Assembly (NCBI GenBank): GCA_024641305.1
Contig: JAHEDI010000003.1
Location: 48,889-112,888, forward strand
From: a bacterium
GTDB taxonomy: Bacteria; Actinomycetota; Acidimicrobiia; Spongiisociales; JAENVV01
Direction: 5' to 3'
DNA length: 64,000 nt
Shown: piece after piece, positions 1-64,000 of the stretch
How the letters are laid out: every line of letters begins with the position of its first letter
How positions within the stretch are numbered: position 1 is the stretch's first letter
The notes under the pieces: generated by a model
What the model saw: only the letters and a program-made list of their open reading frames with translations
What the model was told of the DNA's origin: nothing
Databases searched by the model: none
Translations under genes and position numbers: made by a program

Positions 1-1011
1 GTCGGGATGCACGATCGCTTCGGATTTGAAGAGGAGAGATGGTGCGGCGAGACGGCAGACGGCGTTGAACGCTCGGATGATTGTGTGCGCCTGAGGCAGG
101 CTCTCGCACCGGGTTCCAAGTTGTTTCCAGATGAAGGCAGCAGCATCCATCCGAAGAATCTCGATTCCCTGATTAGCGAGGAAGAGCATTTCGCCGGCCA
201 TAGCTCGGAACACGGCGGGGTTGGCATAGTTGAGATCCCACTGGAAATGGTAAAAGGTCGCCCAGATCCACCGCCCGTCCGGTAGCTGTACAAAAGAGCC
301 AGGGTGGTCGTCGGGAAAGATCTCTCTGACCGTCTTTTCGTAGACGTCTGGGAGCTGACGGTCAGGGAAGATCCGGTAGTAGTCCTCGTATTCGCGGTCC
401 CCGGCGATAGCCCGTCTCGCCCATTCGTGTTCATTCGACGTGTGGTTGAAAACGAAGTCAACTACGAGTGAAATCCCCGCCGCTCGAAGTTCGGTAGCGA
501 GCTGGCGCAATGTGGCCATGTCGCCCAGAATCGGGTTCACTTCGCGGTAGCTCGACACCGCATAACCGCCGTCCGAATGGGGCTCGGGTGCTAAAAACAG
601 CGGCATCAGATGCAGATACGTGAGGCCCAGCTCGCGAAAGTACGGGATCTTCTGGCGCACGCCGTCGAGGTTTTTCGCGTAACGGTCGACGTAGCAGACG
701 CCTCCGAGCATCTCCCCGGATTCAAACCAGTGCGGGTTCTCTTCACGCTGCCTATCCAGCGCGATGAGATCTGCTGAACGCTCGGTGTACGACCTGGCAG
801 CGAGCGCGAGAAGTTCGTCGAGCTGTTCGGCCACATCAGGGCGATCTCCGTAGATCTCGCTGAATAGCCTGCGCAATGTCGGATAGACGAGATCAAACCT
901 CTGCTGGAATTGGACAAGAGCGCGGCGGTCGCCGTCCCATTCCCGGGTGATCTTCTTCCAATGGCTCAATGCATCGGCAGGAAGGTTGTCGGTGAGCGGC
1001 ACTGGCATAGT
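1..1011 (-). CDS. GH13 alpha-amylase family protein, amylosucrase-like. N-terminal ~337 aa only; the 3' end lies beyond the window start.
   Basis: Reverse-strand translation from the ATG at 1009-1011 reads [20 protein letters not shown]... It carries the GH13 motifs FVFNHTS and MDAAAFIWK and an amylosucrase-like N-terminus. The frame stays open to position 1. It was not in the ORF track because there is no in-window stop. Confidence 0.6.
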
Positions 1012-1138
1012 CTACGCGGAGGACCGCCGATAGATTGTCCGCCGATCACCATCCGATCAGCGAGGTTCATGCTGGCGGCCCTGGTCGGATCGGGCCATAA
1101 CTCGGCTAGCGTCGGTTTGACGTTCAGGAGGAAAAGGA

Positions 1139-1939
1139 ATGTTCGAAAACCAGACTGCCGTGATCACCGGAGGGGCCAGCGGAATCGGTCTTGGGATTGG
1201 CAAGGAGCTCGGCCGGAGGGGAGCCAGAGTGGTGCTCGCCGACCTCGACCGGAACACCCTTGCCCAAAAAGTAGGCGAACTCAGCGAGGCCGGTATCGAG
1301 GTGCTTGGTCACCCGACCGACGTGACGGACAAGGGGTCGGTGGCCGAATTAGCGGGCATGGTGGAAGCGGATCTCGGCGGATGTGACCTGCTCTTCAATA
1401 ACGCCGGCGTAGCGGTGTTCGGTCCGTTTGTAGAAGCGACCGATGCAGATTGGGAATTCACGATGGGGGTGAACTTCTGGGGCGTTCTCAACGGGCTGCA
1501 AGCCTTTGTGCCAGCCATGATCAATCGAGGTTCCGGCCATGTCGTCAACACCGCTTCGATGAGCGGGCTCGTCGGGATGGAGAATCTCAGCGTGTATTGC
1601 GCGTCAAAGTTTGCGGTGGTCGGGCTTTCCGAATCACTCCGCCGCGAATTGGCACCGTCCGGTGTCGGTGTCTCGGTGTTATGCCCGATGGTGGTCGATA
1701 CGCCGATCAGCGAAAACTCGGTCCGGATGCGACCGGCGGATCTCGTCAACGACGTCGCCTCGCCGGATGTCACTGCCAACCTCGTCGGAGGCGTCATCAG
1801 CGTTGAGCAAGTCGCCGCGCTGGTCGTCGAGGCGGTCATCAACAACGATCCATACATTCTTACTCATCCGGATCAGGCACCAATCTTGGGGCGCCGGTCC
1901 TCTCGTCTCGCCGAGGCCGCTGATCGAGTGTTCGGCTGA
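1139..1939 (+). CDS. SDR family NAD(P)-dependent oxidoreductase
   Basis: TGGASGIGLGIG Rossmann motif, NNAGV motif, and the YCASK catalytic Y-x3-K. Confidence 0.85.
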   Translation: MFENQTAVITGGASGIGLGIGKELGRRGARVVLADLDRNTLAQKVGELSEAGIEVLGHPTDVTDKGSVAELAGMVEADLGGCDLLFNNAGVAVFGPFVEATDADWEFTMGVNFWGVLNGLQAFVPAMINRGSGHVVNTASMSGLVGMENLSVYCASKFAVVGLSESLRRELAPSGVGVSVLCPMVVDTPISENSVRMRPADLVNDVASPDVTANLVGGVISVEQVAALVVEAVINNDPYILTHPDQAPILGRRSSRLAEAADRVFG

Positions 1940-3081
1940 TGGCTGGTCCGTTGTCCGGGATTCAGGTCGTCGAACTCGCCGGGATCGGCCCCGGTCCGTT
2001 CTGCGCAATGATGCTTGCCGACATGGGAGCTGAGGTCGTCCGGGTGGATCGTCCCGATCAGGTAGGGGCCGTGAACTGGAACTCGCATGATGTTCTCAAC
2101 CGCGGGCGGCGGACCATCGCAGTGAATCTCAAGCATCCTGACGGCGTCGAAGTCGTGATGAAACTGATCGAAGCGGCCGATGGGCTCATTGAGGGATTTC
2201 GACCGGGGGTTGCCGAGCGGCTCGGGCTCGGGCCGGAGTCGTGCTGGGAACGCAACCCCGGTCTTGTCTATGGTCGGATGACCGGGTGGGGGCAGAATGG
2301 CCCGCTGTCAAACACCGCCGGGCATGACATCGATTACATTGCCATATCAGGCGTTCTCGGTGCGATTGGGAGGGAGGGAGATAGGCCGGTCCCCCCGCTC
2401 AACCTCGTAGGCGATTTCGGAGGGGGCGGCCTGCTGCTGGCATTCGGGATGGTTTGTGGACTGCTTGAGGCCAGGGAGTCAGGACTGGGCCAGGTCGTCG
2501 ATGCCGCCATGACGGACGGTTCGTCGATCCTCTCCACGTTTGTCTACGGTTTGGCAGCAGCCGGTTTGTGGGACCTTGATCGCAAAGGCACAAATCTCCT
2601 GGATTCCGGGGCGCCCTGGTACGACACGTACACAACGGCGGACGGGCTCTTTATGGCGGTGGGAGCCATCGAGCCGCAGTTTTATGCGGCGCTTCTCAAG
2701 GGCCTCGGATTCGCCGAAACCGATCTCCCCGCTCAGCATGACCGGACGCGATGGCCAGATCTGCGCCGGGCTTTTTCCGAACGGTTTGCTGAGAAAACCC
2801 GGGAAGGATGGGTGGCGGTCTTCGATGGGACCGATGCGTGTGTTGCGCCGGTGCTACGGCTTAGTGAGGCGGCTGAGCATCCTCACAATGTGGCGCGGTC
2901 TACCTTTGTCGACATCGATGGGATCACGCAGCCGGCCCCTGCCCCCCGATTCAGTCGGACCTCGTCGGCTACGCCGGCTCCTCCGGCCGGGCCGGGTACT
3001 CACACCGACGTAGTCCTCGCAGACATGGGCCTGTCTGTTTCGGCGATCAAGGCACTTCGTGAGTCGGGTGCGATCGCCTGA
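1939..3081 (+). CDS. CoA-transferase family III (CaiB/BaiF, alpha-methylacyl-CoA racemase-like)
   Basis: N-terminus LSGIQVVELAGIGPGPFCAMMLADMGAEVVRVDRP is typical of family III CoA transferases. Its start overlaps the stop of the upstream SDR. Confidence 0.8.
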   Translation: MAGPLSGIQVVELAGIGPGPFCAMMLADMGAEVVRVDRPDQVGAVNWNSHDVLNRGRRTIAVNLKHPDGVEVVMKLIEAADGLIEGFRPGVAERLGLGPESCWERNPGLVYGRMTGWGQNGPLSNTAGHDIDYIAISGVLGAIGREGDRPVPPLNLVGDFGGGGLLLAFGMVCGLLEARESGLGQVVDAAMTDGSSILSTFVYGLAAAGLWDLDRKGTNLLDSGAPWYDTYTTADGLFMAVGAIEPQFYAALLKGLGFAETDLPAQHDRTRWPDLRRAFSERFAEKTREGWVAVFDGTDACVAPVLRLSEAAEHPHNVARSTFVDIDGITQPAPAPRFSRTSSATPAPPAGPGTHTDVVLADMGLSVSAIKALRESGAIA

Positions 3082-3151
3082 CTGCTCCTCGCCGCAGCTG
3101 TCTCGGTGTGACTACGATTGGCAACACAGAACGAGGTTTTTCGGAGGAATA

Positions 3152-4939
3152 ATGCAGGAGTATTCGAGTCCGACCGCGGTTGAGGTCGACCCCAATGAGA
3201 CCGTCCCGGATGGATTGTGGGAGGCCGAGCGCAACCACCCGAATCGGGCTGCCCTCGCTTACCGGGACGGTGACGGCTTCGTAGATGTTTCGACCAAGCA
3301 GCTCGCCGATCGGGTTCGGAGGATCGCGGCCGGGTTCATGGCGGCCGGCATCGAGAAGGGCGATCGCATTTGTCTGTTCTCGTCGTCTCGGCGTGAGTTC
3401 ACCGAGGTCGACTACGCCATTTGGGCGGCCGGTTGTGCGACCGTGACGATCTATGAAACTTCTTCCTCGGAGCAGGTTGAGTGGATCGTCAAAGATTCGG
3501 GAGCGACGGCCATCGTTTGCGAGAATGATCGACTGGTAGAGGTCTTCAATGAGCGGGCCGGTACGTTAGGTACGGTCAAGCACGTGTACTCGATCGAGTC
3601 TGGTGGCCTTGATGCGCTTGTCGAGTCTGGAACAGCGATTTCAGATGATGACGTGATGGCTCGCGCCGCCAGCGTCGACCAGTCGGACCTCGCCACCCTC
3701 GTGTACACATCTGGTACGACCGGTCTACCGAAGGGGTGTCATCTCACTCACCGCAACTTTGTGTTTATTACGCGCAACGTTGCCAGCGATGCGAGCGATG
3801 TGCTCTATCCGGGCGCATCGACCCTGATGTTCCTTCCTTTGGCTCACATTTTTGCGAGGCTCGTTCAGGTCGGATCGGTCAACGTAGGCTCGAAGATTGC
3901 CTTCTCCACAGGCATCCCGCAGTTGATGGAAGAGTTGCAGATGGTCAAGCCGACGTGGATCTTTTCCGTCCCGCGGGTTTTCGAGAAGGTGTACAACAGT
4001 TCCGCTGCGAAGGCCGCCGATGACGGCAAAGGCAAGATTTTCGATATCGCGGCACAGACGGCAATCGATTACGCCAAACAGCGCGAAGCCGGGGCAGTTG
4101 GGCTGGCGACTCGTGTCAAGCACATGGTCTTCGACAAGCTGGTCTATGCCAAGATCCGCGCAGCGCTGGGTGGCCGGGCTACCCACGCTATCTCAGGTGG
4201 GGCTCCATTGGGAGAGCGGCTGGGTTACTTTTATTCAGGGGTTGGCCTGAAGGTCTATGAGGGGTATGGACTCACTGAGACTTCGGCCGGATCGACTCTC
4301 AACCGCCAAGGGGCGATGAAGATCGGCACGGTCGGCAAACCCATCTCCGGTGTGTCGATCAGGATTGCCGAGGATGGCGAAGTTCTCATCGCCGGCCCTC
4401 ATGTGTTCTCGGGGTACTGGAACAACGATGCCGCTACGAGCGATGCCATCAAAGAAGGTTGGTTCCATACCGGCGACATCGGCGCCCTGGATGATGAGGG
4501 GTTCCTTCGGATCACCGGTAGGAAGAAGGAGATCATTGTCACCGCAGGTGGCAAGAATGTCGCGCCGGCGGTCCTTGAGGACCGTTTACGTGCCCATCCC
4601 CTTGTTAGTCAGTGTGTGGTGGTCGGCGACGCCCAGCCATTTATCGCGGTCATGGTGACGATCGATCCGGATGAGTTCGTTCGGTGGAAGGGTCAGCACG
4701 ACAAACAAGGCGACATCCATGAGCTTGTCGATGATGTCCATCTCCGAGAAGAGATTCAGGCAGCCATCCAGGAGGCCAACAACGCCGTATCCAAGGCAGA
4801 GGCCATCAAAGAGTTCCGGATTCTGCCTTCCGACTTCACCATCGAGGGCGGCGAGATAACCCCGACGCTCAAGGTCAAGCGCAACGTTGTTCATGACAAG
4901 TACAGCCACGTGCTGGCCGATATCTACCGCAAGAAGTAG
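3152..4939 (+). CDS. Long-chain fatty-acid--CoA ligase (AMP-binding, FadD-like)
   Basis: AMP-binding motifs YTSGTTGLPKG and the GYGLTE core. Start chosen at the ATG preceded by GGAGGAA (MQEYSS...) rather than the track's longer ORF, which would overlap the CoA transferase. Confidence 0.85.
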   Translation: MQEYSSPTAVEVDPNETVPDGLWEAERNHPNRAALAYRDGDGFVDVSTKQLADRVRRIAAGFMAAGIEKGDRICLFSSSRREFTEVDYAIWAAGCATVTIYETSSSEQVEWIVKDSGATAIVCENDRLVEVFNERAGTLGTVKHVYSIESGGLDALVESGTAISDDDVMARAASVDQSDLATLVYTSGTTGLPKGCHLTHRNFVFITRNVASDASDVLYPGASTLMFLPLAHIFARLVQVGSVNVGSKIAFSTGIPQLMEELQMVKPTWIFSVPRVFEKVYNSSAAKAADDGKGKIFDIAAQTAIDYAKQREAGAVGLATRVKHMVFDKLVYAKIRAALGGRATHAISGGAPLGERLGYFYSGVGLKVYEGYGLTETSAGSTLNRQGAMKIGTVGKPISGVSIRIAEDGEVLIAGPHVFSGYWNNDAATSDAIKEGWFHTGDIGALDDEGFLRITGRKKEIIVTAGGKNVAPAVLEDRLRAHPLVSQCVVVGDAQPFIAVMVTIDPDEFVRWKGQHDKQGDIHELVDDVHLREEIQAAIQEANNAVSKAEAIKEFRILPSDFTIEGGEITPTLKVKRNVVHDKYSHVLADIYRKK

Positions 4940-4974
4940 GGCTCGGGCCTGGCTTCGGCCAGAGCGTGTGAATG

Positions 4975-5004
4975 AAAAGAGGGACCCGCTGTGGTCCCTC
5001 TTTT
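4975..5004. terminator. Bidirectional rho-independent terminator between convergent fadD-like and cNMP-binding genes
   Basis: AAAAGA-GGGACC-cgctgt-GGTCCC-TCTTTT: a perfect 6-bp GC stem flanked by A-run and T-run on both sides. Confidence 0.6.
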
Positions 5005-5032
5005 CATGACGGCCTGAACAACGTCCGGTTCG

Positions 5033-5467
5033 CTAGCCCAACCAACTCTTGTCTGTTTCCCGCAGCCTTTCCGAAAGGGTTTCGAGGAGCTTGCGTGAGA
5101 CGCTCGGCAGCTCGTTGATGATCAGTCGGAAGTCCCGACGGCTGAAGACCAGGAGGTTGGAGTCCTGGCTTGTGACCAGCGTGGCCGACCGGGGGAGCTC
5201 GTCGAGAAGGGCCATTTCACCAACAATCTCTCCGGCTCCTTTGACGGCAAGTTTGCGGCGGTTGCGCCGAATCGTGATCTCACCCGAGACAATGATGAAG
5301 CACTCATCGCCGGGGGATCCCTCGTTGGCTAGTACTTGATGGGAGGCGACGGTCATCTCGTCGCAGTGCCGGGCCACCTCTGCTAACTCCTTTTGTGAGA
5401 GTTTGCCGAATAGCGGGATCGACTTGATGTGGGCGATCTTGTCGCTTTTCCGTCTGAAATGGGCCAA
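5033..5467 (-). CDS. Cyclic-nucleotide-binding domain protein (stand-alone cNMP-binding, no HTH)
   Basis: Crp-like cNMP-binding fold with the signature GEIVGEMALLDELPRSATLVTSQDSNLLVFSR. Only 144 aa with no DNA-binding domain. Confidence 0.7.
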   Translation of the reverse strand: MAHFRRKSDKIAHIKSIPLFGKLSQKELAEVARHCDEMTVASHQVLANEGSPGDECFIIVSGEITIRRNRRKLAVKGAGEIVGEMALLDELPRSATLVTSQDSNLLVFSRRDFRLIINELPSVSRKLLETLSERLRETDKSWLG

Positions 5468-5536
5468 CGTGCTCCCTCCTCCTCTTGGTGAGGGGATAGC
5501 TTATGTCAAGATCCTGGCGTCCGCGGCGTATCCACG

Positions 5537-5932
5537 ATGGAGCGCGTGTACATTGTCGGCATGGACATCAATGAATCTGCCAATGCACCGTTTTCGGGTA
5601 TGACCAAAGAAGAACGAGATTGGTCGATGTGGGCCCACTTCTCGACGCTGTCGGTGTTGGTTGCGATTCCCGGATTTATCGGGCCGGCGGTTATCTGGTT
5701 TTTGAAGAAGGATGAGTCGCCGGTTATCGCCGGACAGGCCAAGGAATCACTCAACTTTCAGATCACCATGTTTATTTATATGGTGATCTCGGCGCTCCTC
5801 ATCCTGGTCCTGGTTGGGGTGATTCTGTTCCCGCTCGTGATCATCGCGGATATTGTGTTTGCGATCATTGCCGGCGTCCGGGCTGGAGAAGGTGTCGAGT
5901 ACCGATATCCAATGACCATCCGGTTCCTCTGA
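5537..5932 (+). CDS. DUF4870-family small membrane protein
   Basis: Two or three TM segments. The pattern WAHFSTLSVLV...GPAVIWFLKKDESPVIAGQAKESLNFQITM is typical of DUF4870. Confidence 0.55.
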   Translation: MERVYIVGMDINESANAPFSGMTKEERDWSMWAHFSTLSVLVAIPGFIGPAVIWFLKKDESPVIAGQAKESLNFQITMFIYMVISALLILVLVGVILFPLVIIADIVFAIIAGVRAGEGVEYRYPMTIRFL

Positions 5933-6044
5933 AGTACCGGTCAACGAGTCGTACTCCGGGATGGGATCGGGCCGACCGATGTAAACCGCGGTTAACACGC
6001 GACCGCTAGGCTGTCGGGGTTGCCGAAAACGGAGCCTCAGTCGC

Positions 6045-6950
6045 ATGTCTGACATCACTTTTGATAATCGGGTTGCCATTGTTACGGGAGCTGGTGGTGG
6101 CCTCGGGAAAACCTATGCTCTCGAACTGGCGCGTCGTGGAGCCAGGGTCGTTGTCAACGATCTGGGTGGAGGGGTAGACGGATCCGGCCATTCCTCGCGA
6201 GCCGCCGATACGGTGGTGGATGAGATCGTGGCAGCTGGCGGAGAAGCCACGGCCAACTACGATTCCGTGTCGACCCCCGAGGGTGGCGCCAACATCGTCC
6301 TGACCGCCATGGACTCGTTCGGGCGGCTCGATATTCTCGTGAATAATGCCGGCATTTTGCGTGACACCTCGTTCGCCAAGATGACTACGGACCAGATCGA
6401 TGCCGTCATTGATGTTCACCTTAAAGGCGCCTTCTACGTGTCACGACCAGCCTTCGCCATCATGAAGGAAAGTGGGTATGGGCGGATCGTCAACACATCC
6501 TCGCCGTCGGGTCTCTTCGGTAACTTCGGTCAGGTCAATTACGGAGCTGCCAAAGCCGGATTGATGGGCATGGCATCGGTCATGGCGATCGAGGGAGTCA
6601 AGTACAACATCAAGGTCAACACGATTGCCCCGGTGGCCAAGACCCGAATGACCGAAGACCTGCTCGGCCCACTCGCCGACCTGGTCGACCCTGAGCAAGT
6701 CACCCCGATGGTCGTCTATCTCGCCTCAGAGGCGTGCGAACTCACGCATCAGGTGTTTTCGGTGGGAGGTGGCCGCTACGCCCGCATTTTCGTCGGGGTT
6801 GGTGACGGCTGGTTCGCCGGCCAAGGAGTGGTACCCAGCGTCGAAGACATTCACGCCAATCTGGAGACCATAGAGAACATCGATGAGTTCATCGTGCCGA
6901 TGAACAACAATGAGGAGATGGCCCTGCTCTATAAGGCGCTTCAGGGATAA
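6045..6950 (+). CDS. SDR-type 3-hydroxyacyl-CoA dehydrogenase (MFE-2 / HSD17B4 N-terminal-domain-like)
   Basis: VTGAGGGLGKTYALELARRGARVVVNDLGG and NNAGILRD motifs resemble the dehydrogenase part of peroxisomal-type multifunctional enzyme 2. Confidence 0.8.
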   Translation: MSDITFDNRVAIVTGAGGGLGKTYALELARRGARVVVNDLGGGVDGSGHSSRAADTVVDEIVAAGGEATANYDSVSTPEGGANIVLTAMDSFGRLDILVNNAGILRDTSFAKMTTDQIDAVIDVHLKGAFYVSRPAFAIMKESGYGRIVNTSSPSGLFGNFGQVNYGAAKAGLMGMASVMAIEGVKYNIKVNTIAPVAKTRMTEDLLGPLADLVDPEQVTPMVVYLASEACELTHQVFSVGGGRYARIFVGVGDGWFAGQGVVPSVEDIHANLETIENIDEFIVPMNNNEEMALLYKALQG

Positions 6951-7804
6951 TGCCGATCGACGTCTCCAAAGCCATGGATGCGTCCTTCCCGGACAGTTCG
7001 TACAGCTGGGACGTCAATGATGTAATTCTCTACCACCTCGGAGTCGGCGCAGGGGTGCCTGCCACCGAGCCCAACGAGCTTGAGTATGTGTACGAAGCGA
7101 ATTTGAAAGTGCTTCCGAGCTTCGCCTCTATCGTTCCCTTCGAAGCAATGATGAGTGTCACCAATGTCGATGGACTCGACCTTAACCTGGCCATGCTTTT
7201 ACATGGCGAGCAAGAACTCACGCTATTTCGCCCCATCCCGCCGGCCGCCAATGTCACAAATCAGGGTCGAATCGCCGGGATTTATGACAAAGGAAAAGGC
7301 GCTCTGGTGGTCGTCGATATCGATTCGCGTGACGCCGCCGGAGATCTGTTGTTTACGAATCGTTCGTCGCTCTTCCTGCGCGGCGAGGGTGGTTTTGGAG
7401 GAGAACCCGGACCTCCGTCCCGGTATCAGGCACCCGATCGGGAGCCTGATCACGTCGTGGAGTCGGTGACTTTGGAGCAGCAGGCGCTGCTGTACCGGTT
7501 ATCCGGGGATAGGAATCCTCTGCATGTCGATCCGGCATTCGCGGCGATCGGCGGGTTCGACCAACCGATTCTGCACGGGTTGTGTTCCTTTGGCATCGTG
7601 TGCAAGGCCGTCGTCGATACCGTGTTGGCTGGAGATGTCTCGCAAGTACGTGGGTACGCAGCTCGTTTCTCAGGTCCGGTGGTTCCCGGCGAGACAATCG
7701 TCACCAAGATTTGGGAGAGCGAGTCGGGTTTCCTGGTGGAGGCGATCACCAAACAACGCCAGTCAAAAGTGATTTCAAACGCCAACTTGACCGTGTTTAG
7801 CTGA
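6950..7804 (+). CDS. MaoC-like (R)-specific enoyl-CoA hydratase, double hot-dog fold
   Basis: 284 aa with two hot-dog halves. MaoC signature around DRNPLHVDPAFAAIGGFDQPILHG. Translationally coupled to the upstream SDR (ATAATG). Confidence 0.8.
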   Translation: MPIDVSKAMDASFPDSSYSWDVNDVILYHLGVGAGVPATEPNELEYVYEANLKVLPSFASIVPFEAMMSVTNVDGLDLNLAMLLHGEQELTLFRPIPPAANVTNQGRIAGIYDKGKGALVVVDIDSRDAAGDLLFTNRSSLFLRGEGGFGGEPGPPSRYQAPDREPDHVVESVTLEQQALLYRLSGDRNPLHVDPAFAAIGGFDQPILHGLCSFGIVCKAVVDTVLAGDVSQVRGYAARFSGPVVPGETIVTKIWESESGFLVEAITKQRQSKVISNANLTVFS

Positions 7805-7812
7805 GGGATGTC

Positions 7813-9006
7813 ATGACGACCACACCCGATATCGAGCAAGAACTAATCGACGAGCGAATTGCGCAACTTCTGGCTGGGACGGCCGAGCTCAGCGGACCCG
7901 ATTTCTGGGGGAAGATGTACGACCTTGGCCTCGCCTGGATCCACTTTTCAGAAGGCTTCGGTGGGCTTGGCTTGAGCCCGAAGTATCAAAAAGGAATCAT
8001 CGCCAGCCTGAGGGACAAGGGGGCGTCCTTCGCCAACTACCAGATGAACCTTCTGGGGATCGGCATGGGCGGACCGGTTCTTTCGGCACACGGCACCGAT
8101 GAACAAAAGATGAGGTGGCTTCGACCGATGTTTACTGCCGAGGAGATCTGGTGTCAGATGTTCTCCGAGCCAGGTTCCGGGTCAGACGTGGCTTCTCTTT
8201 CGATGCGGGCGGTTCGTGATGGGGACGAATGGATCGTGAACGGCCAGAAAGTGTGGACCACCCTGGCCCACACTGCATCCTGGGGCATGCTGGTCACCCG
8301 CACGGATCCGGATGTGCCCAAGCATCAGGGTCTGACCTATTTCGTCGTTGATATGAAATCGCCAGGTGTAGAGGTGCGACCGCTCTATCAGATTACCGGC
8401 GAGGCAGAGTTCAACGAGGTTTACTTCACTGACGCCCGGATTCCGGATGGTGACCGGGTTGGGGAGGTCGGCGATGGCTGGCGACTCACCCTCACCACTC
8501 TCATGAATGAGCGAGTGGCAATCGGATCAAACGTGAGCCCTCGTGGGTCAGGAGCCATTGGCGATGCCGTTCGAGTATTTAACGAAAAGGGGATCACCGA
8601 CCGATTGAAACGAGACCAGCTTGCCAGCCTGTGGGTCGAGGCTGAGGCGATGCGACTCACGAATATTCGGGCCTCGGATCACCGCAAGAAGGGCGTACCC
8701 GGCCCGGAAGGCTCCACTGGCAAGTTGCATTGGGCGGACCTCAACAAGCGGATTACCGAGTTCACGTTGGACTTGTTGGGTGCCGATGGCCTCGTGCTGC
8801 CTGGTGGGTATACGCAGAGTCGCCCGTCCATCGCTGGGCTGAGCGGTCAGACCGTCCAACGGGCCTTCTTGCGAGCGCGCGCCAACAGCATCGAAGGCGG
8901 GACGTCGGAGGTCATGAAGAACATTTTGGGCGAGCGCGTTCTGGGATTACCGGGAGAGCCACGGGTCGACAAAGATCTACCCTGGAAAGACGTCCCGCGT
9001 TCCTAG
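7813..9006 (+). CDS. Acyl-CoA dehydrogenase
   Basis: ACAD-family length and motifs (GGxG, C-terminal catalytic Glu region IEGGTSEV). Confidence 0.85.
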   Translation: MTTTPDIEQELIDERIAQLLAGTAELSGPDFWGKMYDLGLAWIHFSEGFGGLGLSPKYQKGIIASLRDKGASFANYQMNLLGIGMGGPVLSAHGTDEQKMRWLRPMFTAEEIWCQMFSEPGSGSDVASLSMRAVRDGDEWIVNGQKVWTTLAHTASWGMLVTRTDPDVPKHQGLTYFVVDMKSPGVEVRPLYQITGEAEFNEVYFTDARIPDGDRVGEVGDGWRLTLTTLMNERVAIGSNVSPRGSGAIGDAVRVFNEKGITDRLKRDQLASLWVEAEAMRLTNIRASDHRKKGVPGPEGSTGKLHWADLNKRITEFTLDLLGADGLVLPGGYTQSRPSIAGLSGQTVQRAFLRARANSIEGGTSEVMKNILGERVLGLPGEPRVDKDLPWKDVPRS

Positions 9007-9039
9007 GAACCGTTTGTCGAGTTGAGGCGTCAGACGATC

Positions 9040-9924
9040 ATGACCCGATCCTTATCAGCAATGTTATTGACCGTTACGCTGGCCCTCGCTGCTTGTGGGG
9101 GAGGTGATATCACCCAACCAGAGCCCGATCCCGTCGGTGGTGGCTCGCCCACCACGCAACCTGGTGGCCCTGTCGATACCGATATCTGGGGCTTCGATGT
9201 GCCGACCAACCCCGACGCCGTCCTCTTGGAGTGGCTGTCGGTCGGCGGCTTTGTACCGGTTGAGTACAACGTCGGACGGGCTCCCCGCTACGTGCTGACC
9301 GCCGGAGGCCTGTTGTACTTTCAAGGTCCCATGACCATGATCTATCCGGGCCCGCAATTGATCCGTTTCCAGAAAGTCCAACTTGATCAGGATCAAATGT
9401 CAGCCGTGTTGCAGGCGATCGGCCAGACCGAATTGGTCCGGTCACCGGAAGGCTCGAACGAGACCGCCAATCAGTTCGTAGCCGATGCCGATACGAGTGT
9501 CTTCGTGCTCCATCATCGGGACGGCACCACCAGCCAGTACTCCATCTACGCGTTCGGGCTTGGTGAAAACCAGGACGCAGACGTAGCGGAGTTTGCCGGG
9601 TTGGCGGCAGCCGTCGAGGCAGGCAGCAGCGGCACACCAGTCGATGCTGCCGTCGAACGCCTCCAGGTTGTTATTTCGCCAAGTGGGCCGGTTGACGACA
9701 TCGAATTGAGCTCGGTGGTTCTCTGGCCGTTCAGCGATCTAGGTGAGGTACCTGCGGTGTTCAATGACGTTCGTTGCCTGGAAATTGGCGGAGATGACCT
9801 GGCTGAGGCCGTGGCGTTATTCGATGCGGGGAATGATGCGACGTTCTACGAATCGGGAGACCAAATCTGGCGGGTCCTCGTGCGGCCCCTGCTGGCTGAC
9901 GAGGAGGCGTGCGTCACCCGGTAG
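9040..9924 (+). CDS. Lipoprotein of unknown function
   Basis: Signal peptide plus lipobox LTVTLALAAC-GGG. An alternative start is at 9022. Confidence 0.5.
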   Translation: MTRSLSAMLLTVTLALAACGGGDITQPEPDPVGGGSPTTQPGGPVDTDIWGFDVPTNPDAVLLEWLSVGGFVPVEYNVGRAPRYVLTAGGLLYFQGPMTMIYPGPQLIRFQKVQLDQDQMSAVLQAIGQTELVRSPEGSNETANQFVADADTSVFVLHHRDGTTSQYSIYAFGLGENQDADVAEFAGLAAAVEAGSSGTPVDAAVERLQVVISPSGPVDDIELSSVVLWPFSDLGEVPAVFNDVRCLEIGGDDLAEAVALFDAGNDATFYESGDQIWRVLVRPLLADEEACVTR

Positions 9925-10566
9925 TCAAGCTCCGGGAATGACGGCCAGTAGGATGCCCGATTCCAGGTTGATCGTGGCAATCGGAGAGCTGAATTGGTTT
10001 GAAAGGCCGCGGGACTCCCACGGTTCAAGCGCCTCATTGGCTAGCGGCCATCTGAGCCCCTGGGTGACGACGCCGGTGGCCGGCCCGCCGACCGCCAGGA
10101 GGCTGACCGTCGCGCCGACCGATCCGTGAAGCTGAGTCCACCGACGCACGACATATACATGCGCATGACCGGCCAACCACTCAACGTTCCGATTGGACAA
10201 ACTGGGAGCCGTGAGCACCGCGGCGTTTCCAAAGAAGTGATCGAGTCGTCCGCCATGGCCGCCCAGTACAACGATTCGTTCGGCGCCGAGTCGGACCGCC
10301 GCGTCGAGGGCCAGTTCAAGATCCGTGTAGTTCTTGTCCGTCGGATACTGTTCGATGGGAATGCCCTCGGAATCTGCCAGCGCTTTGGCGGAGACCGAAT
10401 CGAGGTCACCAACGATGAGATCGACTGCCAGGTTGAGGCGACGGGCATGGTCAAGACCTGAATCGGCAGCTATGACGTAGGCGTCGGCTGGCACATCTTC
10501 GATCTGGTCGAGGTGAACCGCGTCGCCTCCGGCAACCACAACCGCAGTAATCGGTTCGTTCAACAC
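9925..10566 (-). CDS. Thiamine pyrophosphokinase
   Basis: GDLDSV, KNYTDLELAL and GGHGGRLDH motifs match the TPK catalytic domain. Length 213 aa. Confidence 0.65.
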   Translation of the reverse strand: MLNEPITAVVVAGGDAVHLDQIEDVPADAYVIAADSGLDHARRLNLAVDLIVGDLDSVSAKALADSEGIPIEQYPTDKNYTDLELALDAAVRLGAERIVVLGGHGGRLDHFFGNAAVLTAPSLSNRNVEWLAGHAHVYVVRRWTQLHGSVGATVSLLAVGGPATGVVTQGLRWPLANEALEPWESRGLSNQFSSPIATINLESGILLAVIPGA

Positions 10567-10570
10567 TATG

Positions 10571-12502
10571 TCAATCTAGATAGCGTGCGAGCCAAGCGTG
10601 GACCTCGGAGTACCAGTAGATCGAGTTGTTCGGCTTGAGAATCCAATGATTTTCGTCCGGGAAGTAAACGAGACGAGCATCAACGCCTTTGGCCTTGAGG
10701 ACGCCGTACAGCTCAAGTCCCTGATTGATCGGGACCCGGTAGTCCTTCTCTCCGTGGATGATGAGCGTCGGCGTTTCGTAGCCGCCATAGTGGAACGATG
10801 GGCTCCAGCGGGCATTACGAACCGGATCCTCCCAGGGAGATGCCCCGGCTGCACGTTCCAGGCCGGTGGTCCAATCGGTCGCGTACATACTTGCGAGGTT
10901 TGTGACGGCCGCATGGGCGATGGCACAGGCAAATCGGTTGTCCTGGGTTGCCAGCCATGCCGTCAGGTACCCACCATAGGAGCCACCCGTAATGGCCATC
11001 CGATCTTGATCCACAACGCCGCGGACGATCAACGATTCGGTGGCTGCCAGGATATCGGCGGCCGGGCGCTTGCCCCAGGCGCCTGAGATCGATGTGGTGA
11101 AGGCATGGCCAAAGGACGAGGAACCATGGAAGTTGACCATGGCGACGACATAACCGGGCGCGGCGAAAGCATGAGCGTTCCATCGTTGGTGCCAGACGTC
11201 ACCGAAGCTGCCGTGCGGACCGCCATGAATCATGTGGACCAGCGGGTATTGGCGGCTGGAGTCGAAGTCGGGCGGGTATATGACGTACATTTGAACTGCC
11301 GCACCATCGGCGCCTTCGATCGTCGTATCTTCGACTTCACCTAGGTGGAGGTCGTCCAGGGAGGCATCGTTGAAATGGGTGAGACGTTCGAGTGACTCGC
11401 CAACCCAGGGGATGCTGATAAGTTCGGGGGGTTTGGACAACGACTGTTGCAGGAGGAAGAGGCGGTCGGGGGTCGACGCCGGGTCCGACACCGAGTGATC
11501 GGCGAGCATCCGACGTGGTTCGCCCCCGTCAAGCGGCACCAGGTAGGCCCGTGATCGGGCGGATTCTTCGGCGATTGCCAGGACGCCTGAGCCGTCCGGT
11601 ACGGCAACCCACGAAGACGGCGATAGATCCCAATCGTCGGCGAGGGCGGTCTGGGTTCCGTCGGACTCCAGCAGCGTGAGCCGCACTGGGCTTGCATAGA
11701 AATCCAGCTCCGCAGACGCCCCGAATACGATTCGGCCATCCGGCAAGAACACCGGACGGTCGTCGTCGCCGGGATTGTCGGGGGTGAGTTGGGCCAGTTC
11801 GCCGCCGGCCATCGGAACGCTCCACAGTTCGTACCGTGGCCTGGGAAGGGTTCGGTGGTCAAGGAGGGCCGCACTCACCACGAGTTGGGTACCGTCGGGC
11901 GAAATGTCGAAGTTCTCGGAGATCCCGGACAACGGAAGGCTGATGAACGCTTTCAACGTGGGAGTCAGGTCGTGCGTCAGCCCCGCCAATTCGACCTTGA
12001 AGAGATGGGTGACGTATTCGTCGGTGAGCCACGTGTCCCAGTATCGGTAGAACCGCCTTTCGGTCGTCTTGGCGCTCACCTTCGATTTGGAGCGTTCTTT
12101 GACGATCTCAGCAGTTCGGTCCGGGTCGGGACCGTACACGTTGGCCGCCACGATCAAGCCGCTTTCATCCGGTAGCCATCTCATGGCTTCCACGCCGAGC
12201 GGAAAGGAGGTCAGTACTTCGGACTCACCTCCGTCCATGGGCATCACGTGGACCTGAGGTAGATCGTTAACCTTGCGCAAGAACGCGAACTGATGGCCTG
12301 ACGGGGCAATGGCCGGGGCAGTGGCCGATGTACCGCCGGTGAGGGGCTTGCCGTCAGCCAATGCGTATATGCGTGTCAAACCTGCATCGGTGTCCGTGTC
12401 GAATGTCGTGACGGGGAAGACGCCCTGACCATGCTTGGCGACCGAGACCCGGCCAACTCGGGAGATTGCCCAGAGGTCTTCTGGGGTGATGGTTCGTGTC
12501 AT
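10571..12502 (-). CDS. S9 family serine peptidase (prolyl oligopeptidase / acylaminoacyl-peptidase-like)
   Basis: N-terminal beta-propeller region plus C-terminal alpha/beta hydrolase with the nucleophile motif ITGGSYGGY. Confidence 0.85.
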   Translation of the reverse strand: MTRTITPEDLWAISRVGRVSVAKHGQGVFPVTTFDTDTDAGLTRIYALADGKPLTGGTSATAPAIAPSGHQFAFLRKVNDLPQVHVMPMDGGESEVLTSFPLGVEAMRWLPDESGLIVAANVYGPDPDRTAEIVKERSKSKVSAKTTERRFYRYWDTWLTDEYVTHLFKVELAGLTHDLTPTLKAFISLPLSGISENFDISPDGTQLVVSAALLDHRTLPRPRYELWSVPMAGGELAQLTPDNPGDDDRPVFLPDGRIVFGASAELDFYASPVRLTLLESDGTQTALADDWDLSPSSWVAVPDGSGVLAIAEESARSRAYLVPLDGGEPRRMLADHSVSDPASTPDRLFLLQQSLSKPPELISIPWVGESLERLTHFNDASLDDLHLGEVEDTTIEGADGAAVQMYVIYPPDFDSSRQYPLVHMIHGGPHGSFGDVWHQRWNAHAFAAPGYVVAMVNFHGSSSFGHAFTTSISGAWGKRPAADILAATESLIVRGVVDQDRMAITGGSYGGYLTAWLATQDNRFACAIAHAAVTNLASMYATDWTTGLERAAGASPWEDPVRNARWSPSFHYGGYETPTLIIHGEKDYRVPINQGLELYGVLKAKGVDARLVYFPDENHWILKPNNSIYWYSEVHAWLARYLD

Positions 12503-12611
12503 GGTGCGAACCTACCAGGCTCCCAGGACGCGCATCCCCGGCAAGTAACGACGGCCATCATTGGCAGATGTGTTTATCGGCGCTCGGACTTGCCGGTCTA
12601 AGCTTTTGCCC

Positions 12612-13694
12612 ATGGACACAATCGGCGTACTGACTTCTGGTGGCGATGCGCCTGGTATGAACGCAGCCATTCGGGCAGTCGCCAAGGTCGCTTCGGCCAG
12701 GAACGTCCGGGTGCTTGGCATAGAACGCGGCTATGACGGTCTCATCGATGGTCGGTTTCGACAACTCACCAGAGCCGTGAGTTGGGGGATGGCTCCGATC
12801 GGCGCCTTGCAGTCGGAGGGCAACAAAGGTGGCACGATGCTCGGGACAGCCCGAAGTTCCCGTTTTTTGGCGCCTGAAGGTCGTCAGGAAGCTTCGAATC
12901 GGTTGCAGAGCCTCGGAGTGCGCGGCCTGATCGTCATCGGGGGCAACGGCTCGGTTGCCGGGGCTCATCACATGGCGATCGAATCGCCGATCCCGATCGT
13001 TGCCATTCCTGCCTCCATCGACAACGATATTGGGTGCACTTCGGACGCCATCGGTGTCGACACCGCCCTCAACACGATCGTGGAAGCCTGTGATCGAATC
13101 TCCGACACCGCTCAGTCTCTCAAACGGGCTTTTGTGGTCGAGGTGATGGGACGTCAATCAGGCTATCTGGCGATGTCGGCGGCCGTCGCGTCGGCAGCCG
13201 ACGCGGTTCTGATACCTGAGCACCAGAGCACGGAGGAAGAAATCGTTGATTCGATTGCCGAGCTCATTCACCGGAATCTGGCGACCGAACGGGCCAAAAG
13301 GCTTGTGCTCATCATCAAGGCAGAAGGGGTATCGATTCCCACTGATCGGTTGGTGTCAGAAATCGAAGCACGGCTGCTCGATACGAACATTGACGTGCGG
13401 GGAGTGGTGCTTGGTCACATCGTCAGGGGTGGAGCGCCCTCGTTTCATGATCGTATGTTGGCCGGGCGTCTCGGCCTGGTCGCTGTCGAGGCGATCATGA
13501 ACGGGATTACCGATCACATGACCGCTTGGAGAACGACGGTGAGTGGAGGGCGGCTCACCTCCGATCCGATGGTCGAACTCTTTCCGATCACCGATGTGCT
13601 CAACGAAACTGAGGCGCTTCTTGATGGGAGCTCCGAGATCACCAAGCGCCGGATTCGCCGCATGGAGGACATTCAGGGCGTCCTGGCTCTCTGA
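12612..13694 (+). CDS. pfkA: 6-phosphofructokinase
   Basis: GVLTSGGDAPGMNAAIRAV, IPASIDNDI and VVEVMGRQSGYLA motifs. Start at the internal ATG that gives the canonical N-terminus. Confidence 0.85.
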   Translation: MDTIGVLTSGGDAPGMNAAIRAVAKVASARNVRVLGIERGYDGLIDGRFRQLTRAVSWGMAPIGALQSEGNKGGTMLGTARSSRFLAPEGRQEASNRLQSLGVRGLIVIGGNGSVAGAHHMAIESPIPIVAIPASIDNDIGCTSDAIGVDTALNTIVEACDRISDTAQSLKRAFVVEVMGRQSGYLAMSAAVASAADAVLIPEHQSTEEEIVDSIAELIHRNLATERAKRLVLIIKAEGVSIPTDRLVSEIEARLLDTNIDVRGVVLGHIVRGGAPSFHDRMLAGRLGLVAVEAIMNGITDHMTAWRTTVSGGRLTSDPMVELFPITDVLNETEALLDGSSEITKRRIRRMEDIQGVLAL

Positions 13695-13709
13695 ACGGGC
13701 CCGTATGGC

Positions 13710-15191
13710 CTAGCGGCCGGTTCGCTCGTTTAGCTCCCGCATTCGCCGCACCACTCCGGCCGGGATATCGACGTCGGTCATCCTCCAACTCCAGTTCCCG
13801 GCCGGTTTGCCAGGGAGGTTCATCCGGGCCGAACCGTCGAGACCGAGTAGGTCCTGCAGTGGAGCGATCGACAGGGCGGCCCGTGATTCCCAGGCGGCGG
13901 TGATCAAGTCCCAGGCAATGTCGGACCCGTCGATGCTGAGGTAGGTTCGTGCTTGATGCCGGGTGGCTTCGTCGGAAGCCCTCCACCATCCGAGGGTCGT
14001 GTCGTTGTCGTGGGTCCCGGTGTAGACGACGCAGTTGGTTGGGAAGAAGTGAGGCAAGAAGGGATTTGACTCGTCGCCATCAAAGGCGAATTGGAGGATC
14101 TTCATTCCCGGCAGTTCGAACTTGTCCCGTAGCGCGAAGACGGCCGCCGAAATCTCGCCCAGGTCTTCGGCAATGATTGGCAGATCGGGAAAATGTTCTG
14201 CAACGACGTGAAAGAACCCTTCGCCTGGTCCGTTGAGCCACTGGCCACTTTCGGCGGTCGGGCTGCCTGCCGGGATCTCCCAATAGTCTGCGAACGCCCG
14301 GAAATGGTCGATGCGGGCAAGATCCACGAGGCGGAGGGTGGCGGCCAGGCGGTCCATCCACCAGCGGTAGCCCTGGTTGGCATGGACCTCCCACCGATAC
14401 TGGGGGTTCCCCCAGAGCTGTCCGGTGGATGAGAAGTAGTCGGGTGGCACGCCGGCGATGAGTGTGGCCTTCCCGGTATCGTCGACTTCGAATAGTTCCC
14501 GGTTGGCCCAGACGTCGGCCGAGTCGGACGACACAAATATGGGGAGGTCGCCAATGATCCGGATTCCCCGGGAGGCGGCGTATTGATGCAGTGCATGCCA
14601 TTGCTTGAAGAATAAGAACTGTCCGAATGCCACCCGGCGGAGTTCGTCGCCAGCGCCGAATCGTAACTGTTCGATGGCCGCCGGAACGCGGTCGCGAAAC
14701 TCGGGCGACCAACTGGTGAAGCTTCCACCGCCCTGGCGAGCTTTGATGACCATGAACAAGGCGAAATCGTCAAGCCAAGCAGACTCTGATTGCACGAATC
14801 TGTTGAATTCATCGACCAAACCGGCAGGATTGGTCTGGCGGAACGTCACATAGGCCCGGTCGATCAACGTGGTTTTCCATTTGATGGCTGCCCCGTAGTC
14901 GACCGAATGAGACGGAAAGACGGGGCGGTCAGTCGGTTGGTCCAGCAGCTGATCGCCGATGAGGAGGTCGGCACTGATGAGATACGGGTTTCCGGCAAAC
15001 GACGAGAAACACTGATACGGAGAATCCCCATATCCGGTCGGTCCAAGGGGGAGGACTTGCCAGTAGGTGCAGCCCATGGCTGCGAGTGTATCGATCCACG
15101 CGTATGAGGCTGGTCCGATATCTCCGATGCCGTCGGGCCCCGGTAGGGAAGTGGGATGGAGTAACACTCCACTTGAACGTTCTTGCAGCAT
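13710..15191 (-). CDS. malQ: 4-alpha-glucanotransferase (amylomaltase, GH77)
   Basis: SGVLLHPTSLPGP...GIGDIG N-terminus and GH77 catalytic regions. Start trimmed to the M of MLQERSSGVLLH. Confidence 0.85.
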   Translation of the reverse strand: MLQERSSGVLLHPTSLPGPDGIGDIGPASYAWIDTLAAMGCTYWQVLPLGPTGYGDSPYQCFSSFAGNPYLISADLLIGDQLLDQPTDRPVFPSHSVDYGAAIKWKTTLIDRAYVTFRQTNPAGLVDEFNRFVQSESAWLDDFALFMVIKARQGGGSFTSWSPEFRDRVPAAIEQLRFGAGDELRRVAFGQFLFFKQWHALHQYAASRGIRIIGDLPIFVSSDSADVWANRELFEVDDTGKATLIAGVPPDYFSSTGQLWGNPQYRWEVHANQGYRWWMDRLAATLRLVDLARIDHFRAFADYWEIPAGSPTAESGQWLNGPGEGFFHVVAEHFPDLPIIAEDLGEISAAVFALRDKFELPGMKILQFAFDGDESNPFLPHFFPTNCVVYTGTHDNDTTLGWWRASDEATRHQARTYLSIDGSDIAWDLITAAWESRAALSIAPLQDLLGLDGSARMNLPGKPAGNWSWRMTDVDIPAGVVRRMRELNERTGR

Positions 15192-15223
15192 ACGGCGACA
15201 CGATAGCTGCCTAGGATCGGCGG

Positions 15224-16324
15224 ATGGCTGTTGCTGGATCCGTTGTGCTCTTCTCGCTCGGTCTCGCATTGGTGGCCGCCACGCTCGTCTCAGCGGTCCG
15301 CACCGTCGTCTTGCCTCGAGCTGCCCAATCGTGGCTCACCGGGATGCTTTTCGGAGCTTCCGGCAAGCTCTTCCGCCTACTCGCCAACGAACGACGGTCC
15401 TTTGAGGCGCGGGATCGGGTCATGGCGTTGTTTGCGCCGATCACGTTGGTACTGCTGCCGGTGGTGTGGGTCATTGTGGTCGGAACGGGCTACACCGCGA
15501 TGTTCAAGGCGATCGGGGCGATAACCTGGACCGAGGCGTTCCGCATCTCTGGTTCGAGCCTGCTGACACTCGGATTTGCCCCGGTTGATACCAACCTCGA
15601 ACACGTCGTGGCTTTCTCTGAAGCCATTCTCGGACTGGGTTTGGTTGCGTTGCTCATCACTTTCTTACCGTCGATCTACTCCTCGTTTGCTCGCCGGGAA
15701 GCCATGGTCACGCTGATGGAAGTGCGCGGTGGAACTCCACCAAGTGCCACCCAGTTTCTCCTCCGGTTTCATCGAATCGGATGGATGGACCAATTGGATC
15801 AGGAGTGGGCGGCGTGGGAGCAGTGGTTTGCCGAATTGCAGGAAGCCCACACGACATTCCCTGCGTTGAATTTTCTCCGTTCCCCACAGATGGACCTTTC
15901 GTGGATAACGGCCGCCGGTGCTGCCCTCGACGCGGCCGCGCTCGCGCAGACATCGTTGGTCAGGGAGCCGAGTCCGGCAGGACGGGTGGTGATCCGAGCC
16001 GGGTTCATAACACTGCGACGGATCGCCGATGTATTCGGGATCGTCTACGACCCCGACCCCCAGTACGGCGACCCGATTGCTCTGACATTTGCCGAATTCG
16101 ATGAGGCGCTCGACGCGCTGGCTGAAGATGGAATCGCGGTGGTCGACGACCGCCAGCAGGCGTGGAGGGACTTTTCGGGTTGGCGGGTCAACTATGAAGC
16201 AGTGCTCTTGGAGATTGCCGAACTGATTATGGCGCCGTATGCGCCCTGGGTTTCGGATCGCTCAAGCGTGCAGTTGCATCCGCCTAAGCGGATTCGCTGG
16301 GGACCTCGTGGATCTCGATCGTGA
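15224..16324 (+). CDS. Hypothetical integral membrane protein
   Basis: Long ORF with several hydrophobic segments in its N-terminal half. No recognisable domain. Confidence 0.4.
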   Translation: MAVAGSVVLFSLGLALVAATLVSAVRTVVLPRAAQSWLTGMLFGASGKLFRLLANERRSFEARDRVMALFAPITLVLLPVVWVIVVGTGYTAMFKAIGAITWTEAFRISGSSLLTLGFAPVDTNLEHVVAFSEAILGLGLVALLITFLPSIYSSFARREAMVTLMEVRGGTPPSATQFLLRFHRIGWMDQLDQEWAAWEQWFAELQEAHTTFPALNFLRSPQMDLSWITAAGAALDAAALAQTSLVREPSPAGRVVIRAGFITLRRIADVFGIVYDPDPQYGDPIALTFAEFDEALDALAEDGIAVVDDRQQAWRDFSGWRVNYEAVLLEIAELIMAPYAPWVSDRSSVQLHPPKRIRWGPRGSRS

Positions 16325-17552
16325 GCTTTTCGAAGGCGCTCCGCAAGGCGCGTTCGACGTGCTCGGGGCGCTCGGCCGTGGCGAATAGGAACCCGAGGTA
16401 GCGGTTGCCTTCCGGCCATGCCTCGACCCGTTCACCCACGGGAATGCTGATCGTAAGCTTGGTTATTCCGGGAACCTTGAGCGCGGCGTGCGTCCCGTGG
16501 ACTCCCCGGAAAAAGCCAGTGGTGGCGGTAGGCAGCATCATGACTCCGGAGGCGGCGTGATATGGGCGAATCTCGGGAATTCTCATACCGAGGGCTGCCC
16601 GCAAAAGCATGGTTTCGAGGCTTGTCCCGAGGAGGCCAAATTGCAGGGCTTGGCCGCACAAGCCACCGATTGGTCTGGCGGCTACTTCAATGACTCGAAC
16701 GAAGGATCCATCGATTCGGAGCTCGGCATGGATTGGGCCTTCGGTTAGACCGATCGCATCAATCGCTCTCTGGGTGGTGGCGGCCACCTCGGTAAGTACT
16801 TCTGGCTCGTGCCGGGAGGGGGTTATGTACAGAGACTCCTCGAAGAACGGCCCGTCAAGCGGATCGGGCTTGTCCAGGACCGCAAGTATCTTCAGGCAGC
16901 CGCCGACGAGCACGCCCTCGACGGCTACTTCTTGGCCGGGTACGAACCGTTCAAAGAGCAGTGGTTCGTTGGGGTTGCGGCCCGCGCAAGCCAGGATTCG
17001 TCGGATTCGATCCACCGCTTCTGGTGCTTCTTGCGGTGAGTCGATCCGGATGACCCCTTGAGAAGCCGCCAGACTCAGGGGTTTGATGACCAGTGGCATG
17101 GTCAATTCGGAAGCCGCCTGAGCCGGATCTGCCGACCGTTCGACGACCACGAAGGGCGGCTGGGCCACCTTGGAGCGCAACGCCCGACGAAGCATCGCCT
17201 TCTCCCGTGTGATGGCAACTGCCGCAGGATGGTTATGCGCGAGTTTGAGGTCGTGGGCGGCGTAGGCGGCCACCAGCACGCCTTGATCGTCGACTGGCAC
17301 GATCGCCGCGAATGGGGTGGTGGCATGCCGCTCGACGATGTCGGCCGCCGCTTGAATCGGATTGCCAAGATCGACGAGAAGGAAGTCGGCGTCGTCAAGA
17401 AGCAACTGGCGGCGCTCCGACACGACCGTGAGTCGAACTCCAAGGTCGCGGGCAGCTTCGAGGAAGGCTGTGGCCCGATACGTCTCCGAGGGAAGGATGA
17501 TCGCGACGCGTTGCACCTCTCCATATTTGCCGGTTTGTGTGACGACCGCCAA
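16284..17552 (-). CDS. ATP-grasp domain protein of unknown specificity
   Basis: ATP-grasp fold features (VIKPLSLAASQGV, a Gly-rich loop, an EV..RP..G metal-binding region). Its 3' end overlaps the convergent gene by 41 nt. Confidence 0.55.
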   Translation of the reverse strand: MAVVTQTGKYGEVQRVAIILPSETYRATAFLEAARDLGVRLTVVSERRQLLLDDADFLLVDLGNPIQAAADIVERHATTPFAAIVPVDDQGVLVAAYAAHDLKLAHNHPAAVAITREKAMLRRALRSKVAQPPFVVVERSADPAQAASELTMPLVIKPLSLAASQGVIRIDSPQEAPEAVDRIRRILACAGRNPNEPLLFERFVPGQEVAVEGVLVGGCLKILAVLDKPDPLDGPFFEESLYITPSRHEPEVLTEVAATTQRAIDAIGLTEGPIHAELRIDGSFVRVIEVAARPIGGLCGQALQFGLLGTSLETMLLRAALGMRIPEIRPYHAASGVMMLPTATTGFFRGVHGTHAALKVPGITKLTISIPVGERVEAWPEGNRYLGFLFATAERPEHVERALRSAFEKLTIEIHEVPSESA

Positions 17553-17592
17553 AACTGAACTAACATGTCCCTTCGCGCACAGTGGAGATCCC

Positions 17593-18222
17593 TTGACTAC
17601 TCAACCGCTTTCGATAACCGATGATGCGGTCGGCAAGATTATCGAGATTCGCGATGGCGAAGAGTCAGAACACGAACTTGCCCTATTTATCGAGATTACT
17701 GGTATCAAAGGCCCGCAGTTTGTGTACGAGCTGAGCTTCATGCCGGTGTCTGACCAAAAAGAAACCGACGAGCGCTACACGTACGGATTGCTGTCGGTTC
17801 TCATTCCGAAGAAAGATGTCGCCAATCTCGATGGCGCCGTCCTGTCGCTCGGGTCTGACCCGGCCAACCCGGCATTGGCGATCGACAACCCCAATCAGCC
17901 ATCCACGCCGTTGATGAGCGGGGCAGGCATCCCCGGGGATTTGGTTGGCCCGCTCGCCGACAAGGTCCAGCAAGTGCTGGAGCGTCAGGTCAATCCTTCT
18001 ATCGCCGGACACGGGGGAGCGGCTCGTCTCGTTTCTGTCGATGACCGTACTGCCTATCTCGAGCTTATGGGTGGCTGTCAGGGCTGTGGCATGGCATCCG
18101 TAACCCTCAAGCAGGGGATTGAGCGGATCCTTAAAGATGCGATTCCCGAGCTGCTGGCGGTGGAGGACGTGACGGATCATGCTTCTGGCACTGACCCCTA
18201 CTACGAGGCCGCCAAAAAGTAA
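17593..18222 (+). CDS. NfuA-like Fe-S cluster assembly protein (IscA/HesB-fold N-domain plus Nfu C-domain)
   Basis: C-terminal Nfu motif LMGGCQGCGMASVTLKQGIE. Start placed at an in-frame TTG, because using the upstream ATG would make two divergent genes overlap at their 5' ends. The start is uncertain. Confidence 0.55.
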   Translation: MTTQPLSITDDAVGKIIEIRDGEESEHELALFIEITGIKGPQFVYELSFMPVSDQKETDERYTYGLLSVLIPKKDVANLDGAVLSLGSDPANPALAIDNPNQPSTPLMSGAGIPGDLVGPLADKVQQVLERQVNPSIAGHGGAARLVSVDDRTAYLELMGGCQGCGMASVTLKQGIERILKDAIPELLAVEDVTDHASGTDPYYEAAKK

Positions 18223-18728
18223 TCAGCGGGTTTGAATCCGCAAGATGTGGGTACGGTTCTCCCCCAAACCAGGCCGGCTTGGGTTTCCAGTCGGATCCAG
18301 GTTTCCTTGATGGCATCGGATATCCGTTTTCCCCGCCCCTCCTCAAAGAGGAGCTGTCCATCAAATCGATGTCCCCCGACCAGTTCGATAAGGGCATGGG
18401 CCCGCCCGTATTAACCAGCGGGGTAGGCGCCGGACACGGCCCGGATGGCTGACACCGTCGATTTACCGATGAGCTGAAATCTCTCTGCGCGTATCTTGAA
18501 TGGGAGCATCGGCTCGCCGTCGTCGGTCAGCAGTTCGCCGATTGTCTCAGGCCCGCTGCGATGAATCGATTGGTGAGCCAGGAAAACGGTTTTCCGGCGT
18601 CCACCGCCCCGTTCACGAGGTACAGCGTGGCAGGTACCGGCTGTTTCTTAACGTGTACAGCCTCCATGGGCACTAACCCTAGCCCTGGGGGCCACGCAGA
18701 GCGGTTGTTCTGAGTTGGCCTGATTCGT

Positions 18729-19178
18729 CTAGGCGTCTGTGTGGGCTTTGATGATGTGTTGTCGGCTCAGCCACGTTAAGACCGAACCGGTCTGGAGAGC
18801 GTGCCAGGCGAAATCGCCGTTGAGTGCATCTGAGATTCGGTCACCCATTCCGGCCGGAATGCGTAGCTGGCCTTGGAAGATATGACCGCCGGTGGTTTCG
18901 ATCCGGGCAGGCACGCTGCTAACCAGGTTCTTGGCACCGGCGGAGGTTGCCGAAACTTCGGTTCCGACGATGTGATGGCGTCCGACGAGGAAGAACCGAC
19001 CAGCCTGGTCGTGCATCGGCAACATCGGGCTTGATGAACGTATCAAATCCAACACGGTCTCATGGCCACTGTGCGTGGCTGAGAACTCTGCAAGGAAGAG
19101 CGTGCCGCGAACGACAGTGGAGTTGGTCAGGTACAGGGAAGCAGGGGTCTCAAACTTGGCGACCCGGTAGTCGTTCAT
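18729..19178 (-). CDS. Hypothetical protein co-transcribed with pilT
   Basis: 149-aa ORF whose ATG overlaps the pilT stop (ATGA). No recognised domain. Confidence 0.4.
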   Translation of the reverse strand: MNDYRVAKFETPASLYLTNSTVVRGTLFLAEFSATHSGHETVLDLIRSSSPMLPMHDQAGRFFLVGRHHIVGTEVSATSAGAKNLVSSVPARIETTGGHIFQGQLRIPAGMGDRISDALNGDFAWHALQTGSVLTWLSRQHIIKAHTDA

Positions 19179-20254
19179 GCCTGTTTGGCTGGATGGTCGG
19201 GCGGCAAGAACGGAAGGATCAGCTCGGTATTGATGGCACGTTCGAAGGCGGTTTCCGGGTCGATGCGCTTGGCCGTTAGAAGCTCAAGAATGGCGTGGTC
19301 GAGTGTTTGCATGCCTCCTGACCGCCCGGTTTGCATCAACGAGGGAATCTGGAAAGTCTTTCCCTCGCGGATCAGGTTGGCGATCGCCGGGGTGCAGATC
19401 ATGATCTCAAGAGCGGCTACTCGGCCCGGTGTGTCGACGGTCCGAAACAGCGTTTGTGCAACGACAGCCTTGAGTGAGTCCGCCAGTGTTGAGCGTATTT
19501 GCTCCTGCTCATCGGCGGGAAACACCTCGATGATCCGATCCACCGTCTTGGCCGCGTTATTGGTGTGAAGCGTGCCGAAAACCAGGTGGCCGGTGGCGGC
19601 AGCTTCGATGGCAAGGCGAATGGTTTCAAGGTCGCGCATTTCGCCAACCAGAATGATGTCCGGGTCTTCGCGCAGCGCCGCCCTGAGTGCGGCTGAGAAC
19701 GAACGGGTATGGCTGCCGACCTCCCGATGGTTGACGAGAGCCATCCGGCTTTTGTGGACGAATTCGACCGGGTCCTCAATCGTCAGGATGTGATCGTTTC
19801 TGGTCTTGTTCGCCTCGTCGATAATGGCTGCCAACGTGGTGGATTTGCCAGATCCAGTTGGGCCGGTGACGAGCACGAGGCCCTTGTGGAGTTGGGCCAG
19901 GTTTGTGACCTGACGGGGAAGATTCAGCTGCTCGCAGGTGAGGATGTCTTCGGGGATGAGACGGAACACGGCCGCTGCTCCGCTCTTTTGTACAAAAAGG
20001 TTGGCCCGGAACCGGGCTAGACCGGGCACCTGGTACCCAAAATCGACGTCACCGCTCTCCTCGAAGGACGCCCAGAGCTCCGGTGGCGTGATTTCGCGCA
20101 GCAAAGCTCTGACCGTCTGGTCATTGAGCCGTTCGGACTTGACCCGAACCAGGTTTCCGTGGATTCGCATGATCGGAACCTGGCCGGCGACCAGGTGAAG
20201 GTCCGACCCACCTTGTTGATGGAGCCCCCGAAAGAGCGGATCAAGTTTGGCCAT
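19175..20254 (-). CDS. pilT: Type IV pilus twitching-motility ATPase PilT
   Basis: Walker A GPTGSGKST, Asp box, Walker B DPDIILVGEMRD, His box, and the PilT-specific AIRNLIRE-like motif (AIANLIREGK). Confidence 0.85.
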   Translation of the reverse strand: MAKLDPLFRGLHQQGGSDLHLVAGQVPIMRIHGNLVRVKSERLNDQTVRALLREITPPELWASFEESGDVDFGYQVPGLARFRANLFVQKSGAAAVFRLIPEDILTCEQLNLPRQVTNLAQLHKGLVLVTGPTGSGKSTTLAAIIDEANKTRNDHILTIEDPVEFVHKSRMALVNHREVGSHTRSFSAALRAALREDPDIILVGEMRDLETIRLAIEAAATGHLVFGTLHTNNAAKTVDRIIEVFPADEQEQIRSTLADSLKAVVAQTLFRTVDTPGRVAALEIMICTPAIANLIREGKTFQIPSLMQTGRSGGMQTLDHAILELLTAKRIDPETAFERAINTELILPFLPPDHPAKQA

Positions 20255-20533
20255 GTGACCCTCTGTCGTCGAATTGCATTGCCGAGCGTTGCTATGACTC
20301 CATCGACCCGTCAGGCGTCCTGGTTGAGGACAACCTTGCGAGCCAGGTAGCGGGCGACTCTGGAATCAGTCTCATAATCCCCATGGTCACGCCGGTTTTC
20401 TGGCATTTGTTGGTCCTTGAGGTTCGGGCACGCAATCCTTGCGCCCGGCGATCACATGTGCCGTGGTCTGGACCGAGCTGACCGGAAATACGGAGGATCC
20501 CGGTTAACCAGGCGATCCGCGTAGGCTGTCGGC

Positions 20534-21640
20534 ATGAGTGACGGCGAAGGATACGTGCGAGAGAACCCTCCTCCGCTACCGAAGCGCCGCATGGCCTTGA
20601 AGGGTATGTATCTCGGTCGGGTGTTTGGGGTTCCTGTGACGGCGGGTCCTTCATGGGTCGTTATCATGGGCTTGCTCACCTGGAGCCTTCAGAACAACCT
20701 CAACGCCGGGTTAGCTGGTTGGCTAGCTGGTGCGTTCGGGGCCTGCATGTTTGGGGCGGGGGTTCTTCTCCACGAGGTCTCTCATTCGGTGGTGGCGATC
20801 CGCCGGGGTATCCCTGTCAAGCGCATCCGGCTGATGGTTTTCGGTGGGGTATCTGAATTGGCCCATGAGGCAAGAAGGCCCGGCGACGAATTCATGATTG
20901 CGGCGTCGGGGCCGGTCTCTTCGGCTGCGTTGGGGGTTTTGTTTCTTGCCGCAACGAATCTCACGGCTTCAGCCGTTCTGGATCCGACGCTTCGTTGGGT
21001 CGGGTGGATCAATATCTGGTTGGCGGTTACCAACCTTTTGCCGGGGATCCCTCTTGATGGGGGTCGCGTGCTGAGGTCGGCGGTTTGGAAGGCGACCGGT
21101 AACCGGGTTCAGGCGACCAGGGTGGCGGCCCGGGTGGGGCAGGTCCTCGGTGGGCTCATCATCTTGACCGGGCTAGTTCTGTTCGGGTGGCTCGGATTTG
21201 ATGGTCTGTGGGTCGGGTTCATTGGATGGATTCTGTTCGGGGCGGCCAGCGCGTCCTACGCACAACCTTTTACCGACAGCGATCTGCTGGAGCTACCGGT
21301 TGATCGGGTCATGCACAGGGTCGAGGCATATGTTTCTCCGGCGGCAAGAGTTGAGACCGTCGTGTTCGGTGAGCACGAGGTGGTCCCGGTGATGGGGCCG
21401 TGGGGCGATGTACTCGGGGTGCTGCATCGTTCGGCAATAGATCCGGCAAGGACCCAACAGGTGAGAGATGCCATGATTCCGGTTCGCAAGGCGGAGATTG
21501 TTGATAGTGGCACCACAGTCGGCAGTCTTCTGATGGCGCTGGGTTCGGCCGATTTCAACGTGGTCGTGCTGGCCTCTGGAGAACCAGTGGGCATCGTGCG
21601 CCCGTACGAACTCATCGAGTATTCGGGTCGGCCGGGCTGA
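20534..21640 (+). CDS. Site-2 protease (M50) family metalloprotease with C-terminal CBS pair
   Basis: HEVSHS zinc motif (HExxH) in a TM helix, multiple TM segments, and a C-terminal tandem CBS-like region. A start at the internal M (MALKG, 20590) is possible. Confidence 0.7.
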   Translation: MSDGEGYVRENPPPLPKRRMALKGMYLGRVFGVPVTAGPSWVVIMGLLTWSLQNNLNAGLAGWLAGAFGACMFGAGVLLHEVSHSVVAIRRGIPVKRIRLMVFGGVSELAHEARRPGDEFMIAASGPVSSAALGVLFLAATNLTASAVLDPTLRWVGWINIWLAVTNLLPGIPLDGGRVLRSAVWKATGNRVQATRVAARVGQVLGGLIILTGLVLFGWLGFDGLWVGFIGWILFGAASASYAQPFTDSDLLELPVDRVMHRVEAYVSPAARVETVVFGEHEVVPVMGPWGDVLGVLHRSAIDPARTQQVRDAMIPVRKAEIVDSGTTVGSLLMALGSADFNVVVLASGEPVGIVRPYELIEYSGRPG

Positions 21641-22331
21641 CGAGCGCCGGGACGACTGTGGCTGCCGGGCCGATTAGTTCGACAGCGGCGTGCCGACCGA
21701 TCTTGGTCGGCTCCCGATTGATGGCGATGACGGTTCGGGCCCCACCTATGAGGCCGGCCGCCGGCCAGACTTCACCGCTCGTACCGATGACCACCGTTAC
21801 ATCGGCCTGTTCTATGGCAGTTTCGGCCAAATGCCAGGCAAGTTCCGGCAACATCTCGCCAAACCACACCACGTCGGGCCGAACCATGGATCCACAGTCG
21901 GGGCAGGTGTGGAGGGCAGGCGGGTTCGATAGGTCGACCGCGCAATGGTATCCACAACCGTTTTGACATCGATCGTGATCGAGAACGCCGTGAAGGTGAA
22001 CCACGTTGTTCGCGCCGGCCCGTTCAAGAAGGTTGTCGACGTTCTGAGTGATGTGCAGCTGCCAGTTGGTGGCGGCCAGCGCCAGATGAGCGGCATTCGG
22101 GTTGGTCATTGCCAGAGTACGACGACGATGCCCGTACCATTCGGAAACCTCGTTCGGCCGGGCACGAAAGCCTGCAGCGCTTGCATAGACCGCCGGGTCG
22201 ACCTTGCTCCATACGCCGTCGGGGTCGCGGAATGTCGCGATTCCGGATTCGGCCGAGAGTCCGGCACCGGAAAACGACACCACCTGTGACGCTTCCGAGA
22301 TGAGTGTCCGGGCGTGGCGCAGGTTATCCAT
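21612..22331 (-). CDS. cobB: NAD-dependent protein deacylase (Sir2/CobB sirtuin)
   Basis: GAGLSAESGIATFRD, QNVDNLLERAG and HG...CxxC...CxxC zinc motif. 239 aa. Confidence 0.85.
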   Translation of the reverse strand: MDNLRHARTLISEASQVVSFSGAGLSAESGIATFRDPDGVWSKVDPAVYASAAGFRARPNEVSEWYGHRRRTLAMTNPNAAHLALAATNWQLHITQNVDNLLERAGANNVVHLHGVLDHDRCQNGCGYHCAVDLSNPPALHTCPDCGSMVRPDVVWFGEMLPELAWHLAETAIEQADVTVVIGTSGEVWPAAGLIGGARTVIAINREPTKIGRHAAVELIGPAATVVPALVSPADPNTR

Positions 22332-22367
22332 GAGGCTCAGTCCGGTGGGTTCGATCGGTGCTGGCGG

Positions 22368-25139
22368 TCACGGGTGTTGCTCGAGGACTTCCAGGATGGT
22401 TTCGCCATAGCTCTCCGCCTTGGTCGAGCCAATCCCCGGGCAGGTGAGAAGCTCCTCAATCGTTGTAGGTCGTCTGGCTGCGATGCCAATGAGGTGTTTG
22501 TCGGAAAGGACGATGTAGGCGGGAACGTTCTGCGCTCTGGCCGTTTCGGCCCTCCAGCTCTTGAGGGATTCGACAATGGCTGGGTTCGCTTCGTGGACCG
22601 GACGGGCAAGGGGTGCAGAAATTGATCCAACCCGTACTCGCTCCCGCCAGGGCACCGTCAACCGGGCTCCTGTCGAGAGCTCGATGATGGCTCCGTCGTC
22701 GTCGAATGCGGTAACCGTGCCGTCGTAGCCTCCCCAGCGGAGGCGATCGCCCAGCCCAGGTGCGATCCCCCCGGTTGCCGGCGGGGTGGGTCGGTCAGGT
22801 CGAGAGCTGACTGTCTTCTTTGCGTTGCGCGGGGCGGTGCCGGAGAGCTCGGCGATGAATGGCGAGGGTCGGCTCCGATCGCCTACTACGGCCACCGATT
22901 CGATGCCCCGGGTTATGGCCACATGGAATACCCGCCGTTCCTCTTCCAGATCTTCGGCCAATTGATGAGGTAGAACCCCGTCGGTGACGCTGTAGACCAG
23001 AACGCACGGCCATTCGGCGCCTTTGACCTTGTGAATTGTCGACAACATCACGCCGGTCGGTGACCCTTCGGCTGCGAGGAGGGTCTCGAGTTTGGATTGG
23101 AAGGCTGCCGGGTTCGGGTAAAGGTCGGCCAGTTGGCTGATGGCGTCCAGGTCGTCTTTGTGGCCGGATCGATCAGGGGTCGTGCGCGACTGATCCAACA
23201 GCATGGCCGCGCGATCAAGGCCGACGGTCTTGCGTACCGCTTCTACGACGTCGCTGGTTGAACCTCGGGCGGCATTGGCAACCGTTTCGAGATCGGCGAC
23301 GAATTCGTCGAATCGATCCTGGAAGCGCTCCTCAAGCCGTCCTGAGGCGGCCGTCAGTTCTTCAAGGCTCCAGCGTCCCCGGCTTGAAATCAGCGCGGAC
23401 GCCACTCGTGTCATGCGACGAGGCGGCCGACCGAGCACCTCGCGCAGGTCGTCGCGGCTCATGACCTCCGGTGACAAACCCATCCGCAGGTATGCCAGGA
23501 ACGCCCGCACCGCGGTGCGGCGGAGAAAGTCAGCCCCCACCGGAGCGGTGTGGGGGACGCCTCGTTCGGTCAGGATTGCCTGGACCGGAAGGAGTGCGTG
23601 ATTCACCCGGCTGAGGACCGCGATGTCTCTCGGACGATGATCGGTCAGCCAACCGGTCACGATGTCGGCCGCCACCGTCCCCTGGCTATCGGAAGGGGCC
23701 GCCTCAACTCGCAAGTCAGGTGGTGAAATCGGGTCGGGTGAGACGATGTTCTTGGGGATACGCCGTGCGTTATAGCTGAGGAGATGTTTGGCGGCTTCGA
23801 CCACAACCGCCGGGGACCGGTAATTGGTTTCAAGCGCGTAGTGGCCGGCGCCGGGGAAGAGATCGTCGAAACCGATGAGAAAAGCGGGGTCGGCGCCGGC
23901 GTAGCCGTAGATGACCTGGTCGTCGTCGCCGACGCCGAATACTTGGTAGGCGGGAGCGGCCACCAATCGGAGCAAAAGAAGGTACGCCGGTGTGAGGTCT
24001 TGGAACTCGTCAACGAGCAGATGACGGGCAGAACTTCGAACCCGATCACGCAGATCGGGGTTCGTGAGGAGTAGTTGGATGGCTTGATAAATCTGTTCGT
24101 CGAAGTCGACCGCCCCTCGGTCGGCCAAGCGGCGCCGGTACTGCTCATAGACCTCGACGAAGCCCGGCACGTCATCGCGCTGATCTTCCACGATTGCCGG
24201 GTCGATCAGCCCGATTCTGACACTTGTCAAGGCTTCCAGGTAGGGGGCAGTGATATCACGATTCTGCGCTGGTTGAGCTGGAATCAGCGGAGCCAGGATG
24301 GACCGTTGCTCGCGCTCGTTGAGGACGGGAACGTCACCTTTGGATGCCCGAACAATGGCATAGGCCAACGAGTGAATGGTTCGTATGGAGGAGTCGACCC
24401 CTTCGATCCGCTCGGTCATCTCCCTGGCGGCCTTGGCGTTGTAGGCGACCGCCGTGATGAGATGTGGCTCGATCCACCGGTCGCGCACGAGATGCGTGAT
24501 CCGGGCGGTGAGAGTACGGGTCTTCCCCGAACCGGCCGGGGCGATGATCCGTGCTGGGCCGGCAGCATGATTGACGGCCGCCGATTGATCGTCTGCCAGG
24601 TCGGTATCGGATGCTCGTGGATGAGCAGGTGACGTGTTGAGTGTTCCCAGTTCAATTGACTCTCGATGAACAAGAAGATCGGCGATGTCTACTGGCCCTC
24701 GTGGTCCTCCGTCGCACCAGGCGGCGCGGCCATCAGGCAACAGGATGTCGGTGACCGAGCCGGGTTTGGCACCGAGTCGTTCGGCTTTTCGGCTGTGCCA
24801 CCAGATCGGATCGGATTCAGTTCCCCGACCGTCGTAATTGTTCGCCCAGACGAGAAACTGGAGGCGTTCCTTCGGGAATTCGAAATCCGGAGGGAGTGTG
24901 TATGGCTCGGCGTCGGTGATTTCTGTTTGGCGCAGCGTCTCTGCGGGAACCTGTAGTTCGACGATGAGAGCTTCACGTTGGGTCCAGGCTTTTGCCAGGC
25001 GAGCGATGGTTTTGGCTGGGGCGGCCATGACGGCCTCATCAAGGATCACTCGATCACAATCTGACCAGGGTGCTGGAGCGACGGCAGCGGAGGTAGTAAC
25101 GATGCCGCGGCCCAAACTTGCCGGTGGAAGAGGATTCAT
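22368..25139 (-). CDS. uvrD2: UvrD2-type ATP-dependent DNA helicase (UvrD core plus C-terminal HRDC, with an extra N-terminal domain)
   Basis: Walker A IIAPAGSGKTRTL and UvrD helicase motifs. The C-terminal LKSWRAETARAQNVPAYIVLSDKHLIGIAARRPTTIEELLTCPGIGSTKAESYG matches the UvrD2 HRDC tail. Start trimmed to the internal ATG because the upstream part of the track ORF overlaps a separate small membrane ORF. Confidence 0.8.
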   Translation of the reverse strand: MNPLPPASLGRGIVTTSAAVAPAPWSDCDRVILDEAVMAAPAKTIARLAKAWTQREALIVELQVPAETLRQTEITDAEPYTLPPDFEFPKERLQFLVWANNYDGRGTESDPIWWHSRKAERLGAKPGSVTDILLPDGRAAWCDGGPRGPVDIADLLVHRESIELGTLNTSPAHPRASDTDLADDQSAAVNHAAGPARIIAPAGSGKTRTLTARITHLVRDRWIEPHLITAVAYNAKAAREMTERIEGVDSSIRTIHSLAYAIVRASKGDVPVLNEREQRSILAPLIPAQPAQNRDITAPYLEALTSVRIGLIDPAIVEDQRDDVPGFVEVYEQYRRRLADRGAVDFDEQIYQAIQLLLTNPDLRDRVRSSARHLLVDEFQDLTPAYLLLLRLVAAPAYQVFGVGDDDQVIYGYAGADPAFLIGFDDLFPGAGHYALETNYRSPAVVVEAAKHLLSYNARRIPKNIVSPDPISPPDLRVEAAPSDSQGTVAADIVTGWLTDHRPRDIAVLSRVNHALLPVQAILTERGVPHTAPVGADFLRRTAVRAFLAYLRMGLSPEVMSRDDLREVLGRPPRRMTRVASALISSRGRWSLEELTAASGRLEERFQDRFDEFVADLETVANAARGSTSDVVEAVRKTVGLDRAAMLLDQSRTTPDRSGHKDDLDAISQLADLYPNPAAFQSKLETLLAAEGSPTGVMLSTIHKVKGAEWPCVLVYSVTDGVLPHQLAEDLEEERRVFHVAITRGIESVAVVGDRSRPSPFIAELSGTAPRNAKKTVSSRPDRPTPPATGGIAPGLGDRLRWGGYDGTVTAFDDDGAIIELSTGARLTVPWRERVRVGSISAPLARPVHEANPAIVESLKSWRAETARAQNVPAYIVLSDKHLIGIAARRPTTIEELLTCPGIGSTKAESYGETILEVLEQHP

Positions 25140-25177
25140 GAGTGCCAGGCTAGGCCGTACCTGTGACACAAAAGCGG

Positions 25178-25453
25178 TCAGGCGGTCCAACCCAGCAAGC
25201 GGTCTCCCAGGTAGACCAGGAGCATCCACGTCGCCAGGGCAAGGGCCGGAGAGGCTGCGTAGAACAGGCTCTTGCGGTGCCACCACCTGGTGGCAACTCC
25301 CAACCAAACCGCCCCGATCACCCACATTACGACCACTCCCAGGATCGGAGCAACCAGGCCCGAGACGCCGTAGAACACGAGGGCGGGTACCCAAAGGGCC
25401 GTACCGACGACCCGGTTGATGATGAGCAGCCAATCGGGTTGTGATTCGGTCAT
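25178..25453 (-). CDS. Small hypothetical membrane protein (2-3 TM)
   Basis: 91-aa ORF with strongly hydrophobic segments. It lies immediately upstream of uvrD2. Confidence 0.4.
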   Translation of the reverse strand: MTESQPDWLLIINRVVGTALWVPALVFYGVSGLVAPILGVVVMWVIGAVWLGVATRWWHRKSLFYAASPALALATWMLLVYLGDRLLGWTA

Positions 25454-25782
25454 GTCAATCGTTCGTCTGGTCCGACGGTGGGGAGTTCGGACGGCATCAA
25501 TGGATTCGGTCGGTTGTCATGATACTGACGCAGTTGCCCGGCATCACACGTCGAACAGAGGTTGATGGATCGCACTCCCACAACCGACAATTGGGTTCCC
25601 CGGCCCTTTTCGACAATGGCGAGCGGCACGGCCTGCACATCGTCGCCTCCACAGCGATCACAACGAGTGGACAGATCCCTCGTCCATCGGTGCCCACAAG
25701 TCTCACAGCGGAGGTGGATGGATCCATCGTGCCGTTCTCCCGCAAGGGCGTTCGTTTCACCACAGAGGCAGGAGATGTGCAC
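25450..25782 (-). CDS. Zinc-ribbon protein (four Cys pairs)
   Basis: CxC...CETC...CDRC...CSTC arrangement in 110 aa. Its stop overlaps the start of the downstream membrane ORF. Confidence 0.45.
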   Translation of the reverse strand: MHISCLCGETNALAGERHDGSIHLRCETCGHRWTRDLSTRCDRCGGDDVQAVPLAIVEKGRGTQLSVVGVRSINLCSTCDAGQLRQYHDNRPNPLMPSELPTVGPDERLT

Positions 25783-25823
25783 GCTAAAGCCCCGTGAACG
25801 TCATACGCGTGATGATCGGGACC

Positions 25824-26168
25824 TCATCGTGCCCTGATCGAAGCCCGGAACCTACGCCACGTGGTGACTACCTCATCGGCATCAAACATGTCGGATCCGG
25901 ACTCGGCGTTCAGATTGGCAACGGTGGTGCGGACGCTGGTTTCGGAGGTCAATCCCCAGACTCCGGCCAGCTTGCGCTCCAATTCGGCCGACCGACTCCG
26001 CCCGGTATCCTCGTCTGCGAGCCGCTTGATGAAATCCCGTGCCCACCAATCCGGGTCGTACTGGCGGTTGAGGCTTTCGATCGGTTGGCCGGCGCCAGGG
26101 AGGTTGTCGAAATCACCGCGCTCTTGGGCGAGTCGGATTTGCTCCTCGACAAAATCGAATCCCATCAC
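25824..26168 (-). CDS. DUF1992 (DnaJC28-like) domain protein
   Basis: N-terminal EEQIRLAQERGDFDNLPGAGQPI matches the DUF1992 signature. Confidence 0.6.
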   Translation of the reverse strand: MMGFDFVEEQIRLAQERGDFDNLPGAGQPIESLNRQYDPDWWARDFIKRLADEDTGRSRSAELERKLAGVWGLTSETSVRTTVANLNAESGSDMFDADEVVTTWRRFRASIRAR

Positions 26169-26396
26169 AGTGTCCTATCGAACCAGTCGATCAGAAGTTT
26201 AGCCACTACTGCCCGGTCGGATGGGCTGCCGCTGACTCAAGGCAGATAGGTCCGTGGAACACGTAAAACAGTCGGCCATGACCCCGTCAGGCCTGATGTC
26301 ACGATCAGGGTGATGCCAGATCCCGACGAGTTCGGCTCCCCGCGAACCGGTGAAGGATATGGCTTCAGTCATGAAGCCACCATGGAGCGATAGGCT

Positions 26397-27722
26397 ATGT
26401 GGGTGAGAGCGCTTCTAATTTCCACATACGAGATGGGCCATCAGCCGCTTCACGTGGCCTCGCCGGCCGCTGTTCTCCGGAACGGTGGGCATGACGTCCG
26501 AGCCCAGGACCTCGCCATCGATGCGCTGGACTGGGTCGATGTCGAATGGGCTCAGGCGGTGGCGATTTCCGTGCCAATGCACACCGCCATGCGTCTCGCG
26601 GTCGAGGTGGCTGGCCGGATCAAGGCTCGTTTCCCGGATCTCCCGGTCTGTCTTTATGGTCTGTACGCCGGCATCGGCAAGGATCGAACCTTCGGCCATG
26701 TGGCCGACCGCATCATCATCGGGGAATATGAGGCTGCCCTGTCGTCGTGGGTGGACACCCTTGATAGAGGAATCACCACAGACCTGGTCAAATCTACTTT
26801 TGTCCTCCCGGCCCGTGATTTGCTACCGCCGCTCAGCCGTTACGCCAGGCTCGAGGGATCAGGCGATGATCGGATCGTCGGCTATGTCGAAGCCAGTCAC
26901 GGGTGCCGCCATCGATGTGGGCATTGCCCGATTCCTGCCATCTATGACGGTCTCTTCCGGGTGGTGGGGGCCGACGTGGTGCTCGATGACATCGCTCAAC
27001 TCGTTGACCTGGGTGCCGAGCACGTCACGTTCGGTGACCCCGATTTTTTCAACGGCCCCCATCATGCCATGCGGATCCTCGAAGAGAGCCACCAGCGATT
27101 CCCGAGCCTGACGTACGACATCACGGTCAAGGTCGAGCACATCCTCAAACATCAGGACCTATGGGGTCGGGTGGCGGCGGCCGGTGTCGTGTTTGCCGTG
27201 TCAGCGTTCGAATCGACCAATGATGGTGTTCTGACCATTCTTGACAAGGGGCATACCCGCAATGACATGGCAGTCGCCGTAGAAATCATGCGCAGGGCCG
27301 GGATGGACATCCGGCCTTCGTGGCTGCCGTTCACCCCGTGGACGACGGTCGAGGACATTGTCGATATGTTCCGATTCGTCGCGTCATACGATTTGCCGAC
27401 CGACCCGATCCAATTCACGATCAAATTGCTGATTCCCGAAGGATCCGTCCTGCTGATGAGGTCGGAGCTGGAAGCTCAACTTGGCCCGTATGACGCCGAG
27501 CGACTCACCTACGACTGGACGGCGATTGATCCGCGAACGGAGAAGCTCGCCGATCGCTACGCCGAACATGTCGAACACTCTACGCGGTCAAACACTCTTC
27601 CGAATGCGATCATCCTCGATCTATTTGCCATGGCGCTCGAAGCGGCTGGATTGCCACCTGAATCCCTCGATATAGGGAGTTTTGAAGGGAGGCCACGGCT
27701 CACTGAGCCGTGGTTCTGCTGA
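26397..27722 (+). CDS. B12-binding-domain radical SAM protein
   Basis: CRHRCGHC (CxxxCxxC) radical SAM cluster motif preceded by a B12-binding-like N-terminal domain. 441 aa. Confidence 0.75.
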   Translation: MWVRALLISTYEMGHQPLHVASPAAVLRNGGHDVRAQDLAIDALDWVDVEWAQAVAISVPMHTAMRLAVEVAGRIKARFPDLPVCLYGLYAGIGKDRTFGHVADRIIIGEYEAALSSWVDTLDRGITTDLVKSTFVLPARDLLPPLSRYARLEGSGDDRIVGYVEASHGCRHRCGHCPIPAIYDGLFRVVGADVVLDDIAQLVDLGAEHVTFGDPDFFNGPHHAMRILEESHQRFPSLTYDITVKVEHILKHQDLWGRVAAAGVVFAVSAFESTNDGVLTILDKGHTRNDMAVAVEIMRRAGMDIRPSWLPFTPWTTVEDIVDMFRFVASYDLPTDPIQFTIKLLIPEGSVLLMRSELEAQLGPYDAERLTYDWTAIDPRTEKLADRYAEHVEHSTRSNTLPNAIILDLFAMALEAAGLPPESLDIGSFEGRPRLTEPWFC

Positions 27723-27848
27723 GCAGAGCCTTCCGCGGACCAGGTCGGTTCGCTCGGTCACTAGTCACTTAGAGTGATTTCAATATGTCCCTTTCGCTCC
27801 CTCGTAGGCTTGCCTAGGGTCAGTGTCGAGCTATTGGGGGCTTCCGAA

Positions 27849-28670
27849 ATGAAACGCATCATGGTTATGCTCGTCCTCGCTGGACTCGTCATAGCCCTGG
27901 CAGTTCCTGCCAGTGCCTCGTCGGATCGAGCGATGTGGGTTTGGGACGGACCGGTCGAAGGGGTTTCCGACTTTGCGTCCGCACATGGCGTAACCGATGT
28001 GTATCTAAGCGCACCACCTGGTTTCTCACGAGATGCCAGGTATGCGTCGTTTATCGACGACGCTCGGACCCGCGGATTGCGGGTCTGGGCTGTCGCCGGT
28101 GACGCCTCCTGGGCTCAGAATCGCAACGCCTGGGTTGGTTGGACGGATGAGGTGGTTGGCGTCGGCTTGTTCGATGGAATCGTCGCCGACGTCGAGCCGT
28201 ACCTGCTGAGCGACTGGTCGGATTCGAGGAAACGATCCCGGCTCATCTCCTCTTATCTCAAGAATCTGACTGCTGCCCGACAGGCCGCCGGCTCCACCGA
28301 GATGCTGGTTGCCGTTCCATTTTGGTGGGACCTTGCCGAGTATCAAACGAAAGGTCGGACCCTGGTGGAACGGACCATGGCTGCCGCTGATGGGGTAGTG
28401 GTCATGGCCTATCGGGACCATGCAGACGGCGTCGACGGGATCATTGATCTGGCGGGCTTTGAAGTGGCTCTCGGGTCGCAGATGTCAAAGCGGGTCGTCG
28501 TGGGAGTCGAGACCGGTCCGGCATCTTCGGACAAGGTCACCTTCTGGGAGGAAGGATCCACCGCCATGGCGGCCGAATTGACCAGAGTGGAGGCGGCTTT
28601 CGGGGGCGAAACCGGATACGGCGGGGTGGCCATCCACCACTATGGCTCGTACTCGACCATGGCTCGCTAG
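27849..28670 (+). CDS. Secreted protein of unknown function (possible glycoside-hydrolase-like fold)
   Basis: Signal peptide MKRIMVMLVLAGLVIALAVPASA, then MWVWDGP... Start trimmed to the signal-peptide M. Confidence 0.5.
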   Translation: MKRIMVMLVLAGLVIALAVPASASSDRAMWVWDGPVEGVSDFASAHGVTDVYLSAPPGFSRDARYASFIDDARTRGLRVWAVAGDASWAQNRNAWVGWTDEVVGVGLFDGIVADVEPYLLSDWSDSRKRSRLISSYLKNLTAARQAAGSTEMLVAVPFWWDLAEYQTKGRTLVERTMAAADGVVVMAYRDHADGVDGIIDLAGFEVALGSQMSKRVVVGVETGPASSDKVTFWEEGSTAMAAELTRVEAAFGGETGYGGVAIHHYGSYSTMAR

Positions 28671-28681
28671 CTCGGGGCGTA

Positions 28682-30997
28682 TTACGTTTTGGCCGCCGCG
28701 ATCGTTCGAATCCGGTTGAGTAAATCGTCGATCTCTTCGATAAAGGCTGCACGGCGTTGCTCAAGGATGGACTCGCTTAGGCTTTCGGCGCGTTCTCCTG
28801 CCAATCCACGGTTCTTGGCAAGGTCCAGCGCCGTCTTGAAGAAGACCTGAGACACGGATTCGGCGGCGGTGATCTTGCCCTGGGATTGGTAGCTCTGACC
28901 CAGTCCGATCGCCTGGGACATAAAGCTCTTCTCATCGAAGGTGGCGGGAAGTGTGGTCAGTACATCGGCGACCACCGCATAGGACTCGAGAAACGGTGCG
29001 AGTGCCCATGTGCTCATCGCCGGCCGGATTGCGTCGAGGACCTCCCGGGCATCTCCGCCAAGGACCCGGGCGGGCCAGTCCGGATTGACCGCCTCGAGTT
29101 CGCTGGTGATCTCAGCTCGATATTCCTCTTTCGGAGTGAAGAAGAACTCGAACTTGAACAAATCACGAACACTCATCACCTCTTCCCAAAACAGATCAAG
29201 AGGGTCGGTCGGTCGCTCGGTAACGATTCGTTGGAGAGCCACCTCGGCGATCGCAATATTGACGAAGAAATGAATCACGACATTGCGGTAGTAGGCGGCC
29301 GACAGGTGTTGATCAGCTCCGATCTGATAAACCGGATGAGGGCCTCCATCAACCCTCGTCACAATGTCGTGTTCAACCAGACGGCCAAGGACTTCAACGA
29401 CCTGGTCGGTTCCATCCAACTGGACCCGTTCGGTCAATGGAAGACGTCTGCGAAGCACAAACTCGGCGAGTTCTCGGAGGGAGTCGGTGATCTCTTCGGC
29501 AGTGCGGGCGGTGTTGGGTCGACTCAGCAGTGCTACGCAGACACCGGCGGTTGGTGAGATCGGAGTAACCCGGCCGATCCGGACCATGACCTCGAAGGCG
29601 ACCTTCTGGATGGCGATCGATTTCTCGTCAGCATCGATGGTGCCGGCGGGTAGCGTTTTAGCCAACGAGACGGGCTCCCCGAACCTCACATACACGTTGC
29701 CGTGGCGACGTCGCAGCTGGGAGAGCGCATGTACGACCCAGGAGATGCTTTCGCCCTGTTTGGCTTCGCCTCGTTGCTCTTTGGCGTAATCGGCGACGTC
29801 CTGGATCTGGTCGTAGGCGATTGAGACCGGCAACAAGATGATGTCCTCAGCCTTTTGTCGAAGGTACGACTCGGTCACGTAGCTGAGCATCCCGAACTTG
29901 GGGGGGAGGAGCTTGCCGGATCGGCTACGGCCGCCTTCGAGATACCACTCGATCGGAAACCGCTTCTCGATCAGGAAATCGATGTACGAGCGGAGCGCGA
30001 ACTTATAGATCGGCTTGTCTTTGAACGTGCGCCTGATGAAGAAGACGCCGGATCGGCGAATGATCGGGCCGACCGGAAAGAAGTTCATGTTTATACCACC
30101 GGCCGTGTGGTTGGGAGGCCGGTTGTTCTCCCACAAGATGTACTGCAGCATCAAGCGATCCAACTGGCTCTTGTGCGAGGGGAGGAAGATCAGCGGATGT
30201 TGCTCGCCCATTTCATACAGTCGGTTTAAGTGGTCTGCGTCATAATTGATCGATCCGTATCCCTGCCGGTATATCCAGCTGATCAGATTGGCGGCCAGGT
30301 CGATCACGAGCGGTGAGTGGGTGGCAGCGATCTCTTTGAGGTTACCGATGGCTTCCTTGTGAATCGTTGCGTATGTCTTTCCGGTTTCTTTGGTCAGCAT
30401 TGAAATCCCGTCCCGGAAGGAACCGGTCCTCACGATTTCTTCGGTCAGGAACTTAGGAACCTTGTACCGATTGCCTCGCACGTGACGTTCGGCTCGTTCG
30501 AGGGTTAGCCAGGCTCTCCGCGAGACGAACTCGCGTAGGGCGACCACGTCGTCGGAGGCTTTCCACGCCTCCCGCAGGTCGGCGGCGCCAGCTGATTGGC
30601 CGAGCACGATCTGGCAGCGATCAGGAAACCTGCGAAGAAAGAGGTGCTGGCGAAGCAGGTTCGGATCCCGGGGATCTCCGAACTTAAGAAGATCCGATAG
30701 TCGGACAGATCGGGTTCCGTCCCGATCGGGTGCTTGCCACACGACCCGAACTGGCACGATGAGAGGGTCGTCGCCGCGGCCCAATCTGGCTTCAAGGCGT
30801 GGATCGGGCCGCACCCCAGGACGACGGCGGCGCGAGGGAGGGATCCGGATCGTCTCGTAGTCATGACCAAGCCGGCTCGCCCAGTTCGAAATCAGCTGTT
30901 CTTCGAGTTGGCTGGAAGCATCAACGAGCAGGACGGTCGGTCGGCCGACGGACCCTGGCCAGTCGGGCTCGATTGCAAGGGGTCGATCGTATGCCAT
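28682..30997 (-). CDS. plsB: Glycerol-3-phosphate O-acyltransferase (PlsB-like)
   Basis: ~770 aa with the HxxxxD acyltransferase motif (PSHKSQLD) and FFIRR / EGGRSRSGK blocks typical of PlsB. Confidence 0.8.
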   Translation of the reverse strand: MAYDRPLAIEPDWPGSVGRPTVLLVDASSQLEEQLISNWASRLGHDYETIRIPPSRRRRPGVRPDPRLEARLGRGDDPLIVPVRVVWQAPDRDGTRSVRLSDLLKFGDPRDPNLLRQHLFLRRFPDRCQIVLGQSAGAADLREAWKASDDVVALREFVSRRAWLTLERAERHVRGNRYKVPKFLTEEIVRTGSFRDGISMLTKETGKTYATIHKEAIGNLKEIAATHSPLVIDLAANLISWIYRQGYGSINYDADHLNRLYEMGEQHPLIFLPSHKSQLDRLMLQYILWENNRPPNHTAGGINMNFFPVGPIIRRSGVFFIRRTFKDKPIYKFALRSYIDFLIEKRFPIEWYLEGGRSRSGKLLPPKFGMLSYVTESYLRQKAEDIILLPVSIAYDQIQDVADYAKEQRGEAKQGESISWVVHALSQLRRRHGNVYVRFGEPVSLAKTLPAGTIDADEKSIAIQKVAFEVMVRIGRVTPISPTAGVCVALLSRPNTARTAEEITDSLRELAEFVLRRRLPLTERVQLDGTDQVVEVLGRLVEHDIVTRVDGGPHPVYQIGADQHLSAAYYRNVVIHFFVNIAIAEVALQRIVTERPTDPLDLFWEEVMSVRDLFKFEFFFTPKEEYRAEITSELEAVNPDWPARVLGGDAREVLDAIRPAMSTWALAPFLESYAVVADVLTTLPATFDEKSFMSQAIGLGQSYQSQGKITAAESVSQVFFKTALDLAKNRGLAGERAESLSESILEQRRAAFIEEIDDLLNRIRTIAAAKT

Positions 30998-31007
30998 GAT
31001 TGCGATC

Positions 31008-31562
31008 CTACGCACGAAAGCAGCTCGACGTATGGTCGTCAACGACCCCGACCGCCTGGAGATAGGCGTACATGATTGTGGGGCCGACAAACGTGAATCC
31101 CCGATCCTTGAGATCCTTTGACAACCTCAGTGATAGATCGGTTTGGGCTGGGATATCTCCCAGTGCTCGTGGACGGTTTACGATCACCGCTCCGTCCGTC
31201 CAGTTCCACAGGTAGTTGGCGAACGATCCGGCATCGGCTTGGACCGCGAGGAATTTCTGCGCGTTCTTGATGGCGCCGACGATTTTGAGCCGGTTCCGAA
31301 TGATGCCCGCATCTTTGAGAAGGCGGGCTTCGTCTGTGGCCGAAAAGCCCGCCACGGCATTCGGGTCGAAGTTGGCAAAGGCTTGTCGGTAGGCCGTGCG
31401 GCGCCCCAGGATGGTACGCCAACTGAGCCCGGCTTGCGCTCCCTCAAGAATGAGAAACTCGAACAGTTTTTGGTCGTCCATGACAGGCACACCCCACTCG
31501 GTGTCGTGGTAGTCGGCGTACAAATCGTCGCCGTCAGGGACCCAGGCGCAACGGATTGGCAT
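31008..31562 (-). CDS. tag: DNA-3-methyladenine glycosylase I
   Basis: Tag family: YHDTEWGVPV, LEGAQAGLSW, and a zinc site with C-terminal ...DHTSSCF. Confidence 0.85.
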   Translation of the reverse strand: MPIRCAWVPDGDDLYADYHDTEWGVPVMDDQKLFEFLILEGAQAGLSWRTILGRRTAYRQAFANFDPNAVAGFSATDEARLLKDAGIIRNRLKIVGAIKNAQKFLAVQADAGSFANYLWNWTDGAVIVNRPRALGDIPAQTDLSLRLSKDLKDRGFTFVGPTIMYAYLQAVGVVDDHTSSCFRA

Positions 31563-31593
31563 CGTGGCATCCTAGGGGCGGTAGGGTGCCGAC

Positions 31594-32049
31594 ATGCGTT
31601 TGGTTGTTCAGCGGGTTCGTCATGCGTCGGTGGTGGTCGGCGGTCGTGAGGTCGGATCGATTGGCACCGGTTTACTGGTTCTGGCCGGTACCACGCACGG
31701 CGATTCGGAAACAGACGTGCGGGTTCTGGCGGAAAAGTTGGTCAACCTCCGGGTGTTTCCCGACGCGGACGGAAAGATGAACCGATCACTGCTTGATATC
31801 GGGGGACAGCTCCTACTGGTAAGCCAGTTCACCTTGTACGGTTCGGTCATGCGCGGTAATCGGCCGTCCTTCACCGGAGCCGGAGACCCCGTCGAGGCGG
31901 CTCGCCTTCTCGACCGGCTCGAGACTGAGATACAAGATCGTGGGGTTCACGTGGCCGGTGGAGAATTTGGCGCTTCGATGGAGGTTTCTTTGCTCAACGA
32001 TGGGCCGGTGACGTTGATTCTGGAATCCGTGTCGGGCAAACTCCGCTAG
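31594..32049 (+). CDS. dtd: D-aminoacyl-tRNA deacylase
   Basis: MRLVVQRV...SQFTLY...NGPVT(L)ILE hallmarks of Dtd. 151 aa. Confidence 0.85.
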   Translation: MRLVVQRVRHASVVVGGREVGSIGTGLLVLAGTTHGDSETDVRVLAEKLVNLRVFPDADGKMNRSLLDIGGQLLLVSQFTLYGSVMRGNRPSFTGAGDPVEAARLLDRLETEIQDRGVHVAGGEFGASMEVSLLNDGPVTLILESVSGKLR

Positions 32050-35000
32050 GACTCCAACCAGGCTTTCCCTTCCGGGCAGAAGCGGAGGAAATCGCAATTG
32101 GAACAGGCACTGGACGGGATCGGGTCGAATACCTGAGCGCCGATACCTTCGGCGATGCCCGACAACCGGCTTCTGGCGGCCTCCATCCAGGCGTCATCGA
32201 TGTGTTCGGTTCGCTCGGTGAGGCTCCCGCCCCCCAGGTAGGCAAACGTGGCGATCATCTGGTCCGGTCGGGTGGGTCCGAGGGACCCCCTGTCGACGGC
32301 CACTGCATAGGCCTGGAGCTGCACGTCCATCGCCGGGTTCTCAGAGGGTCTACCCGACTTGAAGTCGACGATTTCCCATGTCCCCGGTTGTTCCTCATAT
32401 ACGGCATCGATCCGGCCACGGATTCGCATACCGTCATGGACAAACTCGAACGGCGCTTCGATAAGGCGGGCGGCCAGGGTCGAAAATCGTGACTGTTCGA
32501 ACACGGTGAACGCGCTTGCAACATCCGACGGACCTGCGTCGGGAGCGTCATAGAAGTCGTCGGTGACCTCCTCGAACGGCACCGCGCCTCGTTGGAACAG
32601 TTCGATCTTGCGATGAACGTCAACTCCGCGCCGAGCTGCGGCTGATGGGCGACGGGGAAGGCGATCGACCTCGGACCAGTAGTACCGTTTTGGGCAGCTG
32701 GCGTAGGTAACCAGAGACGTGACGGATGTGGCGAGCGGGGCGGGAATTGGTGGACCGACCGGGTCGTCTGGCAAGTCGAAGAGTATCTGCTGAAAGTCGG
32801 TCACGGCCTGATCGTAGGTCGATCGCACGCCGAGTTGATCAGCCTGATGGCTGGCCCAACCAGGGTCAGAAAGGGTGGCACGCAATGCGCCATCCCACCC
32901 ATCGGCGAATGTCGGATCGGGCGATCCTGCTAGCGGTGACCGGCGGAGCGATTCCGGTCGAACCGGGTCCTCAACCGTCCCGAGATCGACGACATCGGGC
33001 TGTTCGGCGGCGATTTCAAAGAGCCGGCTTGGCTTTCCTGGTGTCTTGCGCACTTCGGTAGTCCCGTGCCAGGTTGCCCCGGTCAGCGTCAGCCATCGGC
33101 GTGCCCTGGTTACTGCTACGTAGGCGATACGCCACTCTTGGTCCAGGTCGCGCTGGCGCAACAGGTCGCGTCGTTCTGCCTCAGTCATGTCCGCGCTAAT
33201 TGGGGGCAGCGTATGTCGGTCAAGTCGCAGTTCGTACGGGAGCATGTATGGGTGACGAAATGGATCGTCCGAGACCCCTGAGGAACTTGGGAAGTTCTTG
33301 TCGTATAAGGCGGGTATGAACACCGCGTCCCATTCGAGGCCTTTGGAGCGATGAACTGTCAGCAGAGCGACAGCATCTTCTCCTGATAGCCGGGCCGTAT
33401 CGAGTTCTTCGGTCTGCTCTTCAACCATCACGGTGAGGTAGTCGACGAACGCCCGCAACGAGGGGCGTCCTTCAAGCGGGCTCCATTCTTCGGCCAGATC
33501 GAGGAAGCGGTAGAGATTCAGTCGCGCCGACTGGCGGGCGGCGGCCGGCATAGCGGCCACCTCCGGCCAGGCTCCGGTCCTTGACAGGATCTGGCGCACC
33601 AGCTCAATCAGGTTGACGCCCTGGGCGGCCTCGAGCAGGCTCCGGTAGGTGATGTGCAGGTGTACCAGGGCGTCAATCGTGCGGTCGTCGAGTTGATCGA
33701 CCTGGAGGTGATCGTCCTGACCCAGGGTTCCGGCATCGTCGCCCTGCGTCGACGTAAGCTGGTCGAGGGCCTCGACCATCGAGCGGCCGAACTCAGGTTG
33801 GTTCTTGACCCATCGCGACAATGGTTTGACGTCGTGCATACCGAGTCGATAGCGGCTGCCCATCGCAATACGGATGAAGGCCGGCTCGTCCGACGGGTTG
33901 TCGAGCAGACGCAACCAGGCGAAAACATCGGCTACCTCAGGTATGCCAAGAAGTCCGCCCAGGTTGGCCACCTCCACGGGGATCCCGAACTCCTCGAGAG
34001 CGCCTCGGACGGCCTCAATGTCCTTGTTCTTTCTGAAGAGAACAGCGATTTCCTTCCAGGCGATGCCCTGTTCCTCGTGCAGAGCGAGCACCTGTTCGGC
34101 GATGAAGTCCGCTTCATCGACGGCGTTGCCCTCCCAACGCACGCTGACCGCTGCCGGGCTCGTCTCGTCAAGCGCCCGTAGTGGGTCGGTGACTTCTCCG
34201 AGTTCCTCGCGTATTCGATTGGCCAGGTTCAAAATGGTTTGGCCGGATCGGCGATTGAGTGTCAATGGGTAGGTCGGGGCGGGTGACCCGTCAAGGTTGG
34301 GGAAGTGGTCGCCGAATCCCGAAAAGTTCGCCAGTGATGCGCCTCGCCACTCATAAATCGTCTGGTCGGCATCTCCAACGGCCGTGATCGGGAATCCGTC
34401 TCCGAACAGCTTACGGAGCAGTTCGCGTTGGGCGGGGTTGGTGTCCTGGTATTCGTCGAGATACACGGCGTCGTAACGACTGCGAATGCGAGCCGCCAGG
34501 TCCGGGTAGTCGCTGGTGAGTCGGTTGGCTCGAAAGATCAGGTCACCGAAATCGGCCACTCCTATGCGACGTTTTTCTTGCTCATACCGCTCGATAATGC
34601 CGAGGATCTCCAGTCGGGTCTCCCACAGCTCGTCGAGCTTGGATGGCATGAGCCCGGCCAGGTGGGAGGGTTCGGCCAGGTTGTCGGCGAGAGCGGCGGC
34701 GAGCCGGGCTGGACGGTCGAGGATCCCGCTCCACGTGATGTTCAGGTACCGGTAGGTACCGCCTTCCACGGCATCGTGGAAGAGCTGACGGGCGAACGTT
34801 GGTGTGATGAGCTGCGTGTCGCGCTCCACCCCTACGAGCGGCCCGAACTCACTGAGGATCTGATGGGCGAAACCGTGATAGGTATGGACCTCAACAGTGC
34901 GCGCCGGGTCGATACGATCGGCCAAAACGTCACGGACCCGGTCGGCGAGTTCGGCAGCGGCTTTGTTGGTAAACGTGATGCCCAGGATTCGTTCAGGATC

Positions 35001-35141
35001 TGCCCCAGAGTCGATGAGGTGAGCGATGCGATGGGCGAGCGTGGTTGTCTTGCCGGTTCCCGCCCCGGCAGCAATTCGCATGGGACCGATCGGGGCACCG
35101 ATGATCGCTGACTGCTCGTCGCTCGGTAGGAATGCGGTCAT
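32046..35141 (-). CDS. adnB: ATP-dependent helicase/nuclease subunit AdnB-like (UvrD helicase plus C-terminal RecB-type nuclease with Cys cluster)
   Basis: Walker A AGAGTGKTTTL, UvrD motifs, and a C-terminal PD-(D/E)xK region (DFKSG...QLQAY) with Cys residues (CPKRYYW...CSNCDFLRFCP). Its start overlaps the adnA stop (ATGA). Confidence 0.8.
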   Translation of the reverse strand: MTAFLPSDEQSAIIGAPIGPMRIAAGAGTGKTTTLAHRIAHLIDSGADPERILGITFTNKAAAELADRVRDVLADRIDPARTVEVHTYHGFAHQILSEFGPLVGVERDTQLITPTFARQLFHDAVEGGTYRYLNITWSGILDRPARLAAALADNLAEPSHLAGLMPSKLDELWETRLEILGIIERYEQEKRRIGVADFGDLIFRANRLTSDYPDLAARIRSRYDAVYLDEYQDTNPAQRELLRKLFGDGFPITAVGDADQTIYEWRGASLANFSGFGDHFPNLDGSPAPTYPLTLNRRSGQTILNLANRIREELGEVTDPLRALDETSPAAVSVRWEGNAVDEADFIAEQVLALHEEQGIAWKEIAVLFRKNKDIEAVRGALEEFGIPVEVANLGGLLGIPEVADVFAWLRLLDNPSDEPAFIRIAMGSRYRLGMHDVKPLSRWVKNQPEFGRSMVEALDQLTSTQGDDAGTLGQDDHLQVDQLDDRTIDALVHLHITYRSLLEAAQGVNLIELVRQILSRTGAWPEVAAMPAAARQSARLNLYRFLDLAEEWSPLEGRPSLRAFVDYLTVMVEEQTEELDTARLSGEDAVALLTVHRSKGLEWDAVFIPALYDKNFPSSSGVSDDPFRHPYMLPYELRLDRHTLPPISADMTEAERRDLLRQRDLDQEWRIAYVAVTRARRWLTLTGATWHGTTEVRKTPGKPSRLFEIAAEQPDVVDLGTVEDPVRPESLRRSPLAGSPDPTFADGWDGALRATLSDPGWASHQADQLGVRSTYDQAVTDFQQILFDLPDDPVGPPIPAPLATSVTSLVTYASCPKRYYWSEVDRLPRRPSAAARRGVDVHRKIELFQRGAVPFEEVTDDFYDAPDAGPSDVASAFTVFEQSRFSTLAARLIEAPFEFVHDGMRIRGRIDAVYEEQPGTWEIVDFKSGRPSENPAMDVQLQAYAVAVDRGSLGPTRPDQMIATFAYLGGGSLTERTEHIDDAWMEAARSRLSGIAEGIGAQVFDPIPSSACSNCDFLRFCPEGKAWLES

Positions 35142-38107
35142 CGGACAAATGCCTCTCGTCCTTCGGGCCAGAGGGGGCACACCAGTTTTACGGAGCAGTT
35201 ATTGCAGTGTATGCCGATCCGCGGGGTCCAATCTTCCGCCCGGATCCCCTCGGCGATTTCGGCCATGGAACCGAGAACCTGATCGAGCCGTGACGGATCG
35301 AATGCCACCCATTTCTTCTTCCGATCGGCGGCGGGATACCAGAACTCGGCTTCGGTTGGCGTGCCGTGTTTGAGGACCTCGGGGTCTTTCTGGGCTGCCG
35401 CCAGGTAGAACGCCAGTTGAATGGATTCAGCTGCGTCGGCCTGGCTGGGGATGCTTGTTGAGGTCTTGTAATCGACAACCCGGAGTTCGCCCTCGGCTTG
35501 TCGTTCTATACGATCGGCCCGGCCATTCCAGGTGATGTCGCTGATGTCCATCGAGAGCGTGTGTTCGAGAATCACTGCCGTGGCTCCAGGACGGATCCAG
35601 TCGGCGTATAGCTCGGTCAGCAGTTTGGTGGCTTTGTTGTACCAGGCCAGTTGGCGAGCTCCGATGTCCAGGTCGTACGTGTCGAACAGTTCGTCGAGCC
35701 ATACCAGCGCATCGTCGACGGTTGAGCGGTCGGCGCCGGTTTCGACGGCGCGGCGCTCGGCCTGTTCGAGTACGTCGTGGATCAGGCTCCCGAAGGTGGC
35801 GTAGCGTCCGAATTCGCTGGCAATGCCGAGCCTCCGTTCGAAGGCGTACCGTCGCGGGCAGGCGTCATATGAGGTTGCCTGGCTCGGGGAAAACGTTGCC
35901 CGGTCGGGGATCAAGCCGTGATCGCCGCCCCGGGGGCGAACCCCGGCAAAGTCGAGTGGGTGACGAACTGAGCGGTTCGGTCTCCTGGCCAGGACTTCGG
36001 CTGCGGCCAATCGAATGCCGGCTCCTATCGTCGGGTCGGTGAGTCGTCGCCTGAGCAGCGCTTCGGCCTCGAGCGGCGTGACCGGGATCTCGTCGGTCTC
36101 GTCGACGAGGTTGAGCGGAGCGTCTTCGTCGAGGGCGGTCAGGAAACGGCTTGGTCGTTTGTCCGTTTCGTCGATACCAGCCGAGGTGGCGGTCCAGATG
36201 GCGTGGCGGGCAGCCCGGGTGGTGGCGGTGTAGGCGAGTCGCCGTTCTTCCGCCAGTCGGAATTGGAGGCTGTCGGCGATGTCGTGGTTGGGGGACAGCA
36301 GATGTGGTTGAAGGAGGGAGCGGTTCCTTCTCAGGTCGGGAAAGGTGCCTTCGGTCGCGTCGGCGATGAAGACCACATCGAACTCAAGACCTTTGGACTG
36401 GTGAAGGGTCGTGAGCGTCAACCGGTCGCCATCGGGCCGGAACGAGAGGAGCGGGTTGGCCTCGAAGTCATCCTGCTCGGTGAGCTTCCCGTATGCGTAC
36501 AGGCCTACATGAGGGTCCCGCTCAAATTGACGCTCCACCGCCTGAGCGAGCGCCGACCACGCAGCCCGATAGGGGCCTGCCGACGGAGACGCCACCAATC
36601 CTTCGAACTGGGGGAGCGTTGACCAGACGTGCCAGAATCCGTTCACGGCCGGAAGCTCAGTCGCCCAGGTGTCATCGCCGATGAGTGTTGCCAATGGCCC
36701 GAGCCACTCGGAGTCGTAGGCCTCAAGAATCGTCGCCCAGTCATTGCCGGTTGATCTGCGCAGCCGGAGCAAGTCGCGCTCGGTGGCCAGGGCCGTGCGA
36801 AACATCGGGCCGAGGAGTAGGCGGCGAATGGCCCGATCACAGTCATCGGCTGCTCCGGTCCCAACCTTGGCGTCGTGGTGATGGGCGGCGTTGGCGATAT
36901 CGAACACGGCCCTGACGCCCGGATGATCGGCCAGGCGCGTGTCCGGTGAATCGTGGGGAATGGCCCGCCGTTCAAGCGCCCGAGATAGCTCGGCGAGAAA
37001 ACGTCGTTTGGATCGAACCAGGACGGCCATCTTGTGATAGGGAACCGACTCGGTGATGTGCATCTGCTGAACCCGCTTGGCGATCCACTCGGCCTCCTGG
37101 GACTGCTGGGTGAACAGCAAACGCTCAAGCCTTCCGGCGTGAGGTGCCGGGATTACCGAGCGGATGGCTTCGGCGTGAGGGACGAGACGATTGGCCGCGT
37201 CAAGAATGACCGCCGGTACGCGAAACGACGTTGTCAGGACGTACTGTTTCACGGGTTCGTCGGGGCTGCCGAACCGGTCGCCGAATCGATCAACGTTGTC
37301 GAGTTCGGCACCCCGGAACGAATAGACGGACTGGAGCGGGTCGGCCACCACCGTCAGATTGCGGCGCCGCTTGGTAACCCCGCCGAGCAGGGCAGCCTGG
37401 GCGGCCGTGGTGTCCTGGTACTCGTCGACGAGGACATAGTGATACTGGTCGGCGAGGGCTTCCGTGATGGTGCTTCGTCCGGCTAATTCGACGGCTCGAG
37501 CTTGCAGGGTTCCGTAGTCGATTCGATCCGAGGTCGTGATCGCTTCGAGGTACTTTGCACGGAATGCGCCCAGGCCCCGCCAGTCTGCCCGGGGTGCGGC
37601 CAGTGACGACAGTGCCGCATCGTCGAGCAGGTATTCCTGGGACCGCATGATGAAGTCGGCGACCTCTTCGGCAAAACTTCGGCTATCGAGCAACGGCCGA
37701 AAGGGCAGCGGCCAATCCGCCCGGGTTTCGGTTGCGAGTAGTCCGGCGACGACGCTCACATGCTCAGGGCCGGTCAGCAGCGTCGGCATGGTGTTCCACC
37801 CGAAGGCAGCCGGAGCATGCGCCTCGAGTAGTCGATACGCAAAACTGTGAAAGGTCGAGACGCTTAGTCCGGAAATCTGCGTGGGGGCGGTCGCGGTGAT
37901 GGCGTCGCGCAGTCGAGATGCCCCGCGTCGAGAAAATGTCAGAACGAGAATCTGGGAGGGAGGCACGCCGGATTTGAGAATGGCGGCGGCCCGACGGGCC
38001 AGGAAGGTTGTTTTTCCCGTGCCTGGCCCGGCGACAATCAGTTGGGGGCCGTCCAACAAGGTAAGGGTACGGTCCCAATCGTCGGGGTCGATACGTTCGG
38101 CAGTCAC
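35138..38107 (-). CDS. adnA: ATP-dependent helicase/nuclease subunit AdnA-like
   Basis: Walker A AGPGTGKTTFL, UvrD-like motifs, and a C-terminal nuclease module with VDYKTS...QLAFY and CNNCSVKLVCP. Lies immediately upstream of adnB as in mycobacteria. Confidence 0.75.
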   Translation of the reverse strand: MTAERIDPDDWDRTLTLLDGPQLIVAGPGTGKTTFLARRAAAILKSGVPPSQILVLTFSRRGASRLRDAITATAPTQISGLSVSTFHSFAYRLLEAHAPAAFGWNTMPTLLTGPEHVSVVAGLLATETRADWPLPFRPLLDSRSFAEEVADFIMRSQEYLLDDAALSSLAAPRADWRGLGAFRAKYLEAITTSDRIDYGTLQARAVELAGRSTITEALADQYHYVLVDEYQDTTAAQAALLGGVTKRRRNLTVVADPLQSVYSFRGAELDNVDRFGDRFGSPDEPVKQYVLTTSFRVPAVILDAANRLVPHAEAIRSVIPAPHAGRLERLLFTQQSQEAEWIAKRVQQMHITESVPYHKMAVLVRSKRRFLAELSRALERRAIPHDSPDTRLADHPGVRAVFDIANAAHHHDAKVGTGAADDCDRAIRRLLLGPMFRTALATERDLLRLRRSTGNDWATILEAYDSEWLGPLATLIGDDTWATELPAVNGFWHVWSTLPQFEGLVASPSAGPYRAAWSALAQAVERQFERDPHVGLYAYGKLTEQDDFEANPLLSFRPDGDRLTLTTLHQSKGLEFDVVFIADATEGTFPDLRRNRSLLQPHLLSPNHDIADSLQFRLAEERRLAYTATTRAARHAIWTATSAGIDETDKRPSRFLTALDEDAPLNLVDETDEIPVTPLEAEALLRRRLTDPTIGAGIRLAAAEVLARRPNRSVRHPLDFAGVRPRGGDHGLIPDRATFSPSQATSYDACPRRYAFERRLGIASEFGRYATFGSLIHDVLEQAERRAVETGADRSTVDDALVWLDELFDTYDLDIGARQLAWYNKATKLLTELYADWIRPGATAVILEHTLSMDISDITWNGRADRIERQAEGELRVVDYKTSTSIPSQADAAESIQLAFYLAAAQKDPEVLKHGTPTEAEFWYPAADRKKKWVAFDPSRLDQVLGSMAEIAEGIRAEDWTPRIGIHCNNCSVKLVCPLWPEGREAFVR

Positions 38108-38284
38108 GGCCTGACAGACCCTAGACGGGCGTTATGCCGCGCTCGGCAGCGAGACCGGAGTCTCTTGAATAACCGTGAAACCGATGCCGGCTTCAGTTAG
38201 TGCTCGTTCGGCTTGGGTGAGGAGGTGTTCGGTCATGTTGTTCATACGTATACCGTACGACGAAGGTGTGACAGAATCTGCATC

Positions 38285-38764
38285 ATGATCATCCGACCCC
38301 TGATTTCGACAGACGTCGTCGAAGCAGTGGCCTTGAACAATGCCGAAGTTCCCCATGTGGGACCAACCGACCAGGAGCATCTGACCCGTTTTTTGGACTA
38401 TCCCGGAGTCGTGTGGGTTGTCGAGATGGATGACGCATTGACGGGACTGTTGGTGGCCTGTGAACCTGGCTCGACCTATGAGTCGACCAATTACCGCTGG
38501 TTCGACGAACGGTCTGACGATTTCATCTATGTGGATCGGATCGTCGTTGCTCCGTCGGCGCAGGGGTTGGGGATCGGTCGCCTTCTCTACGACCGCCTCG
38601 CAGAGGCATATGTCGGGATCGCCCGTCAGATGACCTGCGAGGTCAACCTTGATCCCCCCAACGAAGCCTCGATGGCATTTCACGAGCGGATGGGGTTCCG
38701 CCACGTCGCCACCAAGCCGGATGGCCTAAAGACAGTTGCGCTCCTTGCCCGCGAGCTGGGTTAG
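38285..38764 (+). CDS. GNAT family N-acetyltransferase
   Basis: Acetyl-CoA-binding motif VAPSAQGLGIGRLL (Q/RxxGxG/A). Start trimmed to MIIRPL. Confidence 0.65.
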   Translation: MIIRPLISTDVVEAVALNNAEVPHVGPTDQEHLTRFLDYPGVVWVVEMDDALTGLLVACEPGSTYESTNYRWFDERSDDFIYVDRIVVAPSAQGLGIGRLLYDRLAEAYVGIARQMTCEVNLDPPNEASMAFHERMGFRHVATKPDGLKTVALLARELG

Positions 38765-39453
38765 CGCCGACCCGACATGAGAAGACGCAGCACGTACCAG
38801 AACATGAGCGCCACGGAGGCGAACAAGTCGATCGCCGCCCCTACGTAGGCGTCTTCCGGATAACGGTGCAAGATATTCGATGTGTCGTACAGGATGGTCG
38901 CTCCGGCAAACACAACCATGCCGATTGAGAAGGCCGTTCCCAGCTGGAACCCGAATAGGACCGACGCAATGATGAGGCCCAGAGCCCCAAAGCCGATCCA
39001 CATGAGGGCGGTCCGCATGAAGGAGAAGTCCTTGCGGGTGACGAACACGATTCCGGTAAGGACTGCGAACCCGATGACGGTGATTGCCGCCGCCGAGGAA
39101 ATAACTCCGGGGAAGTAGGAGTCGGCGATGAAGAGGAGCGGGGCGAAGAAGACCGCTTCGAACACGATGTAGGCGCCCAGCGCAGCATATTGAGTCGGGG
39201 TCGATGAACCCGACCGGGCGAAACGTCTGCTGAGGCTGGCAAGCAGAATGAAGCCGCCCATGAATAGCAGCCAGTTTGTGTTGAACGCGAAGTCGGCCAC
39301 CCGTTGGGCAATCCCCGTGGTGAAGAGAACGTACTCGACACCGGCAAAGGCCAGAATCGACAGGAACAGCAACCGGTAGGTCTTCGCAATGAAGGCGGCG
39401 CGTCGCTGGACCGTGGTCTGGGCAACGGGAATCGGGCTGGTTTGTTCGAACAT
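38761..39453 (-). CDS. Bax-inhibitor-1 / YccA family membrane protein
   Basis: Seven hydrophobic segments, and C-terminal LDTSNILHRYPEDAYVGAAIDLFASVALMFWYVLRLL typical of the BI-1/UPF0005 family. Confidence 0.7.
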   Translation of the reverse strand: MFEQTSPIPVAQTTVQRRAAFIAKTYRLLFLSILAFAGVEYVLFTTGIAQRVADFAFNTNWLLFMGGFILLASLSRRFARSGSSTPTQYAALGAYIVFEAVFFAPLLFIADSYFPGVISSAAAITVIGFAVLTGIVFVTRKDFSFMRTALMWIGFGALGLIIASVLFGFQLGTAFSIGMVVFAGATILYDTSNILHRYPEDAYVGAAIDLFASVALMFWYVLRLLMSGRR

Positions 39454-39629
39454 GTATGACCTCCGTCTCCAAATACTAGAGCCAAACGCGCGATAGTTAC
39501 CGACGGACCTTGCCAGGGGCATAAGGCAGTTGGTCTTCAACGAGTCGGCGCGGTATTTCAGATAGAGTCCCGAACCGGATCCTGATAGACCGCATCCGGT
39601 CGGGAATTCTGCTTCAGGCGGCCGCGCAA

Positions 39630-39803
39630 CTAGGCCGCGACGACTCCGCAGATCCAGCACTCCAAAGCCTCGATGCCGGCCACGTCGAGCACCAACGCGG
39701 CGTGATCGTAGGCCCCGTTACAGACCGGGCAGGAAGGTGCTGGGCCGTCAAAGTCGACCTCGACGCCTATGTCCAATTCGGCTAGTAGTTCGGTAAATTC
39801 CAT
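39630..39803 (-). CDS. Small zinc-ribbon-like protein (57 aa, CPVC...CWIC)
   Basis: Short ORF with two CxxC pairs. It sits between the Cas4-like nuclease and the BI-1 gene on the same strand. Confidence 0.35.
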   Translation of the reverse strand: MEFTELLAELDIGVEVDFDGPAPSCPVCNGAYDHAALVLDVAGIEALECWICGVVAA

Positions 39804-39908
39804 ACGTGTAATTCTACCGGCTGCCGGGGACAAACACGCTGGTTCGGACCTGGGTCCGGGTATTGACAGAGTGAGGCGTCGCGGTTGGCTGTCGGAAGAT
39901 TTGGGCTG

Positions 39909-40718
39909 CTACGAAGCGGCCGCGTCGGCTGTTTCGGCGCCGATCGCGCCAAATGCCGGGCACAGATCTTGGTATGAGCACCAATCGCACAGTTTGTTGA
40001 CTCTCGGCGGGAAGGTCTGGCTCTCGATCGCTCGATCGATGGCTTTCCAGAGTGCCTGGAGCTGTTGATTCATGGCGTCGAGATGGCCATCGGTAACCTC
40101 GAGCCGGTACATGGTGGGCCCGTTCAGATAGAGCAGACGTACCTCGACGGGTGTTCTTCCTAGCTTCTCCCTGATCAATAGCGCGTAGATCTTCAGGGCA
40201 AAAAAGGCCGGCTCGGCGAAACGCTCCGGGGGCGCCTTTCCAGACTTGTAATCGGTGATGATGAGCTCACCGGAGGGCGTCTCATCGATGCGGTCGAGAA
40301 TGCCGCGGATGGTGATGTCTCCCAGGGGTTGGAGCATGTCCATTTCCCGTTCGAGCGGATGGACTTCAGGCGGGTTCTCCACCGAGAAATAATTGGCCAG
40401 GAGTTTCATACTGTCGACGCCCCAAGTGCGTTCCTCATCCACGCTGGCGAACAGGTCGGCGTACTCCTCGGTGGCTCGCATTTGAGTCCAGGCGTCGCGG
40501 AACAAGTCATACAGTTTTTCGGGCGTCCGGGCGGTAGGGGGAAGGTCATAGAGTTTCTGGAGAGCCAGGTGTGCGGTGGTTCCCCGCGCTTGATGCACGG
40601 TGGTTGGTTCGGGAAGTTTGTCGATCGAGCGAAACTTGAAAAGCTGTGGACACAGCTTGAAGTCGCTCGCTCGACTCGGTGAAAGTGTCTCCAATGCCAT
40701 GGTGCGACTATACGACAT
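39909..40718 (-). CDS. PD-(D/E)xK (RecB/Cas4-like) nuclease with C-terminal Cys cluster
   Basis: Core IITDYKSGKAP...(E)..AL.IYALL nuclease motif (D-x-K plus QxxxY), a C-terminal CDWCSYQDLCP cluster and an N-terminal Cys (FKLCPQLF). This fits a Cas4-like 4Fe-4S nuclease domain. Confidence 0.7.
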   Translation of the reverse strand: MSYSRTMALETLSPSRASDFKLCPQLFKFRSIDKLPEPTTVHQARGTTAHLALQKLYDLPPTARTPEKLYDLFRDAWTQMRATEEYADLFASVDEERTWGVDSMKLLANYFSVENPPEVHPLEREMDMLQPLGDITIRGILDRIDETPSGELIITDYKSGKAPPERFAEPAFFALKIYALLIREKLGRTPVEVRLLYLNGPTMYRLEVTDGHLDAMNQQLQALWKAIDRAIESQTFPPRVNKLCDWCSYQDLCPAFGAIGAETADAAAS

Positions 40719-41399
40719 AGGAGTGACACGTTTGTTATTCGCTTCGGTTGCGGCCGGGCGATGTTCCGCCGATTTCGCATGAGAAAGCCGTTGTCGAGGC
40801 AAAGCGCGAAACCTTTGGCTAGCTCGCGAAATTTAGGTACCGAATTAACTTGGCAGTCCTCCCGAAGTGCGGTACGTTTATTGAACCGCATCGACGGGAC
40901 GGCCGGAGGGGCAACTCACCGGACAGAGCGACGGAGCGGATTGCTGAAACCGAGAGGGTTCAGTGAAAGCTACTGGGAGAACGAGGCCCTCGGGCAGCGG
41001 AGTTCCAGAAAGCGGGGAAGCCCTGAAGTGGCACAGGCGCAAGTCTGAGTCTCGGCAGGGCTTCTTGCTTTAACCAGCCACCGGTTCGTCCGTCTCACTG
41101 CTGACGGTCCCGGCGTTTATCACTCAGGTGGATGTTCCGTCGAAACCGATGATGCGACTCTGTCATGGTTCCCGCCCTGCCCTGCTTGGCCGGCCGGTGA
41201 ATGGATGAGCCCGTCTGAAAATCGTCATCCGAGGTGGCCAAACTCGCCGCCAGGTCTGACCCAGAAGTCCCAGCGACCCTGCCCGTGATGCGGTTCGCGA
41301 AAATTAGTCTCAAGTCGCGAAATCTAACCACGATCTGAGCTTGCCAAGTCGGTCCCGGTGTTCTACTTTTCATCTTGTTCGAAGCGGGGCGACCCGCAG

Positions 41400-41870
41400 A
41401 GAGCACCGACAACCTGAAACCTTCGGGCGACAGGGCTGGCCTTCGGGTCGGTGTTGGAGTCCCGGCAACGGGACAGCCGCTTGAACGGCTGAAACCGCCT
41501 TCGGGTGGGGACAACGTTGGAGAGGTAGGTGGAACCGAAGAAGGAGCCTTCGGGTTCGTTGGACGGAACCGCCGAGGCCCGCAAGGGTCGCCCTTTTTGG
41601 GCAAAGTGTGAGAGCACTGGACCGCAAGGAAACGTGCAGGATCGCTGGCAACGGTCGACCGGAAACGTGAGATCTAGCCACCGCCAACCGGCCCTCGGGC
41701 CAGTTGGTTGCAGAAGAGCCTTCGGGTTCGGACGCATGCCAGTGAAGGAGTCTTTCGGGACACACCCACCGGCGACGAGACAACCCCGAGAGGGTGAAGA
41801 CTTCGGTCGGAACTTACTCGGGGTTTCTCGCGTTGGGGCAACATTCGCTTGCCGATGCCGGGTAAAGTTT
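41400..41870 (+). other. Candidate structured RNA or long structured 5' leader: an array of UUCG/CUCG-tetraloop hairpins upstream of the PH-SHOCT gene
   Basis: At least 8 occurrences of CC-UUCG-GG, GCC-CUCG-GGC and GAC-UUCG-GUC hairpins, with recurring GAAACC and GTTGG spacers, in ~470 nt. No convincing ORF on either strand. Coordinates are approximate. Confidence 0.35.
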
Positions 41871-41874
41871 CTCC

Positions 41875-42465
41875 ATGGCATATCCGACCAAACTGCTCAG
41901 TGACGGCGAAAAGGTAGTGAGAGAATTTCGACCCCATTGGCAGGCGATCGCCCTGCCCGTAGGGATTGTTCTCGGTACGACCGTCGTCGGAGGCGTGCTC
42001 GGAGCGATACTCGAGAATGTTGCCGTACCTTTGGCCATCGGGGTGGTGCTCGGATTGGTAATTTCGATTCCGAAACTGATGGTGTGGGCCTTCACCAAGT
42101 ACGTGATCACCAACGAACGGGTGATTGTTCGATCCGGCGTGTTCGCTCGCCATGGGAAAGAAATACCCCTAGAGGTCATCAACGATGTGGCGTTTTCCCA
42201 GAGCCTGCTGGAGAGGATGGTCGGATCTGGTGATCTATTGCTCGAATCTGCCGGCGAAATGGGGCAGTCAAGGTTTACGAACATTCCCACACCTGAGGAG
42301 ATTCAAACGCTGATTTATAAAGCCCGGGAGAGTCGAATGTCCGCTCTGAACTCGGGTCAAACCGCCGCCGACACGCTGACGACGCTCGCCCAACTCCACC
42401 GCGATGGGGTTCTCACAGACGAGGAGTTTGAGGCGAAGAAGCACAAGCTGCTCGGAGAGATTTAG
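41875..42465 (+). CDS. Membrane PH-domain (bPH_2 / YdbS-like) protein with C-terminal SHOCT domain
   Basis: Two N-terminal TM helices followed by a bPH_2-like domain. C-terminal LAQLHRDGVLTDEEFEAKKHKLL matches the SHOCT motif. Confidence 0.65.
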   Translation: MAYPTKLLSDGEKVVREFRPHWQAIALPVGIVLGTTVVGGVLGAILENVAVPLAIGVVLGLVISIPKLMVWAFTKYVITNERVIVRSGVFARHGKEIPLEVINDVAFSQSLLERMVGSGDLLLESAGEMGQSRFTNIPTPEEIQTLIYKARESRMSALNSGQTAADTLTTLAQLHRDGVLTDEEFEAKKHKLLGEI

Positions 42466-42942
42466 TTGGCGTCTGTCTCCATTACGTTGGCAACCATCGA
42501 CGTCGCCAACCGGCAAATTCCCCACCGATTGAGCGTCATTGGCTCGGTATCGAGCGCTGACGAAGCGGCGGCCGCCCGTGGGGTAGCCGTCAGCGCTCTC
42601 ATCAAATCAATCGTGATCCGGCTGAGTGAAGACCAGTATCTCTTTGTGCTCGTTCCAGGCGATCGGGCCATCGATTGGTCGAAACTGAGAGCTGAATTGG
42701 GGGTCTCTCGGCTGTCTTTGCCGTCAGCCGAGGAGGCGTTTGCAGTCACCGGGTATGTGCGCGGGACGATCACCCCGTTTGGGTCGTCTACCGCCTGGCC
42801 GGTAATCATCGATGAACGACTTGTCGGTCTTGGGGAGGTCGCGATTGGCGGCGGTGGAGGAGGGATTGGCATTCATCTGGATCCCGCCGCCTTGGTGACT
42901 GCTTTTGATGCCCGGGTGGCCGACGTCACGAAAGCCGGTTGA
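42466..42942 (+). CDS. YbaK/ProX-type aminoacyl-tRNA deacylase domain protein
   Basis: YbaK/EbsC-like editing domain pattern, including the GG-rich ...GGGGGGIGI region. A TTG start abuts the upstream stop. Confidence 0.6.
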   Translation: MASVSITLATIDVANRQIPHRLSVIGSVSSADEAAAARGVAVSALIKSIVIRLSEDQYLFVLVPGDRAIDWSKLRAELGVSRLSLPSAEEAFAVTGYVRGTITPFGSSTAWPVIIDERLVGLGEVAIGGGGGGIGIHLDPAALVTAFDARVADVTKAG

Positions 42943-42989
42943 TGGTCGACCTTTTGTGATCAGATGTCGTATCCTGATGTCACGCCGAC

Positions 42990-43298
42990 ATGTCGCGAAA
43001 TCGAAGGGGACTAGACACCATGTACGAGGTGATGGAGTACACGGACGTGCGACCGTCCATTGACAACCCGAATCCGACTCCGCTTGAGCGTTCGATCGGG
43101 GTGTTTGAGGTTGAGCAAGATGCTGTGGAAGCCGGTCGAGCGGTCCGGGCCGAGTTCATCGAGTCGGAACGAGCCGAGTACACATGGTGGACGGTGCGTC
43201 AGCCCGGGTCACGTCTGGCCAACTGGATTGCTGATTCCCATTCGCCCAAGGAGTTCATGCTCGATCTCACCAGCGGTGAGCTCGTCGAGATGGAATGA
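42990..43298 (+). CDS. Hypothetical small protein
   Basis: 102-aa ORF filling the gap between ybaK-like and pghP-like genes. Its stop overlaps the next start (ATGA). No recognisable domain. Confidence 0.35.
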   Translation: MSRNRRGLDTMYEVMEYTDVRPSIDNPNPTPLERSIGVFEVEQDAVEAGRAVRAEFIESERAEYTWWTVRQPGSRLANWIADSHSPKEFMLDLTSGELVEME

Positions 43299-43861
43299 GT
43301 CGATTCGGGGAATTCCTGGCCGTCGACGGTGTCCGGGAGGAATTGACCATCGGGTCCGTGGTAGGCGTCATGGCACTTCACGGAGGCCTTGAATTCGGGA
43401 CACGCCGGTTGGCCAGGTCAATCGGCGATCTCCTACCCGTGAGTCTGTACACCGTGGTTCAACCAGTCGGTCTTGCCTGGCACCTGCCGTCGACCGCGTA
43501 TGACCGCGCGATGAGTCCCAACCTTCATCGGTTCCTTGAGCATGTCCGACTGGTGGTTTCGTTTCATGGCTATCACCGACCCGAACTCCCTGACAAGGTT
43601 CTTCTGGGTGGTACCAACCGATCCCTTGCTGCGGCCCTCGAAGCGGCCCTCACCGTCGAAGGGGTTCCGGCTGTATCCAATCTGGCCGCAATCCCGAGGG
43701 CCCTCAGGGGGCAGCACGCCCGGAATCCGGTCAATATTCCGATCGAAGCCGGTGTCCAAGTCGAACTTCCCCGGTCAATGCGCCGACCGGTCCCGTTGGT
43801 TGGCATCGTGAGAGCGCTAAGTAAAGTGCTCGAGGGAATGTCTGAGTCGCCGTCCGTCTAG
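43295..43861 (+). CDS. Poly-gamma-glutamate hydrolase (PghP)-like family protein
   Basis: ALHGGLEFGT motif (HGG.xE.GT) and ~190 aa size match the PghP / UPF0714 family. Confidence 0.5.
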   Translation: MSRFGEFLAVDGVREELTIGSVVGVMALHGGLEFGTRRLARSIGDLLPVSLYTVVQPVGLAWHLPSTAYDRAMSPNLHRFLEHVRLVVSFHGYHRPELPDKVLLGGTNRSLAAALEAALTVEGVPAVSNLAAIPRALRGQHARNPVNIPIEAGVQVELPRSMRRPVPLVGIVRALSKVLEGMSESPSV

Positions 43862-43892
43862 TGTGGCACGGTCGACTCTGGAGAGTGCATTC

Positions 43893-44258
43893 ATGCTTTT
43901 AGAGATTCATCGGAATCTGGCCTACTTCGTCGTCGGTTCTTGTGGCTCGATGGGACTGGTCGGAGTCGGCTTCGGCATTGCCAAGAAAAACCCCCCTGCC
44001 TGGTTCGCGATCGCCCGGTATGTTGCTCTTGGATCGGCTCTCGTGCAGGTCTCGTTGGGTTTGATCATGTACGGTCGGAACAACAACCCTGGCTCGATAC
44101 ACATGTTCTACGGCATTGTCACCTTGTTCACGTTGGCTTTCGCCTACATCTATCGGCTGACATTGGCGAGAAGGCCCGCGCTTGGGTGGGGGTTCTTGTT
44201 GTTGTTTGTAATGGGCCTCGGCATCCGCGGTTGGATGAATTTCGGGCAGAGTTTCTAA
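43893..44258 (+). CDS. Hypothetical 4-TM membrane protein
   Basis: Hydrophobic ORF immediately downstream of the pghP-like gene. Confidence 0.4.
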   Translation: MLLEIHRNLAYFVVGSCGSMGLVGVGFGIAKKNPPAWFAIARYVALGSALVQVSLGLIMYGRNNNPGSIHMFYGIVTLFTLAFAYIYRLTLARRPALGWGFLLLFVMGLGIRGWMNFGQSF

Positions 44259-44273
44259 GGAGGGCAAGGGCAA

Positions 44274-45059
44274 ATGGGAATTCTGACTGACAAGAAGCTC
44301 CTTATCACCGGAGTATTGACGGACGATTCGATTGCATTCCACATTGCGCGCATCGCCCAGGAGGAGGGCGCCGAGATAGCTCTGACCGGATTTGGTCGAG
44401 GGCTGCGACTCACCGAACGAACGGCCGCGAGATTGCCGCAACCGGCCGATGTGTACGAGTTGGACATCAACGATCCCTCGCACATGGAGGCTCTTGTCGT
44501 TGCCCTCACAGACAAGTGGGGAAAGGTTGATGGCGCTCTCCACGCCATTGCCTATGCGCCGGAGGATGCTCTGGGCGGCAACTTCCTCAACACTCCTCCC
44601 GAAAGCGCTCAGACCGCCTTTATCACCTCGGCATTCTCTTACAAGACGCTGGCGGTCGGGCTCCGACCCCTTCTCCAGGCAGCCGGCGGCGGTGGATTGG
44701 TTACGCTCGATTTCGACAATTCGAAAGCCTGGCCGGTGTACGACTGGATGGGGGTCGCCAAAGTAGCGCTTGAGGCCGTGACCCGGTATCTAGCCAGAGA
44801 TCTGGGGGCAGATCACATTCGGGTCAACGCGGTGGCAGCCGGGCCACTCAGCACCGTGGCCGCCAAATCGATTCCGGGTTTCCGGGGATTTGAAGACATC
44901 TGGGAGACTCGAGCTCCGCTGGGGTGGGATCCGACCGACCCGGACCCCGTCGCCAGAATGGCGTGTGTCCTCATGTCGGATTGGGCGCTGATGACTTCCG
45001 GTGAGGTAATCCATGTCGACGGTGGGTTCGACGCCATCGCCGCCGCCCCTGGCGAATAG
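44274..45059 (+). CDS. fabI: Enoyl-[acyl-carrier-protein] reductase (NADH), InhA/FabI type
   Basis: Aligns by eye along the full length to mycobacterial InhA: LITGVLTDDSIAFHIARIAQEEGAEIALTGF and the Y...K catalytic pair region WMGVAKVALEAVTRYLA. Confidence 0.9.
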   Translation: MGILTDKKLLITGVLTDDSIAFHIARIAQEEGAEIALTGFGRGLRLTERTAARLPQPADVYELDINDPSHMEALVVALTDKWGKVDGALHAIAYAPEDALGGNFLNTPPESAQTAFITSAFSYKTLAVGLRPLLQAAGGGGLVTLDFDNSKAWPVYDWMGVAKVALEAVTRYLARDLGADHIRVNAVAAGPLSTVAAKSIPGFRGFEDIWETRAPLGWDPTDPDPVARMACVLMSDWALMTSGEVIHVDGGFDAIAAAPGE

Positions 45060-45075
45060 CCACCCGGGGCGATTT

Positions 45076-46842
45076 CTAGGTCGAGTTTCTGGCTCCTCTG
45101 GCCGGCCGGCCAGGGACGTTGCTGAGCGGGGCAAACTCCGGGTCGGCCCGATTGGTCATGAATCCAGCTCTTAGCGGGAGCGTGACTGTGAACGTGGCTC
45201 CGCCTCCAGGAGTGTCGGTCAGTTCGATGAGACCCCCCATCGCCTCGGTCAGCGATCGGACAATCCACAACCCGAGGCCGGTTCCGCCCTGGTGTCTCGT
45301 CGCAGCAGGCGCCAATTGAGCGAATCGTTCGAAGGCGACGTCCCGGAGGTCCTCGCGAATGCCCTCACCATGGTCGATGACCTGAATCCGGACAGTAGTG
45401 CCGGTTTGTTGAGCCGCGATGTCGATGATCTGGTTCGGTGCGTATTTGAGGGCGTTTTCGATGAGGTTGCGCAGAATGCGGGATAGGTGATCCGGATCCA
45501 CTTCGATGCCGACATCTTTGTGAACCGAGGATCTCACGAGTCCCTCAGCGCCAGGAATCATGGCGGTGGTCTCGTCGACAAACATTCGAAGCTGAACCGG
45601 GACCGGGTGCTGGGGGAGGGCGTTGTTGTCGATTCTTGAAACCATCAACAGGTCCTCGATCAGGCGTCGCAATCGATCTGATTGAGTTCGGGCCGAATGC
45701 AGGAGATCACGGGCGGCTGGTTCCTGGGGTGCCAGCTCGGGACGAGCCAGCGTGGCCAGCGAACCGATGATCGAGGTCAGAGGGGTTCGCAACTCATGGC
45801 TAACGACGCTTACGAAGTCGGTCTTCATTTGTGCCACATCTTCCATCCGCTTTGAGGTCTCGGCGGCCGCCTCATATCGCTCAAGTTGCGCCAGGATGAG
45901 AGCCGCGGGAGCCGCCAGAGACTCGAAGGTTTCCAGGTCTTCATCGGTGAAGTCGCCGTCGAGTTTGTCGGCAATAACCATGACGCCGATTGGTCGCTGC
46001 TCGACCAACAGAGGAACGGACAGCGCCGTTTTGATGCCAAGTTCGTAGAGGATGCCAGTATCCGGTTCGGCCCCGGCTTCATAACGAGCGGACTGGCGAT
46101 TCAAGAACACCGACGTCAGGTAGTTACGTTCTCTAAGCGAGATGTCGTATGCACCGATGTCGAGTTCGTTTCCAGAGGTCCAGATTGGGCTGACGACGAC
46201 CAAAGAGCCGAATCTCGGTTGATGAAGCAACACGAATCCGAGCTGAGCATCGAGGAATGAGCCGATTTTGCCGACGAGCGTGGGTAACACCGTCCCCAGA
46301 CTTTGGCCCTCGGCCATCGTCCGGGACACTTCGTAGAGGCGTTCGAGTTGAGTCTCGCGGCGTCGTAACTCAAGTTCGCGGGTATGGCCCTGATATGCCT
46401 CCCAGCGGAACTCGCTGGTCACCGCGCTCAACACGATGGCGACCACGATCAGCGTGGCGCTTTGGACGATCACTTCTTCCCTCGGCCTCAACGTTTCCCC
46501 GAACGCGTATGGCATGACAAAGTTGAGGATCAGAAGGATGCTGGTCGCAGAGAAATGGATCCACCGACCTCCCAGAGCTGCGGTGAACGAGATGACGGCA
46601 AAGTAGTCGATGAAGACGAGGGATCGAATCGGGGCGAGGGTCGACGCCAGGGCCAACGCGGCGATCACGAGGATGGCGCTGAGGCCCATGATGATCTCGC
46701 CGCTCAGGCGCAGGAGGGTGGACTCCCAATCGATGAATGGCAGGATGGAGAAGGTAATTGCGACCGCCAGAACCGGAGCCCACAAACGGGGTTCGCTGAG
46801 CGGTACCTTCAGTCGATAGGCCCCGAACGTGGTGAGCGCCAC
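45076..46842 (-). CDS. Sensor histidine kinase with multi-TM N-terminus and GAF-like domain (orphan)
   Basis: HisKA H-box SHELRTPLTSI, and HATPase_c N/G1/G2 boxes (LRNLIENALKYAP, DHGEGI, GGTGLGL). No response regulator adjacent. Confidence 0.8.
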   Translation of the reverse strand: MALTTFGAYRLKVPLSEPRLWAPVLAVAITFSILPFIDWESTLLRLSGEIIMGLSAILVIAALALASTLAPIRSLVFIDYFAVISFTAALGGRWIHFSATSILLILNFVMPYAFGETLRPREEVIVQSATLIVVAIVLSAVTSEFRWEAYQGHTRELELRRRETQLERLYEVSRTMAEGQSLGTVLPTLVGKIGSFLDAQLGFVLLHQPRFGSLVVVSPIWTSGNELDIGAYDISLRERNYLTSVFLNRQSARYEAGAEPDTGILYELGIKTALSVPLLVEQRPIGVMVIADKLDGDFTDEDLETFESLAAPAALILAQLERYEAAAETSKRMEDVAQMKTDFVSVVSHELRTPLTSIIGSLATLARPELAPQEPAARDLLHSARTQSDRLRRLIEDLLMVSRIDNNALPQHPVPVQLRMFVDETTAMIPGAEGLVRSSVHKDVGIEVDPDHLSRILRNLIENALKYAPNQIIDIAAQQTGTTVRIQVIDHGEGIREDLRDVAFERFAQLAPAATRHQGGTGLGLWIVRSLTEAMGGLIELTDTPGGGATFTVTLPLRAGFMTNRADPEFAPLSNVPGRPARGARNST

Positions 46843-47023
46843 CAGGAACCAGACCGCCCCGATGGCGATTCTCCAGAGCCGGGCCCGAAACGGTGCCAGG
46901 ATCGTCCTGCGTTGCTGATGGGTCAGATGGATGGCGATAGTCGGTTCCTCTCACCGGCCAGGGTAACCTGCGCGCCATGATTGTTGAGGAAACGCGCTCC
47001 TACACCGTATCGGCTGATTTGTT

Positions 47024-47761
47024 GTGGCGCTGAAAGCCTTCGCCGATGGAGCTTTTTTTGCCGATGTCATCGGCGCAGACCGCCCCAGGGTTCTGGCCCT
47101 GCACGGATGGGCCCGCTCGCATGCCGACTTCAAGACGGTCCTATCAGGATTCGACGCCATCTCTGTCGACTTTCCCGGGTTCGGGGCATCTCCCCAACCG
47201 GCGACCGGTTGGGGAGCGGCCGATTATGCCAACGCCGTTCGACCAGTATGGGACGTCTTCGACGAACCGCCCCTGGTGATCGGCCACTCATTTGGCGGTC
47301 GGGTGGCTGTTCATCTCGCTGAGGATATGCCCATGCGTTCATTGGTGCTCATCGGCGTGCCGTTGATTCGACCTCCTTCGAAGCGCCAGGCCGCGCCGGC
47401 TTTTCGTATGATGCGCCGCCTGCATCGACTCGGACTGGTCTCAGACGCAAAGCTCGAAGCGCTCCGGCAGCGATATGGATCGGCCGACTATCTGGCTACG
47501 AGTGGGGTCATGCGTGACGTCTTCGTGAGGGTTGTCAACGAGTCGTATGAGGAGCAGCTCGACCACCTGACGGTTCCGATTGAAATGCTCTGGGGATCGC
47601 TTGATACGGCGGCCCCGCTTGACCTGGCGACCCAGGCGTACGAGCGCCTTTTGTCCAACGGTGCCGACGTCCGGATGCAGGTGTTGGACGGAGTTGGCCA
47701 TCATGTGATGGCCGAGCAGCCGGAGATGGTTCGGTCTTTGATAGCGGAGCTGTTGGAATGA
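47024..47761 (+). CDS. Alpha/beta hydrolase fold protein
   Basis: GHSFGG nucleophile elbow and HG oxyanion region (LHGWA). 245 aa. Confidence 0.75.
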   Translation: MALKAFADGAFFADVIGADRPRVLALHGWARSHADFKTVLSGFDAISVDFPGFGASPQPATGWGAADYANAVRPVWDVFDEPPLVIGHSFGGRVAVHLAEDMPMRSLVLIGVPLIRPPSKRQAAPAFRMMRRLHRLGLVSDAKLEALRQRYGSADYLATSGVMRDVFVRVVNESYEEQLDHLTVPIEMLWGSLDTAAPLDLATQAYERLLSNGADVRMQVLDGVGHHVMAEQPEMVRSLIAELLE

Positions 47762-49272
47762 ACGGGGTGTTCGTCGTCGCTGCGACGTTTGTCGGAGCGG
47801 TTTCTTCGTTGCGATGGTTCCGGGTTGCCCAGCGCGAGCATTACTTGCCCTGGTCCGTGTCGGTGTTCGCCAGGCGATGGTGGCTTATTGATGCGGTGAA
47901 CGTGACGCTGATAGCCGTGGCGGCAACGAGTGCGGCTCTCGCCCTCGTTGGGATTGTTCCCCTGGTCACCGGAAGCGTCACACTCATCTGTGTCCTCGTC
48001 GGCCCGATCGGGCTTTCCCTTAAAGGCACTTCATCACCGTTGGCGTGGACCGACCGGTTGCGACGGGTCGCTCTGGCCGCCGGCGTTCTCTGGGTCATCA
48101 TGGTCGCCATCGGCGGGCTCACGGGATCGATTGGACTGTTGGCCTATGAAGCGGTGGCTCTGCCGTTGGTTGTCGACGTGGCGTTGGCCATCATGTGGCC
48201 GCTGGAAATGCGTTCGCAACGGACCTGGATCGATCAGGCCCTCACTCGGATTACGTCAGTCAAGCCGACGGTTATTGGAATTACGGGATCATATGGAAAG
48301 ACCACCACCAAGGAGTACACCCGGCGGTTGCTGACCAGTCACGGTGCCACTGTGGCCACCCCGGCCAGTTTCAACAACAAGATGGGCCTGGCGCGGGCGA
48401 TTAATGAGCATCTCAGCGACGGCAGTCAGTACTTCATCGCCGAGATGGGAACATATGGACCAGGGGAAATTGCAGAGATGTGCCAGTGGGTTCCACCGCA
48501 GGTGGCGGTAATAACCGCCATTGGACCGGTGCACCTCGAACGATTCGGATCGCTCGAGCGGGTTGTCGAGGCGAAATCCGAAATCTTCGCCGACGCCCAA
48601 GTGGTTGTCTTGAATGTGGATGACGACCATCTGGCACGACTGGCCGACTCGATCAAAGACAAGCGGGTCGTCAGGGTCTCCGCAGGAAAGGTGGCCGCGG
48701 CCAATATTGTCCTTGCCGCCGAGGGAGACAATGTCGAGGTTCGGGTCGACGGTTCGTTGGTGGCGCAGGTTCCGTCCGTGCCACTTCTTTCGAATCTTGC
48801 CTGCGCCATCGGGGTGCTGGTAGGTCTCGAACTCCCGCTGGCTCGTCTGACTGACGCCTTGCGAGGAGCTGATACTCCTGATCATCGTCAATCCGTTTTC
48901 ACCTCTGAAGCTGGGGTGGTCATTATCGATGACACGTACAACTCGAACCCGACCGGCGGCCAGGCGGCTCTTGATCGCCTTGCCCAACTTGGCACAGGGC
49001 GCCGGGTCGTCGTAACACCTGGCATGGTCGAATTGGGGGATCAACAGGCCATCGAGAATCGCCACTTCGCCGAGAAGGCGGGTTCTGTGGCCGACCAGCT
49101 CCTCGTCGTGGCCAGGACCAACCGCCGGGCGTTGCTGGACGGAGCCGCGAACGTTTCGCTTCCGGTTATCGTTGTTCCATCACGAGAGGCGGCAGTGTCC
49201 TGGGTTCGCGAGAACCTTGGACCGGGAGACGCCGTTCTGTATGAAAACGACCTGCCTGATCACCACCCTTAG
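47758..49272 (+). CDS. Mur ligase family protein, MurF-like C-terminal domains fused to an N-terminal ~170-aa polytopic membrane domain
   Basis: P-loop GITGSYGKTTTKE, IDDTYNSNPTG and TPGMVELGD motifs are MurF-like. The first ~170 aa contain about 4 TM helices in place of the usual MurF N-domain. Its start overlaps the upstream hydrolase stop (ATGA). Confidence 0.7.
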   Translation: MNGVFVVAATFVGAVSSLRWFRVAQREHYLPWSVSVFARRWWLIDAVNVTLIAVAATSAALALVGIVPLVTGSVTLICVLVGPIGLSLKGTSSPLAWTDRLRRVALAAGVLWVIMVAIGGLTGSIGLLAYEAVALPLVVDVALAIMWPLEMRSQRTWIDQALTRITSVKPTVIGITGSYGKTTTKEYTRRLLTSHGATVATPASFNNKMGLARAINEHLSDGSQYFIAEMGTYGPGEIAEMCQWVPPQVAVITAIGPVHLERFGSLERVVEAKSEIFADAQVVVLNVDDDHLARLADSIKDKRVVRVSAGKVAAANIVLAAEGDNVEVRVDGSLVAQVPSVPLLSNLACAIGVLVGLELPLARLTDALRGADTPDHRQSVFTSEAGVVIIDDTYNSNPTGGQAALDRLAQLGTGRRVVVTPGMVELGDQQAIENRHFAEKAGSVADQLLVVARTNRRALLDGAANVSLPVIVVPSREAAVSWVRENLGPGDAVLYENDLPDHHP

Positions 49273-49281
49273 GAGCATCCA

Positions 49282-50367
49282 ATGAGCCCGCGACCTGCAG
49301 TCGTCTTTGGAGGGCCCTCGCCCGAGCACGACATCTCCATCCTTACCGGACTTCAGGCGGCCCGGGTTCTAGCCACATCCGGGCGCGAGGTCGATGTGAT
49401 CTACTGGACAAAGACCGGCCAATGGTTCTCGGTCGATGCGGCTTCCGAGGCGGCGCATTTCTCACAAGGGGTTCCTGCCAAGGCCAAACCGCTCCGCTTT
49501 GAGCCAGAACCGGGAGGTGGTTTCTTCAACAAGAAGAAACCACTCGACGTCTCGGTGGTCCTGAACGCCTGTCATGGTGGTCCGGGGGAGGACGGGACGC
49601 TGCAAGGATTGTTCGACCTTGCCGGCCTCAGATACACCGGTCCTGACTCGGCTGCCTCAGCGCTCGGCATGGACAAGCTTGCCTTTGGTGGATTGATGGT
49701 CGCCGCTGGCCTTCCCAGCCTGCCGCGCCTGCTTGTCGGCGGTCCGGCCCCTGACTTCGAGGGGCCTTATATCGTCAAACCTCGCTATGGAGGCTCTTCG
49801 ATCGGTATCAGCGTTGTTGAGGATTATGACACTGCTTTGGCGCTTCTGAAGACCTCGCCGCACATGGTCAAAGGCGCGGTACTGGAACCGTTCCTTTCCG
49901 GGTCACAGGATCTCAACGTCGCCGTTCGAACGTATCCTCAGGTGGAGACGTCGGCCATCGAAGCTCCGCTACGCGACTCTGATCAGATCTATGACTATGC
50001 CCAAAAGTATCTGGAAGGCGATGGTGGTATGGATGCTGCCAAACGTGAGCTTCCGGCCAACCTGCCCGAAGAAGACGCGACCCGCATCCGGCGGATGGCC
50101 AAACAAATCGTAGACCTTGCCCGACTGCGCTCGGTGGCCAGGATCGATTTCCTCGCCCACGACGGCGTCATCTATGTGAATGAGGTAAATACGATCCCGG
50201 GAAGTCTGGCCGGTTATCTCTGGATTGATCCGCCGATCGGGCGTGCCCAGCTACTTGGGGACATGCTTGAGGAAGTGACGAAACTCCCGCCGACGAGGTA
50301 CACCACCGCAGGTGCTGACGGGACGGCGCTACGAAGTGCCGGCTCGATCGCTTCCAAACTCGGCTAG
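49282..50367 (+). CDS. ddl: D-alanine--D-alanine ligase
   Basis: CHGGPGEDGTLQGLFDLAGLRYTG and ATP-grasp C-terminal motifs (EVNTIPG). Confidence 0.85.
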   Translation: MSPRPAVVFGGPSPEHDISILTGLQAARVLATSGREVDVIYWTKTGQWFSVDAASEAAHFSQGVPAKAKPLRFEPEPGGGFFNKKKPLDVSVVLNACHGGPGEDGTLQGLFDLAGLRYTGPDSAASALGMDKLAFGGLMVAAGLPSLPRLLVGGPAPDFEGPYIVKPRYGGSSIGISVVEDYDTALALLKTSPHMVKGAVLEPFLSGSQDLNVAVRTYPQVETSAIEAPLRDSDQIYDYAQKYLEGDGGMDAAKRELPANLPEEDATRIRRMAKQIVDLARLRSVARIDFLAHDGVIYVNEVNTIPGSLAGYLWIDPPIGRAQLLGDMLEEVTKLPPTRYTTAGADGTALRSAGSIASKLG

Positions 50368-50374
50368 CAACCTC

Positions 50375-50608
50375 TTACAGGTTGACGACGGCGCAGGTGA
50401 GGGTTCGGGTGATGCCTTCGACCGCCTGAACCCTGGCAACAACCAGTTTGCCGAGTTGGTCGACGTCGTCGGCGCTGACCTTGATGATTACGTCGTATGG
50501 GCCGGTCACATCGTCAGCTGCCTGGACACCGGGGATCTTGCGGACTTCGGTCGCCACATGGGCAGCCTGGCCGACTTCGCTTTGAACTAACAGGTACGCC
50601 TCAACCAT
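50375..50608 (-). CDS. Stand-alone Lrp/AsnC-type RAM (ligand-binding) domain protein
   Basis: 77 aa. YLLVQSE...IPGV.......G.YDVIIKV is the RAM/ACT-like domain pattern. No HTH. Confidence 0.55.
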   Translation of the reverse strand: MVEAYLLVQSEVGQAAHVATEVRKIPGVQAADDVTGPYDVIIKVSADDVDQLGKLVVARVQAVEGITRTLTCAVVNL

Positions 50609-50652
50609 GGTGTTCTCCTTCCGAGTGCGCAGTCTACGCGCATCGTGCGGAT

Positions 50653-50865
50653 CTATGACCCGTCTACACCGAGCCGGATATTGGACGCGAACGATTGACC
50701 GCCATCGTCGATGACGTCAAAAACGATTCGCTGACCCTGACGAAGCGAGCGGAAAACCGACCCGCCGAGGGTGCCTGCTCTGAGCAAGACCTCTCGTCGA
50801 TCGCTGTCACTGACGACAATGCCAGCTCCCGTAACCGGGTCATACAGCTTGACGATTCCTTGCAT
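50653..50865 (-). CDS. Cold-shock-domain-like small protein
   Basis: MQGIVKLYDP..GAGIV N-terminus resembles Csp MxGxVKWFN..KGFGFI, but it is divergent. Confidence 0.45.
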   Translation of the reverse strand: MQGIVKLYDPVTGAGIVVSDSDRREVLLRAGTLGGSVFRSLRQGQRIVFDVIDDGGQSFASNIRLGVDGS

Positions 50866-51054
50866 TTAGGCCTTCTCGACCTTCCCGGCCTTGAGGCACG
50901 AGGTGCAGACGCGGGCCTGACGGGTATTTGACCCGTGCTTGACGCGCACTTTTTGGATGTTTGGTGTCCAGGTTCGGCTGGAGCGCTTGTGCGAGAAAGT
51001 CACTTTCTTGCCGAACGTGGGCTCTTTGCTGCAGATTTCGCAACGATTTGCCAT
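50866..51054 (-). CDS. rpmB: 50S ribosomal protein L28
   Basis: MANRCEICSKEPTFGKKVTFSHKRSSRTWTPNIQKV...CTSCLKAGKV matches L28 closely. Start trimmed to MANRC. Confidence 0.85.
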   Translation of the reverse strand: MANRCEICSKEPTFGKKVTFSHKRSSRTWTPNIQKVRVKHGSNTRQARVCTSCLKAGKVEKA

Positions 51055-51128
51055 TTTTGGGATCTCCTCGATCGGCGGGGAATCGTAGCAGCGGCGCTCG
51101 TGCGAGAAAAATGCGAGATGGGTCGAGG

Positions 51129-53345
51129 ATGACCAAGGTTGTCCCACCCAACTGGCACAATGCGCTGATGACCGAACGCAGCCTTGCCTATCTTTGCACG
51201 GTACCCGTAACGAAAGTTTCGGGCCTGTCTGGCAAGCGTGGCGCGGCGCTTACCAAGGCCGGGATTCGATCGGTTGGCGACCTGCTTCTTCACGTGCCCC
51301 GGCGGTACGTGGATCGCTCGACCCAGGCGGACCTTCTCGGCGTCGCCTCTGGCGAAGAAGTCACCGTGATCGTGACGGTGCAAAAGGTGTCCGTCCGGCG
51401 GGTTCGGAAAAACCTGACGATCATCGATGCGGTATGCACCGATGGCGAGGGCATCCTCAATGTGACCTGGTTCAACCAGGCGTTCCGGGCCAAGCAGTTG
51501 ACCGAGGGGGCTGAGATTGCGTTGTCAGGCAAGATCGAGCGATACCGGGGGCGCCTCCAGATGAAGGCTCCGGCCGTCGATGTTCTCGGGACGGCTAGCG
51601 AGTCGCTGACGACTGGCCGGGTGGTTCCGATTCATCCATCGGTCGGTGAGGTGGGGCCGGGGTACATGCGTCGGGCGATGCACAACGCCCTCCAGAGATC
51701 GATGCCGATGTCAGATCCCCTGCCCGAGTCGTTGCTGGATCGTCTCGATCTCATGGACCGGCAATCGGCGCTTGGATCGATCCACTTTCCTGACACGTTG
51801 AGTGAGGTTCCGGCTGCTCGCAAGCGGTTGGTTTTTGACGAGTTCTTTAGGCTTGAAGTCGCGTTGGCTCTCACGAAGAATCAGCGGGCCCATACGGCCG
51901 TTGGCATCTCGCATGTTCCGAGCCGTGATCTCGTCGATCGGTTCTTGACCGGGCTGCCATTTTCCCCGACCGGGGCCCAGGATCGGGTTCTGGCGGAGAT
52001 TATTGACGACATGGTTTCGGAGCATCCCATGCACCGTCTTCTTCAGGGCGAGGTCGGCTCCGGAAAAACCGTGGTGGCTGTCGCGACGCTGCTCCTGGCG
52101 GTCGAGGGCGGGTACCAGGGCGCCATCATGGCTCCGACCGAGGTGTTGGCCGCCCAGCATTATCTTGGTGTGTCGGATCTGCTTGAAGGAGCCGGGATGG
52201 CGTCGGTCCCCTTGGTGGACCAGGTGAGTTTGTTCGATCAGCCAGATTCGCCAGCCGGGTTGCCACAGCCGGAGCGCCCCATCGTGGTTGCCTTGCTCAC
52301 CGGATCGACGGCCGAGTTGTCGAATCGAGTCGATGCCGTCCGTGCCGATGTTTTGGAAGCGGTCGCCTCGGGCGAAGCAGATATTGTGATCGGTACGCAC
52401 GCACTCATCCAGGAAGGCGTCGATTTCGGCCATCTCGGGGCCGCAGTGATAGACGAACAGCACCGGTTCGGCGTCCACCAGCGGGTTAGCTTGAAGGACA
52501 AAGCCCACAACCAGGACCCTGATCTGCTCATCATGACGGCAACTCCGATCCCGCGAACCCTGTCGATGACCCTGTACGGGGACCTCGATGTTTCATTGCT
52601 GGACGAAATGCCACCGGGGAGAACCCCGGTGATTACGACGGAGCTCTCCAAGGAGTCGATGGAGGAGGTCTATGCGTTGATCCGCGCCGAGGTCGATGCC
52701 GGTCGCCAGGTGTTTGTGGTTTGCCCGCTTGTCGAAGATTCGGACAAGATCGAAGCGTCCTCGGCGACCGTTGAACACGCCCGACTCGCCGGCGTGTTCA
52801 ACGATCTCAACGTTGCGCTGCTTCACGGTCAAATGAAACCGCGCGAGAAGGAAGCCGTCATGGACTCGATGAGGGCTGGGGACATCGACGTTCTGGTGGC
52901 GACTACGGTCATCGAGGTGGGCATCGATATCCCGAATGCCACACTGATGGTCATCGAGGACGCCGAGCGGTTCGGGCTAAGTCAGCTCCACCAACTTCGG
53001 GGACGGGTTGGGCGGGGAGAACACGTCTCGCGCTGCATATTGCTCGCCGATCCCACGACCGACGAAGGGATCGCCAGAATCGCCGCCATGATCGAGACAA
53101 CCGACGGGTTTCGTCTCGCCGAGGAGGATCTCCGGATTCGCGGTCAGGGGACCGTATTCGAGGCCCGCCAGGCGGGGTCAGGCGATCTGAGGATTGCCGA
53201 CCTTCTGAGGGACCTCGACATTCTCGTGGCTGCCAGGCGGGAAGCCTTTGCGATGGTGGCCGATCAGCTAGTCCTCACAGGTGAAATTGGCGAGGAAGTC
53301 GAAGCCCTTCTCGGCGATCGCAAAGAATGGTTGTTCGTCTCATGA
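51129..53345 (+). CDS. recG: ATP-dependent DNA helicase RecG
   Basis: Wedge/N-domain, Walker A GEVGSGKT, DEQHRFG, and the C-terminal RecG TRG motif. The start is uncertain (51111, 51129 or 51168 are possible). Confidence 0.85.
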   Translation: MTKVVPPNWHNALMTERSLAYLCTVPVTKVSGLSGKRGAALTKAGIRSVGDLLLHVPRRYVDRSTQADLLGVASGEEVTVIVTVQKVSVRRVRKNLTIIDAVCTDGEGILNVTWFNQAFRAKQLTEGAEIALSGKIERYRGRLQMKAPAVDVLGTASESLTTGRVVPIHPSVGEVGPGYMRRAMHNALQRSMPMSDPLPESLLDRLDLMDRQSALGSIHFPDTLSEVPAARKRLVFDEFFRLEVALALTKNQRAHTAVGISHVPSRDLVDRFLTGLPFSPTGAQDRVLAEIIDDMVSEHPMHRLLQGEVGSGKTVVAVATLLLAVEGGYQGAIMAPTEVLAAQHYLGVSDLLEGAGMASVPLVDQVSLFDQPDSPAGLPQPERPIVVALLTGSTAELSNRVDAVRADVLEAVASGEADIVIGTHALIQEGVDFGHLGAAVIDEQHRFGVHQRVSLKDKAHNQDPDLLIMTATPIPRTLSMTLYGDLDVSLLDEMPPGRTPVITTELSKESMEEVYALIRAEVDAGRQVFVVCPLVEDSDKIEASSATVEHARLAGVFNDLNVALLHGQMKPREKEAVMDSMRAGDIDVLVATTVIEVGIDIPNATLMVIEDAERFGLSQLHQLRGRVGRGEHVSRCILLADPTTDEGIARIAAMIETTDGFRLAEEDLRIRGQGTVFEARQAGSGDLRIADLLRDLDILVAARREAFAMVADQLVLTGEIGEEVEALLGDRKEWLFVS

Positions 53346-53881
53346 GGGTCATCGCTGGACGGTCCAAGGGTCGGCGCCTCAACGCCCCTCCAGGGGACTC
53401 GACCCGACCGATGCAAGACCGGGTCAAAGAAGCGCTCTTCTCCTCGCTCGGGTCGGTGGTCGTCGGTGCCGACGTGCTTGATTTGTACGCCGGAACCGGG
53501 TCAATGGGCCTCGAGGCCCTCAGCCGGGGCGCCAGACGGGCAGTGTTTGTCGAGCGGAACCGGATGGCGGTTACCTTCTTGCGCAAGAACTGTGAGGCGG
53601 TCGGTCTCGGTGGCGAAGTGGTACCAGTCGACGTCGCCCGATTCTTGGCGCAGCGTTCCGACTCATTTGATCTCGTTTTTGTTGACCCACCGTATGCTGA
53701 CAGCGATGCAGAGGTGGGCCGGACCATGGCGGCGGTGGCCGGTCGGTTGCGGCCGGGGGGGTTGGCAGTTCTCCATCGGAAGGTCGGATCTGCGCTTCCT
53801 GAAACGGAAAGCCTCGTGTTGGTCGACGAGCGGCGATACGGTAGTGCACAACTTTGGCGTTTCCAGAAGGAGTCGACATGA
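53342..53881 (+). CDS. rsmD: 16S rRNA (guanine966-N2)-methyltransferase RsmD
   Basis: RIIAGxxKGRxL-type N-terminus (RVIAGRSKGRRL), DLYAGTGSMGLEALSRGA SAM motif and DPPY motif. ATGA overlap with recG. Confidence 0.8.
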   Translation: MRVIAGRSKGRRLNAPPGDSTRPMQDRVKEALFSSLGSVVVGADVLDLYAGTGSMGLEALSRGARRAVFVERNRMAVTFLRKNCEAVGLGGEVVPVDVARFLAQRSDSFDLVFVDPPYADSDAEVGRTMAAVAGRLRPGGLAVLHRKVGSALPETESLVLVDERRYGSAQLWRFQKEST

Positions 53882-54342
53882 CGGTGGCATTATGTGCGGG
53901 GAGTTTTGACCCGCCGACCAACGGCCATCTCGACTTGATCCGAAGAGCGGCGTCGATGTTCGACGAGGTAGTGGTCGGGATAGTTGTCAACCCGGCAAAG
54001 ACGGCCCGCCTGTCGGCCGATCGGCGGATGGGCCTTATGAGCGACCTTCTGGTGGATCGGACCAATGTCCGGGTGGAGACGTTCTCGGGCCTGGTTGTCG
54101 AGTTGGCTGCGTCTGTCGAGGCTCAGGTCATCGTCAAGGGGGTTCGAGGGGTGGCCGACTTCGAGGCAGAAATCCAGATGGCGCACATGAACCGCCATCT
54201 GTCAGGCATCAACACCGTTTTCCTTCCGGCCAGCCCGGAAGTAGCTCATATTTCATCATCATTGGTCAAAGAAATATTCGCACTTGGAGGCTCGATCGAA
54301 GGCCTGGTGCCTCCGTCGGTAGCCGTCGCTTTAGAGGAGTAG
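53878..54342 (+). CDS. coaD: Phosphopantetheine adenylyltransferase
   Basis: CAGSFDPPTNGHLDLIRRA (the H/TxGH nucleotidyltransferase motif). ATGA overlap with rsmD. Confidence 0.85.
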   Translation: MTVALCAGSFDPPTNGHLDLIRRAASMFDEVVVGIVVNPAKTARLSADRRMGLMSDLLVDRTNVRVETFSGLVVELAASVEAQVIVKGVRGVADFEAEIQMAHMNRHLSGINTVFLPASPEVAHISSSLVKEIFALGGSIEGLVPPSVAVALEE

Positions 54343-54348
54343 ATCATT

Positions 54349-55077
54349 ATGTCTGACAATCGTTTTGGAGATTCCAACGAACGGGGAGGATCGGCAACGC
54401 GGACGCCCGATGACCCTTTGGCCGATTTCGTCGACATCATCGGCGACGAGACGGTTGAAAACTTTGAGGACGTTCTCGCCGCCGACCCCGAGGACGTGTT
54501 TTCGAAGGTCATACCGATGCCAGGCATTGGCATCGACCTGACTGACCCACTCGACAGTTCCGAGGTCGGCGCGGTCGAGTCGATGCTTGAAGAACTCGTC
54601 GCACAATTGCTTGAGGCCAAGACGATGCCTCTTTCGCAGAATGTGCTGGTGAACAAGGCAGCCTTCATTACCAATCTCCAACGTATCTTGTCGCTGCTAC
54701 CCGACGAGTTGCGGGCCGCTCGATGGATGATCAGGGAACAAGCCGCCTTTGTGGCGCGCACGACTGAGAAGTCGAAAGAGATCCTGGCTCAGACCAATCA
54801 CAAGGCCCATGCGATCATGGAAAACGCCCGTCACCAGGCCGATCTCATGGTGTCCCAGTCGAACATAGTGGCCGAGGCAGTGGAGGAAGCCAACATCCTG
54901 GTGCGCAATGCCGAAGGCGAAGGCCGACGGATTCGACTCCAGGCCGAGGATTATGGCGAAGACCGACTCGTTCAGCTTGAACATCTGTTCGGGAATCTGA
55001 TCCGCCAGGTCCGCGACACACGCGCCGAATTCCACCAGGCACGCCCGCCGGCCGGTGAGGTCCCGATTCTGGATTGA
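54349..55077 (+). CDS. Conserved hypothetical protein; acidic N-terminus and coiled-coil C-terminal half
   Basis: No catalytic motifs. Sits in the conserved position between coaD and yceD. Confidence 0.45.
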   Translation: MSDNRFGDSNERGGSATRTPDDPLADFVDIIGDETVENFEDVLAADPEDVFSKVIPMPGIGIDLTDPLDSSEVGAVESMLEELVAQLLEAKTMPLSQNVLVNKAAFITNLQRILSLLPDELRAARWMIREQAAFVARTTEKSKEILAQTNHKAHAIMENARHQADLMVSQSNIVAEAVEEANILVRNAEGEGRRIRLQAEDYGEDRLVQLEHLFGNLIRQVRDTRAEFHQARPPAGEVPILD

Positions 55078-55105
55078 CCCTCACCGGAGTAGTCTGGCCC
55101 GCATT

Positions 55106-55600
55106 ATGAAGGTGGTTGTTTCCGATCTTATTGGCACACCAGGTGCGCATCGCCAGGATCAGATCTCTCTCGAGGTTGCGGCTGTCATGGACGCGGCCAA
55201 ACTCGAAGGGCCCGTCACCGGTTCGGTTCGCTATGACGCCGGAGTTCGCGACATCATGGCATCAGGGCGCATGGAGTACGTGGCAACGGCAATCTGCATT
55301 CGGTGTCTGATCGAATTCGACTATCCCGGCAAGGCGACATTCAGCCAGCTTTATGCCGACGATCCCCAATCTGAAGATGTCATGCAAATCCATGAACACG
55401 GCGTAATCGACATCGAACCGCCCATCCGCGACGAGGTCGTTTTGAGCCTGCCACTGTCTCCGGTATGCCGGCCGGATTGCGCCGGACTTTGTTCTACGTG
55501 CGGAACCGACTTGAATAGGGAACCGTGCGAAGGTCACGATGACGTGAGTTCGTCGCCTTTCGCTATATTGGCTCAGCTTTTAGACCCCGAAGACCTGTAA
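55106..55600 (+). CDS. yceD: YceD (DUF177) family protein
   Basis: Cys-rich C-terminus CIRCL...CRPDCAGLCSTCGTDLN, with rpmF immediately downstream as is typical. Confidence 0.7.
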   Translation: MKVVVSDLIGTPGAHRQDQISLEVAAVMDAAKLEGPVTGSVRYDAGVRDIMASGRMEYVATAICIRCLIEFDYPGKATFSQLYADDPQSEDVMQIHEHGVIDIEPPIRDEVVLSLPLSPVCRPDCAGLCSTCGTDLNREPCEGHDDVSSSPFAILAQLLDPEDL

Positions 55601-55610
55601 GGAGTTCGCC

Positions 55611-55793
55611 GTGGCGGTCCCCAAGAAAAAAATGTCGCGTTCGCGCACCCGCCGACGCAAGTCGCAGTGGAAGATGGAGCATCCGACTCCTTCGAAGTGC
55701 CCTCAGTGCCACGAACCCAAACGTCCGCATCGAGCATGCGCGGCGTGCGGTACCTATCGTGGCCGAGAGGTCACCGTTCCCGCCGACCATTAG
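55611..55793 (+). CDS. rpmF: 50S ribosomal protein L32
   Basis: MAVPKKKMSRSRTRRRKSQWK...CPQCHEPKRPHRACAACGTY. GTG start. Confidence 0.85.
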   Translation: MAVPKKKMSRSRTRRRKSQWKMEHPTPSKCPQCHEPKRPHRACAACGTYRGREVTVPADH

Positions 55794-55826
55794 GAGCGCG
55801 CCCTGGCCCGTGTAGCGCTTGATGCG

Positions 55827-56777
55827 ATGGGCGGCGACCATGCGCCTGTCGAGACGGTCGCCGGCGCAGTCCTGGCAGCCGAGCGGGGCGTCGATGTCGT
55901 TCTGGTCGGTAACGAGTTGCAGCTTCGTGGGCAATTGGAAGCGCATGGCGCCGATCTGCCCATCGTCCATGCCAGCCAGAAGATCGGCATGGCTGATAAT
56001 CCGGTGCGGGCCATTCGCGAGCGTCCTGGCTCGTCAATCGTCCGGGCGGCTCAACTCGTCCGCGACGGGGAGGCTGACGCATTGGTATCGGCCGGGTCAA
56101 CGGGAGCTTCTCTGGCGGCGGCCGCCATCATCATTGGTCGGTTGCCGGGGGTGCTTCGTCCGGCCATCGCTACTATCTTTCCAACCCCGTACAAGCCGAC
56201 GGTGGTCCTCGATAGCGGGGCCAACCCAGACTGCAAGCCGGAGCATCTCAACCAGTTCGCCGTCATGGGTAGTCAGGTGGCCAGGGTGTACCTTGGCTGC
56301 GATAACCCGCGTGTTGGACTGTTGACCATCGGTGAGGAGCGGGGCAAAGGGCGCGACCTCGAGCGGGCTGCCTACGATCTCCTGGAATGGGATCCGGCAG
56401 TCAACTTCGTCGGCAATGTCGAAGGACGAGATCTCGCCAATGACATTGCTGATGTCTTTGTAACGGATGGTTTCACGGGCAATGTGACGCTGAAGACCGC
56501 CGAAGGAATGATGCGAATAACGCTCGGCATGTTTTCTGACATTGCAGCCGCTTTATCCGAGGCAGCGAGGTCTGAGCTACTTCCACACCTGAAGCGGCTC
56601 GCCGAGGCTATGTCCGCAGACCATGGCGCACACCTGGTTGGGTCGAAAGGGGTGGTCGTTATCGGGCACGGATCTGCAACGGCGATGGGTATCGCCAACG
56701 CCCTGGCGATGGCAGCCGATGGGGCCCGTCGCGGGCTAGTCAGCGAGATCGCCAACCAGCTTGGCTCCGAATCTTGA
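55827..56777 (+). CDS. plsX: Phosphate acyltransferase PlsX
   Basis: DAMGGDHAP N-terminus and a PlsX core. An upstream non-ATG start is possible (the frame is open back to the rpmF stop). Confidence 0.85.
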   Translation: MGGDHAPVETVAGAVLAAERGVDVVLVGNELQLRGQLEAHGADLPIVHASQKIGMADNPVRAIRERPGSSIVRAAQLVRDGEADALVSAGSTGASLAAAAIIIGRLPGVLRPAIATIFPTPYKPTVVLDSGANPDCKPEHLNQFAVMGSQVARVYLGCDNPRVGLLTIGEERGKGRDLERAAYDLLEWDPAVNFVGNVEGRDLANDIADVFVTDGFTGNVTLKTAEGMMRITLGMFSDIAAALSEAARSELLPHLKRLAEAMSADHGAHLVGSKGVVVIGHGSATAMGIANALAMAADGARRGLVSEIANQLGSES

Positions 56778-57442
56778 TGCTGAAGGATCTGCAAGAGGCG
56801 CTCTCCTATACCTTCACCAATGTGTCTTTGCTCGAACACGCCTTGCTGCATCGTTCATTCGCGGCTGAGGGGCCGGTCGGAGACGACAACGAAAGACTTG
56901 AGTTCCTTGGTGATGCCGTCCTTCAGTTGGTGGTAACCGATCACCTGTACACCAACTATCCCCACCTCCGCGAGGGGACCATGGCCAAAGTGCGGGCGGC
57001 TTGTGTCAACCGCGATGAACTGGCGAATCTGGCTCACTTGTTGCATATCGGAGAGAACCTGGCTTTGGGGCGCGGGGAAGAAGCCTCGGGCGGACGAAAG
57101 AAAGCATCCATCCTCGCCGATGCTATGGAGGCCGTCATTGCGGCGGTCTACATCGATGGTGGCATTGATATGGCCCGGCACGTGATCCTGAAACTCTGGA
57201 CCCCGCTGGTGGCTGCCAGGGCAGTCGAACCCGGAAAGCGCGATTACAAGACTCGTCTCCAAGAAGAACTGGCCTCCCGGGGCCTACGGCCTCGATACCG
57301 GGTCACCGAGTCGGGACCTGATCACGCCAAGACGTTTGAGGCGCAACTTGAGGTGGACGGCAAGCCGGCCGGGTCCGGCGAAGGCAAATCGAAGAAAGAA
57401 GCCGAGCAAGCGGCCGCCGCCGAAGCCCTCGACACGCTGTAG
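56774..57442 (+). CDS. rnc: Ribonuclease III
   Basis: ERLEFLGDAVL RNase III signature and a C-terminal dsRBD. ATGA overlap with plsX. Confidence 0.85.
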   Translation: MMLKDLQEALSYTFTNVSLLEHALLHRSFAAEGPVGDDNERLEFLGDAVLQLVVTDHLYTNYPHLREGTMAKVRAACVNRDELANLAHLLHIGENLALGRGEEASGGRKKASILADAMEAVIAAVYIDGGIDMARHVILKLWTPLVAARAVEPGKRDYKTRLQEELASRGLRPRYRVTESGPDHAKTFEAQLEVDGKPAGSGEGKSKKEAEQAAAAEALDTL

Positions 57443-57452
57443 CCGACTGCCC

Positions 57453-58283
57453 ATGCCGGAGTTACCCGAAGTCGAAACCACCAGACGATCGTTGGCGCCC
57501 GTCATGGAGGGTCGCCGATTCGTCAAGGTTGACATTCGACGCCCCCGCATGACCCGGCGGAATGAGCGACCAGACGACGTCGTCGATCGATTGGTCGGAA
57601 GACGGCTCAACCATCTGGGGAGAATCGGCAAGTTCATGGTGGGTGAGGTCGAGGGAGACATCACACTCATCATGCATCTGGGGATGTCGGGCAAGTTCCA
57701 AATCAAGGCGGTCGGAGATCCTGATGACAAACACACCAACGTCGTGTTCGTCACCGACCGCAACGAGGAAATTCGCCTGGTCGACCCTCGCACGTTTGGG
57801 TTCGTCGCCGCCCACACCCCGGATGAACTGGACCACTCATCGATTGGTGGCCTCGGTCCTGATGCCCTCGACGCTCTTCCTGGTGCGCCCGTCCTCTTCG
57901 ATCGGATGGCGGGCCGCAAGGTAGCTGTCAAAACGCTGCTTCTCGATCAGCGCTTCCTGGCCGGTCTCGGGAATATCTACGCTGACGAGGTGCTGGCAAG
58001 GGCCAAGGTCAGGGGCGATCGGTTGGCCGGCGGCCTGACATTTGACGAGGTGAAGGCGATCCGTTCCTCAATCGGACCGGTGCTCAGAGCAGGACTCAAG
58101 TACGGAGGAACCAGCCTCGACGATCTTGCCTATTTGCTTCCTGATGGTCGCGCCGGCGAATACACGAGGCGCCTTCAGGTGTATGGCAGGGAAGGGGACG
58201 ACTGCCGCACGTGCGGAACGCCGATCAGCCGAACCGTGCTCGGCGGCCGGTCGAGTTTCTGGTGCCCCGCCTGCCAAACCTGA
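57453..58283 (+). CDS. mutM: Formamidopyrimidine-DNA glycosylase
   Basis: MPELPEVETTRR N-terminus (catalytic P2/E3) and a C-terminal CxxC...CxxC zinc finger (CRTCG...CPACQ). Confidence 0.85.
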   Translation: MPELPEVETTRRSLAPVMEGRRFVKVDIRRPRMTRRNERPDDVVDRLVGRRLNHLGRIGKFMVGEVEGDITLIMHLGMSGKFQIKAVGDPDDKHTNVVFVTDRNEEIRLVDPRTFGFVAAHTPDELDHSSIGGLGPDALDALPGAPVLFDRMAGRKVAVKTLLLDQRFLAGLGNIYADEVLARAKVRGDRLAGGLTFDEVKAIRSSIGPVLRAGLKYGGTSLDDLAYLLPDGRAGEYTRRLQVYGREGDDCRTCGTPISRTVLGGRSSFWCPACQT

Positions 58284-58349
58284 CGACGGAGCGAAGACCG
58301 TAACGCGCGTGATATCCTCAATTGCGACTAATCACAGGATTGTAATTAC

Positions 58350-61300
58350 GTGTACCTCAAGTCTCTGAAAATAACGGGGTTCAAGTCGTTCGCTGATCGA
58401 ACGCGTATTGAATTTGAGCCCGGTGTGACCGTGATTGTCGGACCGAACGGCTCTGGAAAGTCGAACGTGGTCGACGCCGTCGCCTGGGTCATGGGTACGC
58501 AGTCGACCAAGAACCTTCGAACTGAAAAGATGGAGGACGTCATCTTCGCCGGCACGGCGATGCGACCGTCGCTTGGCAGGGCCGAAGTATCTCTCACGTT
58601 CGATAACGAATCGCGTCAGCTCCCGTTGGATCTGGCTGAGGTAACCGTGACCCGGCGGTTGTATCGCGACGGCTCGTCCGATTACGAGATCAACGGGGTT
58701 ACCTGTCGGCTCCTCGACGTCCAGGAGATGCTGGCGGATTCGGGTGTCGGCCGGCATCAACATGTGATTGTCGGACAGGGTCAACTTGACGCGGTCCTCA
58801 ATGCCAAGGCTGACGATCACCGGGCGATCATTGAGGAAGCAGCCGGTATTCTCAAACACCGGCAGCGCAAGGATCGTTCGATCCGACGCCTGGAACGGAC
58901 CGACGCAGACGTCTTTCGCCTGAATGACATCCTCAAGGAGCTCAAGCGCCAGGTTCGACCGTTGAAGCGACAGGCGGACGACGCCAATCGATTTGAGGGT
59001 GTTCGATCTGAAATCCAAGGCCTCCGTCTCTTCCTCGGTGGCGAAACCCTGCGCAAGATCAGCCACCGCATTGCCGAGGCCGAAGCAGAAGAGTCGACCA
59101 GGACCAACTCGCTGGCGCTGACCCAGAGAGAGCTCGATCAGATCGAAAGTTCGCTCGAACCGCTGGCGGATGCGGCTGGAGAAGCCGGCCGAGCCCTTGA
59201 CCGCGATACGGCCGCTGCCGCCCGGTTGGAGACCACGGCGGAGCGCCTGCGTTCGACGTCGACTCTCGCCGCCGAGCGCGGTCGCAGCTTGTCAGCACGG
59301 CTTGAGGGAGCCGGCGAGAGACGATGCGATCTTCAGGCCGAAGCCGAAGAGTTGAAGATCAACCTTGCGCTATCGATTGAGGACCAGGCCGCGGCAGCCG
59401 GGGCCGCTGAACGCTCGGCGCGGATTCTGGCCGGCCTGGAGGACGAAGAGCGCTCGCTGGCCGAACAGGAAGCCATGCCGGCTGAGGGTGCCATCGCCAT
59501 TGTGCGCGGGGACCTGCGATCAGGTCAAGCTGCTAACGACCGCGACCGGCGCGAGCGCGACCAGATAACCAAACGCCTCGATGGACTCGTGGCCCAGGTC
59601 GACCGGGAAACTGCCGAGATTGACCGGGCCAACGAAGACATACTCGCCTTGGATGCTGAGCAGGGCCTTGCCCAGTCAGAACACGAGGTGGCTCGTCGGG
59701 CGCTTACGGAAGAGGCCGACCGTTTTGCGGCTACCGAGGCTGATGTCAAGGCTGCCGAGCTCACGTTGGCCTCCGCCGCCGCCCGGGTCGATGCTCTCGA
59801 AGGAGCGGTCGCCGGTTTGGCCGACCCCGCTGCGAGACAGCGAGCCGAAACCGCTGAACAGGTGACGGGTCCGATCGCTCAAGCTCTCGACATCCCCGCT
59901 GAGTTGGCGGCTGCGGTGGATGCCGCCCTCGGGCTGTGGGCAGACGCGCTGACGGTGACGTCACCGTCGGACCTCGGAGTGATCGTCGGAGATTTGAAAT
60001 CTGAAGGTTTTGGCGGCGTACCGATGGTTACTCATGCCCAGGGCGACCTGTCGATCGCCGGCGAAGTTGCCGAGACCTGGGGGCTGCAAACGTTGATCGA
60101 GGCCCTCGGTCCGAATGCCGACCGCCAGCTTGCCGGCACTTTGCTCGGTGATGTAGTCCTGGCGGAGGGATGGTCTTCGGGCTGGGAGATCGTTCAACGC
60201 CACCCATTGGTTCGGGTGGTGACCCCGGAAGGTGATCTCATCACGTCCTACGGGATCCGGATCGCCAATCCCGATGGGGCGACTCCGGCGATGTTGGAGG
60301 TCGCCCTGGTGTCGCTCGAACGGGCCGAACAGGAGGCTGCCAGAGCCAGGAGCAGGTACCTAACGGCCAAGCGGGAACACGAACAATCCAAAGCCAACGA
60401 GGTGCAAGCCCGGTCCGGCCTTGAACGCATCGAGGCCCGCCTGTCGGGTACGACCGAGGCGCTCGGCCGGTTGACGAGGTCGCGGGTTGGTCTCGTCGAG
60501 GAGATTGCTCGCCTTGAGGGCCGCCGCACGGCCATTGCGGAGTCGGCTTCTGAGCGCGAAGAGCAGATCGCCCGGTTGGAGCAGCGCCTGGCCGCCCTGG
60601 AGGGCGAGGAAGCGGAACGCCAAAAAGCGTGGGAGGCATTGGCGGAGCGTCGCCGGGAGGTTGCCAACCGACGGGATGAGGCGAAAATCGCCGCCCAAGA
60701 ATCCGCTTCCACCCATGGCGCGATTATTGAGCGACGAGCCATGTTGCAGCGTCGGCTCGATGAGGTCTCAAACGAGTCGACCGAATTGGAAGCCAACCCG
60801 GTCGACCCGACAGAGATCAAACATCTGGAGCAGATTGACGCCCAGGCTCGCCAGGCTCTTGACATCGTTCGTCAGCATATCGCCACGCTGCGGGTCCGGC
60901 AGGTGAAGTTACGAGAAGAAGCTGGTGAAGCGGGCCGTAAGCTGCGTGACACACGGAACCGTCGTGACGAACTCCAGCGGACGATCGGAGTGAACAAGGA
61001 GCGTCTCTCGAAGCTGGGTATCGAGCTCGCCGAATTGCGCGTCCGTTTGGAGGCGACCGCTGAAGGCCTACGCAGGGACGCAGATGCCAACGAGGAGCAG
61101 GCTCTCGCCGCCCCTCGCCCAGAGCTGGCTGAAGATATCGACATGCGCGAACGACTCAATGAGCTTGAGAATGAGCTGCGTCGGATGGGTCCGATCAATC
61201 CACTTGCGGCAGCCGAGTATCGCGAGCTGAATGAGCGGTACGAGTTCATGCAAGTCCAACTCGACGACCTTGAGCAAGCCAGGAATGAGCTGAGAGCGGT

Positions 61301-61802
61301 CATCCGGGCGGTTGATGAGCAAATCGTGGAGCTCTTTACAGAGGCGTTCCATCAGGTCGCTCGGTTTTACGAAGAGCATTTCTCGATTCTGTTCCCCGGC
61401 GGTCGCGGGCAATTGATCCTGACCGATCCCGAAAACCCGCTCCTGACCGGCGTCGATATCAAGGCTCAACCCCTTGGCAAGAAGGTCAGTCGTCTTCAGT
61501 TGCTGTCTGGTGGCGAGCGGTCGTTGGCTGCTCTGGCTTTTCTGTTTGCGGTGTTCAAAGCCCGGCCTAGTCCGTTCTATATCATGGACGAGGTCGAAGC
61601 TGCCCTCGACGATGCCAACCTCCACCGCTTTCTCGACCTGGTTGAGAACTTCCGGGAGTCTGCCCAGCTTATGATCGTCACCCATCAGCAGCAGACCATG
61701 GAGTGTGCCGACGTCCTATATGGGGTCACCATGGAACCGGGCGGATCCTCAAAGGTCATCGCCAAGAAGATGAGCGGTCAACTGGCCTTTGAAGACGCCT
61801 AA
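58350..61802 (+). CDS. smc: Chromosome partition protein Smc
   Basis: N-terminal Walker A GPNGSGKSN, long coiled coils, a hinge, the C-terminal signature LSGGERSLAALAFLFA, and Walker B/D-loop. Confidence 0.9.
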   Translation: MYLKSLKITGFKSFADRTRIEFEPGVTVIVGPNGSGKSNVVDAVAWVMGTQSTKNLRTEKMEDVIFAGTAMRPSLGRAEVSLTFDNESRQLPLDLAEVTVTRRLYRDGSSDYEINGVTCRLLDVQEMLADSGVGRHQHVIVGQGQLDAVLNAKADDHRAIIEEAAGILKHRQRKDRSIRRLERTDADVFRLNDILKELKRQVRPLKRQADDANRFEGVRSEIQGLRLFLGGETLRKISHRIAEAEAEESTRTNSLALTQRELDQIESSLEPLADAAGEAGRALDRDTAAAARLETTAERLRSTSTLAAERGRSLSARLEGAGERRCDLQAEAEELKINLALSIEDQAAAAGAAERSARILAGLEDEERSLAEQEAMPAEGAIAIVRGDLRSGQAANDRDRRERDQITKRLDGLVAQVDRETAEIDRANEDILALDAEQGLAQSEHEVARRALTEEADRFAATEADVKAAELTLASAAARVDALEGAVAGLADPAARQRAETAEQVTGPIAQALDIPAELAAAVDAALGLWADALTVTSPSDLGVIVGDLKSEGFGGVPMVTHAQGDLSIAGEVAETWGLQTLIEALGPNADRQLAGTLLGDVVLAEGWSSGWEIVQRHPLVRVVTPEGDLITSYGIRIANPDGATPAMLEVALVSLERAEQEAARARSRYLTAKREHEQSKANEVQARSGLERIEARLSGTTEALGRLTRSRVGLVEEIARLEGRRTAIAESASEREEQIARLEQRLAALEGEEAERQKAWEALAERRREVANRRDEAKIAAQESASTHGAIIERRAMLQRRLDEVSNESTELEANPVDPTEIKHLEQIDAQARQALDIVRQHIATLRVRQVKLREEAGEAGRKLRDTRNRRDELQRTIGVNKERLSKLGIELAELRVRLEATAEGLRRDADANEEQALAAPRPELAEDIDMRERLNELENELRRMGPINPLAAAEYRELNERYEFMQVQLDDLEQARNELRAVIRAVDEQIVELFTEAFHQVARFYEEHFSILFPGGRGQLILTDPENPLLTGVDIKAQPLGKKVSRLQLLSGGERSLAALAFLFAVFKARPSPFYIMDEVEAALDDANLHRFLDLVENFRESAQLMIVTHQQQTMECADVLYGVTMEPGGSSKVIAKKMSGQLAFEDA

Positions 61803-61805
61803 CGT

Positions 61806-62828
61806 ATGGTTGTGGACACAACCCTGATCATCATTCTGGTGGTTGCGGCCGTTCTGGTGATCGGCGGCGGACTGTTCTACACGTTGCGAGGGCGCCGCAC
61901 CCACGGAGCGATCGACGAGACAGCGCCTACACAGAAAGCGGCCCCCACTGCCTCCCTGGCCGATCGACTCGCCAGGACCCGTACGACCCTTGGCGGCAAG
62001 CTTCGCGAAGCCCTTGGATCCACGACGGGAGACATGTATGAGGGCCTTGAAGAGGCGCTGATCGCGGCGGATCTCGGGGTCGCCACGGCGACGAGCATCG
62101 TTGATAAGGTCAGGCGAAGCAACCCGGATACCCCCGACGACGTCCGGGCTGCGCTTCGGTCCGAGTTGCTGTCAACCTTGCGGGGTCAAGACCGCTCGAT
62201 TCGACAAGTCAACAAGCCGTCGGTGATCGTCGTCGTTGGAGTAAACGGCGTTGGCAAGACGACGACCATCGCCAAATTGGCTGCTCGACTCCGCGAAGAA
62301 GGCACGGAAGCGATCCTTGGGGCGGCTGACACGTTCAGAGCGGCCGCTGACACGCAGCTTCGAACGTGGGCGAACAGGGTCGGCGTTGAGATCATTACGG
62401 CTGCCTCCGGATCCGATCCCGCTTCGGTCGCCCACGATGCGTATCAGGCGGCCAAGTCCCGAGGTAAAGGGGCTGTGATTGTGGACACCGCTGGGCGACT
62501 TCACTCGAAGACCAACCTCATGGCTGAACTGAGCAAGATCGTTCGTGTCCTTGAGAAAGAGTCGGGGACGATCGACGAGGTACTTCTCGTCCTCGACGCC
62601 ACCACCGGTCAAAACGGGTTCGCTCAAACCAAGCAGTTCACCGATGCTGTCGGAGTGACGGGTATCGTTCTTACCAAAATGGATGGCACAGCCAAAGGTG
62701 GCATCGCCATCGCCGTCGAGAAAGAATTGGGGATCCCTGTGAAATTTATCGGAGTCGGTGAGGGTGTTGCCGATCTTGTCCGGTTCGACCCTGAGTCGTT
62801 TGTGGATGCCCTGTTGGCTGACGCCTGA
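61806..62828 (+). CDS. ftsY: Signal recognition particle receptor FtsY
   Basis: SRP GTPase motifs GVNGVGKTTT, DTAGR and TKMDG. Confidence 0.9.
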   Translation: MVVDTTLIIILVVAAVLVIGGGLFYTLRGRRTHGAIDETAPTQKAAPTASLADRLARTRTTLGGKLREALGSTTGDMYEGLEEALIAADLGVATATSIVDKVRRSNPDTPDDVRAALRSELLSTLRGQDRSIRQVNKPSVIVVVGVNGVGKTTTIAKLAARLREEGTEAILGAADTFRAAADTQLRTWANRVGVEIITAASGSDPASVAHDAYQAAKSRGKGAVIVDTAGRLHSKTNLMAELSKIVRVLEKESGTIDEVLLVLDATTGQNGFAQTKQFTDAVGVTGIVLTKMDGTAKGGIAIAVEKELGIPVKFIGVGEGVADLVRFDPESFVDALLADA

Positions 62829-63241
62829 TGCACGTCGAAAACGACGCCGTTCTCGTTGCAGCAGCTCGGGGAGCAGCAGAGCACGCCTATGCGCCGTATT
62901 CGAAGTTCCGGGTTGGGGCGGCCGTCCTCACCGCAGCCGGGGAGATTGTCACCGGCTGTAATGTCGAGAACGCCGCCTACGGAAGCTCCATCTGTGCCGA
63001 GGTAACCGCCATCGTCACGGCAGTCTCGCAGGGGGCGCGCTCGATGAGCGCGATTGCGGTGGCGTGTCTTGATGCCGATTCTCTCGACGGCGCCTACCCG
63101 TGCGGAAACTGCCGTCAAATCATCAACGAGTTTGGAATCACCCGAATCATTGTGACGACTGCGGTTGGTGAGAGTCGTTCGCACACCAATGCAGAGTTGC
63201 TTCCGTACGGTTTTTTTCTCAATCCCGAGTCGGATGATTGA
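62828..63241 (+). CDS. cdd: Cytidine deaminase
   Basis: CAE zinc motif (CAEVTAI) and PCGNCRQ. ~137 aa. Confidence 0.8.
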   Translation: MHVENDAVLVAAARGAAEHAYAPYSKFRVGAAVLTAAGEIVTGCNVENAAYGSSICAEVTAIVTAVSQGARSMSAIAVACLDADSLDGAYPCGNCRQIINEFGITRIIVTTAVGESRSHTNAELLPYGFFLNPESDD

Positions 63242-63275
63242 GCGGGTCGCCTCCCCTTGGTGACCAAACAAAGAA

Positions 63276-63306
63276 AGCGGCGGGCCGACAGCCCGCCGCT
63301 TTCGTA
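63276..63306. terminator. Bidirectional rho-independent terminator between convergent cdd and etfA
   Basis: AGCGGCGGGC-cgaca-GCCCGCCGCT: a perfect 10-bp GC-rich stem, followed by TTCGTATTC on the + strand and preceded by an A-rich run. Confidence 0.55.
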
Positions 63307-63324
63307 TTCATAACTGCCTTCTCG

Positions 63325-64000
63325 TTAACGGTTTTCCAAAGCCTCAATCAGTTTTGGAAGGACCTGGTGGACGTCGCCGACGATTCCCAGATCCGCCACG
63401 GCAAAGATGGGAGCTTCTTCGTCCTTGTTGATGGCGATAATCATCTTCGAGTCTTTCATGCCGACGAGATGTTGCATGGCGCCCGACAGGCCGCAGGCGA
63501 TGTAGACATCAGGTTTGACGGTCTTGCCGGTCTGTCCAACCTGCTTGGAATAGGGCACCCAGCCGGCATCGACAATGGCTCTGGTGGCTCCGGTGGCGGC
63601 TTTGAGTGGGGCGGCCAGTCTCTCGACCAGCTCAAAGCCCTCGACACTTCCCAGTCCGCGACCGCCTGCCACGATGACTGCCGCCTCCTCGAGCTTGGGT
63701 CCTTCGGTCTTTTCGACAAATGATCCGGTCACGCGAGCAGAACCCGCATGCCCGGCGTCGGGCATGGGTACGGTGGTCACGGTTGGAGCTCCTCCGCCCG
63801 CTGATTCGGCCGGGAATGACTTCGGTCGGATCAGTACTAGGTGCGGACCGGGGCCCTCGAACATCGTGGTCACGAGTTGGCTACCGCCGAAGATCTCGGT
63901 CGTTACTCCAACCGATCCATCGAGCGACACATCAATGCCGTTCGAGATCATTGTTCGATCAAGCCGGGTCGATAGTCGACCGGCCACATCTCGATCTGTA
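63325..64000 (-). CDS. etfA: Electron transfer flavoprotein alpha subunit, C-terminal ~225 aa; the 5' end lies beyond the window
   Basis: C-terminal FAD-binding region [37 protein letters not shown]. The reading frame is open to the window edge. Confidence 0.75.

Follow-up and report, generated by a model that had tools for sequence, protein, structure and literature searches.

A probable CUAEP-tail radical SAM selenoprotein, annotated as ending at its UGA codon, in an Acidimicrobiia genome

Gene organisation of the locus

The window analysed here, a 64-kb stretch of DNA from a member of the Acidimicrobiia, contains a divergent gene cluster in which a radical SAM gene and the gene for a secreted protein are transcribed rightwards, and three small open reading frames and a helicase gene are transcribed leftwards (Table 1). 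The five open reading frames described in the original prediction, which are those named above other than the helicase gene, are all present and are under purifying selection. The four uncharacterised ones have pN/pS values of 0.08–0.34 among the window and three related loci (L006–L008), which is beyond chance, and the small reading frames, whose conservation had been left in question, are thus conserved.

Table 1. Coordinates of genes and sequence features in the window.
Feature	Coordinates	Strand	Basis and remarks
L-amino-acid-ligase-type ATP-grasp enzyme	16284..17552	-	ATP-grasp_4 + LAL_C2
NfuA-like Fe-S protein, degenerate A-type + NifU C-terminal CxxC domain	17608..18222	+	TIGR03341, PF01106
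UvrD2-like helicase, UvrD + HRDC	22368..25028	-	886 aa per gene finders; Pfam and calls on identical contigs
Small membrane protein, 91 aa, three hydrophobic segments	25178..25453	-	pN/pS 0.08–0.23
Zinc-ribbon-like protein, four Cys pairs, 110 aa	25450..25782	-	Conserved Cys pairs; pN/pS 0.12–0.32
DJC28_CD (DUF1992) protein, 114 aa	25824..26168	-	PF09350; divergent from radical SAM gene; pN/pS 0.27–0.34
CUAEP-tail radical SAM selenoprotein (probable), full CDS	26397..27764	+	455 aa, Sec at residue 442; NF040546, read-through C-U-A-E-P, homologues
Alternative longer hairpin, predicted MFE fold in Acidimicrobiia clade	27718..27758	+	-21 kcal/mol
TGA probably read as selenocysteine, U of CUAEP	27720..27722	+	Codon comparison; conserved in-frame AEPT.. 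after it
SECIS-like hairpin, homologous to family hairpin	27735..27753	+	GCGGACC-AGGUC-GGUUCGC, 7-bp stem, 5-nt loop
Secreted glycoside-hydrolase-like protein, signal peptide	27849..28670	+	273 aa; pN/pS 0.13–0.25; syntenic neighbour, not family-level partner

The small reading frames are much as they had been described. The membrane protein has the hydrophobic segments expected of it and matches no Pfam or NCBIfam family. The product called a zinc ribbon retains all four of its Cys pairs in three related genomes, and it has a borderline match to PF19817 (DUF6300; 26.3 bits, under the gathering threshold of 27.8). A search of 1.84 billion proteins yields 148 representative clusters for it at E≤1e-3. 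Assignment of the third protein to DUF1992 is confirmed by its match to PF09350 (51.2 bits, 1.3e-13, above the 27-bit gathering threshold), and the gene downstream of all three encodes the UvrD and HRDC domains that fit its naming as uvrD2. Overlapping stops and starts were reported for the three genes; this is correct at the junction of the zinc-ribbon and membrane-protein genes, where stop and start overlap by 4 nt, but the DJC28-like reading frame ends 41 nt before the zinc-ribbon start.

A UGA codon within the radical SAM gene

The radical SAM gene had been read as a 441-aa open reading frame, and its core is as expected: the cluster motif CRHRCGHC (CX3CX2C; C170, C174 and C177) is invariant among 43 sequences, and the 441-aa reading frame matches Radical_SAM (PF04055) at 4.8e-11. 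However, the coding sequence very probably continues past 27722. Positions 27717–27731 read TGC TGA GCA GAG CCT and align with the CCAEP of Cys-form homologues, and read-through of the in-frame TGA predicts the C-terminus ...PRLTEPWF-Cys441-Sec442-AEPSADQVGSLGH, with the true stop a TAG at 27762–27764. The enzyme would therefore be 455 aa long, and the feature that defines its family, the in-frame UGA with its CUAEP tail, had been missed.

The apparent stop is thus most probably a selenocysteine codon, which places the protein in the CUAEP-tail selenoprotein family. The truncated 441-aa sequence matches NF040546, the "CUAEP/CCAEP-tail radical SAM (seleno)protein" model, at 507.3 bits (E=3.7e-152), which barely exceeds the curated cut-off of 500 bits, and a 79%-identical NCBI protein already bears the family name. 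The family itself is known but uncharacterised, and is mentioned as such by Haft (bioRxiv 10.1101/2022.07.06.499078). It is large, with more than 7,995 members in the searched database and no fewer than 588 matches among GTDB species genomes.

Several lines of evidence bear on whether the TGA is instead a genuine stop after Cys441, with the downstream sequence and its hairpin serving as a transcriptional or translational RNA signal, for instance a terminator or an attenuator. All public gene calls do end at WFC, including the RefSeq CDS of the cultured Thermomicrobium roseum, in which WFC is followed by TGA-AEP in the same arrangement, and 75 of the best 120 homologues terminate exactly there. 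The remaining 45 read on as ...WFCC[AS]EP..., and these Cys-codon orthologues translate the same AEPT.. peptide. Among the loci examined the codon at this position is TGA in 64 and TGC or TGT in 19, and it is never TAA or TAG. The sequence AEPTEGQFGPL is kept in frame 3′ of the TGA, its Ala codon varying synonymously, and a second stop lies 11–20 codons beyond the TGA in the family loci. Orthologues with Cys in place of the UGA, together with in-frame conservation beyond it, are expected of a selenoprotein and are present here. Genes for tRNA-Sec, selA, selB and selD are found neither in the 64-kb window nor in the flanks of the related loci, which could be taken to favour a genuine stop; the organism's capacity to decode selenocysteine is assumed here from the family pattern. 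A literature search found no experimental selenium incorporation for any family member.

A conserved hairpin downstream of the UGA

A 7-bp hairpin begins 12 nt past the UGA. Across 49 distinct UGA loci its stem is 96.2% paired, with compensatory double changes in four of the seven pairs, and none of 500 shuffles equals this. Sliding the 3′ arm lowers the pairing to 30–62%. Three loop positions, A26, G27 and T29, do not vary. In 17 Cys loci the corresponding stem columns show just 53.8% pairing, which is not significant, so that loss of the hairpin coincides exactly with a Cys codon. The stem of the window has a predicted stability of -9.9 kcal/mol folded alone and -11.3 kcal/mol in its local context. 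We regard it, from its conservation and position, as a putative SECIS-type recoding signal within the coding sequence. Although a stable hairpin 3′ of a stop could suit a terminator, there is no U-tract after it; this, together with the codon pattern and the conserved reading frame described above, makes a genuine stop at Cys441 highly improbable.

We note that the clade to which the window belongs has departures from this arrangement. Its minimum-energy fold is the longer hairpin of Table 1 (z = -3.6 in a 101-nt context), which encloses the UGA in the lower part of its stem and partly excludes the 7-bp stem; this competition is a caveat for recoding. In L006 the 7-bp stem has an A·C mismatch.

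Taken with the neighbourhood described below, our main reading is that the product of 26397–27764 is a member of the NF040546 family in which TGA is decoded as selenocysteine, and that its immediate neighbours are lineage-specific; we put the probability of this at roughly 85%.

Fold, cobalamin and the secreted neighbour

The enzyme had been described as a B12-binding radical SAM protein. The architectural part of this description holds, as the predicted structure (pLDDT 93.7) has a Rossmann-like N-terminal domain of the B12 type, its top PDB match being AprD4 (6fd2; Foldseek E=8.6e-18, TM 0.70), followed by OxsB, TsrM, TokK, CysS and MgmA (1e-17 to 1e-12). Binding of cobalamin does not follow. 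The match to the B12-binding family PF02310 is at 30.1 bits, under the gathering cut-off of 32.1 bits, and neither AprD4 nor ArsL homologues bind cobalamin (2026 review, PMC12931638); because of these two points cobalamin dependence is unsupported, and the N-terminal domain probably does not bind the cofactor.

The gene to the right encodes a protein with a single N-terminal hydrophobic segment followed by ASA, consistent with the signal peptide first reported. Its likeliest start, from gene calls and alignment, is the ATG at 27849, so that the gap from the true radical SAM stop is 84 nt and not 50 nt, and translational coupling is not evident. The protein resembles PDB 10yv_A ('Putative GH97 from Cellulomonas fimi', E=4e-16). 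It adjoins the enzyme only in loci L002, L004 and L005–L008; the enzymes of L005–L008 are 79–95% identical to that of the window (L005 is a 3-kb contig), and L006–L008 have Sir2 and UvrD2 in common with it as well, plus PlsB, Tag and Dtd where the contig extends far enough. At approximately 70 more distant loci the secreted protein is never beside the enzyme.

The original prediction combined these elements into a cobalamin-dependent methylase or rearrangement enzyme whose product is handled by a secreted partner. The two genes are indeed close together on the same strand, the pairing is retained in L005–L008, there is the weak B12-binding match, and the structural matches include the cobalamin enzymes OxsB, TsrM, TokK and CysS. 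However, the co-occurrence by which the partnership was to be judged is missing from the distant family loci, which largely refutes it, and the glycoside-hydrolase-like nature of the secreted protein, the gap between the genes, the sub-threshold Pfam match and the cobalamin-free relatives all argue against it; we consider it very unlikely. Only three close relatives, in which the entire local gene order is shared, have the secreted protein and the small ORFs alongside the enzyme. The secreted, DJC28-like, zinc-ribbon and membrane proteins are products of real genes that are beside the enzyme by lineage-specific gene order only.

Partners conserved across the family

The partners found family-wide are an L-amino-acid-ligase-type ATP-grasp enzyme, an NfuA-like protein and a SaoD/DsrE-like protein. 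Of the 62 loci with the ATP-grasp gene, 59 have it immediately upstream in the same orientation; it is not nearby in 13 of the 65 loci with enough upstream sequence. The window ATP-grasp protein is 50% identical over 410 aa to this conserved partner, and its gene is 8.8 kb from the radical SAM gene on the opposite strand. The NfuA-like gene is divergent from it, as in the family-typical locus; its product matches TIGR03341 at 108.8 bits, which is below the cut-off, and PF01106 at 9.7e-22, and homologues of this neighbour are present in 44–54 loci. The SaoD/DsrE-like partner (NF040913, 197 bits) comes from a family associated with metal or organometallic systems.

Relationship to ArsL and possible chemistry

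The closest characterised relative of the enzyme is ArsL (NF040542), which is also the second-best NCBIfam model for the protein (277.1 bits). The two are 33% identical over 400 aa and share a Rossmann-like N-terminal domain, a CX3CX2C core, and a C-terminal vicinal Cys pair in ArsL that aligns with C441-U442, although the terminal alignment is weakly constrained. [quoted passage not shown] It does not require cobalamin (PMC12931638).

The shared identity and the aligned vicinal pair could indicate a true ArsL isozyme, with As(III) bound by the Cys-Sec tail and hydroxyarsinothricin as the product, but this is unlikely. The ArsL score is far under the 450-bit cut-off for that model, the tail reads FCUAEP (Cys-Sec, preceded by W) where ArsL has the three Cys of RCCLKC, with no third Cys, and the window protein has an extra helical segment of ~45 residues ahead of the tail. 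ArsL sits in an ars operon whereas the window enzyme does not; tblastn with seven ars proteins gave no matches in the window and 79 loci, arsM, arsQ, arsR, arsC, ACR3 and arsN being found in none of them. The GTDB matches to the family also have housekeeping-like synteny.

By analogy with ArsL, a soft metalloid, metal or chalcogen atom would be bound in the active site by the Cys-Sec tail. SAM would yield a radical, probably 3-amino-3-carboxypropyl, that becomes attached to the bound atom, and the ATP-grasp ligase would go on to condense the resulting amino-acid-like product. We offer an ArsL-like reaction at the tail followed by ligation as a tentative proposal. We note that the tail provides two and not three thiol/selenol ligands, a point against an ArsL-type mechanism, and that the absence of ars genes from the window and the 79 loci and the remote position of the ATP-grasp gene here likewise count against the overall reading.

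A different possibility, to which we would also give only limited credence, keeps the same identity for the protein and supposes a canonical 5′-deoxyadenosyl radical, with the Cys-Sec pair as a redox or H-atom-donating tail like the GCUG of mammalian TrxR and no metalloid site. In several radical SAM enzymes H atoms are donated by Cys residues, and the selenenylsulfide tail is the redox centre of TrxR. The canonical CX3CX2C motif, the lack of metal- or arsenic-resistance genes nearby and the presence of only two chalcogen ligands in the tail agree with such a role. On the other side, ArsL binds its substrate atom with a Cys-rich tail, the SaoD/DsrE-like neighbour points to metal or organometallic systems, and CU motifs cluster in heavy-metal-handling proteins (Haft, bioRxiv 10.1101/2022.07.06.499078).

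Returning to the ArsL-like proposal, the Cys-Sec enzyme and the ATP-grasp ligase, with the NfuA-like and SaoD/DsrE-like proteins as helpers, may constitute an undescribed pathway that is widespread in Thermoleophilia, Acidimicrobiia, Nitriliruptoria and Thermomicrobia. ACP radical chemistry would form a C-Se, C-S or C-metalloid bond on the tail-held atom, and the new amino acid would be ligated into a dipeptide-like metabolite. This is speculative.

These distinctions have practical consequences. The window gene, its 100%-identical database copies and the RefSeq T. roseum entry are all truncated at the probable selenocysteine codon, and the truncated annotation drops the residue most likely to be central to the chemistry. 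The family is uncharacterised and is the nearest relative of ArsL; no other canonical radical SAM enzyme is known to generate an ACP radical and form a carbon-metalloid bond. Its function is testable in vitro, with Sec at the position of the substrate-binding Cys of ArsL, an amino-acid ligase as operon partner and natural Cys forms that are expressible in E. coli. To treat the protein as a B12 enzyme that works with a secreted partner would have misdirected such experiments.

Comparison with known systems

The window protein shares with typical NF040546 members the CX3CX2C motif, the ...PRLTEPWFC-U-AEP tail, the UGA at U and the hairpin downstream. The Acidimicrobiia clade differs in that the gene is ~9 kb from its usual ATP-grasp and NfuA neighbours, in reading SADQVGSL after AEP in place of TEGQFGPL, and in its hairpin, which has compensating changes (GCGGACC/GGUUCGC) as well as the competing longer stem.

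The two-domain architecture is that of AprD4 and the class-B-type enzymes OxsB, TsrM, TokK, CysS and MgmA, but identity with these is only 13–16%, the Cys-Sec tail has no counterpart in them, and cobalamin binding is unsupported. In MerA and mammalian thioredoxin reductase, flexible vicinal Cys-Cys or Cys-Sec C-terminal tails bring electrons or a soft metal into an active site that is buried; the adjacent chalcogen residues at the C-terminus here are similar by analogy only, as the folds are unrelated. Bacterial SECIS elements of the fdhF type are coding-region hairpins that closely follow the UGA and whose apical loop contains G and U. The putative SECIS hairpin described here differs from these in its own sequence, its 7-bp stem, its A-G-K-U-N loop and its start 12 nt after the UGA; like them, it lies inside the coding sequence just 3′ of the UGA, has a G/U apical loop, and appears to be needed only where the codon is UGA.

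A probable selenocysteine codon in the radical SAM gene

The radical SAM ORF was originally predicted to encode a 441-aa protein, but its apparent stop is an in-frame TGA and the reading frame goes on to a TAG at 27762-27764 (Table). Read-through of TGC-TGA-GCA-GAG-CCT gives C-U-A-E-P, followed by SADQVGSLGH. The 441-aa form scores 507 bits against the NCBIfam model NF040546, "CUAEP/CCAEP-tail radical SAM (seleno)protein" (cut-off 500 bits), and the second-best NCBIfam model is that of ArsL, at 277 bits. Of the 120 best-matching homologues in the database, ...PRLTEPWFC is the exact C-terminus of 75, and 45 run on as ...PRLTEPWFCCAEPTEGQ.... The codon 3′ of WFC is TGA 64 times, TGC or TGT 19 times, and never TAA or TAG, in a sample made up of the window, contigs identical to it and loci drawn from the species genomes of GTDB. 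In the family loci, AEPTEGQFGPL is kept in frame 3′ of the TGA, and a second stop codon follows. As judged from these alignments, the alternation of TGA with TGC/TGT before a conserved in-frame peptide is a classical signature of Cys/Sec orthologues, and the predicted recoding of UGA to Sec under a coding-region hairpin, yielding a protein with a C-terminal Cys-Sec pair, is strongly supported.

Scanning for tRNAs in the window and in 60 related loci identified no tRNA-Sec, there are no other convincing TGA-interrupted ORFs in the window, and a search of the literature gave no experimental evidence of selenium in a member of the family. One cultured organism has a similar arrangement: on the Thermomicrobium roseum DSM 5159 megaplasmid (NC_011961.1, UGA form at 796591-798027; 7932-9440 of our locus L084) TGA-AEPLEDPSGP... 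comes directly after the annotated CDS and a GGACCC-GUC-GGGUCC hairpin occupies the position seen in the family, and the annotation is therefore that of a truncated selenoprotein. The peptide predicted across its UGA is LTESWFCUAEPLEDPSGPVASQVR.

Table. Features of the radical SAM region, with coordinates in the window
Feature	Coordinates	Strand	Description
ATP-grasp gene	16284-17552	-	50% identical to conserved partner
NfuA-like gene	17608-18222	+	divergent from ATP-grasp gene
PilT/PilU-family ATPase	18729-20254		coordinates of the ATPase (TIGR01420, 463 bits) plus the 149-aa ORF
UvrD2-like helicase	22368-25433		longest ORF, 1021 aa; gene callers' start at 25028, 886 aa
Terminator-like hairpin	25176-25192	-	T-rich tail; weak consensus match
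Membrane ORF	25178-25453	-	91 aa; three hydrophobic segments; no family match
Zinc-ribbon-like ORF	25450-25782	-	110 aa; four Cys pairs; best Pfam DUF6300, just under cut-off
DJC28_CD/DUF1992 protein	25824-26168	-	114 aa; PF09350, 1.3e-13
Radical SAM gene	26397-27764	+	455 aa; in-frame TGA at 27720-27722
Longer hairpin including UGA	27718-27758	+	-21 kcal/mol; MFE fold in window's clade
Homologous 7-bp stem	27735-27753	+	GCGGACC-AGGUC-GGUUCGC; -9.9 kcal/mol folded alone, -11.3 in local context
Secreted protein	27849-28670	+	273 aa; start most likely the ATG at 27849
Two tandem ORFs	32046-38107	-	1044 and 989 aa, overlapping by 43 nt

A conserved hairpin downstream of the UGA

When 49 distinct UGA loci are aligned without gaps, a 7-bp stem closed by a 5-nt loop is seen to start 12 nt 3′ of the UGA, with the consensus GAGGGCC-AGUUC-GGCCCUC. 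Stem positions are paired in 96.2% of instances, four of the seven pairs have changes on both sides (e.g. G-C to A-U, C-G and U-A), and the observed values were matched by none of 500 shuffles; sliding the 3′ arm drops pairing to 30-62%. Several of the compensations couple an amino acid change on one arm with a synonymous change on the other, so conservation of the protein does not account for them. At the 17 loci with a Cys codon, in contrast, the same columns are 53.8% paired, no different from shuffles. In the window's clade the longer hairpin that includes the UGA competes in part with the 7-bp stem, and either of the two may be the one used as the SECIS element. Scanned against Rfam at the gathering threshold, the whole window gave no matches, from which we draw nothing regarding the SECIS.

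Genes flanking the radical SAM gene across the family

An initial clustering on all ORFs was dominated by antisense ORFs of high-GC genomes and was replaced by a GC3-based choice of genes, which is crude and misses some short or overlapping genes; the counts for the ATP-grasp gene were therefore redone by tblastn. Three neighbours are conserved across the family. The ATP-grasp gene encodes an L-amino-acid-ligase-type enzyme (ATP-grasp_4 and LAL_C2, with distant matches to DdaF and BacD), which is present in 52 of the 65 loci whose sequence extends far enough upstream. Of the 62 loci with this gene, 59 have it immediately 5′ of the radical SAM gene and in the same orientation, typically overlapping the radical SAM start. 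An NfuA-like protein is encoded divergently from it (44-54 loci), and 27 loci encode a SaoD/DsrE-family protein (NF040913, 197 bits) a short way downstream, on the other strand. In the window the ATP-grasp/NfuA pair is inverted relative to the radical SAM gene and separated from it by 8.8 kb, whereas in most other genomes it is immediately upstream, and a single inversion in the window's Acidimicrobiia clade is suggested as an explanation.

Other contexts are also seen. The T. roseum gene is flanked by genes for a PLP-dependent aminotransferase and an MFS transporter, with no ATP-grasp enzyme. At five further loci (L051, L057, L060, L078 and L079, around 10001) genes for a ~900-aa pyruvate-dehydrogenase-E1-like protein and a ~300-aa alpha/beta-hydrolase on the opposite strand precede the radical SAM gene, ABC-transporter genes lie 3′ of it, and there is no ATP-grasp gene nearby.

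The secreted protein and the small ORFs

All five ORFs of the original prediction are found in the window, and comparison with three related Acidimicrobiia genomes indicates that the small ORFs and the gene for the secreted protein are real, since they are under purifying selection (pN/pS 0.08-0.34); all of the zinc-ribbon Cys pairs are kept. The secreted protein, which resembles a "putative GH97" of Cellulomonas fimi (PDB 10yv_A, E=4e-16), had been proposed as a partner of the enzyme. However, it adjoins the enzyme only in four loci whose enzymes are 79-95% identical to that of the window (one, L005, is a 3-kb contig at 95%), and it is missing from all of ~70 more distant loci, as are the membrane and zinc-ribbon ORFs. 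The enzyme therefore occurs without this neighbour, the outcome that the original prediction had named as refuting it. The other three of the four loci (L006-L008) follow the window's gene order to the limits of their contigs: the enzyme gene is flanked on one side by PilT, an M50 protease, Sir2, UvrD2 and the small ORFs, and on its other side by the secreted protein, PlsB, Tag and Dtd. Together with L005, these three loci are also the basis for placing the window in Acidimicrobiia. The stop of the PilT/PilU-family ATPase gene overlaps the start of a 149-aa ORF without a family match, and both are kept in L006-L008 at 65-93% identity. Elsewhere in the window, the two large tandem ORFs have P-loop (GxGKT) ATPase motifs at their N-termini, and they may represent a helicase-nuclease pair, because the first is similar to UvrD/AddA-type helicases.

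The small ORFs were described as having overlapping stops and starts, and this is so for the zinc-ribbon/membrane junction (4 nt), but the DJC28-like ORF stops 41 nt before the zinc-ribbon start. The zinc-ribbon family is small, with 148 representative clusters among 1.84 billion proteins, and, from its near-threshold DUF6300 match, is apparently mainly actinobacterial. Forty-six of the clusters, about one in three, are proteins of 200-320 aa in which a Pro/Ala-rich linker and another soluble domain are joined to the four-Cys-pair domain; in none of the 148 is it fused to a membrane domain resembling the 91-aa protein. The longest helicase ORF has 405 nt of extra upstream sequence that overlaps the 91-aa ORF in another frame, and the shorter start is favoured because the 91-aa ORF is conserved. 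Promoter and terminator scans gave nothing over background near the genes; the terminator-like hairpin at the 91-aa stop could mark the end of a DJC28/zinc-ribbon/membrane transcript before uvrD2.

Fold, cofactor and possible chemistry

An AlphaFold model of the enzyme without the 14-residue tail (pLDDT 93.7) has AprD4 as its top structural match in the PDB (E=8.6e-18, TM 0.70), followed by OxsB, TsrM, MgmA, MiaB, CysS and TokK; a PDB search by sequence gave no matches at E≤0.01. The enzyme had been described as B12-binding. Its Pfam B12-binding match is under threshold, and AprD4 and ArsL homologues have Rossmann-like domains that do not bind cobalamin (PMC12931638, a 2026 review), so the description reflects architectural resemblance and not a supported cofactor.

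The nearest characterised relative, ArsL of Pseudomonas amygdali, is 33% identical over 400 aa. ArsL has the radical SAM motif CX3CX2C; it generates a 3-amino-3-carboxypropyl (ACP) radical from SAM and joins it to As(III) held by the cysteines of a C-terminal RCCLKC (bioRxiv 10.1101/2024.02.01.577332; 10.64898/2026.04.29.721666). The Cys-Cys of this motif aligns with C441-U442 of the enzyme. According to a survey of selenoproteins (Haft, bioRxiv 10.1101/2022.07.06.499078), CU motifs are uncommon and cluster among proteins handling heavy metals or organometallics, and the CUAEP-tail family is entered there as uncharacterised; SaoD-type DsrE proteins have the same context. By analogy, the Cys-Sec tail could offer a soft atom (for example Se, S or a metalloid) to an ACP radical derived from SAM, and the resulting amino-acid-like product would then pass to the ATP-grasp ligase, a reading to which we give a probability of roughly one in four. 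Arsenic is unlikely to be the atom held, because there are no ars genes in the window or any locus searched. A serious alternative, to which we give a similar probability, is canonical 5′-deoxyadenosyl chemistry in which the Cys-Sec pair would act as a redox or hydrogen-atom-donating tail.

In the searchable literature we found no account of covariation supporting the SECIS, of the way Sec and Cys loci differ, of the ATP-grasp/NfuA/SaoD-like neighbourhood, or of the truncated RefSeq annotation in T. roseum. Both the CUAEP-tail family and its selenoprotein character are covered by an existing curated NCBIfam entry and by a mention in one preprint, and a 79%-identical NCBI protein already bears the family name; the enzyme is thus a further member of a known, functionally uncharacterised kind.

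Follow-up and report, generated by a model that had tools for sequence, protein, structure and literature searches.

The genes analysed here probably (at roughly 60%) constitute separately promoted, leaderless units that belong to the PafBC-type, LexA-independent response of actinobacteria to DNA damage, in which a stand-alone nuclease, hereafter Cas4L, would be the Acidimicrobiia orthologue of a phylum-wide 'RecB family exonuclease'. The proposed units are (i) the stand-alone nuclease, (ii) a small protein designated ZnR57, (iii) a small ORF together with adnA-adnB and (iv) uvrD2, located 13 kb off. All of the genes are of known kinds, with the exception of an undescribed small protein encoded before adnA. 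The following features were found in the window, i.e. the whole 64-kb stretch of DNA that was analysed, which is from a bacterium of the Acidimicrobiia.

22368..25168 (-): UvrD2-like helicase with UvrD and HRDC domains (Pfam); probable start ATG 25139
25168..25147 (-): PafBC-type uvrD2 promoter, the third in the window; motif match, ATG 7 nt past the -10 box
32046..35141 (-): adnB, 1031 aa; SF1 motor and C-terminal RecB-type nuclease
35138..38107 (-): adnA, 989 aa; SF1 motor-like domain and predicted C-terminal Fe-S RecB-type nuclease
38132..38245 (-): unannotated, Cys-less 37-aa ORF, member of the sORF-AA family; MNNMTEHLLTQAERALTEAGIGFTVIQETPVSLPSAA; stop 25 nt before the adnA GTG
38252..38273 (-): PafBC-type promoter of sORF-adnA-adnB; TGTCACACCTTCGTCGTACGGT, 6 nt, ATG 38245
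38285..38764 (about) (+): GNAT acetyltransferase (PF00583, E 5.5e-12); start inferred from the L002 homologue
38761..39453 (-): BI-1/YccA-family membrane protein (PF01027, E 2e-28)
39630..39803 (-): ZnR57, 57 aa, two CxxC, ending ...GVVAA; apparent two-module paralogue of the adnA-leader small-protein family
39811..39832 (-): relaxed PafBC-like ZnR57 promoter; TGTCC-N11-TAGAAT, 7 nt, ATG 39803; read from the sequence
39909..40718 (-): Cas4L, stand-alone PD-(D/E)xK nuclease with predicted Fe-S; probable CDS 40700..39909 (PF12705, E 2e-34)
40707..40728 (-): PafBC-type Cas4L promoter; TGTCACTC-CTATGTCG-TATAGT, 6 nt, ATG 40700 (leaderless)
40805..40831 (-): two direct TTTCGCG repeats, at a distance of 20 nt, located before the Cas4L promoter; read from the sequence

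The AdnAB pair and the stand-alone nuclease

Both adnA and adnB matched PF00580, PF13361 and PF12705 (Pfam), the PF12705 module being C-terminal, and the ATGA overlap between the two genes was read directly in the sequence (...TTT GTC CGA TGA / ATG ACC GCA), so that the preliminary description of the pair, an overlapping adnA and adnB each with a C-terminal RecB-type nuclease, was borne out. M. smegmatis AdnB (6ppu_B) matched the adnB product with an E of 2.6e-99, while AdnA (7sjr_A) matched the adnA product with an E of 2.5e-31 over both its motor and nuclease parts; with the motor part alone, UvrD and PcrA score much as AdnA does. In the adnA product, RVVDYK aligned to VVVDLK (D934) of M. 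smegmatis AdnA, and the cysteines of CPRRY...CNNCSVKLVCP aligned to those of the same enzyme (CNNCSVKLVCP vs CANCPVRSSCP), whereas IVDFK and CPKRYYW...CSNCDFLRFCP were read in the translation of adnB. All the cysteine strings quoted earlier (CNNCSVKLVCP, CSNCDFLRFCP, CPKRYYW and, for Cas4L, FKLCPQ and CDWCSYQDLCP) are present in minus-strand translations. Judged from sequence, adnA-adnB would thus encode the AdnAB helicase-nuclease, the known motor-nuclease of double-strand-break resection. Like AdnAB of M. smegmatis and M. tuberculosis (Rv3202c/Rv3201c; PDB 6PPJ, 6PPR, 7SJR), the pair consists of two overlapping paralogous genes, each encoding an SF1 UvrD-like motor and a RecB-type nuclease, and it shares with the mycobacterial system the 1+3 cysteine pattern, the DxK motif and a leaderless PafBC-type promoter of equal geometry. 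It differs in that the window proteins are about 30-45% similar to the mycobacterial ones, the -26 element is TGTCAC instead of TGTCGG, and the Acidimicrobiia operon usually opens with a small Ala-Ala-ending ORF.

A 270-aa Cas4-like nuclease had also been reported upstream of adnA. The gene, its motifs and the distance (its stop lies 1.8 kb upstream of adnA) were found as described, but its start is most likely ATG 40700 (MALETLSPSR, 263 aa) rather than 40718, because the -10 box TATAGT (40712..40707) falls inside the first codons assigned previously and many homologues likewise begin with M.LE.LSPSR. Residues 11-254 cover positions 1-247 of 247 in the PF12705 profile (E 2e-34), i.e. the protein is a single domain from end to end. 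Its homologues are 63-96% identical in Acidimicrobiia and 37-44% in Actinomycetes, and three alignments were used: A1 (20 close homologues), A2 (51 family representatives, 29-46% identity) and A3 (44 sequences from Acidimicrobiia and Actinomycetes). C23, C244, C247, C253, D142, D156 and K158 are invariant in all three, and the cysteines, whose conservation in orthologues had been suggested as a check, are thus retained throughout. D156 aligned to D934 of AdnA, which is altered in the nuclease-dead mutant (PMC8789073). With an AF2 model of Cas4L (pLDDT 92.3), Foldseek returned as best matches the Argonaute-associated ACE1 (TM 0.66, E 6e-11) and the AdnA nuclease domain (TM 0.70-0.72). ACE1 has been shown by experiment to be an endonuclease of ssDNA; it has a threading channel and carries an Fe4S4 cluster (PMC12094033). 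Cas4L has the same RecB-like fold in its model, with four cysteines predicted to bind an Fe-S cluster and a D-DxK site predicted to lie in a narrow ssDNA channel, whereas the sequence identity between the two is 13-17%. In the mechanism that we propose, Cas4L would be a single-domain Cas4/AddB/AdnA-like enzyme in which one N-terminal and three C-terminal cysteines hold an Fe-S 'staple' and the D...DxK site cuts ssDNA threaded through the channel; since it carries no helicase domain, it would have to act on ssDNA ends or flaps supplied by other enzymes.

That ACE1 is the best structural match is also consistent with a solo-Cas4 or other defence-type nuclease acting against foreign DNA, the position among repair genes being incidental, as are low-scoring hits to models of Cas4 and DruK (TIGR00372, 39.6 bits; PADLOC, E 1e-10) and a relative (L086) located among TnpB-like and methyltransferase genes. 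The Pfam Cas_Cas4 model gave a marginal pass (24.6 bits against a cut-off of 22.7), confined to the C-terminal half. We regard this reading as most improbable, as the TIGR00372 score is below the Cas4 equivalog cut-off of 65, the 63-96% identical homologues hold a fixed chromosomal position class-wide, as is typical of a housekeeping gene, and Cas4L carries a conserved damage-response promoter. Furthermore, unlike in ACE1 and Cas4 settings, neither Argonaute nor cas1/cas2 nor a CRISPR array is present nearby, and the chromosomal context is one of conserved repair genes: no cas domains were found in window genes from 10.5 to 57 kb, and no tandem or short-spaced direct repeats indicative of a CRISPR array in the 64-kb window. 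The sub-threshold TIGR00372 score, together with the lack of cas1/cas2 among these genes and of an array in the window, speaks against a CRISPR-associated Cas4 identity.

Cas4L belongs, by its sequence, to the pan-actinobacterial 'RecB family exonuclease' group (PF12705 / COG2887), which is the name that the sources give to its homologues. Rv2119, which has been described as a RecB-like exonuclease (PMC8151990, PMC2587704) and whose induction by mitomycin C is independent of RecA (PMC8151990), is placed in this group from its annotation only; the putative orthology is based on the names given in annotations, on membership in the family and on the synteny seen in four genera. Like Rv2119-type actinobacterial proteins, Cas4L has the same length, a single domain, the invariant cysteines and catalytic residues and a leaderless PafBC-type promoter; unlike the Actinomycetes members, those of Acidimicrobiia have Ala for Gln in the QxxxY motif (ALKIY vs FQMKFY; A1 vs A3).

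Damage-type promoters

The strict promoter motif, TGTC[AG]-N11-TANNNT, in which the -10 box is followed at 5-8 nt by a start codon, has only three matches in the 64-kb window, namely those upstream of Cas4L (40728..40707), of the small ORF and adnAB (38273..38252) and of uvrD2 (25168..25147). The last gene is presumably also a neighbour of AdnAB in mycobacteria, as it is here. The geometry of the motif is identical to that of the published PafBC motif, tGTCgg(N10)tA(N3)T (PMC8635444). As in mycobacterial PafBC (RecA-NDp) promoters, the element is 22 nt long and bipartite: its -26 box contains GTC and stands exactly 16 nt before the TANNNT -10 box, a -35 box is lacking, and the -10 box is only a few nt away from the start codon that follows it. 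In this different class, though, the consensus is TGTCAC(A/T)CC, not TGTCGG, so another factor could read the motif and its reading by PafBC is putative. No pafBC gene is present in the 64-kb window, nor is any WYL regulator among the window genes scanned.

Of 83 Acidimicrobiia loci, 75 have the motif upstream of the nuclease gene, and about 60 of the remaining 67 matches in 2.7 Mb are located where either the small ORF or adnA begins. Strict matches occur up to 420 nt upstream of adnA in 56/72 loci; mycobacterial adnA, used as a control and strictly PafBC-dependent (PMC8682763), carries the motif in 75/79. The same layout precedes all four Actinomycetes orthologues of Cas4L (Streptomyces, Nocardioides, Georgenia and Quadrisphaera). 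Two ZnR57 counterparts (L001, L002) have an exact TGTCAC-...-TA...T motif, and the TTTCGCG repeats are kept in 25-30 aligned loci as well as in L085/L087. To judge from these motif positions, the common PafBC-type promoter would be a stronger link between Cas4L and adnAB than gene position, and it supports a role for both in one stress response; Cas4L would probably be switched on upon ssDNA accumulation, at the same time as AdnAB, UvrD2 and the other members of the regulon. Nevertheless, the regulon comprises about 150 genes in mycobacteria (PMC8635444), and a shared promoter is therefore not proof of a dedicated partnership. With the same damage promoter on both, the region is mostly ordinary repair-gene biology, the small protein before adnA excepted.

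Linkage of the nuclease to adnAB

Synteny was followed in the best 80 of at least 591 genomic relatives. In all 42 Acidimicrobiia loci with both flanks, adnA lies within 10 kb of Cas4L, and in about 15 loci the two are directly adjacent. A deeper Acidimicrobiia clade with another upstream flank (alaS) shows the order nuclease - small ORF - adnA - adnB with gaps of 30-45 nt, and in L061 and L065 the Cas4L stop is 45-60 nt before an adnA without a promoter motif of its own, which implies a single operon. The nuclease - small ORF - adnA - adnB order is probably an ancestral Acidimicrobiia arrangement, later interrupted by unrelated genes; in the commonest arrangement, a glutamate dehydrogenase gene on the opposite strand stands between Cas4L and adnAB. 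In the window itself, the BI-1 membrane protein reported to follow on the same strand is present (39453..38761), although it occurs in only 1 of 80 related loci and is a lineage-specific insert outside the system. Another such insert, the GNAT gene between BI-1 and adnA, had been missed; it recurs among related loci only in L002 and separates the upstream genes from adnAB. Because of its opposite strand, Cas4L and adnAB are not one transcription unit here. Beyond the class, the orthologues in Streptomyces, Nocardioides, Georgenia and Quadrisphaera (class Actinomycetes) adjoin Peptidase_M50-TrmI-ARC-Dop-Pup-PrcBA (the Pup-proteasome locus), divergently from it, and have no adnAB within 10 kb. 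The adjacency is therefore no phylum-wide feature but one that sets Acidimicrobiia Cas4L apart from Rv2119-type loci of Actinomycetes.

It had been suggested that Cas4L cooperates with AdnAB, with conserved linkage as the check. The linkage held within Acidimicrobiia and, with the shared damage promoter, agrees with cooperation; its lack in four Actinomycetes genera, the unrelated genes in between and the size of the regulon do not, and a specific partnership is only partly supported. The strongest form of the idea, that Cas4L is a dedicated AdnAB accessory, e.g. a third nuclease, physically or functionally coupled, for trimming those ends or flaps that are beyond the reach of AdnAB, we consider rather unlikely. 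It would account for the adjacency kept in two deep clades of Acidimicrobiia whose upstream flanks differ, the operon implied in two loci, the common damage promoter and the closest solved fold being the AdnA nuclease domain. It fits poorly with the following observations: (i) the orthologue lies away from adnAB in four Actinomycetes genera; (ii) unrelated, often oppositely oriented genes intervene in most Acidimicrobiia; (iii) four loci (L009, L018, L029, L043) have the nuclease and adnAB in opposite orientations; (iv) adnA was not found in the 10 kb downstream of the nuclease in L011 and L021; and (v) background synteny is almost as high, FabI being kept in 37/42 of the same loci, so that synteny in the class extends over the entire region. 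The compact nuclease - small ORF - adnAB cluster, found in two clades, and the one-operon layout of L061/L065 leave room for a more specific partnership than is assumed in the reading as separately promoted damage-response units.

Small Ala-Ala-ending proteins before adnA

In 44 of 72 loci, adnA is preceded, at a distance of 0-65 nt, by an ORF that ends in Ala-Ala, and in 43 a leaderless promoter is placed exactly at the ATG of this ORF; no such ORF was found upstream of adnA in 76 mycobacterial loci. The family, sORF-AA, which directly precedes adnA and is undescribed, is real and coding: entropy by codon position is 13.8/12.4/23.4, and the conserved core has a pN/pS of 0.52. The 37-aa ORF of the window matches the family HMM with an E of 1.4e-7, a circular match since this ORF is one of the 44 seed sequences, and the HMM found no other matches among 28,000 six-frame ORFs. 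The ORF with CxxC...CxxC reported after Cas4L on the same strand, ZnR57, was confirmed at 39803..39630. It matched no Pfam or NCBIfam family, and homologous ORFs are present in L001, L002, L003, L005 and L006; comparison with the adnA-leader family by hhalign gave 93.6% probability (E 2e-7). In an NCBI MAG, ZnR57 is annotated as a hypothetical protein.

We also weighed whether the small ORFs are not proteins at all but conserved promoter or 5'-regulatory DNA before adnA, with Ala-Ala a by-product of nucleotide constraints. The last codon is GCC in 33/44 loci and the stop TGA in 36/44, a TANNNT-like box (cCTACGATC) a few nt downstream could be an internal adnA promoter, and the peptides are short and variable and often miss the Cys pair. 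Yet the third-position entropy is nearly double that of the other two positions, all four codons are used for the penultimate Ala, the promoter is placed exactly at the ATG, the HMM is specific, and a paralogue with the same ending, ZnR57, is located away from adnA, which together make a non-coding origin improbable.

For their function, we tentatively suggest, as a possibility well short of even odds, that the sORF-AA proteins are DNA-damage-induced small proteins encoded by the first adnAB cistron in Acidimicrobiia, that their invariant C-terminal Ala-Ala is an SsrA-like ClpXP degron, and that they act as transient modulators, with ZnR57 as a duplicated two-module paralogue; the degron and modulator roles are speculation. 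If this is true, the Ala-Ala degron would make the small protein short-lived, so that it would modulate AdnAB or the neighbouring nuclease and be gone once the damage signal ends.

Gene content and the stand-alone nuclease

The window has a G+C content of ~60%, and the closest relatives of its proteins come from metagenome-assembled Acidimicrobiia (phylum Actinomycetota). A preliminary description had recognized in it adnA and adnB, a Cas4-like nuclease (Cas4L), a 57-aa ORF (ZnR57) and a BI-1 family gene. All of these were present, as were the ATGA overlap of adnA and adnB and every cysteine string quoted at that time, while a GNAT gene had been omitted and the nuclease needed a revised start codon. 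The genes are:

40718 (more likely 40700)..39909, minus strand: Cas4L, PD-(D/E)xK nuclease (PF12705, E 2e-34, end-to-end; Cas_Cas4, 24.6 bits)
39803..39630, minus strand: ZnR57, 57-aa ORF with two CxxC motifs, no family
39453..38761, minus strand: BI-1 family membrane protein (PF01027)
about 38285..38764, plus strand: GNAT acetyltransferase (PF00583)
38107..35138, minus strand: adnA, 989 aa, UvrD motor and PF12705
35141..32046, minus strand: adnB, 1031 aa, UvrD motor and PF12705
31594..32049, plus strand: D-Tyr-tRNA deacylase, Dtd (PF02580)
28682..31090, minus strand: PlsB-like acyltransferase (PF19277)

The window adnB matched AdnB of M. smegmatis (E 2.6e-99), and adnA matched AdnA of that species (E 2.5e-31) across both the motor and the nuclease parts. 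AdnAB itself is already known: in Actinobacteria it is the main enzyme for end resection in homologous recombination, and its control by PafBC has been well studied in mycobacteria.

Close homologues of Cas4L (63-96% identity), named 'putative RecB family exonuclease', are abundant in Acidimicrobiia. An exhaustive search of cluster representatives returned 320 clusters at E ≤ 1e-30, and most of the matches listed among them were full-length proteins of 250-350 aa with about 27-45% identity; a profile search found named members from Streptomyces, Streptosporangium, Nocardioides, Georgenia, Quadrisphaera, Allobranchiibius, Haloactinospora and others. Cas4L adds a member to a family that is known but uncharacterised. 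Its identity with CRISPR Cas4 was rejected, as the score fell under the TIGR00372 cut-off, no cas domains were found in the genes between 10.5 and 57 kb and no repeat arrays in the window, and PADLOC matches were at superfamily level only.

The cysteines noted in the preliminary description turned out to be conserved: C23 near the N terminus and C244, C247 and C253 near the C terminus, together with D142, D156 and K158, were invariant in all three alignments of the nuclease. D156 aligned with AdnA D934, a metal-binding aspartate whose mutation kills the AdnA nuclease (PMC8789073). In Acidimicrobiia, the Gln of the RecB-type QxxxY motif (FQMKFY in Actinomycetes) is replaced by Ala (ALKIY; residues 174-178 of the window nuclease). 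An AlphaFold2 model of Cas4L was confident (mean pLDDT 92.3), and its best solved folds were ACE1 (E 6e-11, TM 0.66), an Argonaute-associated Cas4-family enzyme, and the AdnA nuclease domain (TM 0.70-0.72), followed by AddAB, Dna2, Cas4 and Exo5. ACE1 has been shown to contain an Fe4S4 cluster and to act as an endonuclease on ssDNA, which it threads through a narrow channel (PMC12094033). By analogy, Cas4L would most likely be an Fe-S exo/endonuclease acting on ssDNA and reliant on other enzymes for DNA unwinding.

Linkage of the nuclease to adnAB

The preliminary description had proposed that the nuclease cooperates with AdnAB in end processing and had made this depend on conserved linkage. 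We placed the window proteins by tblastn on 80 loci (the closest of at least 591 relatives; one-genome-per-species contigs, all Acidimicrobiia, 63-87% identity). A same-strand adnA followed the nuclease in 65 of them at a distance of 45 nt to 6.3 kb, the nuclease was inverted relative to adnA in four (loci L009, L018, L029 and L043), nine were too short to judge the position of adnA, and in two (L011 and L021) adnA was not found in the 10 kb downstream of the nuclease. In all 42 loci having both flanks, adnA lay within 10 kb of the nuclease. The background synteny was also high, with FabI kept in 37/42 loci and Dtd in 46/56, and the genes between nuclease and adnA varied: 29 loci had an oppositely oriented glutamate dehydrogenase gene, 12 a DUF488 protein gene, and the window and its closest relative BI-1 plus GNAT. 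Since the whole region is syntenic and the intervening genes are unrelated, linkage within the class is weak evidence taken alone.

A deeper clade, whose nuclease shares about 45-50% identity with that of the window, was more informative. Two long contigs of this clade carry alaS on the opposite strand, then nuclease, a 50-61-aa ORF, adnA and adnB, and then Dtd, with intergenic gaps of 30-45 nt in the cluster and an upstream flank unlike that of the window. This compact arrangement in a different flank indicates that the four-gene cluster nuclease-small ORF-adnA-adnB is probably ancestral for the class Acidimicrobiia. In the same clade, a third PF12705 protein of about 475 aa with a C-terminal nuclease domain is encoded after the Dtd gene that directly follows adnAB (L085:17926-19353, L087:18024-19448). 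A third nuclease clade relative (L086, P0398) had a mobile-looking context with no adnAB and was set aside as an exception.

Outside the class the picture changed. In Streptomyces, Nocardioides, Georgenia and Quadrisphaera, the orthologue is divergent from a Peptidase_M50-TrmI-ARC/Mpa-Dop-Pup-PrcB/A array, and no UvrD/PDDEXK pair was found within 10 kb of it. The expected linkage therefore held within Acidimicrobiia and failed in these four Actinomycetes genera, and by this measure a dedicated partnership is only partly supported. Cooperation of the nuclease with AdnAB in Acidimicrobiia is plausible, and the data do not distinguish it from shared regulation plus inherited synteny.

A Pup-proteasome locus guessed upstream of the window nuclease was ruled out by the genes actually there (bPH/SHOCT, a YbaK-like protein, FabI, a histidine kinase, a Mur ligase and Ddl). 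In the four genera, the nuclease orthologue invariably has the M50 peptidase gene as its divergent neighbour, and the window has a Peptidase_M50 gene, compared by family only, at 20534-21640 (plus strand), about 0.7 kb from the uvrD2 3' end (22368) with a Sir2 gene in between. A same-strand DUF488 (PF04343) gene often abuts adnA where the small ORF is missing; it lies upstream of adnA in L027, L033, L037, L044, L046, L048, L062, L063, L066, L067, L072, L073, L075 and L080, a further copy is found at L005:10746-11333, and L042 and L049 have DUF488 and the small ORF together. DUF488 may be another recurrent companion of adnAB.

A predicted damage-type promoter at the nuclease, adnAB and uvrD2

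Alignment of the 300 nt upstream of the nuclease exposed the sequence TGTCA-N11-TATAGT, with the start codon 5-7 nt later; the motif was visible only once upstream regions had been aligned. A generic sigma-70/terminator scan gave nothing informative, and a strict RecA-NDp search (TGTCRGTG-N8-TANNNT, ≤1 mismatch) gave nothing relevant; the three bases that follow TGTCR are different in the local consensus. In 2.73 Mb of Acidimicrobiia loci (both strands), TGTC[AG]-N11-TANNNT occurred 143 times. Seventy-five of these matches were at the nuclease start (75/83 loci), and about 60 of the other 67 fell exactly at the small-ORF start, or at the adnA start where the small ORF is missing. The 64-kb window held only three strict matches, all on the minus strand (40728-40707, 38273-38252 and 25168-25147) and 6-7 nt before the start codons of the nuclease, the small ORF/adnAB and uvrD2, respectively; ZnR57 has a version with one mismatch (TGTCC-N11-TAGAAT).

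The geometry of this motif equals that of the mycobacterial PafBC element tGTCgg(N10)tA(N3)T, a -26 box with strictly conserved GTC plus a canonical -10 box (PMC8635444), and adnA is strictly PafBC-dependent in M. smegmatis and M. tuberculosis (PMC8682763). As a positive control, TGTCGG-N10-T....T-N6-7-ATG was recovered in 75/79 mycobacterial adnA loci from metagenomes. The same leaderless element precedes the four Actinomycetes orthologues of the nuclease, and rv2119, assigned to this nuclease family by its annotation, was reported to be mitomycin C-induced in a recA mutant (PMC8151990). No pafBC gene was found within the window. From these sequence matches we infer that PafBC binds upstream of these genes and that they are damage-induced, and of the links between the nuclease and AdnAB, the best supported is their predicted membership of a common LexA-independent damage regulon, conserved in two classes.

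The promoter also bears on gene starts. Since the -10 box falls inside the first codons assigned previously, the nuclease most likely starts at ATG 40700 (MALETLSPSR), as many homologues do. Likewise, the mechanical ORF of the UvrD+HRDC helicase (UvrD2-like; 22368-25433, minus strand) is 98 codons too long and contains the motif at 25168, which implies a start at ATG 25139. In mycobacteria, uvrD2 presumably lies near adnAB as well.

Further upstream elements were seen. Two TTTCGCG(A) repeats 20 nt apart, each with the palindrome TCGCGA (40805-40831, minus strand), sit 70-100 nt upstream of the nuclease promoter and are kept in both Acidimicrobiia clades. About 110 nt before adnA, an M. smegmatis-like contig (L088) has three tandem repeats of the segment that carries the PafBC -26 element (ccgctacTTGTCGGgctcgtcgctccaat). 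In the window, the 1.15 kb that precede the nuclease (40719-41874) lack codon periodicity in comparison with the relative loci L001 and L002, and have highly conserved islands (40875-41075 and 41375-41475) and many CCCGAAGG hairpins; Rfam searches (the window at the gathering threshold, 40700-41900 at an E-value threshold) and ARAGORN detected no known RNA there. The stretch opens with a conserved hairpin (41777-41838, minus strand; ACCCCGAGGGAGC..GGCCGAAGCC..CCCTCTCGGGGTTC). Across Acidimicrobiia, each locus has 1-6 same-strand copies of this hairpin, and 93 of the 132 copies are no more than 1.5 kb upstream of the nuclease. About 27 loci have it at the head of a unit that is 210-290 nt long (mostly about 215-225 nt), and alignment of 25 units showed compensatory changes in 10 of 18 predicted pairs; the unit is possibly an undescribed structured RNA.

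Small proteins with an Ala-Ala ending, and implications

An ORF ending in Ala-Ala-stop terminates 0-65 nt (mostly 17-27 nt) upstream of adnA in 44 of the 72 loci with an adnA start, against a background of 128 such endings among 11,294 small ORFs. Its core, 'F.DPV.YLA..GIEAELV' or 'LL.AAGI.aELV%EGP...CPxC', is followed by a variable 8-20 aa and then (E)AA. The core has a coding signature (codon-position entropy 13.8/12.4/23.4; pN/pS 0.52), and all four Ala codons are used at the penultimate Ala. Among 28,000 six-frame ORFs, an HMM built from the 44 sequences found only two other kinds of match, one truncated locus and, weakly, two-module paralogues beside the nuclease; profile-profile comparison joined the ZnR57 type to the family (93.6% probability, E 2e-7). 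The window holds both members, the two-module ZnR57 (39630-39803, minus strand) and an unannotated Cys-less 37-aa ORF (38245..38132, minus strand). A CxxC...CxxC expression tried as a marker found the zinc-ribbon ORF in only 3/78 loci; the family is marked by its Ala-Ala ending and GI.aELV core, the cysteines not being defining. Members had no match in Pfam, NCBIfam, PADLOC or PHROGs, are publicly annotated as 'hypothetical protein', and were not found upstream of adnA in 76 mycobacterial loci.

The invariant Ala-Ala C terminus resembles that of the SsrA tag, which is recognised by ClpXP, and it is an attractive idea, by this analogy, that the small protein might be a short-lived, damage-induced modulator. 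In many loci (e.g. L031, L034 and L047), a conserved cCTACGATC (TANNNT-like) box lies between the small-ORF stop and adnA, 7-10 nt before the adnA start (window copy, 38113-38127), and a Shine-Dalgarno sequence is absent at adnA in these loci; the box may be an internal leaderless promoter for adnA.

None of these points overturns current understanding. Two elements are modestly new: the PafBC-type promoter extends to this nuclease and to Acidimicrobiia, and a family of small Ala-Ala-ending proteins heads adnAB. In two classes, an uncharacterised, phylum-wide, predicted Fe-S nuclease has the same damage-type promoter, and in one of them it is physically attached to adnAB; as a candidate for knockout and epistasis analysis in M. 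smegmatis, it is well justified. The PafBC-type promoter architecture, with a shifted consensus, appears to reach the deep-branching, mostly uncultured Acidimicrobiia, in which the adnAB operon starts with the gene of a conserved small protein whose ending is SsrA-like. This protein offers a lead, open to testing, on how end resection might be controlled post-translationally.

Follow-up and report, generated by a model that had tools for sequence, protein, structure and literature searches.

A new family of structured small RNAs in Acidimicrobiia, predicted to be encoded by tandem genes ahead of a PH-SHOCT gene

The window, that is, the whole stretch of 64,000 nt that was analysed, contains an intergenic gap (40719-41874) between a PD-(D/E)XK nuclease gene and a gene for a protein with bPH_2 and SHOCT domains, hereafter PH-SHOCT (Table 1). 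An earlier note on this DNA had described a gap of ~1.07 kb without a convincing ORF and had named a conserved coding ORF as one finding that would speak against its reading as RNA. The absence of a coding ORF was borne out: none of the ORFs within the gap matched Pfam, single-nucleotide indels separate the close relatives from the gap sequence, and the variable columns lack the 3-nt periodicity of codons (43/39/35). Neither a tRNA nor a tmRNA was found. The gap is non-coding.

Table 1 Features of the intergenic gap and its flanking genes (positions in the window; ends of RNAs are predicted)
Feature	Position	Strand	Details
PD-(D/E)XK nuclease gene	39909-40718	minus	
Box pair 1	CGCGAAA 40805-40811 and CGCGAAA 40825-40831	+	13-nt spacer; ahead of short-RNA promoter
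Short-RNA core promoter	40850-40878	+	-35 TTGGCA 40850-55, 17-nt spacer, -10 TACGTT 40873-78; predicted start ~40885; columns conserved in alignment A2
Short sRNA, ~185 nt	40885-41070	+	model R1, covariation, folding
Variable inter-gene spacer	41073-41295		outside the conserved system
Box pair 2	CGCGAAA 41296-41302 and CGCGAAA 41316-41322	+	13-nt spacer; ahead of long-RNA promoter
Long-RNA core promoter	41341-41369	+	-35 TTGCCA 41341-46, 17-nt spacer, -10 TACTTT 41364-69; predicted start ~41376
Long sRNA, ~455 nt	41376-41832	+	model R1, clade alignment, folding
Family signature 3' element	41784-41832	+	terminator-like hairpin, lower stem sequence-invariant
PH-SHOCT -10 element	41863-41868	+	TAAAGT, 6 nt before ATG at 41875
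PH-SHOCT gene (bPH_2+SHOCT)	41875-42465	plus	

Four CGCGAAA boxes had been noticed in the gap previously, and all four are present as exact copies, a few nucleotides away from where they had been placed. With 6 copies found and 3.9 expected, the bare box 8-mer shows no enrichment in the window, but the exact pair with a 13-nt spacer occurs at these two sites only. The boxes are not operators of the two divergent protein genes, as had been supposed; each pair sits at about -80/-60 (box centres near -77 and -57) of a promoter for an RNA gene on the plus strand. A scan of promoter geometry in 179 distinct related regions showed that the box pair and its 13-14 nt spacing are kept throughout; a core promoter of the form TTGNNN-N17/18-TANNNT was present in 161 of these regions, and in 159 of the 161 the offset from the second box to the TTG was exactly 25 nt. 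In an alignment of the long units from 25 genomes (A1), the TTG and TCTAC.TT columns of the promoter are invariant or nearly so. A generic TATAAT/sigma-70 scan called neither RNA-gene promoter, including that of the short RNA, so the promoter assignment rests on conservation, which points to a sigma-A-type promoter for each RNA gene. The box pair would bind a dedicated activator or some other factor in contact with RNA polymerase. A search for further members of a box regulon in ~1.3 Mb of related loci yielded no other targets, since nearly every box pair there sits ahead of a family RNA, and literature searches with the motif returned primers and unrelated matches only.

The first of the two promoters precedes a short RNA gene that the earlier note, with its view of a single array or leader, had overlooked, and with it the paralogous two-gene layout. 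The predicted fold begins at the 5' end with an extended, nested hairpin, continues with one that carries a CC-GAGA-GG loop and one of three tiers with a GGGAGA/GGAGU internal loop, and closes with a 3' hairpin (41017-41064) ahead of UUGCUUU. The 3' hairpin is a diverged, compensated form of the family signature described below. Model R1 matches the short RNA at 40910-41069 (120 bits, E 2e-29), and its folding z-score is -4.41. In the MAFFT alignment A5, 93.4% of cells were paired and 21 of 37 pairs carried double changes; slid controls reached 32-61% paired cells and none of 500 shuffles attained the observed value. The short RNA is 88-90% identical in four relatives (L002-L005). What follows it is another promoter rather than an ORF. 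The spacer between the RNA genes is lineage-specific: blastn detected no conservation of it in the same four relatives, it measures only ~45 nt in L002 and L004, and it holds no tetraloop hairpins.

The long RNA is predicted to open with a GNRA hairpin at its 5' end, after which comes a chain of roughly twelve short hairpins with UUCG, GNRA or CUCG caps. In 41376-41833, six UNCG and six GNRA tetraloops are closed by stems of at least 3 bp, compared to a mean of 0.49 and a maximum of 3 UNCG loops in shuffles of this segment (n=500), and no other 458-nt stretch of the window is as dense in UUCG/GNRA hairpins. All motifs previously listed for a hairpin array at ~41400-41870 were recovered, with CCTTCGGG present five times and CTTTCGGG, GACTTCGGTC and CCCGCAAGGG each present; the range given for the array failed for one of the two GCCCTCGGGC copies, which lies at 40986. 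The 3' ~200 nt align to the short-RNA model (R1 match at 41633-41832, 48.8 bits). The long paralog is a short-like module that has been extended by additional hairpins on its 5' side. In alignment A6 of the long-RNA clade, which comprises 151 pairs, 96.5% of cells were paired, compared to 34-47% in slid controls, and 12 pairs showed double changes; identity in L002-L005 is 82% and the folding z-score is -4.5. The number of hairpins per RNA varies between genomes from 8 to 23. Covariation, folding z-scores and the excess of tetraloops over shuffles support the selected, stable RNA structure that had been read from this stretch, and the proposed comparison with related genomes confirmed that the hairpins are conserved with compensatory changes.

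The long RNA and most other family members end in a near-invariant hairpin, CCCCGAGAGGG...CUCGGGG-UUUCUCGCG, which in the window reads CCCCGAG-A-GGGU-GAA-GAC-UUCG-GUC-GGA-ACUU-A-CUCGGGG (41784-41823) with the tail UUUCUCGCG (41824-41832). Conservation of non-stem sequence is concentrated in this hairpin and its tail: CCCGAGAGGG and CTCGGG do not vary in A1, and over 63 distinct sequences their conservation is 90% or more. The upper stems covary and the lower stem does not. The hairpin would serve as both an intrinsic terminator and a specific recognition element; it could also be conserved purely as a terminator or, since the tail resembles an inverted box, as a DNA site.

The architecture of box pair, promoter, RNA and hairpin was recovered by regex and model scans; it is shared by about 45 genomes at species level and by at least 120 stretches of metagenomes, which together supply the 179 distinct promoter regions. 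The exact 3' pattern likewise turned up in at least 120 metagenome stretches, with 0 matches among viral contigs. Alignments of 25 long and 16 short units share the box pair, the core promoter, the RNA and the signature hairpin. The usual location is between the PD-(D/E)XK nuclease gene and the PH-SHOCT gene, with position and strand fixed across related genomes, and the synteny of RNA and PH-SHOCT also held in a sample that was not chosen for synteny. Short units occur in an unrelated context as well, between a luciferase-like monooxygenase gene and a TetR regulator or methyltransferase gene, and no gene is common to the neighbourhood in all contexts. Where PH-SHOCT loci belong to other classes or fall below ~44% identity, neither a match to the RNA nor a large intergenic region was seen. 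Going by the names on the matching records, the family seems confined to Acidimicrobiia. The earlier note had recognised no common RNA family here, and in line with this, Rfam 15 gave 0 matches at gathering score in the whole window and 0 in 144 kb of 14 related loci; at E<=10, chance matches to eukaryotic miRNA, snoRNA and lncRNA hairpins far below gathering were all that appeared. In the literature searched, we found neither an Acidimicrobiia ncRNA of this kind nor published work on Acidimicrobiia RNA biology. The RNAs constitute a new sRNA family absent from Rfam 15. Apart from a generic Cas4/DruK-like PD-(D/E)XK similarity of the nuclease, PADLOC assigned no match to the neighbouring genes, PH-SHOCT included.

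From this conserved, non-coding family, with its promoter and terminator anatomy and its strand-specific covariation (minus-strand model matches are much weaker than plus-strand ones), we propose with moderate confidence that the interval holds two tandem, independently transcribed genes for paralogous structured RNAs that are abundant, stable, trans-acting and probably protein-binding. Each gene would be transcribed from its own promoter and ended by its own hairpin, and the products would bind a protein, by titration or scaffolding, through the conserved 3' module rather than act through a base-pairing seed, similar to CsrB/RsmZ or 6S/Ms1/CoRP RNAs. What points to protein binding is that about 69% of the nucleotides are paired, that tetraloops, mainly UUCG, GAAA, GAGA and GCAA, make up 647 (87%) of the 745 loops predicted for 59 non-redundant long RNAs, that no single-stranded motif recurs often, and that conservation outside the stems centres on the 3' hairpin and tail; the lower stem of this hairpin does not covary, while its upper stems do. 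In the 59 long RNAs, the top linker 5-mers GGAAG and CGGAA occur less than once per RNA. The tight co-orientation of the RNA genes with PH-SHOCT is unexplained by a purely trans-acting model.

It is possible, albeit unlikely, that the two RNAs are instead classical base-pairing sRNAs, which regulate mRNAs in trans via a short exposed seed and carry their hairpins for stability only. Their own promoter, terminator hairpin and paralogs are typical sRNA anatomy, a 10-nt apical loop, GGCCCGCUUU, is kept without variation in one subfamily, and loop seeds are used by actinobacterial sRNAs such as 6C. In the subfamily of the window, however, the GGCCCGCUUU loop is replaced by a UUCG tetraloop, hardly any unpaired position outside the 3' element is conserved in the 63 sequences, and the long form adds nothing but closed hairpins. 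The sole complementarity to PH-SHOCT, between the apex of the 3' hairpin (41795-41811) and codons 3-8 (41883-41899), was rejected as a pairing candidate, being unconserved in relative L010.

A specific version of protein binding, which we consider quite unlikely, would make the RNAs the Acidimicrobiia counterpart of the RNA-polymerase-binding Ms1, 6S and CoRP RNAs, sequestering core enzyme or holoenzyme. The latter RNAs are likewise highly structured and lineage-specific and stem from the same phylum; they are abundant, measure 200-516 nt and have no sequence in common from one order to another (PMC9130861, PMC11077062), and the strong, conserved promoter of the family would suit such a role. 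Published Ms1 flanks include a PH domain-containing protein, an oxidoreductase and a TetR transcriptional regulator (PMC9130861), of which a bPH_2 flank is present here and luciferase-like oxidoreductase and TetR flanks in the alternative context. The synteny of Ms1 places a HAD-IB hydrolase, its hallmark neighbour, on one side and an oxidoreductase, Fic, PH-domain or TetR gene on the other. Nevertheless, the genes scanned within ~10 kb on each side included no HAD-IB hydrolase, the synteny match is partial, and a blastn comparison of S. coelicolor scr3559 with 137 family sequences and the gap gave a best E of 1.3, a weak test given that Ms1 RNAs of different orders are also dissimilar to each other. 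We rejected identity with Ms1 on these grounds. The Rfam 6S model was unmatched, and comparison with the CoRP supplement revealed no shared motif. Whereas 6S and Ms1 are rod-shaped, with a central bubble and a stem that closes the molecule, the family is predicted to form a string of local hairpins; neither the short nor the long consensus fold contains the ~180-nt rod with a closing stem and large central bubble that is typical of 6S. The one long-range 5'/3' complementarity of the window, a candidate closing helix of 40883-40910 with 41269-41296 that would delimit a 6S- or RNase P-like RNA of ~410 nt, was discarded, as it is unconserved even in the closest relative.

Very unlikely in our view is that the long RNA acts in cis on PH-SHOCT, be it as a structured leader or attenuator or as a strongly transcribed upstream unit that controls the leaderless promoter of this gene via terminator read-through or promoter occlusion. 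It lies directly upstream on the same strand, its terminator is usually 45-110 nt from the PH-SHOCT start codon, the synteny holds without selection for it, and the weak U-tract UUUCUCGCG makes read-through plausible. In contrast to a leader or riboswitch, which always forms the 5' UTR of an ORF without a separate promoter, the RNA precedes a gene with a -10 element of its own. A TANNNT motif is located 6-8 nt ahead of the PH-SHOCT start codon in 27 of 33 RNA-bearing loci, and this position directly before the start codon indicates a leaderless mRNA; the PH-SHOCT promoter would thereby mark the boundary of the RNA system. PH-SHOCT also lacks a Shine-Dalgarno sequence, and with its own -10 element this would leave a read-through transcript poorly translatable. 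Moreover, a convergent 425-aa ORF separates the RNA from PH-SHOCT in one genome (L034), gaps of 0.5-1.4 kb do so in several contigs, the short paralog is followed by a promoter instead of an ORF, and some short units have no PH-SHOCT gene anywhere near them. The RNA genes do not depend on the ORF downstream of them. Of the two possibilities raised earlier, a structured 5' leader or riboregulator and an independent ncRNA, the second is thus favoured, and an obligatory PH-SHOCT leader is disfavoured by the terminator-like hairpin of the RNA, the leaderless -10 element and the L034 ORF.

Two further explanations are barely credible. A protein-coding or decayed gene would have as candidates a 172-aa ORF (41363-41881, minus) and a 124-aa ORF (41529-41903), and both strands do carry long open frames, with the 124-aa gene called in one Logan contig, yet all three minus-strand frames are open as an effect of composition and the substitutions in stems are compensatory, in addition to the missing Pfam matches, the indels and the lack of periodicity reported above. 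DNA-level repeats (REP- or MITE-like), a mobile-element remnant or an origin would fit the many palindromes and a 693-bp tandem duplication in one genome, but the two units are the only significant plus-strand R1 matches in 64 kb (the others being two reverse-strand echoes of the 3' hairpins, E 0.005 and 0.095, and one 16-nt match, E 0.46), position and strand do not vary between genomes, the helices contain many G-U pairs with far lower scores for the reverse-strand model, tandem repeats and viral-contig matches are lacking, and the many dispersed copies in either orientation that characterise REP and MITE elements were not seen within the window and related loci.

In its organisation, the proposed pair of RNA genes invites comparison with CsrB/CsrC and RsmX/Y/Z of Gammaproteobacteria, which titrate proteins and also comprise paralogs of different length, sometimes in tandem, have an ordinary sigma-70 promoter that is preceded by a conserved activating sequence for a dedicated activator, and form a chain of a variable number of hairpins closed by a conserved Rho-independent terminator hairpin. 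An upstream sequence and paralogs with a conserved terminator hairpin are found here too, a resemblance of organisation only: there is no sequence or Rfam similarity, and where CsrB/RsmZ RNAs repeat GGA in loops and linkers bound by CsrA/RsmA, the family has UUCG/GNRA loops and no single-stranded motif repeated more than about once per RNA. A CsrB-like valency of many loop or linker GGA motifs was sought in the 745 loops of the 59 RNAs and rejected. Like the raiA motif, OLE, ROOL and GOLLD, the family is a conserved, covarying ncRNA found by comparative genomics, the function of these RNAs being at best partly known, and like OLE it is genetically linked to a membrane-protein gene. Those RNAs are intricate, multi-junction and pseudoknotted with many conserved nucleotides, in contrast to the simple, sequence-variable hairpins of the family, where only the promoter and the 3' hairpin are conserved, and their Rfam models gave no match. 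ToxI of type III toxin-antitoxin systems shares the order of promoter, repetitive structured RNA and terminator ahead of a same-strand protein gene; its near-identical tandem direct repeats are, however, processed by the toxin, whereas TRF found no tandem repeat in 40700-41900 and the downstream gene encodes a bPH_2-SHOCT membrane protein that has its own promoter, is without a PADLOC match and is not always adjacent. The hallmark of type III systems, tandem repeats beside an endoribonuclease toxin, is lacking.

As a tentative extension that we think unlikely as it stands, the family may be the RNA half of an undescribed, class-wide global regulatory circuit, in which a factor that reads the boxes switches on a short and an expandable long RNA and the 3' hairpin captures a specific protein. 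The captured protein could be RNA polymerase, which would make the family a new class of RNAP-binding RNAs unlike 6S or Ms1, or it could be a novel RNA-binding regulator. As far as is known, Actinomycetota do not as a rule have Hfq, ProQ or CsrA.

For annotation, the family corrects the spurious ORF that gene callers sometimes put over the long RNA. For the Acidimicrobiia, which are abundant and mostly uncultured Actinomycetota, it provides a well-delimited and apparently class-specific regulatory RNA that can be searched for in metatranscriptomes owing to its precise boundaries, covariance model and distinctive promoter signature, as well as a handle for finding both the CGCGAAA-box factor and the partner of the 3' hairpin. 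Should RNA polymerase or a global RNA-binding protein prove to be the partner, the family would bear on two questions from the literature on actinobacteria, namely which abundant RNA occupies RNA polymerase in lineages without a recognisable 6S or Ms1, and what replaces Hfq- or CsrA-type regulation.

The gap between the nuclease gene and the bPH_2+SHOCT (PH-SHOCT) gene very probably holds two conserved genes for structured non-coding RNAs, one short and one long, each under a promoter of its own and both of a family absent from Rfam 15. A blastn search with the gap against 80 loci encoding PH-SHOCT homologues showed that conservation in the nearest relatives falls into two blocks, 40799-41075 (88-90% identity) and 41295-41834 (82%), each starting with a pair of CGCGAAA boxes and separated by an unconserved spacer. 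About 40 loci that are more distant matched a ~55-nt element (41778-41838), frequently with two to three copies; it nearly always lies upstream of PH-SHOCT, on that gene's strand (one reverse-strand match, in L022). Because relatives carry single-nucleotide indels and lack three-nucleotide periodicity, coding was excluded for the RNA region, and ORFs within the gap gave no Pfam match. In one public annotation a 124-aa ORF is called at 41529-41903 (L085 1048-1422), covering the long RNA and overlapping the PH-SHOCT start; since it has no Pfam match and is frame-shifted by indels in relatives, we consider it spurious.

The related locus L010 (PH-SHOCT 58% identity) has the same layout: nuclease (minus), box pair, short RNA, box pair, long hairpin-rich RNA (duplicated) and PH-SHOCT. 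Its long RNA unit, with box pair and promoter, is exactly duplicated in tandem (2532-3917; 693-bp period), which reflects recent duplication of the gene or else an assembly error. The spacer between the RNA genes (41073-41295) is lineage-specific and only ~45 nt long in L002 and L004. At its end, 15 nt of complementarity link 41281-41296 to the short RNA 5' end (40883-40898), a feature absent in the closest relative, L001.

The four CGCGAAA boxes reported in the earlier note were confirmed, with exact starts at 40805, 40825, 41296 and 41316; the bare 8-mer is not over-represented in the window, whereas the paired arrangement is. The unit order, derived from aligning 25 long units with one another and 16 short ones likewise and from statistics on 179 distinct promoter regions, is CGCGAAA, N13-14, CGCGAAA, TTGNNN, 17-18-nt spacer, TANNNT, RNA. 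TTGNNN starts exactly 25 nt past the second box in 159 of 161 cases, and the commonest TANNNT forms are TACTTT and TACGTT, so that the boxes lie near -80 and -60, ahead of an ordinary actinobacterial core promoter. As a generic TTGACA/TATAAT scan called neither RNA promoter, their assignment rests on conservation and geometry. A lone extra TCGCGAAATCGA at 42993-43003 (codons 2-5 of ORF 42990-43298) is probably a chance match, because it is unpaired and within coding sequence.

Coordinates of the locus features and of short units in a second genomic context
Feature	Position	Strand	Remarks
PD-(D/E)XK (RecB/Cas4-like) nuclease gene	39909-40718	minus	left flank of gap
Intergenic gap	40719-41874		between nuclease and bPH_2+SHOCT genes
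Short RNA promoter	-35 TTGGCA 40850-55; -10 TACGTT 40873-78	plus	predicted start ~40885
Long RNA promoter	-35 TTGCCA 41341-46; -10 TACTTT 41364-69	plus	predicted start ~41376
bPH_2+SHOCT membrane-protein gene	41875-42465	plus	right flank of gap
Second context	L116 8367-8603; L160 3786-4023; L162 6649-6886; L148 3936-4171; L135 1311-1546		other contigs

The dense hairpin array described from the sequence also holds quantitatively: 41376-41833 contains six UNCG and six GNRA tetraloop hairpins, compared with a mean of 0.49 UNCG hairpins (maximum 3) in 500 dinucleotide shuffles, and is the densest such stretch of the 64 kb. When 23 short RNAs were aligned by MAFFT, with no structure imposed, 93.4% of cells were paired and both sides had changed in 21 of 37 pairs; the covariation score (0.49 versus 0.28 in shuffles) was reached by none of 500, and pairing fell to 32-61% when 3' partners were slid. 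Seven close relatives of the long RNA (six distinct sequences) showed 151 pairs, with 96.5% of cells paired versus 34-47% when slid and double changes in 12 pairs. Folding z-scores were -4.4 (short) and -4.5 (long). R1, a covariance model built from short RNAs, matched 40910-41069 with 120 bits and 41633-41832 with 48.8 bits; beyond these, the window yielded only weak reverse-strand echoes of the two 3' hairpins (E 0.005 and 0.095) and a 16-nt match at chance level (E 0.46). In the long RNA, a 3' module resembling the short RNA follows a run of additional hairpins. Among 59 non-redundant long RNAs, 8-23 hairpins were predicted per molecule, tetraloops made up 87% of loops (UNCG or GNRA, 70%), and no single-stranded motif recurred many times. 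In one short-RNA subfamily (e.g. L037 1916-2067, L029 3234-3382), the UUCG-capped third hairpin is replaced by one with a nearly invariant 10-nt loop, GGCCCGCUUU, the family's only conserved exposed sequence and possibly a seed or contact site. Action by base pairing is unlikely.

Units close with CCCCGAG-A-GGGU...GRC-UUCG-GYC...CUCGGGG, then UUUCUCGCG (41784-41832). Over 63 distinct sequences, conservation is 90% or more in the lower stem and tail, while upper stems covary; the short RNA version in the window's clade (41017-41064) is diverged and compensated. The tail (41824-41832) resembles the reverse complement of the box, and an inverted, imperfect box pair, TTCCGCG-N12-ATTCGCG, directly follows each terminator in L007 and L010; the end of the gene may be a further site for a putative box-binding factor.

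Of 80 species-level genomes that encode a PH-SHOCT homologue, about 45 have the family by R1, mostly with two matches per locus. Among loci numbered from L048 upwards, where PH-SHOCT identity is mostly under ~44%, only L050, L065, L067 and L068 matched, and Chloroflexi, Gaiellaceae and Nitriliruptoria loci gave none. Independently of synteny, the 3' hairpin pattern occurred in at least 120 metagenome stretches and in no viral contigs; in most matches a same-strand box pair preceded the hairpin by 130-800 nt, and long enough contigs usually carried a divergent nuclease upstream and PH-SHOCT downstream. A well-conserved short unit of ~155 nt has a second context on about a dozen contigs, between a luciferase-like monooxygenase and a TetR or methyltransferase gene; on the five tabulated, the gene upstream encodes either such a monooxygenase or an aldo-keto reductase, and neither nuclease nor PH-SHOCT was found. 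The window chromosome is Acidimicrobiia-like, Acidimicrobiia MAGs are its closest GTDB records, and six Logan contigs carry identical or near-identical copies. Eight RNA-bearing GTDB records (L029, L032, L037, L040, L042, L047, L065, L067) titled Acidobacteriota or Acidobacteria share the Acidimicrobiia synteny (PH-SHOCT identity 42-51%); either these labels are wrong or the family extends beyond Acidimicrobiia. The neighbourhood comprises chromosomal DNA repair and housekeeping genes (GPAT, Mur ligase, Ddl, RecG, GAF histidine kinase) and is not a mobile element; no defence-system context was found. Just upstream of the stand-alone nuclease, two adjoining minus-strand UvrD-helicase + PD-(D/E)XK genes (32046-38107; 1044 and 989 aa) form an AdnA/AdnB-like pair.

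An Rfam 15 scan of the window and 144 kb of relatives gave no match. RNA polymerase binding, a specific case of protein binding, appears rather improbable. The fold is a series of hairpins without the closing stem or bubble of 6S or Ms1. Relatives do not share the window's sole long-range complementarity, and neither similarity to S. coelicolor Ms1 nor, among the genes scanned within about 10 kb on either side, a HAD-IB neighbour was found. Ms1 flanks include PH-domain, oxidoreductase and TetR genes (PMC9130861), a match to this family's flanks that is a lead only. ToxI-like tandem repeats were likewise absent.

The earlier suggestion that the hairpin array could be a 5' leader of PH-SHOCT was not borne out, and a cis effect on this gene is very improbable, as it has its own -10, L034 carries a convergent 425-aa ORF between RNA and PH-SHOCT, and gaps of 0.5-1.4 kb separate them in other contigs. 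TAAAGT (41863-68) lies 6 nt before the ATG, and TANNNT-N6-8-start recurs in 27 of 33 RNA-bearing loci; this spacing and the missing Shine-Dalgarno sequence indicate that the PH-SHOCT mRNA is leaderless and starts from a separate promoter past the RNA terminator. Both flanking genes look leaderless: minus-strand TATAGT (40707-40712) sits 6 nt ahead of an ATG at 40700, an arrangement kept in L010, so that the nuclease may start there (263 aa) instead of at the called 40718.

In organisation, the closest analogy is CsrB/Rsm, with an upstream activating sequence, paralogs, variable-number hairpin chains and a conserved terminator; CsrB/Rsm-like GGA valency is absent from the 59 long RNAs. Because nearly all of each RNA is tied up in stable hairpins, the 3' hairpin concentrates the sequence-specific conservation, and hairpins can be gained or lost in the body, we tentatively favour, at somewhat less than even confidence, that these RNAs would act in trans by binding protein.
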